Shown piece by piece: positions 1 through 60,000 of a DNA stretch of 60,000 nt (the first letter of the stretch is position 1; every line of letters begins with the position of its first letter). The DNA is from Malacoraja senta. Its lineage: Eukaryota. A program made the translations under genes and the position numbers. Under the pieces are notes generated by a model. The model was not told where the DNA came from, did not search any database, and saw only the letters and a list, made by a program, of their open reading frames with translations. The stretch lies in the NCBI GenBank assembly GCA_038087875.1, contig CM075988.1, forward strand, positions 26,600,001 to 26,660,000, read 5' to 3'.

Positions 1-2294
1 CAACTCCTCCCCCTTCTGCCATGGGCTAGACTGATTCCCCTCCCCAATCTTTGCCCATCCCCAATTCTGGACTTTCCACGTCACTATAATTTCATGTTTG
101 ATAGATCTTGTTGTGTTTTATGACTGTTAGCAGACCAATGTCCCTCCTGGCATAAATACAGTTCTATCATAGTGTCGTATCGTGTCACCTGCACTCAGTG
201 ACAGCTACAGTTATTGGTCTACACTCCACTACAATCCCATTGAGGCAGAGTGCCATGCTGTCCCCCACACTGTGAGTGGACAGATACAAACGAGGGCACA
301 GGAAAGGAGAATCACACCCTCCCCAAGAATAACTTGGTTGGTTTCAAAACACCTGTAGTCAGCTAAATTGGATGGGTTCAGCCTTTAATACTCGTCTAGA
401 GTCCGCTCTTGTTGACTTGTTGTATTGAGCTCAGTCCCTCTGAACATTGCGCCAACAAACAATGCCGGGTTGCTTTTTTATGTTTACCTATAAAGAACAG
501 TCCATGCTTTTCACTGAAGTCATATCAAACAAACCTTGACATCTCAAATCACAAAGATTACCCAGAGACTGGGTCATACAGAGGGGTTACAAAGAACACC
601 TGAACCAGTTTTCTATCTCCATCATTGAAGAAGGGTCCCCAACTCTTCATATCATCTGCCCATTCCTCTCCACGGATGCTGCATGACCCTCTGAGAATCT
701 GCAAGAGTCTTTTTGTTGAAAGTGCTTTTCTCTCTTGTCTATGGATTTCAGACTGAGTAACAGCTCAAAGAACTAAAAACCAGATCACTGATAACAGAAC
801 CAGCAGGAGGGTTTGCCCTCGGCAGCAAACATTAACTAATACAATGTGGAATTAGAATAGGGACTGGAAGCTCATTCAATAGTGGCGAGAATAAGATAAT
901 TTTTCTGAAATAAAGACATATTTACTGAAATTTCGAGTTTATTTGGAAAGCCCTTTTCAGGAGACAGCGAAGAATGGTTGGACGTAATCCTGGATTCTAT
1001 GAATGGAAGAATCTCCCCATCGGATTGCTCCTGGGCCTGGCCAAGATGCCCATTCACGGGCCCAGGCAGCAGGCAGGCGGTCGAGAGCTGGCTCTGCCAG
1101 AGTACACTGCCTGCCCCTCCTCCAGACCCATGTCTGGACCAGTCAGAGAGAGCTCGCAGTGTCCACAGGGACACCAGGCCTTTCCTGAACGCTGGTCACC
1201 ACAGGTCTCCAGTACAGCGTGGTGATTGATGATCACGTTGTCATTTGCCGATTGATATTTGCAAACTGTAAGGCAGTTTTGATATATGCAGTACTTTGTA
1301 ACTGTGATTATGCAATAAATGCTCCTGGTTCAAGGATAAGAAGATCTTTGGGCAGTTTCCCCAAAGTGACTCACAGAAGCGCAAGCAGTGACCACGCTGC
1401 AGAGATGAACAGATGAACAGCTGGTCGGAAACTACACACTGCAAAGTAAATGTCCTCTTAGCAACTCAGAATAATAGTGTAGTTAGCCTGTGATACAACA
1501 CAGCCACACTTACGATGCCGTCCCGTGACAATTCACAAGTGCTGGTCTTGCACTAAGTATTAGACGCGTCCCTGCACATTACACCAGGTGACCAAGCTCA
1601 CAAACCACTACTTCCAATAAGAGGGGGACACGGAGAGGAAATCCCAGCGGGGAATTTTGTTGCTGAATCAAAGGTGGAATGATAAGGTTTTAATCTGCAG
1701 GTTCCAGCCTGACTGGAACCACACACCTTGTCGCCCTTGGATCTTCTGCCTTCATGTCCCAGACCCTGACGCAAGTGATTCACCAAAAGATAATTGTCTT
1801 TAAAAGATACAGACTAGGTTACATCTGGATTCATAGATTGTTGCCATTTGGCCCATCAGCTTTGTGTCAGCTCCTTGCAATCTACTCAGTCCCTTCCCTT
1901 AGCCTCTTTCACTATGACTCTGGTTTGAATCCAATTCCCATCTCATAGCTCCCAGCATCGAGCTTGCCCCAATCCTGAATCGCAACTTCCAGATTATCAC
2001 CACTCTGACATTTCCTCTGTACCATCTGCTCTTTTCTTGCAGTCGTTACTCCCTGACCTCGAGCCACCACTTCCCTTCATGTACACTTAGAACATCTTGC
2101 CCCATCTACCCAACCGTGGTCTTGTCCAACTCCAGCTCTTGTCCTCTCAAGCTGCTCTGCTCCACCAGGTACAATCCCAACTTTACTCATCGAGTCAAAA
2201 TCCTTGTGGACCTCTTGCCTCATCCTTGTAAACCTTCCCTGCACCCAGGATGGGATCTGCACATCATTCCCAAAGCATTTGGCTGGTGATGCAA

Positions 2295-2620
2295 GAAACG
2301 TCACCTATCCACGTTCTCCACAGATGCTGCCCGACCTGCTGAGTTACTCCAGCACTCTGTGAAACGTCACCTATCCACGTTCTCCACAGATGCTGCCTGA
2401 CCCGCTGAGTTACTCCAGCACTCTGTGAAACGTCACCTACCCGTTCTCCACAGATGCTGCCTGACCCACTGAGTTACTCCAGCACTCTGTGAAACGTCAC
2501 CTATCCACGTTCTCCACAGATGCTGCCTGACCCACTGGGTTACTCCAGCACTCTGTGAAACGTCACCTATCCATGTTCTCCACAGATGCTGCCTGGCCCG
2601 CTGAGTTACTCCAGCACTCT
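2295..2620 (+). repeat. five tandem copies of a 64-66 bp unit derived from the Penelope-like repeat
   Basis: Unit GAAACGTCACCTATCCACGTTCTCCACAGATGCTGCCTGACCCGCTGAGTTACTCCAGCACTCTGT starts at 2295, 2361, 2427, 2491 and 2557. Confidence 0.92.
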
Positions 2621-3456
2621 GGGTCTTTTTATGTAAATGCATCTGCAGTTCCTTGTGCCTCCATGCACAAATCATTGTTAAATGACCAATCAGACATTGC
2701 TCACATCGCTGGTCTTGCCCGCAGCAGGAGAGGCCCAGGGGGATAAATGAGGCACGGATATTTAGATTAAAGATAGGTGTGAACTCTGCCGGGTATGAGA
2801 CAATTCAATGTGTCGAGAATGGAGGAAGAGTTTTGGCAACGTTTTTGTTTGGAATTTATACGTTATTTAAATTCTGAATGAAATTTATTTTAAAAATTAA
2901 ATACAATCTTGTGAAGAGTCTGGATCTATTGTTTAAAGGTGGGCATGAAAAGTACTGAATATCACTGCTGAACGTGTAGACACTGAGAAGGCATGAAGAA
3001 TCCCCCCCCCCCCTCACCTGACCGCTAAGGTAAATAGGAACAACCTTCCTGGGTGTGTTTGTGTACAGCTGCTTAACAAAAGGCCTTGGGCAAACAGTAA
3101 AAGCTTGTATATTAACTCACTAGAAAGGAATGCATAGCTTCAGACACTTGGGGTATTTCTTGTTTAGATGCAATGTTGTAATCGAGTCTGTTCACCGCAA
3201 TCGTTTAAAATACAGACAAAAAATGGAAACATTTCACCTGTACACTTCAACGTTTCACCAATTTCCATTCTATGGGATTCTCCAGATTCATCGCCTCAAA
3301 TTGCTGAAAGAGTGAGCATCGATGGTGTGGCCAACACTAACTGCCTCAACCTAATGCTACAAGGCTACAGCAAGGCTCATACAGATCACCACCTAGTCCC
3401 ATGCTAAAGCTTTGTGACTCTGTGACATGGATAGGATAAGAATGAGAGAGAGCACT

Positions 3457-5434
3457 ACATATATACATAGACAATGGGAGCAGGAGTAGGCCATTCGTCC
3501 TTCGAACCAGCACCACCATTCAATGTGATCATGGCTGATCATCAACATACAGTACCCCATCCCTGCCTTCTCCCCATATTCCCTTGACTCCGCTAGCCCC
3601 AAGAGCTCTATCTAACTCACTTTTTAATGCATCCAGTGAATCGGCCTCCAATGCCTTTGAGGCAGAGAATTCCACAAATTCACAACGCTCTGGGTGAATC
3701 TTTTTTTCCGCATCTCAGTTCTAAATGGCCTACCCCTTATTCTTAAAATGTGGCCCCTAGTTCTGGACTCCCCCAACATCGGGAACATGTTTCTTGCCTC
3801 TAGCATGTCCAATCCATTAATAATTTTATATGTTTCTATAAGATCCCCTCCCATCTTACTAAATTCCAGTGAATACAAGCCCAGTCGCTCCATTCTTTCA
3901 TTATATGACAGTCCTGCCATTCCGGGAATTAACCTCATGAACCTACGCTGCACTCCCTCAATAGCAAGAATGTCCTTCCTCAAATTAGGAGACCAAAACT
4001 GCAGGTGTGGTCTCACCAGAGCCCTGTACAACTGCAGAAGGACCTCTTTGCTCCTATGCTCAACTCCTCTTGTTATGAAGGTCAACATGGCATTCGCTTT
4101 CTTCACTGCCTGCATGCTTACTTTCAGTGACTGATGTACTCCCAAGTCTTGTTGTACTTCCCCTTTTCCCAACTTGACACCATTCAGATAATAATCTGCC
4201 TTCCAGTTCTTGCCACAGAGTGGATAACCTCACATTTTTCCACATTAAACTGTATCTGCCATGCATCTGCCCACTCCCCCAACCAGTCCAAGTCACCCTG
4301 AATTCTCATAGCATCCTCCTCACAGTTCACACTGCCACCCAGCTTTGTGTCATCTGCAAATTTGCTAATGTTACTTTTAATTCCTTCATCTTAATCATTT
4401 ATGCATATTGTAAATAGCTGCGGTCCCAGCACCGAGCCTTGCGGTACCCCACTAGTCACTGCCTGCCATTCTACAAGGGACCCGTTAATCCCTACTCTGT
4501 TTCCCGTCTGCCAACCAATTTTCTATCCATGTCAGCACTCTACCCACAATACCATGTGCCCTAATTTTGCCCACTAATCTCCTGTGTGGGACCTTATCAA
4601 AGGCTTTCTGAAAGTCCAGGTACACTACATCCACTGGCTCTCCCTTGTCCATTTTACTTGTTACATCCTCAAAAAATTCCAGAAGATTAGTCAAGCACGA
4701 TTTCCCCTTCATAAATCCACGCTGACTCGGACCGATCCGGTTACTGCTATCCAAATGCATTTACATCTTCAATAATGGACTCCAGCATCTTCCCCACCAC
4801 CTTAGTGAAGACAGATCAAAAGTACCTGTTCAACTCATCTGCCATTTCCTTGTTCCCCATAATAAATTCACCTGTTTCTGTCTTCAAGGGAGCCACATTG
4901 GTCTTAACTATTTTTTTCTGCTTCACATACCTAAAGAAGCTTTTACTATCCTCCTTTATATTCTTGGCTAGCTGACCTTCATACCTCATCCGTTCTCCCC
5001 ATATTGCCTTTTTAGTTACCTTCTGTTGCTCTTTAAAAGTTTCCCAATCCTCTGGCTTCCCACTCATCTTTGCTATGTTATACTTCTTCACTTTTATATA
5101 TATATATACTGACTTCCCTTGTCAGCCACGGTCACCTCTTACTCCCCTTAGAATCTTTCTTCCTCTTTGGAATGAACCGATCCTGCACCATCTGTATTAT
5201 TCCCAGAAATATCTGCCATTGCTGTTCCACTGTCATCCCTGCTAGAGTTTCATTCCAATCGATCTTGGCCAGCTCCCCCCTCATGCCTCCATAGTCCCTT
5301 TTGTTCAACTGCAATACTGACATTTCCGATTTACCCTTCTCCCTCTCAAATTGTAGATTAAAACATTGTATTATGGTGACTATCTCCTAATGGTTCCTTA
5401 ACCTTGAGTTCCCTTATCAAATCTGGTTCATTAC
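3457..5434 (-). mobile_element. CR1 LINE, 5'-truncated, with fragmented ORF2 (reverse transcriptase)
   Basis: Minus ORFs contain QRGFMKGKSCLTNLLEFFEDVT..VDVVYLDFQKAFDKVPH, LYRALVRPHL..WSP and RTRGH; CR1 3' tail with hairpin near 3460-3530. Confidence 0.93.
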
Positions 5435-8400
5435 AAAAAGTACAAATATTGACCAATGTCTGCAGCTCATTGCATGGTCTCTTCAACAATGGAGAGGTGG
5501 AATTTAAAATTGTACCATTGAGGTTTTATCCCCGATGCAAGTGGGCCTGGTTTGAACCAAGTCTCATGTACACACACACGATCCACTGTGCTCGATATCA
5601 CACTAAATATCCTATATATGTAGGAAGGATGCTGGTTTAAACTGAATATAGACAAAATGCTGGAGTAACTCAGCAGGACAGGCAATATCTGTCGAGAGAA
5701 GGAATGGGTGATGTTTCGGGTCGAGACTCTTCAGACTGATCATATATGAATGGATACAGCCAGAATGTTATTGAATCCACACAATAAGTACAGTAATATA
5801 CAAGACATTATCTACAAGCTGATGCTGACAACGAACATTAACTATTTTTTGCATTTACTTCTTTGGGCAAGAATGTGAAATTATTGCTGAGGAAATGGAT
5901 GAAATAAACAAAATAGAAGCACTAGGGAGAAACTGGACAGGTGCGTTCCATGGGCGTTAGCTGCTGCAGAAGATGCTACCTTTGTTTGCAGATAAGGGCC
6001 AACTGCCACAACTGTTGGCACCTCTCTACGCACTCTAGAAACTAGTTCACAAAGAACCCGCAACACATCAGTGCACGAGAGATAAGTAGTGGTGATGGGG
6101 TTAAACTGACAGAGGGCTGGGGCAGCACAAACACAGTGTAAACTGGCAAAATATCACTGCAGCCCAGAGACATGTGCCTTGGTGGATAACCTCAAAGTCT
6201 AGTGATGGAAATAACACTCCATTTCTTTCTAAATAGCATTAGGTTTTATTTTTCCAAATCCATGCTTTATTTTATTCAACTGCTTTCACACTATAGTTGG
6301 AGGCAGTGCTGCAGACTGCTTCTCTGTAATGCTACAACCTAGATAGATGGTCCAAGGATGAATCTCGTGTCTCCATCGTCTCACCACTGCGGTGGTGCAC
6401 AACCCATGTCCTGGCTTTCCAATTGGGAGACCAAGGGTTTAACAAGTATGGCTATGTTGCATCAATGGTTTGCAGATGAATATTAATGAAACAATCTTCT
6501 GGGTCCATCACCATGCCGTCCAATAATATAGTGGAGATTCCACGTGGAGACTAGTTTCACCGACTCCCCAGTGTTTTAGGGCAATAAAAGATGCCTTGCT
6601 TTCATTCGCAGATTGGGAAAGGTTTCTGCGTTGTGTCTAATCCTACAATCTAATTAGAAAGGTGAAGCAAAAATACCTTCCACAGAAAATAGAAAGCACC
6701 TTTGTGGGATTTAATAATGTGACATGCAGCTTTCTATTTGATATACAGACAGGTTTCCGGCTGTTGTTTTATTTTTAAACTTCATCCTGCTGGGTATTGC
6801 AGAGATCTCCACTACCACAATCATAAACTCAGCAGGGGAAGGATTTAAAAATGAAATGAAAGCTTCCCACATTAACCAGAATGACACAGAAACATGAAAG
6901 CAGCTCAGAGCTGTGCCGTAGGGGAATAACCTATCAGAGTCTAGTGACGGAAATAAAACCCGTCTCGTGATTTCTTCTTAATAAATATCGGTCTCGTTTT
7001 TCCAACTCGACCTCACTACTCACTCCATTTGCTTCTCACCACCGACAGAGGCAAGTCTGAGCATTCTGTTCCCAAACACCATTTCCTCTTTAAAATGTGC
7101 CGCCACAAACCTCTTTGCCAGCTAAAACCATCTCGCATTATATTGTATAGAATGCTGGAGCAACTCAGCGGGACAGGCAGCGTCTCTGGAGAGGAATGGG
7201 TGACGTTTCGGGTGGAGAGGAAGCGTCTCGAGCCGAAATCTCAACCATTCCTTCTCTCCAGAGATGCTGCCTGACCCGCTGAGTTACTTTCTGGAGATTC
7301 TATCTCATCACACTCCAAACTTGTCCCTCCTTGCTGTTCTCCCCATCACTCTCTCTCCCCCCCCCCCCCCCCCCCACACACACACATCCTCATGAGAATT
7401 ACAACACACATCTTCCTACTTACAGAACCTTTGTCGAACGGTATCAACATTTCCACCCATCATAATTCTCACCTTTAAAAGTCAGAAAAGAATATCGGTT
7501 GTTTCCCACGAAACCACAGTGACCTCACTGGTGATGGGAGATCCAGAAGTCATAAGAAGAGTTAGTCAAATTACTTTACCGTTTTACCTCCAGTTTGTAC
7601 AGCAATTTTTCCCATTGATCAGACCATCCTGACATCCTAGAGTTTGAAGGAGGATCTCGAGCCGAAACATCAGCCACTCCTTCTCTCCAGCGATGCTGCC
7701 TGTCCCGCTGAGTTATTCCAGCACTTTGTGACTATCATTCCATCGTGACTACTGGCTCAGATGTGTAAAGGGGAAGGCTGCCATCGACACATTATAGTGG
7801 GGACTGCAACTGGTTAGTTAGCCAGGCAACTGAACTGTCCTCTCACCAACTAGAGAGCAGTCCTGACCTCCCATCCCATAGTTGCCCGGTGATTCTGATC
7901 AGAGATTTGCAGAAAGGTCTAATCCCAGCAGAAATCATTTAGATCAGCCTAGAAACTAACCAGTGTATTGGGTCCAGGGATACTGCTCTGATAACATCAG
8001 TGTTTAATTTCCCATCAGCTGATACCCCTAAATTTTATGCCAGAGTCATTTCCTTCTGATCAGTTAATTTTGAAACAGTTTTCTCAAAAAACACTTGCTC
8101 AAGTAATTGAATTGTCACTTTACACGCAGTTCTACAGATTTGATCAAAACTCCTACTTCTTAATAACCCCTACGAATTGTTTTAAAATGATACTCCATTG
8201 CTATAGGCAAAGACCAACAGTCTAAGAGTGCATTAAAAGTTAGTTCATTCAGATCAGCCTTCAGAACAAATCAATTGATTTTATTCCCCCTTAAAGGACA
8301 GTGAGCCGAGACTTGCTTTGAGATGAGATCACCTTTCTAGCTTTGTCCAGCTAACAAGCAGAGCACTGTATCCCACACCTAGTGCCAGCCCTGTATCACA

Positions 8401-11400
8401 GAGGTTCCACACCAGACACACCTCCAGGGTTAGCACTATATATTGAGTATAATAAAGATTTGCTTCTGCAAAAGTCAATTATTGGTAAATATTGCTCATC
8501 AAAAAGGAAGAATTTTCATGATAAGATCCATGTATCATTAGATCAAGATTAGTTTGTGCAATTCCAAGTGTTTAAAGATTGTAAAGTAAAATTGGTCAAA
8601 ATAAAGAGATCAAGACATGGAATGAAAATAACCTAAACCTGTAGTTACAAATTCTGTGTTTGTGTGTTTTATTTATTCTGACGAGGAGTAAGTTAGCTTC
8701 AGAATTATTTCTAAATATTAAACATTTCCTCAAGATGAACATGCTGTTACTTATACAATTAGGCAATGCTTGCACATCAGTTTCATTCATTAGAAAACAA
8801 TGCAAGATGGTTATTATTTTTTGCAAGGCATTGTAATAATGTCAAGATGAAATGACACCTTCATCTTGTAAAGATACCAAGTGTAATTTATGAACAGAGA
8901 ACAGACACACAAGTGACGGACGGGAGCAGGAGAATAGAGTGATGGACACAGAAGGAAAAAAACAAATTAAAAGCTTATATGTGATGGCATTTTATATTTG
9001 ATGAGAGGGTGGGCAAGGTCAGTGAAATGAAAACAAGATGAATGAGCTGATGAATGAAAGAGTGAAAGGTCCTGTAAATGCCGCTTTATCCACACGATCT
9101 GTAAAATTATTTTACAGAGTACTGCTCCCCCAACGCAACACTTCACAATCTGATGCCAAAGTGTTACTGCCGGAATCAGAAGAGCTTTAACACAGTTGAC
9201 AACGTGTCCTTTAACAGTTTAATCAGGAACATTAAACACCTCCAGCAACCGTTTGCTCTTCCTCCCACAGCATCAGGTGGTGCCGTGGTTGACTGATCAC
9301 TAATCAAAAAACCTCTACATTGTGAGCCCAGTACAGTGCGTATTCATCCAGAAATTGTACCCCTCACAGCCTTGCATCCCGTCAAATACCTGGTGTACAA
9401 ACCCAGTCCAATCGCCTCAGCTCGAGGTTCCAATATCAACACAGGGCTACTTGCAATAAACAGAAAGACACATACATAGCAAGCAAATATAATTACAGTA
9501 CAGCGATCTACAGGGAGAATGAATGTTGATCAGCTTCCTGAATTCCAACCATACATAACCCCATACCACGGACATGGTGAGAAGAGGCATGTGCGTGTCT
9601 GCCACTTACAGTGCATGCTTTATTTCCACAACATACATTAAAAATGTTCACGTTTCTAACGTTTGGCTGGGTGCAAGGGAACAGTGTTTGCACATAATGA
9701 ATCGCAGAATGAACGTGCACCAAAGTTCATGTAAGACAACATCATGGTCAGGTATTCTCAGCACCAAACCAGAGTCTAATTTACTTGCCAGTTTCCCCTT
9801 GCACCCCCTTAAATTCCCATCTCCAAAGTTTCCTTTTGAAGTACAATGCTCACAATCAGGAGTGCAATTACCGATACACATCCCCAGCATTTAAGTATTC
9901 AGATACGCAAATATATTTGGTGAAAGATACAATTGAGTGCTCACGAAATAAAGAGTAAATTTAACTTTCAAGCCAAATGGTTTCGCATTTGTGTCTTTTC
10001 ATGGTTCACACACAGGCACTCATTAAGCAGGGTCAGAAACATAACGCTGTCTCAGCCAGCATCTTAAGATGAAAGGATTTTTTGATGGCCACCTTTAACT
10101 TCACGACAGTTTAAAACCAGATTTTGTGGCCCAAGTTCCTAAAATCCTAGCGTCTTTAGGGTCTGAAGAATAGTGCAGATCCTGAAGAGTTACCCATTCC
10201 TTCACTCCAGAGATGCTGCCTGTCCCGCTGAGTTACTCCGACATTTTGTGTCTATCTTTCCAAAATCTAACAGCGTGCAACGTGATCAGATTTCCGAACC
10301 AGTTCCCAATTTTTTTGCCCAGCCATACTTTAGGAAGAGAGGGGAAACACTGCCATTTGGCCCATCAATGCTATCCCACAGCATTCCAATAGATCACAGC
10401 TGAACATGCCACCATAGATCTGCTCTCGGTAGATAAGGGTTTTATTTTTATGTTTACACTGGGATGTCTCAAATCTTCAACAACAGCCAGGATGTACGAA
10501 AAGATTAATGAGCCTCCGAAAAAATCATTTAACAAAATACTCGGTGCACATCGAGTTAATCAGTATTTGATAACAATTTAAAAGTTAATTGTTTTGACTA
10601 AAGTTTGTGGGTCAGGTCTGCAGAATGATTACAGAAATGTTATTTCATGATTGCCAACTCTCAAATCATTCACTGATTCATGATCATAACTTGTTCTCCA
10701 AACTGACCCGTTTCATTTATTTTTCTAAAAGAATGTTTTCAACACGTTTGCATTTCAGTTGAAAGTTGTTAAGTTTCAATTTTAACCAAAAGTAAAGCAG
10801 TGAAAAACAATGAAGAGAGCAACCACAGTGGCCAGGGTTCTTTGTACAATGAGTTAAACAAAGAGTTTGCCGTTGCATAATTGACCTGTAATTTTCTGAC
10901 TGAACAATGATCACATTCTGGAAGTTGCACGATTTGACAAAAGATAGGAGATATATTTTGGAGGGAATTTGACCTTTGTCCCTGCACAGATACCAGAGCC
11001 CTGCCCCCTCCCCCCCAGCGTCTTGTTCAGAGAGAACCCTTGCCCTGGTCACGCCAGACTGGACTGGACAATGAGCTGCCTTGGTCCACTCCGCAGCCCA
11101 CAATCCTGCACCATTTCCATGCACTGTGCTCCCAATCCCATAAAGGGCTGACTGAACAAACACAGTGCATTTCCACATGGCCCCCCTGGCTCCCATTTCA
11201 GTCCAGCAATGAAAAGAACTACTGTAAATAAAAGAGGCCTCTTTGACCTGTCATTGTCTGCTCTCAGACCCCAGTATCCATTCTACTGTAACCCAGCCAC
11301 ACTCTGCACAATGGACTCACTGATGGCAGTGCTAACCTTTGCCTGAGAGTGGTAGACCCATAGCTTCAGGATAAAGAGAGCCCTGTCAAAGGTTTCCCTC

Positions 11401-13268
11401 CCCACTGTGCTCACAAACCCTTCAGCTTTGGTATCCCTGCTGATCAGCCTTGTAGACTTACAAATTCACAGTAAAAACTTTACTTTCTCTTTTTAAAAAA
11501 AACCTTTCAAGTCATTTGTTTTTAAAAAGGTACTAAAAATCATATCTTTCTGCAATCTGTGCAAATCAAGATCAAAACAATTCAGCAGCTCGATTTGTAA
11601 AGTGTAACTAGTTGAAGGCAAATCTGAACTATGTCACCTATGGGACTTTATACACACACACACAATTCACACCAAGGAATTCAATAGGATTTATCCAACC
11701 CATGTGCAGGGTTGATCACAAGAATGTGTGTTATTCCTCTGGGCTGATCCGATTCAGTACAGAGGTTGCAAGATTAAATTGGAAAGTAGATTTATGAACA
11801 TTATTAGAGATGTGCGTACATCTCTCGAGCTGCTCCAGGGAATGATTTCTGGATGCAATGTTCTATTTGGCACATTGGTCTCTGTCTTGTGTTGTGATCC
11901 AGGTAATATCCAGGGCACTGGTTGTGATTTACCAGCACCCTGGCCGTTTAAGCATCACAATTGCAACACCAATCTACCACAAGCTGTGGAATTAAGCAGA
12001 AAGAAAGATCAAGATTACCAAACTCCAGACTCTTTAAAGCAAAAAGGTTTGGAAATATTGGAGAAAATTCCACAAAGACGATATTAAAACTCGAGAGGGT
12101 GGCGCGTGAGGAGTTGGAACAGCCTGGGACGTCGCTGTCAATGACAAAGCAGAGGAGAAATCATGTAGAATGCCAGGACTACAAAACTATTTGACAAACA
12201 AGAGTGGCATTTCTATAATGTTAACACACAGCATGACTAATACAAGGCACGCAGAGAGTGGGGAGAATGAGGAGCCCTGGATCAACACTGGTGCATGTGA
12301 TGGGGAAAATCCATGGGTCCAAGTGAGACAAGAAAAATGTTATGTTAATGGTTAATGGCTCATCCCCAGTAAAGAACTATTAGGTACGCAGATCTATCAG
12401 GTCAACACAGCACTGCCAAAATGTGATAGGAAATTGAAATTAGTTGCAGATTGCAAGAATAAAACAAAATGCCAGGAAACAGAAAGAGGAAAGAGAGTGC
12501 CACTAAAAACACCATCTTTACAAGTGTTCACCGTTTCAACTTCCCTGTATTTGGGAACAACTGTATTTGGGAATTGTATTACGAAGAAAGGAACTTTTAA
12601 ACCAGCAGGGGGAAACTATTTGAAGTAGGAGTTTTTCCACCTTTCCAATCTGTTCCACACTCATTAAGCAAAGGGCAGAGTTTAAATTAGAAGCAGACCA
12701 AAGAAATTCTACAAGATTTGCTGGGAAAAGTATTTTCATATTCAATGCTCATTCAAAACAGGATCGTGAATAATGCAGTTAGACCAGGGGGAATATGCAA
12801 ATAAGGGGAAATTCTACCTTATTTTCCTTTCCACAAAAGCCAAAGTGCTAAATATATGTTTAGAAGGGTAATCCCCTCCACAGCTAATCAGATTCCTGCC
12901 CCCACATCAATCTGGAAACCACATTTGTCATTAGCTCCACTTACAGCCTGGCCGGAAGCATCTTTTCAGGAGTGGGCCACATAATTAGTCTTTGTCTTTG
13001 GTGTTAATCACCTGACTATTGATGAACAAACAGACAGGAGCTTACAGAGGAATCACCCACACCCTTCTGCTTTCAGTCTGAAGAAGGGTCTCAACCCAAA
13101 ACTTTGCCTTTTCCTTCTCTTCAGAGACGCTGCCTGAGTTACTCCAGCACTTTGTGTGTCTTCAGCTACTAGAGTTGCTTCCTCAGACCCCCTGCAACCT
13201 CAGTTCAGTGTTGACCACCAGGCCTGGCTGTGTTACTCTTTGTACATTCCCCCTGCAGCTATCTCCAG

Positions 13269-13647
13269 CAAAGATCCTATAGCGAAGCAAGATAGACCAC
13301 TCGACGAAAAAGACGTAGTACGGTCATGGGCAGATTCATGGGTCATTTTAGGCCCCATTTCTGTAACCGGCTTCCGTCTCCGTACCAAAGATCCCATAGG
13401 ATACTAGTGCGGGGACGGAAGCCGGTTACGGAAACATCCTCGTAAAAATTAGTTATTTGGTAAAAATCTTCTCATTTTCAGAATTTTAATTTATTTACAC
13501 AAACTGTTCCCCCGCAACGTTGATTACACTGCGAGTCGGGTCACTGAAATGGACGGAAAACAATGCCCACATTCCGCTCCGTTGCGTACTACACGTCAGC
13601 CCTTTGCATTTAGCAGGGGTGGTCTATCTTGGCCTATAGGATCTTTG
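13269..13647. mobile_element. hAT-type MITE (379 bp) with 8-bp TSD
   Basis: Termini CAAAGATCCTATAG...CTATAGGATCTTTG, extending imperfectly to about 30 bp; perfect TSD ATCTCCAG at 13261-13268 and 13648-13655. Confidence 0.9.
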
Positions 13648-14152
13648 ATCTCCAGGGCTCCAACTTCCTCCCACATCCCAAAGACATTCATGTTGGTTGG
13701 TTAATTGGATACCCTCGTGTCTGATGGGAACAGGAGAGAAGGTCCCAGGGAAATCGGAATATACATTGTGAGCCCCCTAGACAACTGACTGGAGCTGGAT
13801 GGTGACCATACTGCCAACGTTGGCATCTTGAGCAAACACATAAAGGGCTGGGTCAGCAAAATGAAGTGGGTCAGGCAGCATCTGGGGAGGGAACAGACTG
13901 ATGACGTTTCGGGTCAGGACCCTGCAGATTGAGAAGATGGGAGAAGTTTGTATTAATTTGACTTCATTTCCATGTTGCATGATGTAACAAGCATTATGAA
14001 ATGTTTTGTAAAATAGAGAGGAAAAAAAAAATCAAATTAGACAATAATGTTGAAACTGTTCAGCTTTAAAAAGAAAATTGGAGCCTTTCACATCCAAAAG
14101 TGCTCTGTGGCTAATGTGGCACTTAACCACTGAAAAAGAATTATTAGATATA

Positions 14153-14345
14153 GGAAGGAACTGCAGATGCTGGTTTAAACCGAAGATAGACCCAAAACGC
14201 TGGAGTAACTCATCAGGACAAGCCTAAAGAAGGGTCTTGACCCAAATCGTCACCTATTTATTTTCTCCAGAGATGCTGTCTGGCCTGCTGAGTTACTCCT
14301 ACACTGTGTGTCTATTGTTGCAAACCAGCATCTGATGTTCATTGT
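14153..14345. mobile_element. Penelope-derived tail-to-tail palindromic repeat copy
   Basis: GGAAGGAACTGCAGATGCTGG...GGAGTAACTC followed by the inverted arm ...GAGTTACTCC...CCAGCATCTG; degenerate hammerhead motif near 14223. Confidence 0.75.
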
Positions 14346-15499
14346 GTCTCCACTTCCTATTCATGTTCGAGGAGCAGAATGAGACCATTCAGCCCATCAA
14401 GTCTACTCCGCCATTCAATCATGAATGATCTATCTTTCCTTCTCAACCCCATTCTCCTCCTTTCTCCCCATAACTCCTATCGCAAGGTTCACCAATGTGG
14501 GGACGAGTCAAGGGCACTGTGCACCCAACAGACAAGTATCCCTTTGCCCCTGGTCCTTCCTTTCCATGGGAACGTAGTAGATGTCTACAATTATCAGGAG
14601 CTTGCCAGGGTAGATGTAGAGTTTGTCCTGCTTGCCTAACCCCTAAAGTGAGTGACTACACGACAGCCAATAACAAATCTAACAAAGCATTCAGGAGAGA
14701 GAACTTCACTCAGACAGTCGACCTTGCTCTCACATGCATGGCTGGCCAAATCGCTGAAGCATTTAAGGGGAAGAACCTTAAGTGAGGAAAAACAAAATGG
14801 ACAGAATTGCTGATTAGGGCTGGTTGAAGAAAGAGCTCCAATTGAGCATGAACACGTGCAGATCAGTTGGGCTGAGCGGCCTATTTCTGAGCTGAAATTA
14901 ATTCTCAAAGTACAAGTGAATAGCCTGCCAAAGCTTATTACTGAAGCTCAAGATAGAACAAAGAGCCACCTGGGCAACAGGGCGCAGGGCTGCGGCATTA
15001 ATCAGACCAAAGTAGCATTGGAGGAACAAAAGATTAGCTGGCCATGTCAACGCAACCCCTAACCCCTGACCCCTGACCTGCCAACTCTGGGCAAATCCAT
15101 GATATGTGCAGAGCCATTTCACAATTTCTCGGGCGGATTTGATGCAAGTGGCTGGCGTGACAGTTAGTCAAACATTGCACTCCAGTCTCCGAGATGCCAG
15201 TGCAGAGTTCAAAATGATAACATTAAAAAACACAATGTTTGGAATGATTATGGTGCCAACATCATTGATCTTATTTATGCATTATGTATCGCTGTTCCCA
15301 ACACATCCCATCCAGGAACCTTTGACCTTTACTCACAGTTGGTCACGAGGTGACCACGAGGTTGGGAAGCTGACTTTGGAACAAAGGAAACCGAGGGGAG
15401 AAATAACTGGATGTTCACAAGGTGGACGGCAGGGACTTAGTCCCCTTAGCACAGAGCCAAGCAACAGATTTAAGCTAATCAGTACAAGGCTTAAAAGGA

Positions 15500-15735
15500 T
15501 AGGCACAAAATGCTGGAGTAACTCTGCAGGACAGGCAGCATCTCTGGAGAGAAGGAATGGGTGACGTTAAGGGTCGAGACTCTTCAGACTGAAGTTCAAT
15601 TCAGTCTGAGGAAGGGTCTCGACCCAGAACGTCACCCATTCCTTCTCTCCAGAGATGCTGCCTGTCCTGCTGAGTTACTCCAGCATATTGTGGCCATCTT
15701 TGATTTAAACCAGCATCTGCAGTTCTTTCCCACAC
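15500..15735. mobile_element. Penelope-derived palindromic repeat copy
   Basis: Two inverted arms meeting at TCTTCAGACTGAA...TTCAGTCTGAGGAAGGGTCTCGACCC. Confidence 0.8.
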
Positions 15736-17456
15736 AAGGATTAAAAGGAATAGTTGAGAGAAAATAAAGTCAATGTATGGTGAGGGTGGGGAATTGGTGT
15801 TTGTGGAAAGGGCAATGTGGACAATAGCTAAAAGCCAGGAGACATTACCCACAAGGCAGTGACCAGGAGCTGGGACAACATGGACTCAGTGAACTGAATG
15901 GCTGCTGTGTGTGCTGGAATTCATATGACTTTCAGACATCACTTAAAACCAGATAAACACAAAGTCAGTTGATTGCTTGAACCGCTGATAAGCAAGGACA
16001 CAAACACACCCTAAATATGACAACACTGCAAATCTTCCCAATGTCCCAGGCCACACACATCTAGCACAAAAGATTCATCCAGCACCTCAACACAAGGAAG
16101 TGCAGATGCTGGTTAACAAAGATACAAAGTGCTGGAGTAACTCAATGGTTCAGGCAGCATCTCTGGAGAATATGGGTAGACTATTCATGTTTCTCAGAGA
16201 TGCTGCCCAACCTTGAAGAAGTTCTACTCCTCTCTCCGACAAGAGTTCAGCAACATCCTCTCAGATAGCCCTTGCTTTCTCTCTCCATCCCCTCCCCAGT
16301 TCTCCCACTAGTCTAACTGTCTCCGATGACATTCTATCTTTGTCCCGCCCACTCCCGACATCAGCCTGAAGGGTCTTGATCCAAAACGTTACCCATTCCT
16401 TCTCTCCAGAGATGCTGCCTCACCCGCTGAGTTACTCCAGCATTTTGTGTTCTATGCAGGATCCCAGCATCTGCCGTTCCTTGTGTCTAAATAGAACTAG
16501 TGTGTACAGGTGTTTGGCATGTGCCAAAGGACCCGTTTCCTTTCGGTATCATTCAATCAATGAACTCTTCAAGAGGGCACGCTTCATCACCACCTAGAGC
16601 CACCTCATTCCACCTGGCGAGGCCACTCCACAATGGTGCTGGATCATTGCATCTTTGGGACCCAATGATGATAAAAGAAACAATAACCGATTTTGAAAAC
16701 AGGAAACTACGACTTGGAGGGAACTGTTGCTCCATTAGGGAATGTGTCCCTGAACACCATAGAGTCACACAGCACAGAAACAGGCCCTTAGGCCCAACCC
16801 ATCTATGCTGACCAAGATGCCCGAGCTAACTAAAACCAAGGTAAACTCAGGACAAAAAAAATGTGACATGACCTACACCACAATTTCATTATTTTTTCTC
16901 TTTCTCCCTCTCTCACATAAATAAATACACAGTGTTCCACATTTATGGCAGTTAACAAAAGGAACTTGTGGAGTTGGTTTTGGATCACACTTACAATTGG
17001 ATCCCATACACAGCTTCCCTTTCCTCGCAACCCAGGGAATTGTGGCCATACACATGACCAATCAGCCCTTGCAAGCCTCTCCCCAGCCGCCCTTTAATTA
17101 ATGAGACATTTTATTTTGTAATCATATTTGGTATTTTGGCACTGTCGTCCACCAAGTTTCTCATTTATTAAATTCTGTTTCATCAAATTCCTGAGAGGTT
17201 TTTGGCTTTTTTAGAATGAGAGCAGCCTGCCGAGAACATTCCGTTTCTTCCAGCACAACAGTTAGCCTTTAAGTTTTAAGGAGAGCATTTGCTAACGATT
17301 TGCACAGTATTCCCACCAGTAGCAGTTCCAAACCATCTGCACTGAGATCATTCTTCAACAATCTGAGGTTTAACTCACCACAAAGCCTTCTCTTTCTACA
17401 AAATAATTGGAAGCTTTCAACTAATGAGTCACAAAAGGACACAGAGTGCTGGAGTA

Positions 17457-18246
17457 ACATAGATACATAGAAAATAGGTGCAGGAGTAGGCCATTCGGCC
17501 CTTCGAGCCTGCACCGCCATTCAATATGATCATGGCTGATCATCCAACTCAGTATCCCGTACCTGCCTTCTCTCCAAACCCCCTGATCCCCTTAGCCACA
17601 AGGGCCACATCTAACTCCCTCTTAAATATAGCCAATGAACTGGCCTCAACTACCCTCTGTGGCAGAGAGTTCCAGAGATTCACCACTCTCTGTGTGAAAA
17701 ATGTTTTTTCTCATCTCGGTCTTAAAGGATTTCCCCCTTATCCTTAAGCTGTGACCCATTGTCCTGGACTTCCCCAACATCGGGAACAATCTTCCTGCAT
17801 CTAGCCTGTCCAACCCCATAAGAATTTTGTACGTTTCTATAAGATCCCCTCTCAATCTCCTAAATTCTAGCGAGTATAAGCCAAGTCTATCCAGTCTTTC
17901 TTCTTATGAAAGTCCTGACATCCCAGGAATCAGTCTGGTGAACCTTCTCTGCACTCCCTCTATGGCAATAATGTCCTTCCTCAGATTCGGAGACCAAAAC
18001 TGTACGCAATACTCCAGGTGTGGTCTCACCAAGACCCTGTACAACTGCAGTAGAACCTCCCTGCTCCTATACTCAAATCCTCTTGCTATGAAAGCCAACA
18101 TACCATTCGCTTTCTTCACTGCCTGCTGCACCTGCATGCCTACTTTCAATGACTGGTGTACCATGACACCCAGGTCTCGCTGCATCTCCCCATTTCCTAA
18201 TCGGCCACCATTTAGATAATAGTCTGCCTTCCCGTTTTTGCCACCG
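17457..18246 (-). mobile_element. CR1 LINE 3' fragment
   Basis: ORFs RDLGVMVHQSLKVGMQVQQAVKKANGMLAFIARGFEYRSREVLLQLYRVLVRPHLEYCVQFWSP and MRGDLIETYKI; tail ACATAGAAAATAGG. Confidence 0.93.
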
Positions 18247-18530
18247 CAACTCAGCGGGTCAGGCAGCATCTGTGGAGAACATGGATAGGTGACGTTTCAC
18301 AGAGTGCTGGAGTAACTCAGCGGGTCAGGCAGCATCTGTGGAGAACATGGATAGGTGATGTTTCACAGAGTGCTGGAGTAACTCAGGGGCTCAGTCTGCA
18401 GAGGGGTCTTGACCCAAAACTTCGCCTAACCATGTTCTTCAGAGATGCTGTTAGACCTGCTGAGTTACTCCAGCACTTTGTGTCCTTTTGTGCATTAACT
18501 AGAATCTGCAGTTCTTGGTTTCTACAAATA
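18247..18530. repeat. about two inverted copies of the 66-bp unit plus a Penelope-derived arm
   Basis: CTCAGCGGGTCAGGCAGCATCTGTGGAGAACATGGATAGGTGACGTTTCACAGAGTGCTGGAGTAA repeated; reverse complement of the 2295-2620 unit. Confidence 0.8.
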
Positions 18531-18849
18531 AAGAGTCCAATTTCTTCACTCCTATAATTATGTCCGAGTTCCATCTTGAATTTACCTACAAGCCTAAAGG
18601 GAAAGCATTCATTGTGTTTCCACCATTTCCTCCCCAGTCATTCAAGTAACAAGTGCTCCCAGATCCATCACCCTGTTGCAGCAACAGCATTGTAAGGAGC
18701 ATGCCGCCGGGCAGCTTACATTAATCCCAAGGCCACACATCATTTTTGAGAGGGGTCTACCTGAGATCAAAACATAAACCACAGGACCAGAGCTTCACAA
18801 CCAAAGAGAAGTCCACTGCTTTAAGACAACAGTGGTAACACAGAGAGAA

Positions 18850-19148
18850 CACAGTGGTGCAGCAGGTAGAGCTGCTGCTTCTCAGCGCCAGAGACCCGGC
18901 TTTGATCCAGACCTCGGCTGCTTCTGTGTGGAGTTTGCATGTTTTCCCTGTGACGATGTGAGTTTTTCTCCGGGTGCTCCGGTTTCCACCCACATCCCAG
19001 AGATGTGCAGGTTTGTAGATTAATTGGCCTCTAAAATTGCCCCCGATGCGTAGTGGATGAGAAAATGGGATAACATATAACTGGTGCCAACGGGTGATCT
19101 AGTGGGCTGAAGGGCCAGTTTCCATGCTGTATCTCTAAACGCAAAAAC
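18850..19148 (+). mobile_element. tRNA-derived V-SINE (HE1-like elasmobranch SINE)
   Basis: tRNA-like head CACAGTGGTGCAGCAGGTAGAGCTGCTG..., V-domain TGTGTGGAGTTTGCATGTT...CTCCGGGTGCTCCGGTTTCC, CR1-like tail GGGCTGAAGGGCCAGTTTCCATGCTGTATCTCTAAAC. Confidence 0.85.
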
Positions 19149-19444
19149 CGTACACATATAGCACCTTTAATGAGGCAACACACCCAGGATGGTAAATCAG
19201 ATTAAAACCAATACCCAGCCAAGGTGCTGGAGTAACTCAGTGGGTCAGGCAACACCTCCTGAGGAAATGGATCGGTGACACTTTGGTGGAGAAAGCTGGA
19301 AAAGAGGTCACTCATTCTTTCTATCCAGAGATGCTGCCTGACCCGCTGAGTTACCCCAGCACTCTTAGGCTGTGGGCCGAGCATCAAAAATGTCTAGAAA
19401 TAAACTTTCGTGACCCATGTCTCGGAACTACATGAAATTTTGCA

Positions 19445-19448
<4 letters not shown>

Positions 19449-19492
<44 letters not shown>

Positions 19493-19783
19493 GTGCCTTT
19501 CTAATACTCAAGGCGCTTTACATCGCATTATTCATTCACTCCTCAGTCACACTCGGTGGTGGTGAGCTACTTCTGTAGTCACAGCTGCCCTGGGGCAGAC
19601 TGACGGAAGCGTGGCTGCTAATCTGCGCCTACGGCCCCTCCGACCACCACCAATCACTCACACACATTCACACACATTCACACGCAGGCAAAGGTGGGTG
19701 AAGCGTCTTGCCCAAGGACACAACGACAGTATGCACTCCAAGCGGGATTCGAACCGGCTACCTTCCGGTTGCCAGCCAAACAC
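19449..19783 (-). mobile_element. tRNA/CORE-type SINE with L2-like 3' tail and 41-nt poly(A)
   Basis: Minus strand: B box GGTTCGAATCC, CORE-like GTGTCCTTGGGCAAGAC, tail TGTAAAGCGCCTTGAG...AAAGGCACTATA followed by A41. Confidence 0.75.
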
Positions 19784-20240
19784 TGAAATTCTTGCTTTGC
19801 TTCAGCACAACAGAATATAGAAGGCATGAATACAGAACAGATCAGTGTGTCCATATACCATTGAATACATATATACACACATCAATAAACAGATAAAGTG
19901 CAATGAGCTATTAATGCTCAGAGTTTTGTTTGAGTTGAGCTCAATAGCCTGATGGCTGTGGGGAAGTAGCTATTCCTCAACCTGGATGCTGCAGTCTTCG
20001 GGCTCCTGTACCTTCTACCCGAAGGCAGCGGGGAGATGAGTGTGTGGCCAGGATGGTGTGGGTCCCCGATGATGCTGGCAGCCACTTTGAGGCAGCGACT
20101 GCGATAGATCCCCTCGATGGTGGGGAGCCGATGATGGACTGGGCAGGGTTTACAACTGTTTGCAGTCTTTTCCGCTCCTGGGTGCTCGAGTTGCCGAACC
20201 AAGCCACGATGCAACCGGTCAGCATGCTCTCTACCGTGCT
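19784..20240 (-). mobile_element. Rex1/Babar LINE 3' fragment
   Basis: Frames ESMLTGCIVAWFGNSSTQERKRLQTVV and HPGHTLISPLPSGRRYRS...RLRNSYFPTAIRLLS. Confidence 0.85.
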
Positions 20241-20372
20241 GTCTTTCCCCCTCAATCCCATGCTCATGGCTTCACCCCAGACGCCCTGACATTAGTAAGC
20301 AGCCGTACTCTTTTGCACTTTCACCTATTGTCCACCCTCCAGGTACACTCTAACCACTCAGCTCTGAAAATT

Positions 20373-20557
20373 GTTAAAGAAGGAACTGCAGATGTTGGAA
20401 AATCGAAGGTACACAAAAATGCTGGAGAAACCCAGCGGGTGCAGCAGCATCTATGGAGCGAAGGAGACAGGCAACGCCTCGGGCCGAAACGTTGCCCATC
20501 TCCTTCGCTCCATAGATGCCGCTGCACCCGCTGAGCTCCTCCAGCGTTTCCGTGTAC
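20373..20557. mobile_element. Penelope-derived palindromic insertion with 14-bp TSD
   Basis: Inverted arms centred near 20482; CAGCTCTGAAAATT duplicated at 20359-20372 and 20558-20571. Confidence 0.85.
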
Positions 20558-21240
20558 CAGCTCTGAAAATTCATCCCTCACCATATTTGAGCCACACTTA
20601 CTTCGAGACTCTTCTTCAATGTCCTCTCTCTGACCAAATGGGGAGCAATGCTTGATCAAAGCACCAAGTGCCGGAGGAACTCGGCAGGTCCGGCAGCATC
20701 GGAGGAGTGAATGGACAGACGATATTCCGGGTCGGAGCCCTTCTACAGATTGATGGCGGCAGGGAGAAGGCTGGACATGAGATGCGGGGGAGGGGACAAA
20801 GTCTGGCGAGTGACCGGGAGACGGTGAGGAGACCCACCTGGCCGCGGTGGCGGGTCTGGGGCAGCAGGAGAGTAGCAGCAATCACAGAGGGAGAGCAGTG
20901 AGAGAGGGTCTCGCAGAACTCCCGTCATAGAGAGGAGGAGAACCATTCTTCGAGGAGATTTCAAAATGGAGCAGCAAAATGGAGATGCAAGGAAACCGCA
21001 GAGCGAAACACAAACTGCTGGAGTAACTCAGCAGGTCAAGCAGCATCTGTGGAGGGTATGGCAGGCAATATTTCAGGTCAGAGCCTCTTCAGACTGATTC
21101 TAGTTGGGGGGAGAAAGCTGGAAAAGATAGGTGGGGGACTAACAAAGCCTAGCAAGTGATAGTGGATCCTTTCGCTTCATTTTTACTTGATTATTTTCCA
21201 TATAATACCATGGCACGATGTAAAACATTACATTAATATC

Positions 21241-21442
21241 GAAGGTAGACAAAAATGCTGGAGAAACTCAGCGGGCGAGGCAGCATCCATGGAGCGAAGG
21301 AAACAGGCGACGCCTCGGGTCGAGACCCCTCCCCAGACCCAGACTTCAGAGGCTGAAGAAGGGTCTCGACCCGAAACGTCGCCCACTCCCCTTGCCCCAT
21401 AGATGCCGCCTCACCCGCTGAGCCTCTCCAGCATTTCTGTCT
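21241..21442. mobile_element. Penelope-derived palindromic repeat with an intact hammerhead core in the right arm
   Basis: Inverted arms of about 90 bp each; CTGAAGA-A-GGGTC-TC-GACCC-GAAA-CGTC at 21353-21380. Confidence 0.82.
21353..21380 (+). ncRNA. minimal type I hammerhead ribozyme motif (PLE-associated)
   Basis: Core CUGAAGA, stem II GGGUC/GACCC, GAAA, palindromic ACGU stem III, GUC cleavage triplet. Stem I is weak in this copy. Confidence 0.6.
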
Positions 21443-22137
21443 TTAGATAAAATATAATTGAGAAGGAAGTCATAACTCGTCAGTGCCAAATGTTGCACAT
21501 TAATTAACTAAACTAGTTAGAAAATGAGATCAAAAACCCCATGGGGAACCTATTTCCCTGTTGCAGTCTCTTTAAACCATATATTATTGTACCATGACTT
21601 GTGAATATGACTGTAATCATATAATTATATAAAACTAATATAATGAATATAATTGCGAGTGTGTATTTTGAAGGAGACTGCCGCAGAGGTCCAACTCCTG
21701 AACCAGCCTAATTCATGGGTGAGGGCAGTTCCTGTGGGTTCCCCCATTTACTGAACCCCACTGACTGCCAGTGTGCAGAGTGGGGGTCACGGCCATAGTG
21801 GGACTGGGGCAGTACCAGGCTGGGGGAAGGCTAAGGCATCTTCCACTGACAGGAAAATGCCTAACCCTAACCCTAACTGCCCCCCCCCTTCCAGAGCTGC
21901 CCACGGCTGGAGCTGGAGCCGCTTTGGGACCGGCTGCGGGCTCCGTACGTGTGGCCCCGCAGCGCTTCCACCTCGGCCAGCATGCCCTTCTGGTTCATCG
22001 TAGTGATGATGGTGGGGAGCAGCACAGCCCTGCACGCCGCCTGGGCCGCCTTCAGCACCACCATAGCGCCAGCTCCGTCAGTCCGCCCACACGCTCGCTG
22101 CAACACTGGCCATCCGACAGCCCGACCCTAACCCTAA

Positions 22138-22713
22138 AAGGCCTGTCTCACGAGTCTGCGGTCATTGGCGGCGAAACGGGAAAAATCTGCCGCCATAGAC
22201 CGCGCACTCGTGAGAACGTACAAATCCGAGGCCGTGCGGCGGTGTTCCCAACACCGCACGGTGCTAAAATAAAAATGACAATGTCGAAAACTATATACTC
22301 ACCGCACAACCTCCACCAGTGATGCACGAGTGCGGCATGGCCGCCCGCACGGGCCGCCGCCAGTGTGGCTCGAGCGCCGTGCGTCAAACCTCCACTGCCA
22401 CAGCCTCCGCCAGTGAGGCACGTGTGCGGCACGGCCGCAGGCACAGCCACCGCGCCGCGATCAGGACGGCCGCCGCCACAGCCGCCGCTCGTGAGTCACG
22501 TGCGGTGGGCCGACGTCATAGCAGTCGGCCCGCCCTTTTTTTTACTTACCGCAAGCACGTGGGACCCGCCGTGTTTGAATTACTCGGCCCCCGCGCAGCA
22601 TCCGTGCGGCGCTCCGGTGGATAGGCTCGGCGCTCTTGCCGTTGCCGCGCGGTCCCCGCTACCGGCGACGCCGCGCTTCACCGCCGATGACCGCAAACAG
22701 GTAAGACAGCCTT
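22138..22713. mobile_element. GC-rich MITE, PIF/Harbinger-like, nested in the Academ-like element
   Basis: About 40-bp imperfect TIRs: left AGGCCTGTCTCACGAGTCTGCGGTCATTGGCGGCGAA versus right (reverse complement) AGGCTGTCTTACCTGTTTGCGGTCATCGGCGGTGAA; TAA/TTA flanks. Confidence 0.72.
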
Positions 22714-23400
22714 TACTCTACATTTTTTATTTATCATTTTTATTTAACAGTTCACATCATAACTTTATAAAGATAAATCAATTGAAAAACAAAATGATCA
22801 GCAAGGTGAGCATTACCTTTATTCCTTGGAAACCTTGTTATTGTTTTGATGTAATGAGGAGGCAGCCATGATCCCAGGGTCCTCCCTGCCAAGCGACCAT
22901 AAAACAAAGCGCGGGGTTGGTCAATGTGCGTCCGACCTCAATGTCAAACGTGCATTGATTGGACAATTACTACTCCGAAAATTTGACGTTTTTCTCATCA
23001 TTCTTTAAAAATTGCAGGGTTTTTTCTTGACGAGTTTCAGGTATGATTTATATAATATTTTTACACAATATGTTAAAAATTCAGGTAGTTCTGCGAGTTG
23101 GGTCATGAACCCGACCAAAAAAGCTCCTCGGCCCACAGCCTATCTGTGAAATGTCTCCTACCCATGTTCTCCAGAGATGCTGCCTGACCCGCTGAGTTAC
23201 TCCAGAACGTTGTGTCTGTCTTAAGGATAAAGATGCTGGTTCATGATTAATGTTAATAAATTCGTAACAGACACCGATGGTTGAAAATCTGATACTGAGT
23301 TTGTACAGGGCCAACGCCCAAATAATCTCAATACACCCACACATCTAACCCTCCGTTCCTTTAAAAAGACAGAGTGCTGGAGTCTCAGCGGGTCAGGAGT

Positions 23401-23428
23401 CTGAAGAAGGGTTTCGGCCCGAAACGTT
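23401..23428 (+). ncRNA. minimal hammerhead ribozyme motif
   Basis: CTGAAGA-A-GGGTT-TC-GGCCC-GAAA-CGTT: intact core, G-U pairs in stem II, GUU triplet. Confidence 0.55.
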
Positions 23429-23516
23429 GCCCGTTTCCTTCGCTCCATAGATGCTGCTGCACATGCTGAGTTTCTCCAGCATTTTTGTGTACCATCATCT
23501 CTGGAGAACATGGATA

Positions 23517-23550
23517 GGTGACGTTTCAGGTCAGGACCCATCTTCAGACT
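23517..23550 (-). ncRNA. minimal hammerhead ribozyme motif on the ZBTB16 sense strand (intronic)
   Basis: Reverse complement reads AGT-CTGAAGA-T-GGGTC-CT-GACCT-GAAA-CGTC-ACC. Confidence 0.55.
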
Positions 23551-26526
23551 GATTGCCCATAAAGTGAATGAGGGGCAGCCCCGATGCAGTTGTTAATGCA
23601 GCAGAGAAGGTGTTGGGGGATGTTGTGCGTATGTTTGCTTTTTGGAAATTGCATTCAATAAATACATGGATTTTATTTAAAGTTCGAAGCCAGGTTTCCC
23701 TTCCCACCATTGTTTTTTTAACCTACAAGTTTGAGCTGGGTGAAAGTCTTTTTTCTTAACTCTGCTTTTTCCCCCCCATCTGGTTCTATGCCTGGATTTT
23801 AGGGGCAGGGTTGGGAGTAAAATATAGGACATTGAAGAGAAAGAAGTCTGAACAATGTCTGAGCTCAGGCAAGGGGGAGTGATTTACTGTTGTAAATTGT
23901 GAAAGGTGTAAACTTATAAACCAAAAGGCATTTTAAAATAGACACCCACTAGACTTTCATCAGATTGCACCATATTGCATGCAAGGTAATTTATAGTGAG
24001 GCTACACTTGAAAGCGATCCATTTTTTTCATTTAACGAATGTGCGAGATAAGGCTTGAGCGAAGATGTAGAACACTCAAAATATTGTTTCTTTTTATCTC
24101 TCAACTTCCTTATCTAACCACAAGTGCACGGGTCTGTCTTAGGCACGGCATGCAATTTCACAACAGCCACCCTACTAGACAGCAGGGCCCCAGATCCACA
24201 CTGAGGTTTGCAGCCACCGCTTCACACTGGAAAGTAGCGATGGAAGAAATACTAACTGCTTTCTTACGCAATGTATTTATCTCTGCTCTTCAAATCAGTT
24301 AGTGATTCCAACGCTGCTAATACAATGCGCACTAACTAGGTTGGTAATCAGATCAACTGCCTCCTCACTAACATTTAAAACGCAACATGTGCTGGTCAGT
24401 TCACAAGTTATTTTCTTGAATTGAGTAACCTAGAAATTGAGAGACAAATTATGGAAAGAGACACGGTTTATTAGTTTGCATCAAACCTTCAAATCATACA
24501 TCTTTATCAGAAGATTTTTCATTCACACTCCACTCAGAAATTAACCCTTCCTCTGACCCACTCTTGTGCACGACCCTCTCCTCCTCCCTCAACACCAATC
24601 CCGCTGCACCCTGCCAAAAATGAGGCAACTGTTCTCCCAACCCCATTTTTGAGTTGTTCTCCTTTGGACTGGCTCCTCTCTACGGCAAACATGGGAGACA
24701 GCTGGTGCTCCACAGATGACCAAACCAGCACCACTCTCGTGTGGAAGCTGCCTGTCTCAATCCCTGGATATAGACACAAAATGCCGGAGTAACTCAGCAG
24801 GGCCGGCAGCATCTCTGGAGAGAAGGAACGGGTGACGTTTCGGGGTGAGATCCTTCCTACACAAGTCTCAATCCCTGTTCCAGTCACCATCTTCAATACT
24901 TTGTTCCTACAATACATCTCCATTTATGTTCCTACAAGACACTTTAGGACACTTCTCTGGCTCAAAGTAGCTCAACGTCATTCTAGCTATTTCCAGAGGT
25001 TACTGATGCAGCCAGGCCCAGTTCAGTTTAGTGTAATGTGAACAGAGGTATAATGAAAAGCCCAGCATAACTAACACTGTTCAGCCCCCTTCTATAACAC
25101 TTGTTTCAAACCCACAGTGCCAGTACAAGCATGAACTTCATTGAAAACATAAACCTGAGTGAATTATTGAAAATCCTGGAGATGTTTGCATCCTTAATAT
25201 GATTAATAGAAGTGGTGTAAATCACAAAGTGTTGGCAACTCAACAGGTCAGGCAGGATCTATGAAGACAGAGTATACTGGTCTAAATTTGGATGACAGAT
25301 GGAGAGTGTATACTTGAGACCAGCAGCGTTTCAGGTCAGGACACTTTCAGATTGACGACGTTTCGCTGAGGTCTGAAGGAGGATCCCAACCCTAAACTCT
25401 GCCTGTCCATTGATGCTGCCTGACCTGCTGACTCCCATCTGGCACTTTGTGTTTGGAGCATCTGCAGTTTCCATTCAGAAATGGAGGACAGGTGGGGAAA
25501 GTTGGGGGGGGGGGGGTGGGAAATGCATGCCCCCGACAACAAGCTTGCAGGGAGTCTGTTTGGGGACAGATTCATCACCATGGAGGCATTAGTGATGATA
25601 GCAGGGAGAGTTGAAGGCAGCACAAGCTCTCCGACACCAAGCTTTCTGCAACATCGCCTGATGGTTAACACAATACTATCATTTTAATAACAGACTCAGC
25701 TGATAAAATAGAATTGTTAAAATAATTACCTCACCTCCAGTGTTGCAAAATAACTCTGTTAAGGAAGTACTTCCTTGTGCCCAGGAGGCCACCATTTTAC
25801 AGTGTGGGCTTCAAGTGTTGGTTACTGCTATAAAAGCATTAGTCTTTTAAAATTACAGAGTATAGGCTGCAAAAGGTCAATTGTTACCTCTTTATGCAGT
25901 GTTAGCATCTGAACTCTGGGTTGAAACACCATAGCTGCTAGCAAAGTCATTCTGGTGAAGTCAAGGGAATAAAGAGCTGGGAATTGAAACACCCAGATTG
26001 AATGGAGAGTTTATTATAGTCAAAGGGAAAAGAACCCAGACATGGTGTAGTCTGGTCCAATCTACTGTCTCCATAGTGAAGAGCAGTATACCCTCCACAA
26101 AGGTCCATCATCCAAACTTAGACCAGCGTTATCTGCAAGCAGACTATCTTGATGCCAACATTTCAAATTTAAAAAATATATATAATTTCAAATAAATCAA
26201 AGAAATGCATAATTTAAAGCATTTCAATTTTTCAGAATTACGTTGGGGGCAAACACTTGTAATAACCGTACATTATTCAAATTTAGAACCACCTGCCAAA
26301 ATGAAAAAGATATACACAAAACGTAAAGTTTGCACTTTAGTGCATAATATTTGCATGAAAGTTGAAAACTGCAAATGCGAAACTGTTGAGTCAAAATTAA
26401 TTGAATTCTAATCATTAATGAATTAAACCACAGAAATATTGTTTTCAATCGGCTAGTGTGATTAAATTTCCATTTACCAATAAAATCATATCGTGTCAAA
26501 CCAAACTGGAGAAATGGAATCGGTCA

Positions 26527-27299
26527 GGGCCTGTCCCACTTGGGCAATATTTTCAGCAACAGCCTGAAAAGAGGTTGTCGCGGCGTGGTCGGGGCGTGAC
26601 GCGGGGGGGGGGGTCTCCTTGTCGCCCCTGGATTTTGGAATGTTCAAAATCTTCAGGCGACATCTGGGTGTCTTCATCATGTTGTGGGCCCTGTCACACA
26701 CTGACGTACGCTGTCCTGCGGGTGATGCCCATTGACTTTCAAAACCTTTTAGATTTGGCTGAAGATAGCCAGGGGCAAAGTGCCCATAAAGAATGAAAAG
26801 TACATAAATGCACAAAGTACATTATTAAGAACATCTGAAATGATGCTCTTTCTAATGCGGTGAAAAAATAAAGATCTTTGTCTTGTTGAAGTTCATTGGA
26901 GTTGATGTAAATTGTAATGTTATTGTCAGATCTGACTATTGTTGAATACAATTTGTGCTTAAGTATGATGTTCTTTGAAATATGCCGTTAAATATATACA
27001 GTTACTTTTGCTGAAGTTAAACCTTTCTTGTTAAACAAATTGTTGTTTTTCAATATGATGTTATTTTTAAGCTGACATTAAATAAACAATTTATTTCCTA
27101 AAAAAAGTTATTGGTCCTTAGATTTATTGTAGATAAGTTCATTCCCAATGTGATTATTTACACTTCAGTGTAACCTTCTTGTGTTGTGAAGGCGGGTGCC
27201 GCGGAGTGTCGTAGATTGTCGTACAACTTCACGGTTTTACGGGCGTCAGTCACTGGCGCTCAGTCGCCGAAAAAAAAAATCGCAAAGTGTGACAGGCAT
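26527..27299. mobile_element. non-autonomous PIF/Harbinger-like element
   Basis: Left GGGCCTGTCCCACTTGGGCAATATTTT versus right (reverse complement) ATGCCTGTCACACTTTGCGATTTTT; CpG-rich subtermini, AT-rich core; TSD unclear. Confidence 0.62.
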
Positions 27300-28914
27300 T
27301 TTAGAGAGTTAGGGAAAAGCGCGACATCAAAAAGATTGGAAAAGTTGACGAGAACTTCAAGAATTGTCACCGAAGCAATGTGTGAATGGATGGTTATACA
27401 AGTTACAGCACACAGAAATGCACAGCATAGAAACAAGCCCGTCAGCCTTCAATGTCTGTGCCAAATAGAATGCCAATATGAACCATTTGCCCTCACATGA
27501 TCCACACCCCTCCATCCCTGCTTATCCATATCCAACTCTATTGGAGTTACGTACAAACTTCAAATCATCTGCTGAAGTCACAGCTATAACTCAGCATGAA
27601 CCAAGGCTAAAGTCACATACTTTCATCGCTCTGTTACAACCATTTAGCCAAATAAATAACCTAGTTCAGCAACACAACTACATCCATACAGCACAGAGAA
27701 TAAGTGTTTAGCACTCCATCCACAAATCTCGTTTTCTCAAAAGCTGTGCTCAAGTTATAACATCCAACTCATTTGTGAAACGCTGATACACTTCTTACAC
27801 CAATAGCATTTTGCAACATTGCCAGAACACTTTCAGCATTTAAGAGCAAGATTACAAAATCATGCAACATTTGGAAACCATCAAACAAACTTGTATTTTT
27901 CTTCTTATTTACAAGTAAGAAATATCCCTTCTTTTGACTAATAAACAAGCACTGACAATGTTACTTGTTCCTCTAAACTGGACTCTAATTGAGGTTTACA
28001 TTTGTTACAGCCTATAATCCATTTACCCAAATCAATGCTCAGTTACATTGATGTTTGACATTGACACCCAGACAGAATCTGCAAGTCAGAATGGGCTCGT
28101 GGTTAGTATTCCAACATCACTGCGGATTGGGTTTCAAATATTGGCAACTCCTGGGTCCTCTGCTTTCTGGGCTCAAACATCATGATATTTCCTAGACCTC
28201 TCTCTCACATACTGCTTTAACCCAAGGACATCCCGTGTACCGAGCAGTCACACCCAGGAAACCCCCATGATGGGCAGAGACGACTGGCTTCTGGTGAAGG
28301 TCCATGTGCCCATGCAGGTGGCTGCTCCCAATCTCCATCCACTGGAGAGGTTTTAGTCAACTCCTCTTAGGACCCAGTTTCTGAAGGTCTCCTCCACATT
28401 AGTACATTGAAAAACCTATGTTCTTCAATGTCAACAACCCACAAGTCCACCAGTCACTGGGTGATGCCCAAGTGAGAATCAGCAAGAGGCCCATTCCCAG
28501 TTCAATCTCTACATTGAAGAGAGAAGGCCATTTGGCCCAGCTTCTCCACATCCTGAAGGAACTATCCAATCACAATTATTTCCTCCCATCATCCATGTCT
28601 TTCATGAAAACTCTTATCCACAGCCTGTTAACATTTTCTAGGAATTCTGTTTCCATCACTTATGATTGGTCAGTACATCAATCAATCAAAGTGAGCCTAT
28701 CATTACCTGCCTCACCAATACCTCAAGACATTGTCAGATCAACTGTGTTTTTATAAAGAGTTCCAATCATGCAATGGTCAACGTCCTTTCTTTTTTCCAT
28801 GCAGCTTGATTCAATATGTTGTCAATGTACTCTAGTAAATCTAAGCAAAGCACCTCATGGTAATATTATCGTGCCAAATGTAATATATTATGAGGGGAAT
28901 AATTAGGGAAAATG

Positions 28915-29225
28915 CAGTCTTTTACCCAGAAGAGGGGAATCAAGGACCAGAGGAAACAAGTTTAAGGTGAGATGGGAAAAATGTAATAGGAACCAGAGGG
29001 GCAACTTTTCCCAAGTGTGGTAGGTATATGGTATAAGCGGCCAGATGAGTTAGTGGAGGCAGGTGCTATAACAACATTTAAAATACAATTAAACAGGTAC
29101 ATGGATAGGAAAGGTTTAGAGGGAGAGGAGCCAAAAGCAGGCAGGTAGGACTAGCATAGATGAGGCATCTTGGTTGGAATGGGCAAGTTGGACCAAAGGA
29201 CCCGTTTCCGTGTTGCATAACTCTG
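28915..29225 (+). mobile_element. diverged CR1 3' fragment
   Basis: GAATCAAGGACCAGAGG...TTTAAGGTGAG (SRTRG-like), AGTGGAGGCAGG, tail GGACCAAAGGACCCGTTTCCGTGTTG. Confidence 0.65.
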
Positions 29226-30713
29226 ACGTCTGCACCCTCTCAATGGCTTTGGCATACCAGGAGAGGCATCTAAAATAGGGCAATGTCCCCATTTTGGCCT
29301 AACCAGTTTATTTTTCTCAAAGTCAACGTTACCCCTTCACACTTCCTCCACTCTCAGAGACTCCTCCCCTGCCCCAGATATCTAATAAACGTCACCTCTT
29401 GCTCAGTCACACTGTGCCTGGTGAACTCAACATGGCCACCAACAGGTAGGCAGATTAGGAGCATGTTTCTCTGGATGAACAGAGGGAAATGGCGAGGAAG
29501 CTTTGGAAAACAGGACAGCCATCAGTCCTTTGGAAACTCTAACACCATTCAAATAAATAAACCTAATCGGTATCTGAACTCCACCTTGATTCTATAAATC
29601 TGCACAATATCACCAAGCTGCAAAGTATAAAATCATTTTTCCTACCCCTACCCTCTGAGTATCTCAAGAGTAAGAGTCCCTGATCTGAATTACTCTTCAA
29701 ATTGCCTCATAATTGGTTTGGGCGGAAAGAATTGCAAACCTCAGCTCACCCCGACAAACACAAAAAGCATTAACACCGTCAAACATAATGTGTGACTAAT
29801 GTGATGTCATCAATTAACTCTGAAGAAACACACAAAAAAAACCCAACACTCACCACACACAAGGTTGGTATTAACAATGTGTAATATTTGCTTTCCAACG
29901 TCTAAAGTTCGAAGCCTCCATGCAAAGGGACCATTATGTTCAGAGTTCACTGCTCAACAATGAAGCATAAGACTATCAGACCACCAGATCTCCATGCATT
30001 GTTCCAATGAGCACATGGGGTCTCAGTTAGACTGATAAGCAGTCAGCTGGTCAAACAGAGATAGAAAGTGGGGCATACATCCAAGCACAAATGCAATCTG
30101 ATTTAGCAACTTGTGATCTAGGTTTCAAACTGGCACAAACCTCATGCGCTCCCCGTCATTAAGGACCCCTGCACGGCTATATTCTTCACAGACCTACAGC
30201 AACCATTTTAAAGTAGTGGAACAAAATATCCATGTGACTCTACAAAATCTTCCAACTTCACCAAAGGCTTGGCTGAACCAACGATAGTGATCCTGAAACA
30301 TCACCCATTCCCTCTCTTGAGATGCTGCCAGTCCACTGAGTTACTCCAGCATTTTGTGTCTATCTATAATGTTCCCTCTCTCCAGATAGCATTCACATTG
30401 GAGAGACACAAGGAAGTGCAGACACTGCAGTCAACGAGACCGCACTGGGTGTCTTGAGAAAGTGACCATGATGACCATAGTACCTAGTGTGGTCACCATA
30501 GTACATGACCACACAGTAACCTGCACTGATTGACCCAATCAATGTGACAGAAAAGATGTGATTAGTAACAATGGGCAGCGCGTGCAGGAATACAGCGATC
30601 GCATCACCTTTTCATTCGTGAATACTTAACTGACAAATAATGAAAGTACCAACATCGTGTTGACTTTCCCCTTTTCTCAGTCGTTCTCCAGTCCATGTTC
30701 CAAGCTCCCAGAG

Positions 30714-30917
30714 CAGGGATCCCCAACCCTTTTCATCCCGTTTACCCCAGGCAACTTTAATAGCAGATAACAATGTTATTTCACTTATTTATGAACTAAT
30801 GATGAACAGATACCAGAACCAAACGCAGTCAGTCAATGAGAAAAAATATGTACAAATCCAGAATCAACAAATTTACCCCCTGGGTAGGCGGAATTTACCC
30901 AAGGTTGGGAACCCTCG
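30714..30917. mobile_element. hAT-Charlie-like MITE
   Basis: Termini CAGGGATCCCCAACC / GGTTGGGAACCCTCG; 8-bp TSD TCCCAGAG (30706-30713) / TCCTAGAG (30918-30925), one mismatch. Confidence 0.8.
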
Positions 30918-33900
30918 TCCTAGAGTGAAAGCCAGAGCAACACATAGCATGGAAACAGGCCCTTCAGCCCAACCTATCCATGCCGACCAACATGCCCATT
31001 TAAGCTAGCCCACAATTGATCCATATCCCTCCAGGACTGTGTAATCCATCTCATTCACCTTTGATGCATCATTACAGAGGACACATTTCCTCCAGAACCT
31101 CCGAGATAGCAACTCGTTACACTGCTCAATATTTATACTGTTCTTTAACCTTTAGGAGCAAGGGACAACCATTCCACTAAATCGTAGCTGATGTGCACAT
31201 CTTCATCTGCAGATGTTGGTTTAAACCGAAGATAGACACAAAAAGCTGCAGTAACTCAGCGGGACAAGTAGCATCTCTGGAGAAAAGGAATGGGTGGCGT
31301 TTTGGGTTGAGACCCTTCTTCAGATGAGAGCCAGAGGAAAGGGAAACATTACATCACCGTCTATATCTCTCATTTCCCTTCCCGACTCTCAGTCTGAAGG
31401 GTTTTCTCCAGAGATGCTGTCTGACCCACTGAGTTACTCCAGCTTTTTGTGCACATCTTTATCTAGAAGATTACGTCCGGTCATCTCCACACCCCACATT
31501 ATTCTCGCCCAACATAAAAGTCTCCCTGCAGTCCAGTAACATGAAGCTAACCTCCACTGCTACTGCCTCTCTAGTCTGGAGCACGCTACAATTACAAGCA
31601 GCTGATAATTGATGCCTTTCACATCTGAGAAATGGTACACACACGCATGCTTTCCATCCCCTCATGTAAGAGAGGAATGTAAATATTGGACATCTGCCAG
31701 GAAAACTAAAATTCAACCAGAAAACACTGTAAATGCAGCAGCCTGATGTACAAACACGAGAAGTGGCAATGACTTCACAACCATTCAGCCAAGGGGGGTC
31801 AAACAGAGCAAGAACTATATATGGCTCAGCATCACCAGAACTGAGCAAAGACTGGAGCTTTAACTCCTTCTATTCCAAAATGTATATTTAATGGTCTGCA
31901 ATATTTAGCTATGAATCTTTACAATATTGTTTTTTTCTTCCAATTTGGTCTTTGCATTATCATGGCCTAGTTTACATAGAATAATTGATAATTTATGTTC
32001 ATAAGTGATAGGTGCAGAATTAGGCCATTCGGCCCATCAAGTCTACTCCACCAGTCAATCATGGTTGATCTATCTCTCCCTCCTAACTCCATTCTCCTGC
32101 CTTCTGCCCATCACCCCGGACACCCGTACTAATTAAGCCAACGAGGATCCCTTTCCTAATGTTTTGATGCCAGACGTACAGCCAGTATTCATTTAGAACT
32201 TTCACTGGAGTAAGAGGCTGCATGGCACTTCATAGAACTGCTACCTAACAAAATATGACAGTCAACCACATCATTAGATATCAGCATTGGTGAAAACAGA
32301 AGAGGGAAAGTATAAGCGAGGAAATTCCAGAACTTGGGACCTTGGAAGTTGATGGAAAATGCACCCATGTTGGAATGATGAAACTAGGGGCAGTGCAAGA
32401 GGTTGTGGTGAACTGAGATCCCAGAGTATGGAGGAAGGTAGGGGCAGGGACATATCAAAAGCACATGACTAATTGAAGGTTATGTGGACAAGTCACATAG
32501 ATGCTCTCACCAACACACTGGTACATTATGTGCAGGAATATGGACATAGAGATGGTGAGAGGAATTTAAAATTAACATGCCTGACTGTTTAAAAATACGA
32601 GACTTTAAAAACAAGTTTAAGTTAGCCCAGCAGAAAGTTCCGATCTAATAAGATGGGGAACAAAATCTGTCGCCACTGCATAAAGGCAGGAACGCCAGGC
32701 ATTGTTGATAGAAGGAACTGCAGATGCTGGTTTACAAAAAAGACAAAGTGCTGGAGTAACTCAGCAGGTCAGGCAGCATCTGTGGAGAATATAGAGGGTG
32801 ACATTGTGGGTCGGGACCCATATTCATACTGTCGACTCAATCTCACTCAACTTCAGTGGAGTCAGAGGAATCAAAGGTCCAGGATGGGTAATCTGTGACA
32901 AACTCTCTCTTGCATATTTAGCCGTAGCAGCCACTGAAATTTCTTCTCAAGTGTACTTATTAGTTGCTGCAGCTGCGGAGAGGGTAGAGAAGCTAAAAAG
33001 GCAGGTTTGATTTGCATGAAGTTAAACAAACTTTACTAAAACCGCAGCATCAGGAAATAGGGAAATAGTCGTGCTGCAACCCATAGGCTTGTTACTTACT
33101 CATTTCAGGCTGGCTGCAAAGTTATTTCATGATTAGTCAGGTTATTATGTGATTAGCCTCGTCCAAATTAATTTGTGATCTCGCGCTAACCTGGAAAACA
33201 GTATTGAAGAATGACACAATCCAGAACAGCCTCGAATGAATAGAATAACCAAATTTACACAGGAAGTCAGCACTTACCAGACCCTTTATTCTAACACACA
33301 TAACCCTGTGTTATATCTGGAAGCAATTATCCAGCGTTAAACATGATCTACCTTCAATCTGCTTTCCACTGAAATTAAGTCCAAAGAAATATTTTAAACA
33401 TTTGTAAAAGGAGATGGCAGAATCAGTGCAGACTGCCTGGCTAAGTTTACTAATTTGCCACTCAAAACAATTCCACATGCAACTTTCTTCATAGTGCCTA
33501 CATTTTAACACATCCTTCACACGTAGATTTTAACCAATTGGAAATATCTAAAAGTAAAATTGATACATGAGAAAAATTGTTGACACAGGTTCCCACTCTG
33601 GGAAGAAACTCAACATCAGTATCAGAGTCCAGACATTGACCAGGGAAACCTTCACTTGCTTCACTTTAAATATTTGTAATTTCTAATGAGATCATTTTTG
33701 CCCTCAACAATTAAAATTATATAATGATTCAATGAGTTTAAATTAAAGGCTACCAATTCAATCACTAAAAACAGATTGTCATTTTCTAATTTGAAATTGA
33801 TGCAGAAATTCAAAGAAGTTCTGAATATCGAGGGCTTTTGCTGTGTAAACTTTTATCCTCTCCTCCGGTAATTGAATCACCATTAAATTATACTCCTACA

Positions 33901-34056
33901 TCAAGATTCCCTTTAAAGGACTGACACTAAGTTTAATAAACAGAGAAGCATTTCAAATAAACACATTTACGAGAGTTTCGCCGTGTACTGGAACCCACAT
34001 ACGCAGTAAACGAACAAGCGAACGGGGAAGAAACAAGTCTGCAGAAAGACCAAGTC

Positions 34057-34283
34057 CCAGAGTAAGAGTCAATGTCCGATTTAAAGGTTTCTATGAGAAA
34101 GAAACGAAACCGATACGAAAAGAAAGGTTGCTTTATCTCAGTGCGGCTGGCGAGAAGCTCGGGCAGTTTCCAGAGAAGAAGTCACTGTCCAATTTAAAGG
34201 TTTCTTGGAGGAAGAAATGAAACTGATACAAACAGAAGAGAGGTTGTTTTATCTCAAGATGGCTGGTGAGAACTTCTGGCAGC
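34057..34283 (+). repeat. two diverged tandem copies of an approximately 113-bp unit
   Basis: CCAGAG..GTCAATGTCCGATTTAAAGGTTTCT...TTTATCTCA..GGCTGGCGAGAA at 34057 recurs at 34170 as CCAGAG..GTCACTGTCCAATTTAAAGGTTTCT...TTTATCTCA..GGCTGGTGAGAA. Confidence 0.8.
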
Positions 34284-34730
34284 ACAAACTCACCCACCAC
34301 CTGGTTTTACTTTCCATTGATTTAACTGAAAAATCAGGTTGGGTCAAGTTAAAATAATCTGCTATCAATTATTTTATTTCAGAGGAAAAATCATTGGCAG
34401 GTTTGTGATCGTCCGATTCCATTGTCGGGGGTAGAGTTAAATACACCAGGAGGATTAGGGCAAAACATTCCAAAAATTGCCTCGTGAAAACCCATGCAAA
34501 CGTGAAACAGGAACCAAAATACATCTTTACCGAGATCAAGCTGCCACAAGCATCCAGAATATAATCAAACCCGTTATATACCAGACACACATACAAACAC
34601 TGAAAATATTGCTTCATATTTCTGAACAATTAATTCATACAGAATTAAACAACAATATGACAGGATGTCATTGTAGTTCTGGTTGTTATTTGTTTGCTGC
34701 CCAATTACTTATTTTACTACTTTTGTTAAC

Positions 34731-35307
34731 ACTTCAATTGTACAGGGCCCTGGTGAGGCCACATCTGGAGTATTGTGTGCAAGTTTTAGGAAGGACATCC
34801 TTGCTATTGAGGCAGTGCAGCCTAGGTTCACGAGGTTACCCCCGGGATGGCGGGAGTCTCATATGAGGAAAGATTGGAAAGACTGGGCTTGTATTCACTG
34901 GAAATTAGAAGGATGAGAGGGCATCTTATAGAAACATATAAAAATATAAAAAAGACTGGACAAGCTAGATGCAGGAAAAATATTCCCAATGTTGGGGGAA
35001 TCCAGAACCAGGGGCCACAGTCTAAGAATAAAGGGGAGCCCATTAAAAACTGAGATGAGAAAAAAAAAATTCACGCAGAGTTGTGAATTTGTGGAATTCT
35101 CTGCCACAGAAAGCAGTGGAGGCAGATTCACTGGATGAATTTAAAAGAGAGATAGAGCTCTAGGGGCTAGCGGAATCAAGGGATATGGGGAGAAGGCAGG
35201 CACGGGTTACTGATTGTGGATGATCGGCCATGATCACAATGAATTGTGGTGCAGGGTCGAAGGGCCGAATGGCCTCCTCCTGCACCTATTTCCTATGTTT
35301 CTATGTT
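34731..35307 (+). mobile_element. CR1 LINE 3' fragment
   Basis: LQLYRALVRPHLEYCVQ, GVSYEERLERLGLYSLEIRRMRGHLIETYK; tail TTCCTATGTTTCTATG. Confidence 0.9.
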
Positions 35308-37363
35308 CCCCTCCAATGTTTATGCTTATTGACAAATAGAATACGTTGGCAGGTAGGCATAGAATATTCAGCAGTTTTGTGAATATCTAAGCATTTAAAA
35401 AAGTGACAAAATGTTTCATCTACACAGTTACCCCAGTGATTGGAAAGATCAGAATAAATCAATCTTAGGCACGTCCGTATCATCCCAGGGTTGTGCAGGG
35501 TTGCAATTATGGTCACCAAAGCTGGCACCAATATTGCGCACATCCCAGAGAAGGGCCTCCATTAAATATTAATCCATTATTTTCTGCTGGTTACTGGGAG
35601 CTTTGTTTCTTCACAAAAACAAGGCTCGTGGACAAAAGGTCAATTCACAACACAACTTAGTCACCTTATTTATTATTCTCCTTTCACTCACATATTTATC
35701 AACTTTCCCCTTAAATGAACTGATGTTTGCCCCAATAACTTCATGTGGTAGCAAGCTCCACAGTTAATGCATTCCAAGTATTTTTAATTTTATACAGTCA
35801 TACAGCATAAAAACAGGCCCTTCAGCCCAATTCATCCAGGCCAACCAAACATCTGCCAGTGTTTGACCAATTGCCGCTAAATTTTTCCTATCCATGTACC
35901 TGCCCAAATTGTCGTTTAAATGCTCTTATAGTACCTGCCTCAACTACCTCCTCTGGCAGCTCGTTCCATACAACCACCACCCTCATATGTTTGGTATTTT
36001 GTGTAGAAGGGGCAAGTATTCCTTGTAGAACAATGAACTCTACAGGGGGAAGCTCTAAACATAGTGGAGAAGAGGCAGGGAGCGCACGGGCCTGGGCCTT
36101 GCTTCAAAACACCATTAAACATATTTCTGATTCAGAAATCAAACACCAATTTTGAGTGATTGTAAGACGACCTCCACTGACAACATACAGGACTGGAACT
36201 GTCCGGTAAAGATGGATCCCCCACCAGTTATGGATCCAAACGCCACTGTGTACCCCATCAAGCATTAGGGGAGGAATGTGGGGGCGAGGAAGAAGTCACG
36301 AACAACATAATTAGAAATAATCCTGCGTTTCAATTCATCATAAAAGTTACGTCACAATGTAATTGGATGTTGAACTATGGTCTTAAATTATACCGCACAT
36401 TTTAAAATAAATAAACACCTTAAGTTGCTCGTAGAAGGAATAACTTAGAGGTCACGAGTGAGTTTCTGGCCAAAGGAATGTCAATCTGTAGACTTTTTGT
36501 TAACCTTAGGACTCAAGACAAGAACCAGAGTAGCTGAAATCCCAAGTGTGTCGACAGAGGTCTTTGCAGTGAGCAGGGGTTACCCAGGCAGGTCAGCATC
36601 TCGGGCCTTCCTGCAGCACTCATTTCCTGAGCAGCCCAGGGTCTTCCAGCAATAAAGCTAATGGCACTTCCTAGCTGGACATGTTCAGACAGAGCTGTCC
36701 GTCACTGGTCATACAAAGGGAAGTGCTGGTTTCCATTACGAGCTTACATTACCAGGTGCCACTAATAAGGCCAGGAATAAAGAGGACCAAGCAGTGGGGG
36801 GGGGGGGGGGGGGGGGGGGGGGGAACAGGGAGGGAGGGAACGGAGAGAGGGCGAGCCAGCCAGGCAGATGGAAAGACAAGCCGGTTAAATGTGTTTATTT
36901 CAGAATTTATTTCATGCTGATGCTATACACAACACCAGAGGTTGCTCAAACAGAACCGGCTAAATCCCTCCCACAAGGCACCAATATCTTCAGATAAATA
37001 CGGAGGCATTTTAATTTGTAATCTGTCGCTGCAACTGGTGTGCTGAAGGCAAGGACTAAACAGAACACAGTGTCACACAGCGTGCAGGACAAGAGAGAGT
37101 TAGATTTAGCTCTTAGGGCTAAAGGAATCAAGGGATATGGGGAAAAAGCAGGAACGGGGTACTGATTTTAGATGATCTATGATCATATTGAATGGCGGTA
37201 CTGGCTCGAAGGGCCTACCCCTGCACCGATTTTTTTGTTTCTAAGTGGTCGGCCTCTGCTGCCTGTGCTGGATCATTGCATCTACCCATGCAGTCTCACA
37301 CTGCTACTCACTCCTTGCACCCCTATCATTCACTCTCCATTCCTGTTCTAGCAATGTGCATGG

Positions 37364-37585
37364 AAGGAACTGCAGATGCCAGTTTCAATCGAAGTTAGAC
37401 ACAAAATGTTGGAGTAACTCAGCGGGAGAGGCAGCATCTCTGGACTCTGGAGAGATGAATGGGTGACGTTTCAGGTCGAGACCCTTCTTTCAGACTAGTG
37501 TATCGACCCAAAACGTCACCCTTTCCTTCTCTCCAGAGATGCTGCCTGTCCCACTGAGTCACTACAGCTTTGTGTGTCTATCTCC
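37364..37585. mobile_element. Penelope-derived palindromic repeat copy
   Basis: GGAAGGAACTGCAGATG...GGGTGACGTTTCAGGTCGAGACCCTTC followed by an inverted arm. Confidence 0.75.
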
Positions 37586-38054
37586 AATTATATGGCTCCT
37601 GATAAAGATTTAAACAAAGTGCGTTCCCACTAGTCTTAACCCTGCAACTGCGACAGGTAATCAAGTGGCAAATACAAAACGGGACCAATGGCAGCATCAG
37701 GACATAGTGCTGGCTACCATAACTTCAATAGTCAGGATGGGGAAACTAACCATGTGGGAAGGAACTGCAGATGTTGGTTTAAACTGAAGATAGACACAGT
37801 CTGAAGAAAGGTCTCGACCGAACCATCACCCATTCCTTCTCTCCAGATGCCATCTAGGTAAACTAACTTCCCTGAATCTGAAAGCCCATCTTAAATCTGA
37901 GCATTACTTTATTCAATCTTGTGTTTATATCACAGTAAAACGTTCTCCCTACCTCACAACAGAAATCCAATTTAAAAGTCTATTCTGAGAAAATATGCTT
38001 TGACAATCGAGGTAGAAAAGTCAGCATTTTTTTAAATATATAAAAAGCCAAGCC

Positions 38055-38470
38055 TAGTGGGGGAAACGGACAGCGACATCTCCGACACGGTGCAGCAATA
38101 CACTACCAGACTGCCCCCTGTTCCAAATCTTTCTTGTATCTACGCTCCCCCCACATTTCTGCCTGACAACTAAGCCAGGTGACAGGTGAGGAACTCCAAA
38201 CAGCTGAGAGTGTTCTTCCGACACCGGAGTTCCATCATCCGACGAGAGGGCCTGAAACATCGGGCATCGGACTGCGGAAGCCTCAAATAGGCCCCGACCA
38301 CAGGTGAACAAGAGGAAGAGGACTGGACTCTGTTGCTTTCCCTCACAGTGGGAAACGTTGATTCCGCTATGGGGGATGTTTTATGTTTAATGCTAAATTC
38401 TAGTGTTGTGTTTACCTTCTGTGTGCTGCATGGTAACTCACATTTCACTGGTGTACGTGACAATAAATCT
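38055..38470 (+). mobile_element. unclassified interspersed repeat with retroposon-like 3' end; a related inverted copy lies at about 55290-55450
   Basis: GAGGACTGGAC...TTTCCCTCACAGTGGG...GGGGGATGTT is the reverse complement of AACATCCCCC...CACTGTGAGGGAAAG...GTCCAGTCCTC near 55330-55400; ends GTGACAATAAAT. Confidence 0.55.
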
Positions 38471-39703
38471 CCTTTGTGACCGGAACATAAATGTTGCTGG
38501 CCAGCATTTTGGGATGATCAGAGTTTTATCTGACTTGTACAGAGTGCAAAGCTCATCTTCATTATCAAATGACTTCAGAACCATCAGTGCCTTGCCTGCA
38601 ACTCCCATGATCACCAGCACTGGGGAAGGCATCGTTGCCAAGGCAAGGCACTCAATGGTCCAGCCAGGCTCTGGATGAATCAGAATACAACTCCCTGCTC
38701 ACATAACATACTTGGTCTTTAAAGAGCATGGATCAGACCAAATGCGAGAGGCCCCCGACTGTCACGGGAGGCTTGCGTTACAGGCTGGGACTTGCTCATG
38801 CAGTGGCAAACTATGGGGAAATATCAACCAACAAAATATATGGACACAGTCTCTGTGCCGATCTGTCCATCGTTAGCCCCTTACTCCCAGAGAGAAACTG
38901 GTTAATACATGGCCTGGATTAGCACAGGATGGAAGTATAGGCATCATCTTCCTCCCCACCTTCACCCTCTCTCTACATCCCAGAGTCACAGCTCATATCC
39001 TCACATCCATCAGTTTCACAAATATTCTAATTTGTACCACTTTTTGTTCAATGCTCTTATTTATCACTATATTTGCTCCCGTCTCCTATGACAACTCTGA
39101 CGTACACCAGGACTTTACTGATGTAGGTCCATGCTCCATGGGTTAGTTGATGGGTCTATGTTGGACATGTCTCAAGTCTCATTCCACTTCACCCTTGGCT
39201 TCATCCACCCTGTACAGGCAGCACACACGTGGCTTATTTTGCTACCTTATACACTTGCCTGTATTAATCTGCCCTCAAATCAAGACCGGTTCTATGAGGC
39301 TTACAGGCACTGTGGGATGTTTTTTTACCCCTTAAGCTCTTCCTCCTGACACATGCAACTTTTTCATTAACAGTCTAATAAAAGGTCAGTCAATCAATCA
39401 TCGACTGGTTAAGATAAGGACTAACGAGATTAATCTTTGCAAACAGAATTAAACTAAATTATAAAAATGTTATTTTTCCACAGAAAGTGATTAGAGCACA
39501 AGGCAGTCAGGCAAACTCTGTTAAAATGGATCGTTTAAACAATAAAATCATATTCATAAAGTCAGTATGTTTAATAGGGCTGAAACAGCAAGTTGTGAAA
39601 AAGATGGGACTGAACTGGTTGTGAAGCGATCGCTGGGATTGGTTTGAGAACACAGAAGGAACATTACAAAACATAGTTCCAACAAAGGAGATGCAATGCT
39701 CAC

Positions 39704-40926
39704 CTGTGCTGCTCGATAGCTTCATTGCCTGCCAGCTCAATGCCACAGACGTTACACCGCTCACTGGCAGATCTATTCTCAGTCTTCATGCCCACAGCCA
39801 GTTCGCCCAACTTGCTGAAAAGCTCCCTCTGGATGAAGCCTTGAGGCATGAGGCCGGCGTACCCGCTGAAGTCCATCGCCATGGAGAGTGCAGGCTGTAC
39901 GTGCAGGGCCGACGAGAGGGAGGCGGGCACCTCCAGCAGCCCGTCAGGCCGGCGGTTGAACTGAATGGGGTACAAGGTGGCGTGTCTCTCCGCCTGCGCA
40001 CCAGCGGTGTTCTCCAACCCCACTTGGGCAACAAAGCCACCCTCAAGAGGCTGATCCCCGGGATTATCCTCACGCACGTAATGCAGCTCACGGGCACTAG
40101 TGATGACGCTGCTACGCGTCGGGGTACCGGGGGCTTCTTTGGACTTATCTGCATCAAGTACCTTCTCTCCCCCTGAAGAACCCATGTCACCCATCTTGGG
40201 GCTTGCACCTTCCTCCACCTGCATCATTTCATGCTTGATCTCAGTTATCATGGGATGTCCACTGCCAGCAGAAAATGCTTCATCTACAGCAGCTTGTTGC
40301 AGAGTTCCCTGAATAATCGACTGCCCGATACTCATTAGACTATCTACAGCAGCTTTGGTGGGGCTCATTGCTGAAAGGCCAAAAGATGTGGAGACTGAAG
40401 GACTCTGGTCTTCCATCGTCCCCTTTGGCATGGCTTGCTTAGCAGGGTAACCAGCCTCTTCACCAGAAACGTGCTTAGTAACCAATATGTTCTTGGTAAA
40501 AATGGTCTTTCCCCCATCCTCCTCTTCAGTGACCGTCATATCTGTATCATGGTCATCTGTCGCCTGAATCGTCTCCAGTATCTTCAGACACTGCTCCTCC
40601 AAGTACTCAATCTCCAATATCTCTGCTGCATACAGCAGATCATCCAAGTCCTCTACTTTGGCTTGCAGTGTGGCAGTGTATGCATATTCCAGGATCTGTT
40701 GGAATGTCTTTGGTGAAAGGAAGTCCAAGGTGTAATGCTGACTGTTGCGTAGAAATAAAATTTCAAACATCTTGCTGGTGCAGGCCAAGACTGTGCGATG
40801 GGCGTGGAACTCCTGGCTGTCCACCAAGATGACCACGTCACACAGCGTCCCCAACAGTCGCATCTGGTTGGCTTTGTGAAGGAGGACCGAGGGATGAGTG
40901 GGATTCTGAAGCTTTACTAACCCCAT
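39704..40926 (-). CDS. ZBTB16: ZBTB16/PLZF first coding exon: BTB/POZ domain, central region and start of zinc finger 1
   Basis: 408-aa ORF MGLVKLQNPTHPSVLLHKANQMRLLGTLCDVVILVDSQEFHAHRTVLACTSKMFEILF...TPTRSSVITSARELHY...FIQRELFSKLGELAVGMKTE...CNVCGIELAGNEAIEQHR closely matches vertebrate PLZF. It ends at a phase-2 donor CACAG|GTGAGC (GT at 39703-39702). The exon's acceptor TTTTGTTCTTGCAG|GTG places the exon start at 41022. Confidence 0.97.
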
Positions 40927-41022
40927 GTTTAATCAAATCCACAGATGTGTTCTGTGCTGGACCAATTCATCAGGCTGTCTGTATGGTTGGTTACACGGTC
41001 TGTTGTTGAAGTCTGGCGTCAC
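40927..41022 (-). other. ZBTB16: 5' UTR part of the ZBTB16 BTB exon, containing a 13-codon uORF (40970-40929)
   Basis: Lies between the acceptor (AG at 41024-41023) and the ATG at 40926. Reads ATG AAT TGG TCC AGC ACA GAA CAC ATC TGT GGA TTT GAT TAA ac ATG. Confidence 0.8.
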
Positions 41023-42433
41023 CTGCAAGAACAAAAATGGGCAAGAATTTTAAGTTGCTTTCTTGTGGAAAAAAAGGTTGGCAGCAACTTCTGCTCTCCA
41101 TCAATCTACCCATCACCCCATCTCCTTACTGATCTGCATATTCCCTATGCCTCAATTATTATGTCTGAAAGACTCAAGTACCACAATATTGTGATGTTGC
41201 ATTGAATCCACCATCTCCCCCAGAACCCATAAATCTTTGGCTCTAACTTACACAACCCACTGCATTTCTCAAAAGCTTCATTCAGCCATTGGCAGTCGGC
41301 TCCGTTTACCCATGGATCCAATTCACTGGAATCCCTTGCCTCCGTTTCTTCTCCTTACTCCTTCGTCTGGACTCCCTGCATCTATTGGGCCAGCTCGACA
41401 TACATCGGCAAGTCCCACAAGCCGGATGCTCGCGCCCACCAATTAGTCAGTCATCATACACCTCGCCGAGCTCACACTGCAATTACGTCCAGTGGAACAG
41501 CATCCTTCTACTTACACCACTGCCTGGTGTTCCCTTACTCTCCCTCTATAATCTACACATGAATATCTCAAGTCTATAATACAGGCTGAGATGGAAAGTG
41601 CATGAATTGCTTTTTACAAAATTGGCCATCACATTCCCTTTTGCTGCAGCTCCAGATATTGTGCAGTAATGTTCTCATTTCCCCTGTAAACCTTGCTCTG
41701 AAGCCCCACTATTGTTTGCTGTGCTCCAGTGTATCACATTAAGTGCTTTAGTCATAAATCAATATTGCCACAAATATAGTACTTAATCCATGGTGACAAA
41801 TGTTTGTGAAGGTTATTTACAGTCGGCTTGTATTCCCAGGTGCCGCGCTATGTAGCACCTTCCATCTCCCTCATTTAATTATCAGCCAATATGATGCCAC
41901 TCCTGATAAACTTTGGCTTCCAAGATTAATTATTTGCAATTTTCAAGGGACAAAGCAAGGTAGTAAATTGATCGCCTAGGTAGCGTACGGTCAAGTTATG
42001 GGAGGGGGGGGGGGGAAGGAGCAGTCATATTATAGGACGTGGTGGACCAGCAGAGCTCTGCATTTCACCCAGTGTGATTGCTACTGGGTATTAACATTAA
42101 AGCAAAAATATTTTTCCATGCAATGAAGTTCCAAATGAAATCCCTCATCTCCGTTATATGATGGGTCTTGACGCCTGCTGCATTGCGCTCCCGACAGCAC
42201 AAATGGTTCAGGGGAAATTTTATATGGGTGCTCAAAATCTATGAACAGCATTGATCGAGTTAAAGGTGCAGACAATATTTCCACTACTGGAGGATTGGTA
42301 ATCACAAGAGATTGAATTAAGATAGTTGGCAATAATGCTCAGGACAAAAACAAGCTAACTTCATTAAAAGGTTGGTTAATTGTTACAGCATGGAACTTAA
42401 TGCCCAGAGAGACATAATTAGAAATAGACACAA

Positions 42434-43050
42434 ATGATTCAACGAATGAGTGGGCTGGCATATGGTGAGCGTTTGACGACACTGGGCCTGTACTCGCTGG
42501 AGTTTAGAAGGTTGAAGGGGGACCTCATTGAAACTTACAGAATAATGAAAGGCATAGAGTGGATGTGGAAAGGATGTTCCCACTGGTGGGAGAGTCTAGG
42601 ACCAGAGGTCATAGCCTCAGAATTAAAAGCAACTCTTTTAGAAAGGCAAGGAGGAATTTCTTTAGTCAGAGGATAATCTGTGGAACTCATTGCCACAGAG
42701 GCCATTAGTGGATATTTTGATACAATACAATTATGATACAATTTATTTGTTGTCATTTGAACCTCATTGAGGTTCAAACGAAATTTGGTTTCTGCAGTCA
42801 TACAAACAAGTAGAAGAACCAAGACACAACACAATTTACACAAACATCCATCACAGCGAATCTCCTCCTCGCTGTGATGTCTATCTCTGCCTTATTTTTA
42901 AGGCCGAGATAGACAAATTCTTGATTAGAACGGGTGTCAAGGTTTTTGGGGAGAAGGCAGGAAAATTGGATTAGGAGGCAGAGATCAGCCATGATTGAAT
43001 GGCGGTGGACTCCATGGGCCGAATGGCCTAATTTTACTCATACAACTTGT
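42434..43050 (+). mobile_element. CR1 3' fragment interrupted by another retroposon tail (about 42721-42880)
   Basis: MSGLAYGERLTTLGLYSLEFRRLKGDLIETYRIMKG; the CR1 tail resumes at about 42893 (TATTTTTAAGGCCGAGATAGAC). Confidence 0.75.
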
Positions 43051-45539
43051 GACATTATTGTACACAAGTAGCTAAGAAAAGGCAGTGAGGTGAGATTGAT
43101 TGTACAGCTGAGTTAGCATAGGACTGTTGGGCCAAATGGCCTCTGAACTACTCTAAACAAAGCAGAAAGTGTAAAACAAACATAAATAAATAGGAGCCTA
43201 AATGGTTAAATATCAACTGCTTCTTTCCATTGACACCTTGACTTTTAGTAATTTGATATGGCTTGGCGCCAATTGCCGTTAAATTAGCTGCTAACATTTG
43301 CTTCGTCAAAGCCAAATGTTCTTGGACAAAACATGTAACTAAGGTCTGTAACCCTTCCAACTCACACTTAACATCCTCGTCACGTGGAATATGCCTTAAG
43401 ATCTGATCCAGTTTGTTTCTATAGGATTTCTGCCTACATTTTCACAGGTCACATTTTGGTGGGTCTTTGTCTTGGGAACCTCAAACCCAGTTACACCATA
43501 GTGGAGCAGTGGAAAGGCAAATTTGCACCCACTGAATATAATAAAGTCACTTTTTATTTCATAAGACAAGGACGGACGCAGCCACCAGCTATACATAGAA
43601 TTACAGTATATTGCAGTGGTACTTGGGCCAAATGGCCTACCTTCCACCCTGACTGATCATTTTCCTTCTTTCATTTAACTAGGCCCCCCCTCAGCCACAT
43701 CGATGCTATTCACAAATGTTCAACATGGCAGCAACTTCAACATTTAACAAGGGTCTGGCTAAGAATTTCTGAAATCCCCAGTAAATTAATTTGCAAATCA
43801 CATACTCAAGACTCATTGCAAACTCCCACAAGTGGAAATATCTTCGACCATGTTCAACATTTTCATAATCTTTTTGAAAGACTTCCATTAGATCATCTTT
43901 CTACCTTTTCTGTTCCAGAGACAAGAGCCCAGCCCTGATGAGACACCTAAAGAGCTTCTAGCATTTAAGGACATAAATCGCTACATTCCACAAACACATT
44001 TAACCCGATTCACAAGCAAAGAGGAAGGCAAGGTCCTGTGAGATTATACTGTGATTGTGTTGCTGAAGGGGTACAAATTACCTCTTCACAAAAATGGACC
44101 AGGTTGGGAAAAGCTCTTATCATAGCAACTCAACCAAATGTATCTGCAGTATTCCTCAACATCCCATCAGGACGGTTAACAGCCAGACTGAACTGTGCGC
44201 TTTCTGGGAATTTCAAATCTTCTGCTTAGTAAATACTAACCAATTGCTATCATTTCCCCTCAAATAGGCACCCAAATTTGCCTTTTAAAAGGATATTGAA
44301 TCCCTTCCATTTTTCACAATTTGCGGAAAGCTGACAACCAAAATTCCTCTTATCCCACCTTCCCTCAAAGCAAAACATCGAGCCTGCGTTCCAGCAGCAG
44401 CTCTGCCTCCAATCATTAGTCATGTGCAACTATACCTCAGAACCATTCCAAATATTTCCCATCTCCATGCTAGGTCTACTCTGCTGAAAGATCTCGGGCA
44501 AAATTCAGATACTTGTGGGTTCAAGACCCATTCCAAAACTTGAGCACTAATCTGGTGTTGTATTGTTAGGAGGTGCTGGTGGGATATAAAGAGAGGACTC
44601 ATCTGCAAAGTGTTCCCAATGTCTTCAACAAGAACCACACGGATCACAATTGTCCAATTTATAATGGAGCACACAAATCATTCTGTTGCTGTCCTGTGAT
44701 CAACATTACTTTGCTTATTAGCAAATTGTAAGTAGTGGCTAAACAACCTAACTTTCATAGGAACAGTATTTCCTGAAAAACACCAGTATTGTGAAGAAAT
44801 AGAACATTTCTGAATTTCAGAAATTAATTCAGAAGTCTTTCAGTAAAGTGAATGTTTTCAAAGCCCTGTCAGAAAGGAACATGTAAATAAACCATGACAC
44901 ATGTCTCATATAAAGAGGTCACCGACTCAAGGCACTGCACTCTTAGTCACAGCTTGTGTAAAATTCATTGTTCATTCACTGCCAAGCAATAACCCGCACT
45001 ACCTTTAAATCTCTCTCCAAAACAATTTGTTGCAAGGCAGTAACACACCTCAAAAGTACAGCTGGTGCAATAAACAGCTTATGGTTTAGAGGCCAATTTG
45101 ATTTTAAAAGCGTCACATTGCACTGCACTGCCAGGCATTCTAGTATCCTGTACAGTAAAAGCCGTTTGGCGTATTGCAATAAACCAATGCCTATAGATTC
45201 CCATCCTCCCGTGCTTGGATAACAGCAATAACACGCAGCAAACATCTTGGGCTATCCTCATTCTGAGCAGCACTTCCCCCCCTCCCCCATCCTCATGAAC
45301 TCATTGCCAAAGCTTTCAACTTCCTGAACATGTACTAGTATCCAGTGCACACAAAGCAACATGGGTGTAATGACCAACAATGTGTAGCAGAGTTCCCACA
45401 CCAGCCTTTCAAGGGCAGTAACAATCCTTCAGCTGTGGGGATGGAGCGAGACTCTCTGGTTAGCTACACATCCATTTTAATAATGTATGTTTTTAACAGA
45501 AACAATGAAAAGCTTCTTGAGAAAAACCAATCAACTCAA

Positions 45540-45910
45540 GGGCATCAAAGTGGCACAGCAGGTAGAACTGCTGCCTCACAACGCCAGAGACCCAGGTTCG
45601 ATCCTGACCTTGGTTGCCATGTGTGGAGTTTACACGTTGTCTCTATGACCATGTGGGTTTCCTCCGGGTGCTCCGGTTTCCTCCCACATCTGAAAAGATG
45701 TGCGTGTTTGTAGGTTAATTGGAATTTGCAAAGTTAAAATTGCCCCTAATTTGTGGGAAGTGGGATAATGTAGAACTAGTGAGAACGGAGTTTGGTTTAA
45801 TTTAGAGATACAGCTCCTTCGACCCACAGAGTCCATTGGGTTATTGATGGTCTGCATGGACTTGGTGGGCCAAAGGGCCTGCTACCATGCTGTGTCTCTA
45901 AAAAATTTAA
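45540..45910 (+). mobile_element. HE1-like V-SINE
   Basis: tRNA head with GGTTCGATCC, V-domain GTGTGGAGTTT...CTCCGGGTGCTCCGGTTTCCTCCCACA, CR1-like tail. Confidence 0.85.
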
Positions 45911-46484
45911 ATCATCAACTCAAGAGTTCTACACCACAATATGAAGTGTAATGACTAGTCGCAACAATATCCATCGTTAGAACAGTCCTTCATTGTAAAG
46001 TAATTTTGGGCAGCACAAGGTCAAGAAATTAATAACCCTTTCTGAACAGAACAGTTGAAAATAACACAAAAATCTTGCCTGTGACCAAAATAAATCCCCC
46101 CCCCTCCTGATCACCACAAGGTCCCTCAACTTTACAGCGAGTTATTGTCATATTCTTACCCACACTAATCAATAGTTCCTAGGTGTATTATGTTGCAATG
46201 TAGATGCATTATGTGGCCTTTCTCACAAATTGCACCACATGGCAGCATTACTTCAATTATCATTTCATTGACACTTTGTTCATCACTTATATCTGCTGGC
46301 AGAAAGAGTGAACACCTCACTATTCATCCCCAAAAAGCTCTGGAGAGTCCAGTCTCATCCCCACAGAAACACACTGTTACTGGACAATTACATTTTGCAA
46401 TCAGCTTGAAATATTGGGTGCAAAAAAAAAGTCTAGTTAATAGCACAGAAATGAACGTTTTAATAAGGTTTACTTTAACAGCAG

Positions 46485-46645
46485 GTACACAAAAATGCTG
46501 GAGAAACTCAGCGGGTGCAGAGGGGTTCGGCCCGAAACGTTGCCTATTTCCTTCGCTCCATAGATGCTGCTGCTGCACCTGCTGAGTTTCTCCAGCATTT
46601 GTGTACCTTCGATTTTCCAGCATCTGCAGTTCCTTCTTAAACAAA
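46485..46645. mobile_element. Penelope-derived palindromic insertion with 15-bp TSD
   Basis: TTACTTTAACAGCAG duplicated at 46470-46484 and 46646-46660; inverted arms GTACACAAAAATGCTGGAGAAACTCAG / CTGAGTTTCTCCAGCATTTGTGTAC. Confidence 0.85.
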
Positions 46646-48606
46646 TTACTTTAACAGCAGTTGGATGGAATGGCCTGCTTCAACACAGCAGTGAAACAGA
46701 AAGTAAATATTTGATAAAGAAAATGAAGAATAAACGTTCGATAAAGGCAATAATACTGATCAGCAAAAGTAACCATTTCAATATTATGATATACTGTAAG
46801 GTGTTTAAAATGTGCTTTTCCCTTTGGCATTTAGTACTGGGATTAAAAACAAAGTGCACTTTAAATGATATTTTATTGTAATGTTGCAAGATTTTTTTTG
46901 ATTGACTGCCCTCCATTCATTGCCTCAAAATTATCCGTTAGGTTAAAATGCCTCTGGAGTATTGAAGAAATTGCAACTATTTTTCCAGGTCCAACTAAGT
47001 TAAATCTAGAAAACATTGTCCTGGAGATAAAAGGGACAATCTTACTTGTCCATCAGGTGACGTTATTGAAAGGCCAGCGCGGCTCGGGAAGGTGGCAGAG
47101 AGACAGTAGGGGGTGGGAGAGAGAGGAGGAGACACTGGACAGGAAGACAAGAATAATCTGTATGGAATTTTTTTTTTAAAAGGAACATTTGGAATAAACG
47201 AATCCCCCAAAATTGCAGAATATAGAAACATAGAAAATAGGTGCAGGAGTAGGCCATTCGGCATATGGTCTTCCCGCGGGCCCTGGGCAAGTTTGATAAG
47301 TGGAATTGTTTCTTCGCAGGTGAGACCAATGAAGGTGGGAGTCGACCCACAGAAACTCACACCTGGTTAAACTGAAGAACTCAACAAACCGGCGACAGAC
47401 AGATAACCCGCGCGGCCAGTCCCACCCGGAAGCGAACATTATGTGCCATTTACTTTCAAAGGTCCCCAATGCAAAGGGAAGGTCAGAGCTGATGTATTTG
47501 GGAACAGTTATTATACACACGGCTTGTGGGGGGGGGGGGGCAAGAAATAACTCATTGGATGTCGCGCCTCCACAATTAGACATATTTAATCAAACATCAT
47601 CAATATCATTCATGGCCCTTCCCTTCGCTACCCGTTCACCACGGACTGTTTACTTGTGTACAGTTTGACCACAGTCTGTGTATGAGACGCAACTGCAGAT
47701 GCTGGTTTATATACAAAGTGCTGGAGTAACTCAGCGGGTCACTCAGGCGGGAATGTTTCAGGTCGAGGCCCTTCTTCACACTACAGTCTACCTGGCAATT
47801 CCCGTTGCCTGAATCAGAGATTACAGCAGCAACGCCGGCCAGAGATGCTGCCTAACCCGCTGAGTTGCTCCAGCATTCTGTGTCCATCTGGAGGTCGCGG
47901 GTTCGGTCCCCGCCCGGGGCCGGGACAGGTCGGGGATGGAGGGGCCTGGACAGGTCGGGGATGGAGGGGCCGGTGTGGGGCTCTGGGGCACAGACCAGGC
48001 GTCCTGTCCACTCTGCCGGACAAAGCCAAACACCTCGCGGTATTTGTACGTACAGATACAGGCCGTTATCTTACCCGGCGCGGTGGGTATTTGATCCGCG
48101 AGTCACCGACACTACAGATACTCCACGCCCGCCCGCCCGGGTGGGTTGGTGGGGAAAGGCGCTACACAAATGCAACATCTCTCCTCCATTTAACTTACTG
48201 GCAACCATTCGTTTAACCCTCGGGCTGCTGGAGTCGGCGCCCCCGGGTTCACTTCATTAACGGACAATTCCTCGCCAATACACACGCCACAGACAAGCCA
48301 AGATGGAACTCAGTGTCCGGCCGCTGCACAATGACCATGCCCGAGATTACATCTTTATACTCGCAGATCTCACTCTCTTCGGGGGGGGGGGGGTATCGGT
48401 CCCAACCCGAGCGGTTCCTCAGACGGACAAAGGCACGTGTATGTGTTTTAACCCTAAATAAAGGGGCGGCTTCAAGCGCCGGCGAGAGAGAGAGGGAGGG
48501 GGGGGACAGTTCCAGAGACACCGGCCTCGAAATCAACTTCAGAACTAATGGTGTCCGGGAACTGTGTGTGGAGGGTTATACTGGCCCGAATGTACCCGGT
48601 GCCAGC

Positions 48607-48890
48607 CGCCTCTCCCCATCCCCTCTCTCTCCCCCCATCCCATCTCTCTCTCCATCCCCTTTCTCTCTCTCTATCCCCTTTCTCTCTCCCCCCCATCCCC
48701 CTCTCTCCCACCCCCCCCTCTCTCTCTCTCTCTCCCCATCCCCTCTCTCTATCCCCTTTCTCTCTCCATCCCCTCTCCCCCCCTTCTCTCTCTTTCCCTC
48801 TCCCCCCATCCTCTCTCTCTCTCCTCCCCCCCCTCCAATCCCCTCTCTCCCCCCTCCAACCCCCTCTCTCCCCCACCCAATCCCCCCGCT
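48607..48890. repeat. C/T-rich polypyrimidine low-complexity tract
   Basis: Near-continuous CCCCTCTCTCTC / CCATCCCC units. Confidence 0.9.
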
Positions 48891-49560
48891 TCCATTACCC
48901 ACCCTAGCGCCGCTGTTCAGTAAATCACAACAGCCCGTGGAACCGCACAGTTACATTCACAATATACAACTGGATTTCTTCACGTAAACACATCTAAATT
49001 AACTGGTGAACACGTTGATGTGGGGGAACGGTTGCTGCACTTTCTGCACGCCAGCATGCGGCGCTTTAACAAGTCGGTCGGCAGCGAGAGGTTTAAAAGG
49101 CCAGCGGTGTGGCTTCGCAGCTCGGATCCCAACAACGACCCTCCTCTCCTCTTCTCCTTCATCCCCTCTCCATCCTTCCATCCTTCCTCCTTCCCCCTTC
49201 CCCTATCCCCCCCGCCGGCACAGGCAGCCCGCTGGATGCAAGACACACACAGAATGTCCCCGCCATCATAACCCACCACACACACAGACACAGACACAGA
49301 CACACACACACACAGACACCCCGACCCAAGCACTAGAGCGGGTACATGTCCACACATAACCGGGGTTAAAGCCCGGGCGGCCGCTAACAAAGCCTCCCTC
49401 ACACGTTAGTCGTGTTTGCACTCTGGTCACGGCTCGCATCTCCCCACCACCCAGTGTCGTGGACACTAATGCTCTCCAGCCAGACAAAGAATCACACAAA
49501 CAGGGCAACGCACAACGACAATGGTCACACGGGCACCGGCAGCAACATTTCTCCGCATAC

Positions 49561-49680
49561 CTTCGTTTTCCTCTCCGGGTAGAAATAGGTTTGGCCTTTT
49601 TATATAAATACAATCGTCTTTTCATTCAGCACAGCCCCAGTGTGGAGGTCGGTGGTGGAGGATGCGGGCTGTGATTAGCG

Positions 49681-49684
<4 letters not shown>
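49561..49684 (-). other. ZBTB16: candidate non-coding first exon of ZBTB16 (5' end uncertain)
   Basis: Minus-strand donor-like CGAAG|GTATGC at 49561/49560, inside the CpG-rich region about 8.5 kb upstream of the BTB exon acceptor. Inference only. Confidence 0.4.
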
Positions 49685-49718
<34 letters not shown>

Positions 49719-49800
49719 ACACTCACACACACACTCTGTCTCTCTCCTTCTCTCCCTCTCTCTCTCTCTCTCTCTCACACTCACTCTCTCACACACACTC

Positions 49801-49834
<34 letters not shown>

Positions 49835-49856
49835 ACACTCACTCTCTCACACACAC

Positions 49857-49928
<72 letters not shown>

Positions 49929-49931
49929 CCT

Positions 49932-50012
<81 letters not shown>

Positions 50013-50107
50013 CCTCTCTCTCTCTCTCTCTCACACACTCTCTCTCTCTCTCACACAGACACACACTCTGTCTCTCTCTGTCTCTCTCTCTCTCACACAC
50101 ACACACA

Positions 50108-50154
<47 letters not shown>

Positions 50155-50205
50155 TCTGTCTCTCTCTGTCTCTCTCCCCCTCTCTCCCCCTCTCTCTCTC
50201 ACTCA
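49684..50205. repeat. compound (CT)n/(CA)n microsatellite, about 520 bp
   Basis: Alternating blocks of TC and AC dinucleotide repeats. Confidence 0.95.
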
Positions 50206-51625
50206 CATCATGTAGCAAATCAAATGGTCCCGTACGTCATCCGCCCGCGCCTCACACTCACTCAAGTCCGCAGCCCCGGCGCGCTGTGACACTCGCAAGT
50301 CCGCCATCTTTCATCCTGGCGCAGCTCCCCCTCTGATGCCCCTTGTATCTAATGCCTTACCCGAGTGAGGAGATTGTGTGTGAGACATCAAATGCAATGG
50401 ACCCCCTCTAACCCGGGTTACCCCCTGCACGGTTTACTCATGGGTTAGCACTCCTCTTTGCACAGGGTCTACAATTAAGGGATTTGAATTCTACGTTGAT
50501 AGAAACATAGAAAATAGGTGCAGGAGTAGGCCATTCGGCCCTTCGAGCCTGCACCGCCATTCAATATGATCATGGCTGATCATCCAACTCAGTATCCCGT
50601 ACCTGCCTTCTCTCCATATTTGCATTCAGCTGAAAGCGCGAGTCCTGGCCATTCATATACTACAGAACAGAGCAGCAAACTGGAGCCATGATGAGACCCC
50701 GGGCTGCGAGCATCTTTATTTGCAGCTTTATTTAATCCTGATGCCCGGTGGATGCGTTTACTCCGTTGTTTGCAAGTACACTTGCAGGGGGTGCCTGGAA
50801 GCGAGCCTGGAGTTTGGGGTTTCTCGCTGCAGCCATCACCCTGTACTTTGTTGGGTCGCCCCCGTCATGTCTAACCCGGTGGTGACATTGCCCAGTGCGG
50901 GGGGGTGGAGCAGTGTAAGGTACCTCGCTACCTGCAACTGTTATCTCATTGGCACGAACCTGGCTCAAAGATTGAAAGAAATCTAGTTCCCTTGTAGTTT
51001 CCCAACGCCAGCAGATGATTGTATTTAGAATACATATTATATTTCATCAAATATATTTAAAATACCGACGGGGTTATTATCATTCATCTTTTACGAGACA
51101 TTTATATCATTCTAATGATCTCATTACAACGAGGTCAATGTCTTAACTGTAAATGATAATTTAAAAAAACTAGATGCTGGAAATCTGCAATAAAGAATAA
51201 CTCGTGGAGCGACGGCGACTGTGGAATGAGAAACACGTCAGATTGTAGTCCTGCATTTTCTGTTTTTATTTCCACACGTTAACTGTTGGGAGCAGCCGTT
51301 GTCAGCTATTCCATTTATCATGTTGTAAATGGAATAACTCCAAAAGAACTAAAAATATCAACTCGAAGTCACTCTTAAGTAACAATTGCTTGGTCACTAA
51401 AATAAATTACTCGAGTCTTCTGCAATATTCCATTTGGCATTGAATTGTTACACTCTGTACTGAATACGAAGCGAACAGCGCTTGTAACAAACACGTAACG
51501 AGTCATGATAACTTCACCCACAGAATATGTTACAGACTGCGGGTCACTATAACATCATTTATTTTAAAAGGAGAAGCAAATAATGATTTATGCAAGAACG
51601 TCTGATAACTTTACTGTGGTCAGTG

Positions 51626-51754
51626 GGTGGAGATTGCAACCTTCACGTGGTCCACCTTGTTTAGACTAATGCAATCAACCCGACCTGCACAACAAGATCA
51701 AATTGAACAAGTTGACCTACAAGTCTAGGCTGTGCGCGCCATACGCAAAAAGTA
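51626..51754 (+). mobile_element. short (129 bp) non-autonomous retroposon with 11-bp TSD; 3' end resembles Ingi/Vingi LINEs
   Basis: TGTGGTCAGTG duplicated at 51615-51625 and 51755-51765; ends GTTGACCTACAAGTCTAG...CGCCATACGCAAAAAG. Family call is from recollection. Confidence 0.55.
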
Positions 51755-51861
51755 TGTGGTCAGTGAATGTACACTGGGGAGCAGAAAACAACATGCTCAG
51801 AGGGCACAGTTAATAGAACCCACTGCAATCAAGCCTTCAGCCCATTTCTCATTGCCCCCTT

Positions 51862-52243
51862 TATTGAAACATATAAGATTATTAAGGGGTTGGACACGCT
51901 AGAGGCAGGAAACATGTTCCGATGATGGGGGAGTCCAGAACCAGGGGCCACAGTTTAAGAATAAGGGGGTAAGCCATTTAGAACGGAGACGAGGAAACAA
52001 TTTTTCACACAGAGAGTGGTGAGTCTGTGGAATTCTCTGCCTCACAGGGCGGTGGAGGCAGGTCCTCTGGATACTTTCAAGAAAGAGCTAGATAGGGCTC
52101 TTAAAAATAGCGGATTCAGGGGATATGGGGAGAAGGCAGGAACGGGGTACTGATTGGGGATAATCAGCCATGATCACATTGAATGGCGGTGCTGGCTCGA
52201 AGGGCAGGCATATTGTCCTGCACCTATTGTCTATTGTCTATTC
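51862..52243 (+). mobile_element. CR1 3' fragment
   Basis: ATTGAAACATATAAGATT (IETYKI), GAGTCCAGAACCAGGGGCCAC (ESRTRGH), tail CTATTGTCTATTGTCTATT. Confidence 0.85.
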
Positions 52244-52387
52244 ATTGTCTGAATATCCCAGACAGCTACCGGCCTCGTCAAAATGGTCATTTCACATCCA
52301 ATAGGCCAGTAGTCACCTGTCAGACAATCCCACACATACTGTTCCCAATATGTAAAAAACACACAATGTACTTTGACTCTTAGGGAG

Positions 52388-52587
52388 NNNNNNNNNNNNN
52401 NNNNNNNNNNNNNNNNNNNNNNNNNNNNNNNNNNNNNNNNNNNNNNNNNNNNNNNNNNNNNNNNNNNNNNNNNNNNNNNNNNNNNNNNNNNNNNNNNNNN
52501 NNNNNNNNNNNNNNNNNNNNNNNNNNNNNNNNNNNNNNNNNNNNNNNNNNNNNNNNNNNNNNNNNNNNNNNNNNNNNNNNNNNNNNN
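52388..52587. other. assembly gap (200 N)
   Basis: Run of exactly 200 N, typical of a fixed-size scaffolding join. Confidence 0.99.
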
Positions 52588-53037
52588 ATTTCCCGTTTGG
52601 ATTGTGTCCTGCAGTCACCCTCTCCACTTGCTCTGGTGAAAAGAAGCCTCTTTAGCCCTTGCTCAATATCCCAAGTTTGCAAATGGGTCCCAGTCCTACT
52701 GACCACTATTGTGTAAATGTTCCGATGCTTTGTCCAAAGATTAAAATAAAAGTAATAGTGTGTTTGTTTGCCAGAGCACGAGTTGAGAAATCAGTGGAGC
52801 CTGCTTTAGATTACTTCCAAACTGCCAAGCTTTAAGAAAAACAACCAAATGTGAATGCAAGCTGATGCCAGAATCATCTGCTTTCCTTTAGCGGCAGATC
52901 TAATTTCACCGTTATGCCCCTTGATGCTGCCCTCTGATTGTCAGACTCTGTTGGTGAAGAACAGGGGTCTGACAATGAAAGCTACAGTCATTGTGGGAAT
53001 GTAGATATAACAGCTGAAGTAAGCACAGCAAACTCTT

Positions 53038-54460
53038 GGGCACAGCGGTGCAGTGGGTAGAGCTGCTACCTCGCAGCGCTAGAGACCCGGGTTTGAAACA
53101 TAGAAACATAGAAAATAGGTGCAGGAGGAGGCCATTCGGCCCTTCTAGCCAGCACCGCCATTCATTGTGATCATGGCTGATTGTCCCCAATCAATAACCC
53201 GTGCCTGCCTTCTCCCCATATCCCTTGACTCCACTAGCCCCTAGAGCTCTATCTAACTCTCTCTTAAATCCATCCAGTGATTTGGCCTCCACTGCCCTCT
53301 GTGGCAGGGAATTGCACAAATTCACAACTCTCTGGGTGAAAAAGTTTCTTCTCACCTCAGTCTTAAATGGCCTCCCCTTTATTCTTTGGCCCCTGGTTCT
53401 GGACTCGCCCAACATTGGGAACTAGCTTGTCCAGTTCTTTTCTATAAGAAAACTCCTCATCCTTCTAAACTACAGTGAATACAAGCCTAGTCTTTTCAAT
53501 CTTTCCTCATATGACAGTCCCACCATCCCAGGGATCAATCTCGTGAACCTACGCTGCACTGCCTCAATCACAAGGATGTCCTTCCTCAAATTAGACCAAA
53601 ACTGTACACAATACTCCAGATATGGTCTTACCAGAGCCATATACAACTGCAGAAGAACCTCTTTACTCCTATACTGAAATCCTCTTGTTATGAAGGCCAA
53701 CATTCCATTAGCTTTCTTCACTGCCTGCTGTACCTGAACGCCAACTTTCAGTGACCAGTGTACAAGGACACCCAGGTCTCGCTGCACCTCCCCCTTATCT
53801 AACCTAACCCCATTGAGATAATAATCTGCCCCCTTGTTTTTGCCACCAAAGTGGATAACCTCACATTTATCTATATTATACTGCATCTGCCACGCAGCTG
53901 CCCACTCACTCAACCTGACCAGGTCACCCTGCAACCTCCTAACATCCTCTTCACAGTTCACACTGCCACCCAGCTTTGTGTCATCCGCAAACTTGCTAGT
54001 GTTGCTCCTAATTCCCTCTTCCAAATCATTAATATATATGGTAAACTGTTGCGGCCCCAACACCGAGCCTTGCGGCACTCCACTCGCCACTGCCTGCCAT
54101 TCTGAAAAGGACCCGTTCACTCCTACTCTTTGCTTCCTGTCTGCCAACCAATTTTCTATCCACGTCAACACCCTACCCCCAATACCATGTGCTCTAATTT
54201 TAGTCACCAGGGTGCCTGATCTGGGTGTTGTGCGTGTGGAGTTTGCACGTTCTCCCTGTGACCACGTGGGATTCCGCCGGGTCTCCGGTTTCCTTCCATG
54301 TCCCAAAGATGTGTATATTTGTAGGTTGATCTGTAAACTTGTCCCCGTGTGTGTAGGGAGTGGATGAGAAAGTGGGATAATAATCACATATGGACGGGTG
54401 ATCATTGGGACTTGACGGGTTGAAATACCTGTTTCCATGCTGTACATATAAATTAAACTA
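53038..54460 (+). mobile_element. HE1-like V-SINE split by an antisense CR1 insertion (head about 53038-53096, body about 54210-54460)
   Basis: tRNA head GGGCACAGCGGTGCAGTGGGTAGAGC...CCGGGTTTGA stops at the CR1 tail; the V-domain GTGTGGAGTTTGCACGTTCTCCC resumes after 54210. Confidence 0.8.
53097..54209 (-). mobile_element. CR1 LINE fragment with reverse transcriptase core
   Basis: [49 protein letters not shown] in ORF 53470-54447; tail AAACATAGAAACATAG. Confidence 0.95.
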
Positions 54461-54879
54461 ACAGTAATTAGATAATAATAATCATTTTACCCCAATTATT
54501 GCAAAGGATAATTGTTCAGTTCCAGAACCCCAGAGCTGTAGAAGGCCATGGTGTGGTAGAGCACAGCATGGAAACTGCCCTTCGGCCCACCATGTTGGTG
54601 CTGTCCTGTAATGCATAACTCCCTTGGTGTTAGTGCCATTGTCCGGGTTGTATCACTGCCTCGGTCTGCGTCCATCCTGGAGTGGGACTTGAACTCTCAA
54701 TCTTCAGTCATAGGCTTACAGCGTGGAAACAAGCCCTTCAGCCCTACTTGTCCACGCTGATCAACATGTCCCAGCAACACTAGTCCCACCTGCCTGCGTT
54801 TGGCCATATCCCTCTAAACCTGTCCTATCCATGTACCTGTTTAAATGTTTCTTAAAAGTTGTGATAGTCGATGTTGATC

Positions 54880-55270
54880 CAATCCAATCCAACTTTATTG
54901 GTTAAGTACTTTAAAACAACCAATGTTGGCCAAAGTGCTGTACAGAAGACAACATAACAGAACAGAACATAACAGCTCACATGAGGCGCAGAAATTACAT
55001 ATGAAACACAACAATAAATTAGAAGACATAAAACATGAGTAAAAATAATAGCCACGCAATAAAAGCAATCAAAATAAGAAATTAGAAATTAAATCAAGTA
55101 AATAAAGTCGACATCTTACTGGGTATCAAAGGCCACGGAGAAGAGATGGGTTTTAAGAAGTGATTTAAAAACAGACAGAGAAGAGAGAGGCCTGTTTAAT
55201 GTGGAGAGGCAGATCGTTCCATAATTTGGGTGGCGACACAGCAAAGGCACGGTCCCCTCTGAGCTTCAAA
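54880..55270 (-). mobile_element. L2-clade LINE 3' end
   Basis: KLRGDRAFAVSPPKLWNDLPLHIKQA; tail TGTACAGCACTTTGG...TAAAGTACTT..AATAAAGTTGGATTGGATTG. Confidence 0.75.
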
Positions 55271-56078
55271 TAAAAAAGTAAAAAAGGTAGAATAAAAAAG
55301 ACACGACACACTATTAGAGATTCAACATGAACATCCCCCCCCCACAGCAGAGTCGACACTCTCCACTGTGAGGGAAAGGCACCAAAATGTCCAGTCCTCC
55401 TCCTAGTCCACCCGAGGTCAGGGCCAGTTTGAGGGCTCCGCAGCCGTTGGTGGTGGGCTTGCTACTGGCTGAGGCCTGGCTGTCTCTGGCACAGGTGAAA
55501 TTGTACACTTACTAACTAAGGCAAAGAGGAAACGCACCAATCTTTTGTTTTGCCAATCATTTTCTATTTAACCGTCAAGTTTGAGGGTGTATTTAATCTG
55601 TAACGAAAATAAAAGTCTGTCAGCCCTTTTATCTGATTCCACACCTCCAATGTTAAACACACAAACACCTTTTAAGTTTTCAATGTTAGATAAGTGATTT
55701 TTTGTAATCTTTGTTTTTTGATCCTGTGCAGTTTGTTTGTGTGTGGTGACTATTTTCTATCAGTCTGCACCACTAATACTTCTCTCTGGTTTTCACTGAG
55801 AGCATACGTTTGCTGATGAGATCGACAGTTTCCTGTTTTGCTCATTATGATCGCAGCCGAGCTTGGCAACAAAGCTTGATACATTTAACAATTCTTTTGA
55901 TATTCATATCTGTTAACGCCACACCTTGTAGTGTTTGTAAAATTGTGCACTGTTTAATTTTAAATTCCCCTCCTTGTCTTTCACTCCTCTGGATAGAGGT
56001 CACACTCTATTTAACAATTTATACCTGATCGTTCAACGTGATTTGATCTATTTTGTCCCGTTCCCAAGTGGTAGAAAG

Positions 56079-56340
56079 TTTAGCTTAGAGATAGTGCATG
56101 TAAGCGGATGCTTTGGCCCGTCGAGTCGACACTCACCATCCGTCACCTGTTCACATTAGTTCTCTACACACTCCCTACACACGCGCAGCAATTAACCTAC
56201 AAACCCGCACATCTTTGGATGTGAGAGGAATCCCACACGGTGACGGGGAGAACTTGCAAACTCCGTACAGTTGGCACCCGAGGTCAGGATCGAACCCAAG
56301 TCTCTGGCGTTGTGAGGCAGCTGCTCCACTGTGCTGCCCC
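56079..56340 (-). mobile_element. HE1-like V-SINE
   Basis: Reverse complement: GGGGCAGCACAGTGGAGCAGC...GGGTTCGATCCTGACCTCGGGTG...GGAGTTTGCAAGTTCTCCCCGT. Confidence 0.8.
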
Positions 56341-56557
56341 GGTTGTCCTGCTGGGATGAGGGGCTGCTCATCTGTGAGAGCACGGTGGTAACTCTGAGGC
56401 TAATGGGCCATGTGTCTATGCTTGCTCTCTGTAGATGCCTGGTGGAAGCACTGGCTGAGTTTACTTATCTCCTTTGGTACATCCTTAATCACAGCCAATC
56501 TCAACTCAGCTGGAGTCTGGGGGCATATCATTTTATTTTACATCACCCAACTGTACT

Positions 56558-57165
56558 TAGAAACATAGAAAATAGGTGCAGGAGTAGGCCATTCGGCCCT
56601 TCGAGCCAACACTGCCATTCAATATGATCATGGCTGATCATCCAAAATCAGTACCCCGTTCCTGCTTTTTCCCCATATCCTTTATTCCGTTAGCCCCAAG
56701 AGCTAAATCTAACTCTCTCGTGAACACATCACGAATGATTGAATGATCTGGAAGATGGAATTGAAGGCTTTGTAGCCAAGTTTGTGGATGAAATGAAGAT
56801 GGGTGGAGGGGCAGGTAGTGGAGATAAAGCAGGGAGTCTGCTGAAGGACTTGGACAGGTTGGGTCAGTGGGCAAACAGTGGCAGATGGAATACAGTGTAG
56901 CAAAGTGTACGGTCATACACTTTGGTCAATGCAATAAAGGCATAGATTATTTTCTAAATGGAGAGAAGATTCAGAAATCTGAGGTGTAAGGCACTAGGGA
57001 GTGCTGGTGCAGGATTCCCACAAGGTTCATTTGCAGGTTGAGTCAGCAGTAAGGAAGGCAAATGCAATGTCAGCATTTATTTTGAGCGGACTAGAATGTA
57101 AAGGAATAGCATTATCAGGTGATGGCGAGGCCACGTTTGGATTATTATGTGGTTTTGTGCCCCGT
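56558..57165. mobile_element. adjacent CR1 fragments (minus-strand 3' tail about 56558-56720; plus-strand RT fragment about 56745-57165)
   Basis: AGAAACATAGAAAATAGGTGCAGG tail; GCCAAGTTTGTGGATG (AKF.DD-like), VRKANAMSAFI. Confidence 0.75.
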
Positions 57166-57666
57166 ATCATAGAGGGGAACGTACAAACTCTTGCAGAAGA
57201 CGGCACCTGTGGTTAAGATTGAGCCTGGGTCTGTGGCACGGTAAGGCAGCAACTCTATCGCTGTGCGGATCAGTGGTCAACGTGGACTTGGTGGGCCGAA
57301 GGGCCTGTATTCATGGCGTATCTCTCAACTAAATCCTGGGATACCCTCCCTGTACCACTTGGCCAGAGGACATTGGGGCGGTTTACAAAGGTGATTCACC
57401 AACACCGTGAGGGAAATCGGGGACAGGTCGTAACTGGCAGCATTTACATCCAACAAATAAAAATAAACTCTGCAACTTGATGTGAATGCTTCTGATGTTC
57501 GTGTGTATACAGCCAGGCAGCTTTTTATAAGGTTTAAATCGTTGTCCTGCACTTGAAGCAGGTTCCTCGAGATTTCCTGAAGCGATGCCCTGTGAGTGGG
57601 GATTGAGATCCAGGTGGACTTTTGCTAACTTCCCTACCCTAAACTCTTGTTTCTTTTCTATTACAG

Positions 57667-57753
57667 CAGGTGCAAAGGCCTTTGTGTGTGACCAATGTGG
57701 AGCACAGTTCTCAAAGGAAGACGCCCTGGAGAGTCACCGACAGACACACACCG
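57667..57753 (+). CDS. ZBTB16: ZBTB16 internal zinc-finger exon (equivalent to human exon 4, third C2H2 finger), on the opposite strand to the BTB exon
   Basis: Encodes (A)GAKAFVCDQCGAQFSKEDALESHRQTHT(G); human PLZF has AGAKAFVCDQCGAQFSKEDALETHRQTHTG. Branch-like CTAAC near 57625, polypyrimidine tract, TTACAG acceptor, ACCG|GTACGT donor; 87 nt, phase 1-1. Confidence 0.93.
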
Positions 57754-58249
57754 GTACGTTGCAACATCTTGCCTCGCAGAGTAGTTGTTCTGCAGTTGGT
57801 CATTGCTGCAGAGCAGCCCCTACCTAGATGGTCCTGGGTCACGGGCTTGATGGTGAGGAGCATCTTAGGAGGAGAGAGAGGGAACAACTGAGATGGTGAG
57901 GCATCAGAGGGTTGTGGCAGTGATCTCAGGGGGTTATGGCAAGGTGGTGGTGATGGGGGGGCAGACAGGGGGATGCTGTAATCGAGGAAGGGAGTTGAGT
58001 TGCTGAAGTCCCAAACGTGCTTTCTGGAAACGATAGTGGGAAGCGGAACCTCTATGGGAGACTATTACAGGGTGGTAGGACAACTGGACAACTCTCTCAA
58101 AGAATCAGCATGGGTTTGATGAGCTGAAGGTCCTCCCAGATCATAGGATTCTTTGTAAAGAATGAATTTGATGATCTTTGCAATGTGAGACTGCAGGATG
58201 TGGTGAGGTCCATTTATAGGCTGCTCCCAATCCTAGTCAACCTCTTCCT

Positions 58250-58790
58250 TTCATGTCACTTGTGCTGAGGTACTGTGAAAAGCTTTTGTTTGCATGGTAT
58301 CTAGGCAAAGAAAAAACGATATATGATTACAATCGAGCGGTCAACAGTGAACAGATAAAAGGCACAACAATTAGTGCAAGATAAAGTCTGATTAAAGGTA
58401 GTTCACACGTCTCCAATAAGTAAGATGGGAGTTCAGGACCAAATTCCAGATGATGAGAGGACGGTTCAGTTGCCTGATAACAGCCGGGAAGAAACTGTCC
58501 CTGAATCTGGAGGTGTGCGTTTTCACACTTCTGTACCTCTTGCCCGATGGGAGAGGGGAGAAGATCGGGGTGAGACTGGTCCTTGATTATGCTGCTGGTC
58601 TTGCCGAGGCAGCGTGAAGTGTAGATGGAGTCCATGGATGGGAGGTTGGTTTGTGTGATGGTCTGCGCTGTGTCCACAATTCTCTGCAATTTCTTGCGGT
58701 CTTGGACGGAGCTGTTCCCAAACCAGGCTGTGATGCATCCTGATAAAATGCATTCAGTGGCGCATCTGTTGAAGTTTTTACAGGATTTCT
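58250..58790 (-). mobile_element. Rex1/Babar LINE 3' fragment
   Basis: ECILSGCITAWFGNSSVQDRKKLQRIVDTAQTITQTNLPSMDSIYTSRCLGKTSSIIKDQSHP. Confidence 0.88.
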
Positions 58791-60000
58791 CTACATGCAC
58801 AGTGTCCTCTGGACATTGCTGCTTTGAATCACAACAGCTTCATGGAGAGGAGAGGGCCACTCGGTTTATGCTGCCAGTTTACATCATTGTAGGTCTTTTT
58901 CTGTGCTATGAATTTACTGTTAGACATTAACGATGTGTTTCATAATTTAAAAAAAGAGTTGAAATCCACTAAATGGATGAAGGATATGTGATGTTTCTAA
59001 TTATAAACATCATTGTGATTACAGAAATATTATTCACCACTGGCAAATATTCTCCTCTAAAAACATGTTCACTGACAAAGAATAATTCAAAACCTATTTC
59101 TGGTTTCCTCTTTAAGCTGATTCACCCCACCACCGACCCTTCCAAAACGTAGTTACAAATATTGAGTTACGAGTGGCTTGCTATACTCCCTTGACTGCCA
59201 AGATTCTATTTATATTGGCCAGCAGCATGGGTCAGAGGGAGAGGGGGGGGGGGGGGTATTACAACAGGAGGTTTGCAAAGGTCACAGCTCTTTGTGATGT
59301 TAACTCTTTCTCCTACATATTCAATAAAATCAGTGACCACTCTTGTGGAAATTGATATTTTATTTTAAATCATTGTAAATAACGCATGTCGGATTCCAAC
59401 TCATGAGTTAGCCAGAGCCTCCTGCCCATTGACCCTCAGTTGCACCTAATAAGCCACTCCTCAGTATATTGCAGAGCTGAAATAGTTAGTGTTGGTCATT
59501 GCCATCCTAACGTTACATTAACTAAGGATTAGATTGAAACTTGGTCAGCAAACAGTGAGAAGTGAACTATTCAGTGTTCAGCTGCTGCCAACTTGGACTG
59601 CTCTTGGTTATTTTAGCCTCGCTACCCACCCCAAGCCTGCCCAGCGACGTTGGGTCAGGTCAATGGCTTTCTTTATTGTCATGCGTCCCAGGTCTGTGAT
59701 CTCTCAACATATCCAGGTTTGGGTCAGGTTGTACTGTGTGTGTTCAGGGCCATATGCAGGACATTCTGACACATGATTGCCAGTGGTGACTTTGAACAAC
59801 CATTCAGCCAAAAGGCTGAGTGACTTTGGCCTGAAATGATGGTAATTGTTGGGTATCAATTTCAAATTTGAAGGTGAGCAGCAATGGAAAATGGGAGCCA
59901 ACAAAAGTGTGGGTGGGTGGGAGACAATGGTCAGTCATTTCCAGGACATTGGCTTCAGGTTGGTGTCATGGTCAGGTGAGCCATCTATCCATGGTTTATG

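What the first reader, a model, noticed from the sequence alone, without database searches (positions are those of the whole stretch)
20373..21442. Two hairpin repeats with strongly one-directional T>C (minus-strand A>G) substitutions, resembling a fossilised ADAR hyper-editing signature
Seen, by manual arm-to-arm comparison: in the 21241-21442 palindrome about 17 of 18 mismatches, and in the 20373-20557 palindrome about 10 of 11, are explained by T>C on the plus strand in both arms. Examples are CGTTTCGG>CGCCTCGG, GAGTTTCTCC>GAGCCTCTCC and CTTCTTCAG>CCTCCCCAG. Sister copies at 15500-15735 and 46485-46645 show no such bias. On the minus strand, which is the ZBTB16 sense strand, these changes turn A-U pairs into G-U pairs, so the RNA hairpin stays paired. 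Established: ADAR edits A to I (read as G) in long dsRNA; germline-transcribed genes show A>G strand asymmetry; PLZF marks spermatogonial stem cells. Inference: an edited RNA may have been copied back into DNA by retrotransposition or RNA-templated repair. Alternatives are a local transcription-associated mutation hotspot, GC-biased conversion or a consensus error.
Basis: partly seen in the sequence, partly recalled or inferred. Interest (0 to 1): 0.78.

Follow-up and report, generated by a model that had tools for sequence, protein, structure and literature searches.

The report
ADAR-edited RNA fossilised as a retrocopy
The two odd hairpins belong to one 2-kb reverse-transcribed copy of an RNA from another locus, and that RNA appears to have been heavily A-to-I edited in its double-stranded parts before it was copied into an intron of ZBTB16.

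Summary
Against a 19-copy consensus, the 21241-21442 palindrome differs by 17 T>C and 1 C>T, with no A>G. The 20373-20558 palindrome differs by 11 T>C out of 16 changes.

The two hairpins are not separate events. Window 19490-21442, plus a 41-nt poly-T at 19449-19489, is a 5'-truncated, polyadenylated retrocopy whose RNA sense is the minus strand. Its source, or closest surviving relative, is G000:C4405:107189-109120, which has no poly-T and carries the second hairpin element at full length.

Of 69 source-to-copy substitutions, 40 are A>G on the RNA strand and 6 are T>C.
- 90-bp stem: 19 of 46 A changed.
- 54-bp stem: 7 of 31 A changed.
- 682-nt spacer: 0 of 136 A changed.
- A third region, without an identified duplex partner: 12 of 78 A changed.

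The neighbour preference leans the ADAR way, with 5' A/U favoured over C/G (p=0.015).

Best reading: ADAR hyper-editing of a repeat-rich RNA, fixed in DNA by retroposition. This is a new, clean example of a known kind. No target-site duplication was found, and the h2 bases were not confirmed in reads.

The parts
19449..19489 (-). 41-nt poly-T on the plus strand, which is the poly(A) tail of the retrocopy on the minus strand
   Evidence: The run lies exactly where homology to C4405 ends, and it is absent at the corresponding place in C4405.
19490..21442 (-). Body of the retrocopy (RNA sense = minus strand), 5'-truncated at 21442 inside the h2 hairpin element
   Evidence: 94.2% identity over 1968 aligned columns to C4405, with homology limits at 19485 and 21442; the 682-nt spacer occurs only twice in the genome; 69 substitutions, 40 of them A>G in RNA sense.
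19780..20239 (-). Copy of an abundant ~470-bp interspersed repeat. It holds the third A>G cluster (plus-strand T>C at 19868-20115).
   Evidence: at least 38 other genomic copies at 89-91% identity; against a 10-copy consensus the window has 11 T>C and the source has 3; 12 of 78 A changed. No inverted partner was found within C4405:101683-113884.
20360..20372 (.). Left target-site duplication of hairpin element h1 (13 nt). It was inherited from the source locus.
   Evidence: the same 13 nt recur at 20559-20571.
20373..20558 (+). Hairpin retroposon h1: a 35-nt head followed by the palindrome (arms 20408-20482 / 20484-20558). It is antisense to the retrocopy RNA.
   Evidence: Against the source there are 7 T>C (20432, 20497, 20520, 20536, 20538, 20550, 20551), 1 A>G and 1 C>G. 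Three more T>C against the family consensus, two of them at 20477 and 20478, lie in the 26 nt (20454-20479) that the source has since lost.
20559..20571 (.). Right target-site duplication of h1
20572..21240 (-). Spacer between the hairpins; it carries no editing signature
   Evidence: Over 20559-21240 there are 4 substitutions and one 2-nt indel against the source. 0 of 136 A changed to G in RNA sense, and identity is about 99.4%.
21241..21442 (-). Hairpin retroposon h2 (arms 21247-21343 / 21346-21442). It is sense to the retrocopy RNA and lacks the first 39 nt of the element that are present in the source.
   Evidence: 19 T>C out of 22 substitutions against the source. In RNA sense, 19 of 46 A changed: 10 in the 5' arm and 9 in the 3' arm. 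RNA fold: minus strand -177.5 kcal/mol with 18 G-U pairs, plus strand -130.6.
39700..40932 (-). Context: ZBTB16/PLZF exon encoding the BTB domain. The retrocopy lies in the intron downstream of it, in the same orientation.
   Evidence: Pfam BTB, E 1.1e-25. PDB 1buo PLZF, E 4.7e-67.

Best explanation
A repeat-rich, non-coding RNA was transcribed from the locus now at G000:C4405:107189-109120 (plus strand there), or from a very close relative of that locus. The RNA carried two long hairpin retroposons, with stems of about 90 bp and about 54 bp.

Inferred step 1: ADAR deaminated many adenosines in the double-stranded parts to inosine.
Inferred step 2: the polyadenylated RNA was then reverse-transcribed by a LINE-type enzyme. 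Inosine was read as G, and the 5'-truncated cDNA was inserted into a ZBTB16 intron.

The result is window 19449-21442. It is a retrocopy whose minus strand shows A>G (plus strand T>C) clustered in the hairpin arms.

Shown here: the source/copy relationship, the poly(A) tail, the direction, strand and clustering of the changes, and their position in A-U pairs of long stems. Inferred: the enzyme (ADAR) and the order of events (editing before reverse transcription).
For: 1. **One retrocopy, not two events.** C4405 aligns with window 21442->19485 at 94.2% identity over 1968 columns. The spacer is found only at these two places in the 1.94-Gb genome.
2. **Direction source -> window.** The window alone has a 41-nt poly-T exactly at the homology limit. 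The window's h2 element is cut 39 nt into an element that is complete in C4405, where it is flanked by an approximate 9-nt duplication. Family consensuses give T as the ancestral state, as does the read majority.
3. **The poly(A) tail sets the RNA strand as minus.** On that strand 40 of 69 substitutions are A>G, against 6 T>C, 8 G>A, 5 C>T and 10 transversions (p=3e-7).
4. **Confinement to duplex.** h2 stem 19 of 46 A; h1 stem 7 of 31 A; spacer 0 of 136 A; the other two non-cluster segments 1 of 72 and 1 of 82 A. Stems against the rest: p=1e-17. Outside the clusters divergence is 17 substitutions in 1328 nt, with 2 A>G and 2 T>C.
5. **Pairing.** 18 of 19 changed A in h2 were A-U paired in the source fold, and both arms are hit, 10 and 9.
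6. **Neighbour preference across the three clusters.** 5' A/U 24 of 71 against 5' C/G 14 of 86 (p=0.015). 3' U is lowest at 4 of 35, against 3' G at 13 of 44.
7. **The enzyme family is present.** The genome has adenosine-deaminase (A_deamin, PF02137) exons at three or more loci.
8. **In-situ action is unlikely.** Other copies of the hairpin family in the same intron show no bias.
9. **The assembly is partly backed by reads.** A contig of run X1 reproduces 20506-20906 with one difference, covering five T>C sites of h1. Contigs of X2 reproduce 20683-20860 and 20894-21030 exactly.
Against: - No target-site duplication flanks the composite. The best local match of the flanks is 5 nt, and 417 of 500 shuffles do as well.
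- The third cluster (12 of 78 A, window 19868-20115) has no long helix in the minimum-energy fold. It also has no inverted partner within 5.5 kb upstream or 4.8 kb downstream at the source locus. A duplex there is assumed, not shown.
- Depletion of 5' G alone is not significant (6 of 34 against 32 of 123, p=0.37), nor is 3' G enrichment (p=0.41).
- The W-A preference would also fit error-prone polymerase eta (recalled).
- C4405 differs from the true template in at least one way: it has a 26-nt deletion in h1.
- The h2 bases were not confirmed in locus-specific reads. No RNA data were available.
Confidence: 0.85

Rival explanations
1. Mutation in place after insertion. Either transcription-associated A>G asymmetry on the non-transcribed (sense) strand of the germline-expressed ZBTB16 gene, or editing of the ZBTB16 pre-mRNA followed by RNA-templated repair.
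For: The retrocopy lies in a ZBTB16 intron in sense orientation, so the A>G strand is the non-transcribed strand. No target-site duplication dates the changes to the moment of insertion.
Against: The 682-nt spacer between the hairpins has 0 of 136 A changed, and outside the clusters A>G equals T>C at 2 each. Other hairpin copies in the same intron and transcript show no bias: 15495-15689, 37388-37580, 46484-46642 and 7151-7288. A change rate of 41% of A in 196 nt is far beyond a regional asymmetry.
Confidence: 0.06
2. Hypermutation by the reverse transcriptase itself, through dNTP-pool imbalance or misincorporation at structured template. The same retrocopy origin applies, but no ADAR is involved.
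For: It has the same retrocopy framework. It is one-directional and acts on the RNA-sense strand. Structured RNA slows reverse transcriptases (recalled).
Against: A pool imbalance would act along the whole template, yet 0 of 136 spacer A changed while 19 of 46 changed in the adjacent stem. Both arms are hit equally, and the changed A were base-paired. The 5' A/U preference fits ADAR.
Confidence: 0.05
3. The C bases are inherited diagnostic positions of a C-rich subfamily, or result from gene conversion by or recombination with such copies. On this view they are not new changes.
For: The same positions are C in unrelated copies with other backbones. L062 shares 7 of h2's 8 left-arm sites, and L091 and L098 share several. 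Three of h1's T>C sites are shared by 7-9 of 29 copies. The 15-nt motif with the double or triple variant in the inner part of the arm occurs 182 times in the genome.
Against: The near-identical source (99.4% in the spacer) has T at all 26 stem sites. The top 19 and top 29 genome hits to h2 and h1 include no copy with the combination. The adjacent double variant near the loop, with its flanks, occurs only 9 times genome-wide, and two of those are h1 and h2. Conversion would not give A>G only on one strand in both arms. Subfamily changes seen in true palindromic copies are compensatory, T>C in one arm and A>G in the other (L063, L095).
Confidence: 0.03
4. Assembly or sequencing artefact at the hairpins.
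For: Palindromes are hard to sequence. h2 was not covered by a locus-specific contig in the four runs laid.
Against: The errors would need to be T>C only, on one strand, at 38 sites, and only in this copy. An X1 contig reproduces h1's right arm, with five of the T>C sites, with 1 difference in 401 nt.
Confidence: 0.01

Closest known systems
[quoted passage not shown] I saw this paper only as an entry in reference lists and as a one-line mention of hyper-editing in 'mammalian transposons'. Its content is recalled, not read.
   Same: Clusters of A>G between a retroelement copy and its closest relative, attributed to A-to-I editing of the RNA intermediate that was then fixed by reverse transcription.
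   Different: Here the edited template is a 2-kb composite, polyadenylated host transcript rather than a single transposon. The source locus is identified and is 99.4% identical in the unedited spacer. The duplexes are intramolecular hairpin retroposons. The genome is a non-mammalian vertebrate genome by my recognition of its repeats, which was not tested.
ADAR hyper-editing of long dsRNA in transcripts, for example inverted Alu pairs (Porath et al. 2014, PMC4365171; I saw the listing and the start of the abstract only).
   Same: Many A>G changes per molecule, on one strand, confined to long duplexes, with 5' G disfavoured.
   Different: Those are RNA-DNA differences seen in RNA-seq. Here the pattern is written into germline DNA.
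APOBEC3 G>A editing fossils in retrotransposons (Carmi, Church & Levanon 2011, Nat Commun; seen in a reference list only).
   Same: The logic is the same: clustered one-type mismatches between a retro-copy and its source reveal an editing enzyme that acted during retrotransposition.
   Different: That case involves a different enzyme, substrate (cDNA) and mismatch type (G>A). Here G>A is 8 of 69 and is not clustered.
Processed retrocopies (LINE-mediated retroposition of polyadenylated RNA).
   Same: Poly(A) tail at the 3' end, 5' truncation, a single source locus, and insertion at an unrelated site.
   Different: No target-site duplication was detectable. The template is non-coding and made of repeats, so loss of introns cannot be used as a criterion.

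Membership tests
ADAR (A-to-I) hyper-editing signature | Mismatches are A>G on one strand only, the RNA-sense strand | tested here: met
   40 A>G against 6 T>C out of 69 substitutions, with the RNA strand fixed by the poly(A) tail. In the two stems, 26 A>G against 1 T>C.
ADAR (A-to-I) hyper-editing signature | Sites cluster in long double-stranded RNA | tested here: inconclusive
   Met for two clusters: a 90-pair stem with 19 of 46 A and a 54-pair stem with 7 of 31 A, against 0 of 136 A in the spacer. Not met for the third cluster (12 of 78 A), which has no long helix and no cis inverted partner in 12.2 kb.
ADAR (A-to-I) hyper-editing signature | Neighbour preference: 5' U/A favoured and 5' G disfavoured; 3' G favoured (preference recalled from the ADAR literature) | tested here: inconclusive
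   5' A/U 24 of 71 against C/G 14 of 86, p=0.015. 5' G alone 6 of 34, p=0.37. 3' G 13 of 44 against 3' U 4 of 35; G against non-G p=0.41. The direction is right but the sample is small.
ADAR (A-to-I) hyper-editing signature | An ADAR enzyme is encoded by the organism | tested here: met
   PF02137 A_deamin exons above cut-off at C2:159.2 Mb, C21:2.63 Mb and C1:230.1 Mb. ADAR was not told apart from ADAD or ADAT1.
ADAR (A-to-I) hyper-editing signature | Inosine, or A>G in RNA against DNA, at the source transcript | not testable with these tools
Processed retrocopy | Poly(A) tail at the 3' end that is absent from the source | tested here: met
   41 T at 19449-19489 at the homology limit; none in C4405.
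Processed retrocopy | Identifiable source locus, with the copy truncated at the 5' end | tested here: met
   C4405:107189-109120. The copy starts 39 nt inside an element that is complete in the source.
Processed retrocopy | Target-site duplication flanking the insert | tested here: not met
   The best flank match is 5 nt, and 417 of 500 shuffles do as well.
Hairpin repeats h1/h2 as non-LTR retroposons (SINE-like) rather than MITEs | Variable, long target-site duplications directly at the element ends | tested here: met
   By eye, most of the 30 h1-type copies printed show direct flank repeats of about 12-17 nt with different sequences; h1 has a 13-nt one. I did not score them by program.

The most novel reading that the evidence does not exclude
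ADAR editing followed by retroposition may be a recurrent driver of sequence diversification in this genome's very abundant hairpin-retroposon family, not a one-off. The same T>C positions recur in copies with different backbones: L062 shares 7 of h2's 8 left-arm sites, and L091 and L098 share several. These could be fossil ADAR hot spots written into DNA many times. If so, subfamily structure would partly record RNA editing, and the family would give a genome-wide, datable record of germline ADAR site choice in an early-branching vertebrate.
Probability: 0.25. Interest if true: 0.65.

Novelty: new member of a known kind. Interest (0 to 1): 0.45.

Why it matters
This is an unusually clean natural record of RNA editing becoming heritable DNA change. 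Source and copy are both present and are 99.4% identical where the RNA was single-stranded. In the 90-bp stem, 41% of the A are converted.

The case shows three things:
- Long hairpin retroposons in this genome are, or were, ADAR substrates in germline or early-embryo cells.
- Hyper-edited RNA can still be reverse-transcribed and inserted.
- One retroposition event can introduce about 40 point changes at once and weaken a perfect DNA palindrome.

It also gives a simple recipe, source/retrocopy pairs, for reading past ADAR site preferences from a genome alone.

It does not show RNA-templated repair or any special role of ZBTB16.

Tried and rejected
- **Rfam scan of 20000-21800.** Only sub-threshold matches to unrelated miRNA hairpin models (best 89 bits against a gathering score of 137). 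These are generic hairpin hits, not family membership.
- **The look-up of sequencing runs.** No RNA holder is listed.
- **Read laying at 85% likeness.** No contig of organisms B or C could be shown to be an ortholog.
- **Strand test by pattern search.** I tried to find whether hyper-edited copies genome-wide always carry A>G on one element strand, using patterns for double and triple variants. Most hits are ordinary single-arm copies or palindromes with compensatory changes, both orientations occur, and no conclusion was possible. A crude count on L061-L069 was not robust.
- **Duplex partner for the third cluster.** No inverted match in C4405:101683-113884, and the minimum-energy fold gives only short helices there.
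- **Target-site duplication of the composite.** None found.
- **Identity of the 470-bp repeat.** Its 117-aa frame has no Pfam hit and only weak Atlas leads (best 0.84). The 'Rex1' label was therefore not tested.
- **Literature.** No paper in the held library describes an ADAR-edited retrocopy in a fish or shark. The key precedent (Knisbacher & Levanon 2015) is not held.
- **The search of earlier findings.** Returned nothing for this genome.

Full report
**1. The observation**

Arms 21247-21343/21346-21442 are 78% complementary, and arms 20408-20482/20484-20558 are 85%. Both belong to a very abundant repeat family. Own-genome searches gave 3843 and 2967 first-look candidates, of which 40 each were scored.

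- **h2.** I aligned h2 (21241-21442) with 19 other genomic copies. It differs from their majority consensus at 18 of 186 comparable columns: 17 T>C (8 in the left arm, 9 in the right) and one C>T at a CpG. That is 17 of 44 T changed and 0 of 46 A. None of the 19 other copies has more than 4 T>C.
- **h1.** h1 (20373-20558) differs from a 29-copy consensus by 11 T>C, 2 A>G, 1 C>T and 2 transversions. Three of its T>C sites are also C in 7-9 of the 29 copies.
- **Ascertainment.** The comparison copies were the best hits to the queries, oriented to match them. This biases the controls, not the targets.
- **Polarity from reads.** Contigs of four public runs laid at 85% likeness are dominated by other family copies. 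At 9 of the 11 window-C sites listed, they carry T in most of the depth in run X1.

It is strong for h2 and moderate for h1.

**2. What the hairpins are**

Copies of the h1 type have sharply defined ends. By eye, most of the 30 printed show direct flank repeats of about 12-17 nt with different sequences. h1 itself has a 13-nt duplication at 20360-20372 and 20559-20571. This points to target-primed reverse transcription, so the family are retroposons rather than MITEs. Rfam gives only sub-threshold generic miRNA-hairpin hits.

**3. The key result: one retrocopy with an identifiable source**

The best genomic relative of h2 shares its loop but has none of the C bases.
- **Extent of homology.** Its flanks also match. 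C4405:107189-109120, in reverse orientation, aligns with window 21442->19485 at 94.2% over 1968 columns. The 682-nt spacer between the hairpins occurs at only these two places in the genome, at 99% identity.
- **Left limit.** The window has a run of 41 T (19449-19489) that C4405 lacks.
- **Right limit.** The window stops 39 nt inside the h2-type element. In C4405 that element is complete, with its head segment and an approximate 9-nt flank duplication.

So window 19449-21442 is a 5'-truncated, polyadenylated retrocopy. Its RNA sense is the window's minus strand. C4405 is the source or its closest survivor. It has since lost 26 nt inside h1.

No target-site duplication flanks the composite. This is the one classical retrocopy feature not met.

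**4. The substitution pattern between source and copy, read in RNA sense**

There are 69 substitutions: 40 A>G, 6 T>C, 8 G>A, 5 C>T and 10 transversions. A>G against T>C gives p=3e-7.

| Region | A>G per A |
|---|---|
| h2 stem | 19 of 46 (10 in the 5' arm, 9 in the 3' arm) |
| h1 stem | 7 of 31 |
| 682-nt spacer | 0 of 136 |
| Window 19868-20115 (inside a 470-bp repeat) | 12 of 78 |
| Remaining two segments | 1 of 72 and 1 of 82 |

- These figures are. h1 has three more changes, judged against the family consensus, in the 26 nt that the source has lost.
- The two stems against everything outside the three clusters give 26 of 77 against 2 of 290, p=1e-17.
- Outside the clusters the two copies differ by 17 substitutions in 1328 nt, with A>G and T>C at 2 each.
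- For the third cluster, a 10-copy consensus of the 470-bp repeat confirms the polarity: the window has 11 T>C and the source has 3.
- In the minimum-energy fold of the source RNA, h2 is a 90-pair stem and h1 a 54-pair stem. 18 of the 19 changed A in h2 were A-U pairs and are now G-U.
- As a by-product, the window's h2 folds to -177.5 kcal/mol as minus-strand RNA and to only -130.6 as plus-strand RNA.

**5. Mechanism**

The strand is fixed independently by the poly(A) tail. The change type is A>G. The changes are confined to long duplexes with both arms hit. The fraction of A converted rises with stem length and perfection (41% and 23%). All of this is the behaviour of ADAR on long dsRNA, as I recall it from the ADAR literature.

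Neighbour preferences lean the same way but the sample is small:
- 5' A/U 24 of 71 against C/G 14 of 86, p=0.015.
- 3' U is lowest, at 4 of 35.
- 5' G depletion alone is not significant.

The genome encodes adenosine-deaminase-domain exons at three or more loci.

The simplest path has three steps. The source locus is transcribed. The hairpins are hyper-edited. The polyadenylated RNA is reverse-transcribed, with I read as G, and inserted.

- **Shown:** the source/copy relationship, the tail, and the direction, strand, clustering and pairing of the changes.
- **Inferred:** the enzyme, and that editing preceded reverse transcription.

**6. Rivals**

- **In-situ transcription-associated asymmetry, or copy-back from ZBTB16 pre-mRNA.** The retrocopy does lie in a ZBTB16 intron in sense orientation: the BTB exon at 39700-40932(-) matches PLZF 1buo at E 4.7e-67. 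But the spacer is untouched, and other hairpins of the family in the same intron are unbiased.
- **GC-biased conversion.** This fails on 40 against 6.
- **Subfamily positions.** The source has T at the changed sites. The adjacent double variant with its flanks occurs only 9 times genome-wide, twice here. However, the same positions do recur as C in unrelated copies, which I take as a lead to recurrent hot spots.
- **Reverse-transcriptase hypermutation.** It would not spare 136 spacer A next to a stem with 19 of 46 changed.
- **ADAR acting on the cDNA strand of an RNA:DNA hybrid.** This would give the opposite strand.
- **Artefact.** An X1 contig reproduces 20506-20906, covering five of h1's T>C sites, with one difference. 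X2 contigs reproduce 20683-20860 and 20894-21030 exactly. h2 itself was not confirmed.

**7. Unexplained**

The third cluster has no long local helix and no inverted partner within C4405:101683-113884. An antisense transcript of this abundant repeat, or a partner further away in a longer precursor, is assumed.

**8. Comparison and novelty**

Fossils of ADAR-edited retroelements in DNA have been described for mammals by Knisbacher & Levanon 2015. I saw that paper only in reference lists and in a one-line mention. It is not held, so its content is recalled. Four full-text searches turned up no report of such a case in a fish or shark, or of a composite-transcript retrocopy with its source.

I file this as a new member of a known kind. 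It is a clean, instructive example, but not a new mechanism. The link to ZBTB16/PLZF expression and the idea of two separate hairpin events are not.

Noticed in passing
L062 (C2:62329619 region), L091 (C1:98357090-98357590), L098 (C6:23573440-23573940): Single-arm copies with different backbones carry C at many of the same arm positions that are T>C in h2. L062 shares 7 of h2's 8 left-arm sites. These could be recurrent editing hot spots or an unrecognised subfamily.
   Followed up: partly
L063 (C4:15000789 region), L095 (C1:221076160-221076660): Palindromic copies in which T>C variants of one arm are mirrored by A>G at the paired positions of the other arm. The palindrome seems to have formed from an already variant single arm, for example by snap-back copying.
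   Followed up: no
window 2316-2616: Five hits to a ~39-nt piece of the hairpin arm, spaced 64-66 nt apart (2316-2354, 2382-2420, 2446-2484, 2512-2550, 2578-2616). This is a short tandem array derived from the family.
   Followed up: no
window 19490-19779 (minus strand): The 3'-terminal ~290 nt of the retrocopy contain a tRNA-like B-box-type motif and end in an A/T-rich tail just before the poly(A). By recall this resembles a tRNA-derived fish SINE. If so, the RNA's 3' end coincides with a SINE 3' end.
   Followed up: no
C4405, position corresponding to window 20454-20479: The source locus lacks 26 nt of the h1 left arm that the retrocopy and the family consensus both have. The deletion therefore arose in the source after the RNA was made, or C4405 is a sibling rather than the exact template.
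   Followed up: partly
window 53470-54486 (-): A 338-aa open frame with a reverse-transcriptase domain (RVT_1, E 2.4e-13). This is a LINE-type element in the same intron region.
   Followed up: no
window 52388-52587: An assembly gap of 200 N.
   Followed up: no
G000:C4036:61543-68063 and C1:230100715-230107232: A_deamin exon hits with identical scores on an unplaced contig and on C1. This is probably an uncollapsed duplicate of one ADAR-family gene.
   Followed up: no

What the first reader, a model, noticed from the sequence alone, without database searches (positions are those of the whole stretch)
39704..57753. ZBTB16 exons on opposite strands across a 200-N gap: flipped contig, real inversion, or trans-splicing
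Seen: the BTB exon and promoter are on the minus strand, while an intact 87-nt exon-4 equivalent with good splice signals is on the plus strand, upstream of the promoter. The only gap in the window lies between them, and exon 3 (KLHSGMKTYGCELCGKRF...) was not found. Established: vertebrate ZBTB16 is colinear with a very long intron after the BTB exon, whereas the insect BTB genes mod(mdg4) and lola use trans-splicing, mod(mdg4) with exons on both strands. Inference: most likely the left contig is inverted in the scaffold, which would break the gene model. A true inversion with trans-splicing, or a second ZBTB16 copy, is much less likely but would be remarkable.
Basis: partly seen in the sequence, partly recalled or inferred. 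Interest (0 to 1): 0.75.

Follow-up and report, generated by a model that had tools for sequence, protein, structure and literature searches.

The report
Flipped contig splits ray ZBTB16 gene
Two exons of the developmental gene ZBTB16 lie on opposite DNA strands on either side of an assembly gap in this ray-like genome, most likely because one contig was placed backwards during scaffolding, so this is likely an error to fix rather than new biology.

Summary
Observation confirmed. The intact BTB exon is on minus (41022-39704). The 87-nt zinc-finger exon (exon 4) is on plus (57667-57753). The window's only gap, 200 N at 52388-52587, lies between them. Exons 3 and 5-7 are absent from the window. 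One flip of the left contig restores normal exon order. Independent contigs show the left contig's last 2 kb carries consensus errors: six indels shared by two samples, none on the right flank. A relative's contig likely runs about 1,157 nt past the right gap edge without matching the left tip. No listed contig bridges the gap, but most joint rows were hidden. Base skew changes sign between the sides, as expected if each is old sense-strand intron. Ten named shark and ray species have full-length ZBTB16 models. Direct exon 2-to-4 joining is out of frame. No hallmark of mod(mdg4)-type trans-splicing was met. Verdict: scaffolding mis-orientation, about 0.9; obligatory trans-splicing, about 0.015.

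The parts
39704..41022 (-). ZBTB16 first coding exon (exon 2 equivalent): 96-nt 5' UTR, ATG at 40926, BTB domain, linker and start of first zinc finger; ends in phase 2
   Evidence: 395/407 identical to P0003
1..39703 (-). intron after the BTB exon, at least 39.7 kb; exon 3 not in window; sense-strand T+G excess
47500..51000 (-). GC/CpG-rich block with TC/CA microsatellites; inferred promoter and exon-1 region (exon 1 not mapped)
   Evidence: inference from position
50400..52387 (.). tip of the left contig: one-base indels against independent contigs (6 in 50591-51648, 1 at 50453); CR1 3' fragment at 51861-52241
   Evidence: tables 4 and 8
52388..52587 (.). 200-N scaffold gap, the inferred site of the orientation error
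52588..57666 (+). start of the right contig, inferred 3' part of intron 3; 52588-53090 identical to X1 contig and conserved in organisms B and D
   Evidence: table 8
57667..57753 (+). ZBTB16 exon 4 equivalent, one C2H2 finger, phase 1-1, tandem acceptor giving 87 or 84 nt

Best explanation
This is an ordinary single-copy ZBTB16 (PLZF) gene of a ray-like fish whose left contig was likely placed in the wrong orientation at the 200-N scaffold gap. Shown: both exons, their strands, the gap and the error-rich left tip. Inferred: the contig ending at 52387 holds upstream DNA, promoter, BTB exon, the long intron and probably exon 3. Its true right-hand neighbour is upstream intergenic DNA, and its far end (left of position 1) would join the intron-3 sequence at 52588. 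In the animal the gene would be cis-spliced exon 1 to 7 on one strand into the usual 657/658-aa BTB zinc-finger protein.
For: (1) The strand switch must fall in the 7.3 kb between the promoter block and exon 4, and the only gap does. Chance is 0.15-3.6% for gap spacings of 5 Mb to 200 kb; a published skate assembly has 2,269 gaps in 2,700.5 Mb (PMC11358690, passages). (2) One flip restores exon order (geometry). (3) X1 record 2 (50591-51648) has 0 substitutions but 6 gaps, and X2, another sample, also has 6 gaps and 0 substitutions over 50696-51648. X1 record 8 right of the gap has 0 differences in 503 nt. X1 holds all 153 sampled words of exon 2; P of no indel there at the tip rate is 0.0005. 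So the left contig ends in thin, unpolished sequence. (4) X1's contig runs 54 nt left of 52588, and X4 record 32 (1,637 nt, 480 aligned) likely about 1,157 nt, with none of it laid on 52290-52469. (5) Repeat-masked keto skew on + is -0.068 (95% CI -0.081 to -0.053) in the left intron and +0.055 (0.005 to 0.090) right of the gap. (6) Full-length or near full-length models from 10 named shark and ray species (10 of the 15 rows listed, of 52 members). In 51 of 57 fetched proteins with both anchors, the BTB exon end and exon 4 are 36-37 residues apart, and none is closer. (7) Mis-oriented contigs are a known error: 21, 55 and 115 inversions among 5,483 simulated contigs for three Hi-C scaffolders (PMC9848053 section 2.2), more common for short contigs (PMC6719893 passages).
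Against: Nothing shows the corrected junction directly. Exon 3 and the far end of the left contig were not seen (no genome). In one search, 711 joint rows and most loose ends were hidden, so a low-depth bridge among them is not excluded. The direction of the X4 overhang rests on my reading of record coordinates for minus-strand pieces, and a long true gap in the present orientation would also give an unmatched overhang. Skew before exon 4 alone is +0.038 with a CI spanning zero, and the cumulative minimum is broad, lowest at 55445, not at the gap. The right-flank error contrast alone is weak (P 0.058). Real rearrangements also tend to break assemblies, so point 1 is not fully independent. No named skate model was among the rows listed, and exon coordinates of relatives were not seen.
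Confidence: 0.9

Rival explanations
1. A different assembly error: the right contig is a misplaced piece or retained alternate haplotype of the same gene, while the left contig continues through exons 3-7 on minus.
For: Produces the same picture in this window; haplotypic duplications and mis-joins are routinely corrected in such assemblies (PMC11358690 passage: 119 joins, one duplication).
Against: Needs both a wrong place and a wrong orientation. X1 record 8 matches the right flank with 0 differences, and its depth alone accounts for bins 52560-52649 and 52920-53009, so no second allele is seen there; contigs drop variants, so this is weak.
Confidence: 0.05
2. A real, recent inversion in this animal or species breaks one allele or the gene, with the breakpoint in the gap or within 53-57.6 kb.
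For: CR1 fragments flank the gap in inverted orientation (51919-52241 vs 53100-53418); skew cannot tell a recent inversion from a flip.
Against: Those fragments are only 78.6% alike and similar ones occur several times in the window. Both exons look intact: the 12 differences from P0003 all lie in residues 141-309, none in BTB. Loss of the gene causes skeletal defects in mice (PMC3398472 passage).
Confidence: 0.025
3. A fixed inversion with obligatory trans-splicing as in mod(mdg4): the 5' exons and exons 4-7 are transcribed from opposite strands and joined as RNA.
For: Exons on opposite strands as assembled; the head-to-head layout would let the CpG-rich block drive both transcripts (inference); mod(mdg4) does this in insects (PMC4387717 passages).
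Against: The two strands are not on contiguous DNA. Only one constitutive exon is seen, not an array of alternative 3' exons. No CpG island in 52.6-57.6 kb. Direct exon 2-to-4 joining hits a stop within about 8 codons, so exon 3 is still needed. Relatives have ordinary full-length models.
Confidence: 0.015
4. A second ZBTB16 gene copy starts beyond the gap on plus.
For: None specific; the geometry allows it.
Against: The right contig has no BTB exon between 52588 and exon 4. Exon 4 is identical in protein to the single ZBTB16-A of relatives. One main contig per run covers the right flank in X1, X4 and X13.
Confidence: 0.01

Closest known systems
Vertebrate ZBTB16/PLZF (ZBTB16-A of elasmobranchs, e.g. 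XP_051895709.1 Pristis pectinata, XP_062894213.1 Mobula hypostoma)
   Same: BTB exon 85-87% identical to these, 97% to unnamed P0003; exon 4 peptide identical; same 657/658-aa tandem-acceptor pair as Mobula X1/X2. Human and mouse genes have seven exons (PMC3398472).
   Different: As assembled, exon 4 is on the opposite strand and upstream of the promoter; inferred to be an assembly error.
Mis-oriented contig in long-range (Hi-C or map) scaffolding
   Same: Strand switch at a round-sized gap, degraded contig tip, order restored by one flip; error type quantified in PMC9848053 and PMC6719893. A 200-N spacer as an arbitrary join is described in PMC6454739.
   Different: The scaffolding method of this assembly is unknown and no contact map was seen.
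Drosophila mod(mdg4) and lola trans-spliced BTB loci
   Same: BTB-coding 5' exon with a zinc-finger-type 3' exon on the other strand, as assembled.
   Different: mod(mdg4) has at least 31 isoforms from alternative 3' exons on both strands, with their own promoters and a U1-pairing intron motif; here one constitutive exon lies beyond a gap.

Membership tests
ZBTB16/PLZF orthologue | N-terminal BTB domain in one large coding exon | tested here: met
   PF00651, E 1e-25; 1,223-nt coding exon
ZBTB16/PLZF orthologue | best matches are named ZBTB16 | tested here: met
ZBTB16/PLZF orthologue | nine C2H2 fingers on exons 2-7, colinear | not testable with these tools
   only exons 2 and 4 in the window; no genome held
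mod(mdg4)/lola-type trans-spliced locus | exons on opposite strands of contiguous genomic DNA | tested here: inconclusive
   a 200-N gap separates them; no bridge among listed contigs, 711 joint rows hidden
mod(mdg4)/lola-type trans-spliced locus | array of alternative 3' exons | tested here: not met
   one constitutive ZBTB16 exon in 7.4 kb right of the gap; sequence beyond 60000 not seen
mod(mdg4)/lola-type trans-spliced locus | own promoter for the 3' exons | tested here: inconclusive
   no CpG island in 52.6-57.6 kb; divergent use of the 47.5-51 kb block not testable without RNA
mod(mdg4)/lola-type trans-spliced locus | [quoted passage not shown] | tested here: inconclusive
   0 hits for four recalled donor-consensus words in the first 2 kb after exon 2; the true motif and the relevant intron (after exon 3) were not available
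mod(mdg4)/lola-type trans-spliced locus | mRNA joining the two strands in this species | not testable with these tools
   no RNA holder listed
scaffolding mis-orientation | strand switch at a fixed-size gap, repaired by one flip | tested here: met
   geometry; position of the switch bounded to 50340-57667 only
scaffolding mis-orientation | contig end of reduced quality at the gap | tested here: met
   6 indels, 0 substitutions against X1 and X2
scaffolding mis-orientation | Hi-C or long reads favour the flipped orientation | not testable with these tools
   only short contigs of runs were laid

The most novel reading that the evidence does not exclude
A fixed inversion has set ZBTB16 exons 4-7 head-to-head with their own promoter, and this fish builds PLZF mRNA by obligatory trans-splicing of two divergent transcripts from one CpG-island promoter: a vertebrate counterpart of mod(mdg4).
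Probability: 0.015. Interest if true: 0.9.

Novelty: not a real feature. Interest (0 to 1): 0.08.

Why it matters
As an artefact it matters to curators. The flip would cut the ZBTB16 model to a BTB-only or missing gene and could be misread as gene loss or a lineage-specific inversion in comparative work on skates and rays. It is a clean example of exon order flagging an orientation error that a contact map may not resolve. If the 1.5% case were true, it would be an obligatorily trans-spliced conserved vertebrate transcription factor, directly testable by PCR and long-read RNA.

Tried and rejected
No genome is held for the window, so exons 3 and 5-7 could not be sought on the scaffold. No RNA holder was listed for exon 2; this is no evidence on expression. 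About 52290-52368 has next to no cover in any of the four runs laid; the small X1 depth in bins 52290-52469 fits one 18-letter match; a hole proves nothing. A scan of metagenome contigs with a 24-base word from the right flank found 0 loci. The 408-aa read-through product of exon 2 is not in the protein collection. Earlier findings of this scan: nothing by place, sequence or words; one unrelated E. coli note. Cumulative skew could not place the switch at the gap. In-place inversion of exon 4 alone was considered because Hypanus isoform X3 skips it in frame (P0130), and rejected because exon 4 lies upstream of the promoter, not inside intron 3. Flipping the right contig alone was rejected on geometry. 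Literature: 'ZBTB16' + 'trans-splicing' gave 7 papers and 'ZBTB16' + 'shark' + 'synteny' gave 2; by listing none concerns this locus (listings only, library limited to open papers).

Full report
Observation. The window has one N run, 52388-52587, of exactly 200 bases. On minus, an exon runs from 41022 to 39704 with canonical acceptor and donor. From ATG 40926 it reads 407 codons without a stop and holds a BTB domain. It is 395/407 identical to an unnamed 658-aa protein, P0003, whose cluster contains records named ZBTB16-A from sharks and rays. Identity is 87% to Pristis, 85% to Mobula and Hypanus, and 81-83% to sharks, so the animal is inferred to be a batoid, likely a skate. On plus, 57667-57753 encodes the exon-4 finger, 29/29 identical to P0003. 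Its tandem acceptor gives 87 or 84 nt, matching the 658/657-aa isoform pair of Mobula. Exon 3 and exons 5-7 gave no hit above noise. The promoter is inferred from a GC/CpG-rich block at about 47500-51000; exon 1 was not mapped.

Geometry and frame. The BTB exon ends in phase 2 and exon 4 starts in phase 1, so a direct join is out of frame and stops within about 8 codons. Exon 3 is therefore required. Of 110 fetched proteins of 440 aa or more, 57 carry both anchors; 51 have them 36-37 residues apart, 6 have 52-60, none fewer. Reversing the left contig puts upstream DNA, promoter, BTB exon and intron in front of the intron-3 sequence at 52588, the normal order. Reversing the right contig alone would leave exons 4-7 upstream of exon 1. 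So one flip of the left contig is the simplest repair.

Independent sequence at the gap. No genome is held. Of 24 runs listed, X1 and X2 (two samples of one organism) hold 1.00 and 0.97 of exon-2 words; X1 may be the source of the assembly. I laid 4 of the 24 (X1, X2, X4, X13) on 50400-53090 at 85% likeness. Left of the gap, X1 record 2 covers 50591-51648 with 0 substitutions and 6 gaps, and X2 record 17 also has 0 and 6; the two insertions shown in table 4 (50712, 50762) are the same in both. These are best read as consensus errors in the window. Exon 2, held word for word by X1, would have P 0.0005 of being clean at that rate. Right of the gap, X1 record 8 has no difference in 503 nt (P 0.058 at the tip rate, weak alone). 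So the left contig ends in thin sequence. Right-flank contigs go on past 52588: 54 letters in X1, and by my reading 64 in X13 and about 1,157 in X4 (record 32, 1,637 nt, letters 1-480 aligned, minus strand). The reading assumes that minus-strand records count on their own strand. The other reading would have a different species' contig start exactly on this assembly's gap edge, which is unlikely but not excluded. X4 depth is zero at 52290-52469, so that overhang does not run colinearly into the left tip; but the tip is uncovered in all four runs and a long true gap would look the same. No bridge appears among the 15 joints shown; 711 were hidden and the tool says some were not counted. The depths of X4 record 25 and X13 record 9 (4.31, 22.5) recur at 50448-50453, which suggests relatives link 50.4 kb to 50.95-51.69 kb in order, with no breakpoint there.

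Base skew. With repeats, exons and the promoter block masked, (T+G-A-C)/N on plus is -0.068 in the left intron (CI -0.081 to -0.053), -0.066 in intron 1, -0.030 upstream of the promoter (CI spans zero) and +0.055 right of the gap (0.005 to 0.090). From recalled knowledge, long-transcribed vertebrate introns carry T+G excess on the sense strand, so each side looks like old intron of its own exon's strand. The part before exon 4 alone is +0.038 with a CI spanning zero, and the cumulative minimum is flat over 52-56 kb, lowest at 55445. Skew does not locate the switch and cannot separate a flip from a recent real inversion.

Base rates. A gap falls by chance in the 7.3-kb interval with probability 0.15-3.6% for spacings of 5 Mb to 200 kb. 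A published skate assembly reports 2,269 gaps in 2,700.5 Mb and 119 corrected joins (PMC11358690, passages; used only as a rate). Three Hi-C scaffolders mis-oriented 21, 55 and 115 of 5,483 simulated contigs (PMC9848053, section 2.2 and passages), and such errors rise with short contigs (PMC6719893, passages). A 200-N spacer is described as an arbitrary join in PMC6454739 (passage). Caveat: real breakpoints also favour repeats where assemblies break.

Relatives. Ten of the 15 cluster rows listed (40 read, 52 members) are genome-annotation records from ten named shark and ray species, 629-741 aa; four rows are unrelated 49-aa proteins and one is P0003. Such models are built on colinear exons (established practice; I did not see their coordinates). 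No named skate record was listed. Unnamed contigs of 2,638 and 1,971 nt encode exons 2-3-4 in order at 97% identity (P0003, P0137); this shows the normal mRNA in close kin but does not tell cis from trans splicing.

Comparison with trans-spliced BTB genes. In mod(mdg4), alternative 3' exons on both strands give at least 31 isoforms, aided by a U1-pairing intron motif also found in lola (PMC4387717, passages), and the 3' exons have their own promoters (PMC6237743, abstract). Here there is one constitutive exon, no CpG island before it, and no contiguous DNA between the strands. A review of vertebrate trans-splicing stresses artefacts in such claims (PMC4824033, passages). Human and mouse ZBTB16 have seven exons and the mouse knockout has skeletal defects (PMC3398472, passages). 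Listings for 'ZBTB16' + 'trans-splicing' (7 papers) and 'ZBTB16' + 'shark' + 'synteny' (2) showed nothing on this locus (listings only). No supplements were read; none is needed for these claims.

Verdict. Mis-oriented left contig 0.90; misplaced or haplotype right contig 0.05; recent real inversion 0.025; obligatory trans-splicing 0.015; second copy 0.01. The corrected junction itself was not seen. Interest 0.08.

Noticed in passing
window 22138-22714: CpG-rich element of about 577 bp with 41-nt imperfect terminal inverted repeats (78%) and no Pfam hit in four overlapping frames: likely a non-autonomous DNA transposon inside the intron.
   Followed up: partly
window 57665-57669: Tandem acceptor before exon 4 gives 87- or 84-nt exons, matching 658/657-aa and 672/671-aa isoform pairs in Mobula and Pristiophorus.
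   Followed up: yes
P0130 (Hypanus sabinus isoform X3): 629-aa model skips exon 4 in frame, removing one zinc finger.
   Followed up: no
window 50500-50950: Appears to be skipped by contigs of organisms B and D, so likely an insertion in this species just upstream of the promoter block.
   Followed up: no
window 53030-54452: A 1.1-kb LINE 3' fragment with a reverse transcriptase remnant (PF00078) sits inside what looks like a SINE; related fragments at 3457-4568, 17456-18245, 34732-35307 and 51861-52241.
   Followed up: partly
window 48610-48885 and 49684-50200: Long pyrimidine-rich microsatellite blocks in the inferred promoter region, 2-4 kb from the contig end; may relate to the coverage drop.
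   Followed up: no
P0123, P0124, P0127, P0133: Four unrelated 49-aa metagenome proteins are filed in the ZBTB16 cluster: a clustering error in the collection.
   Followed up: no
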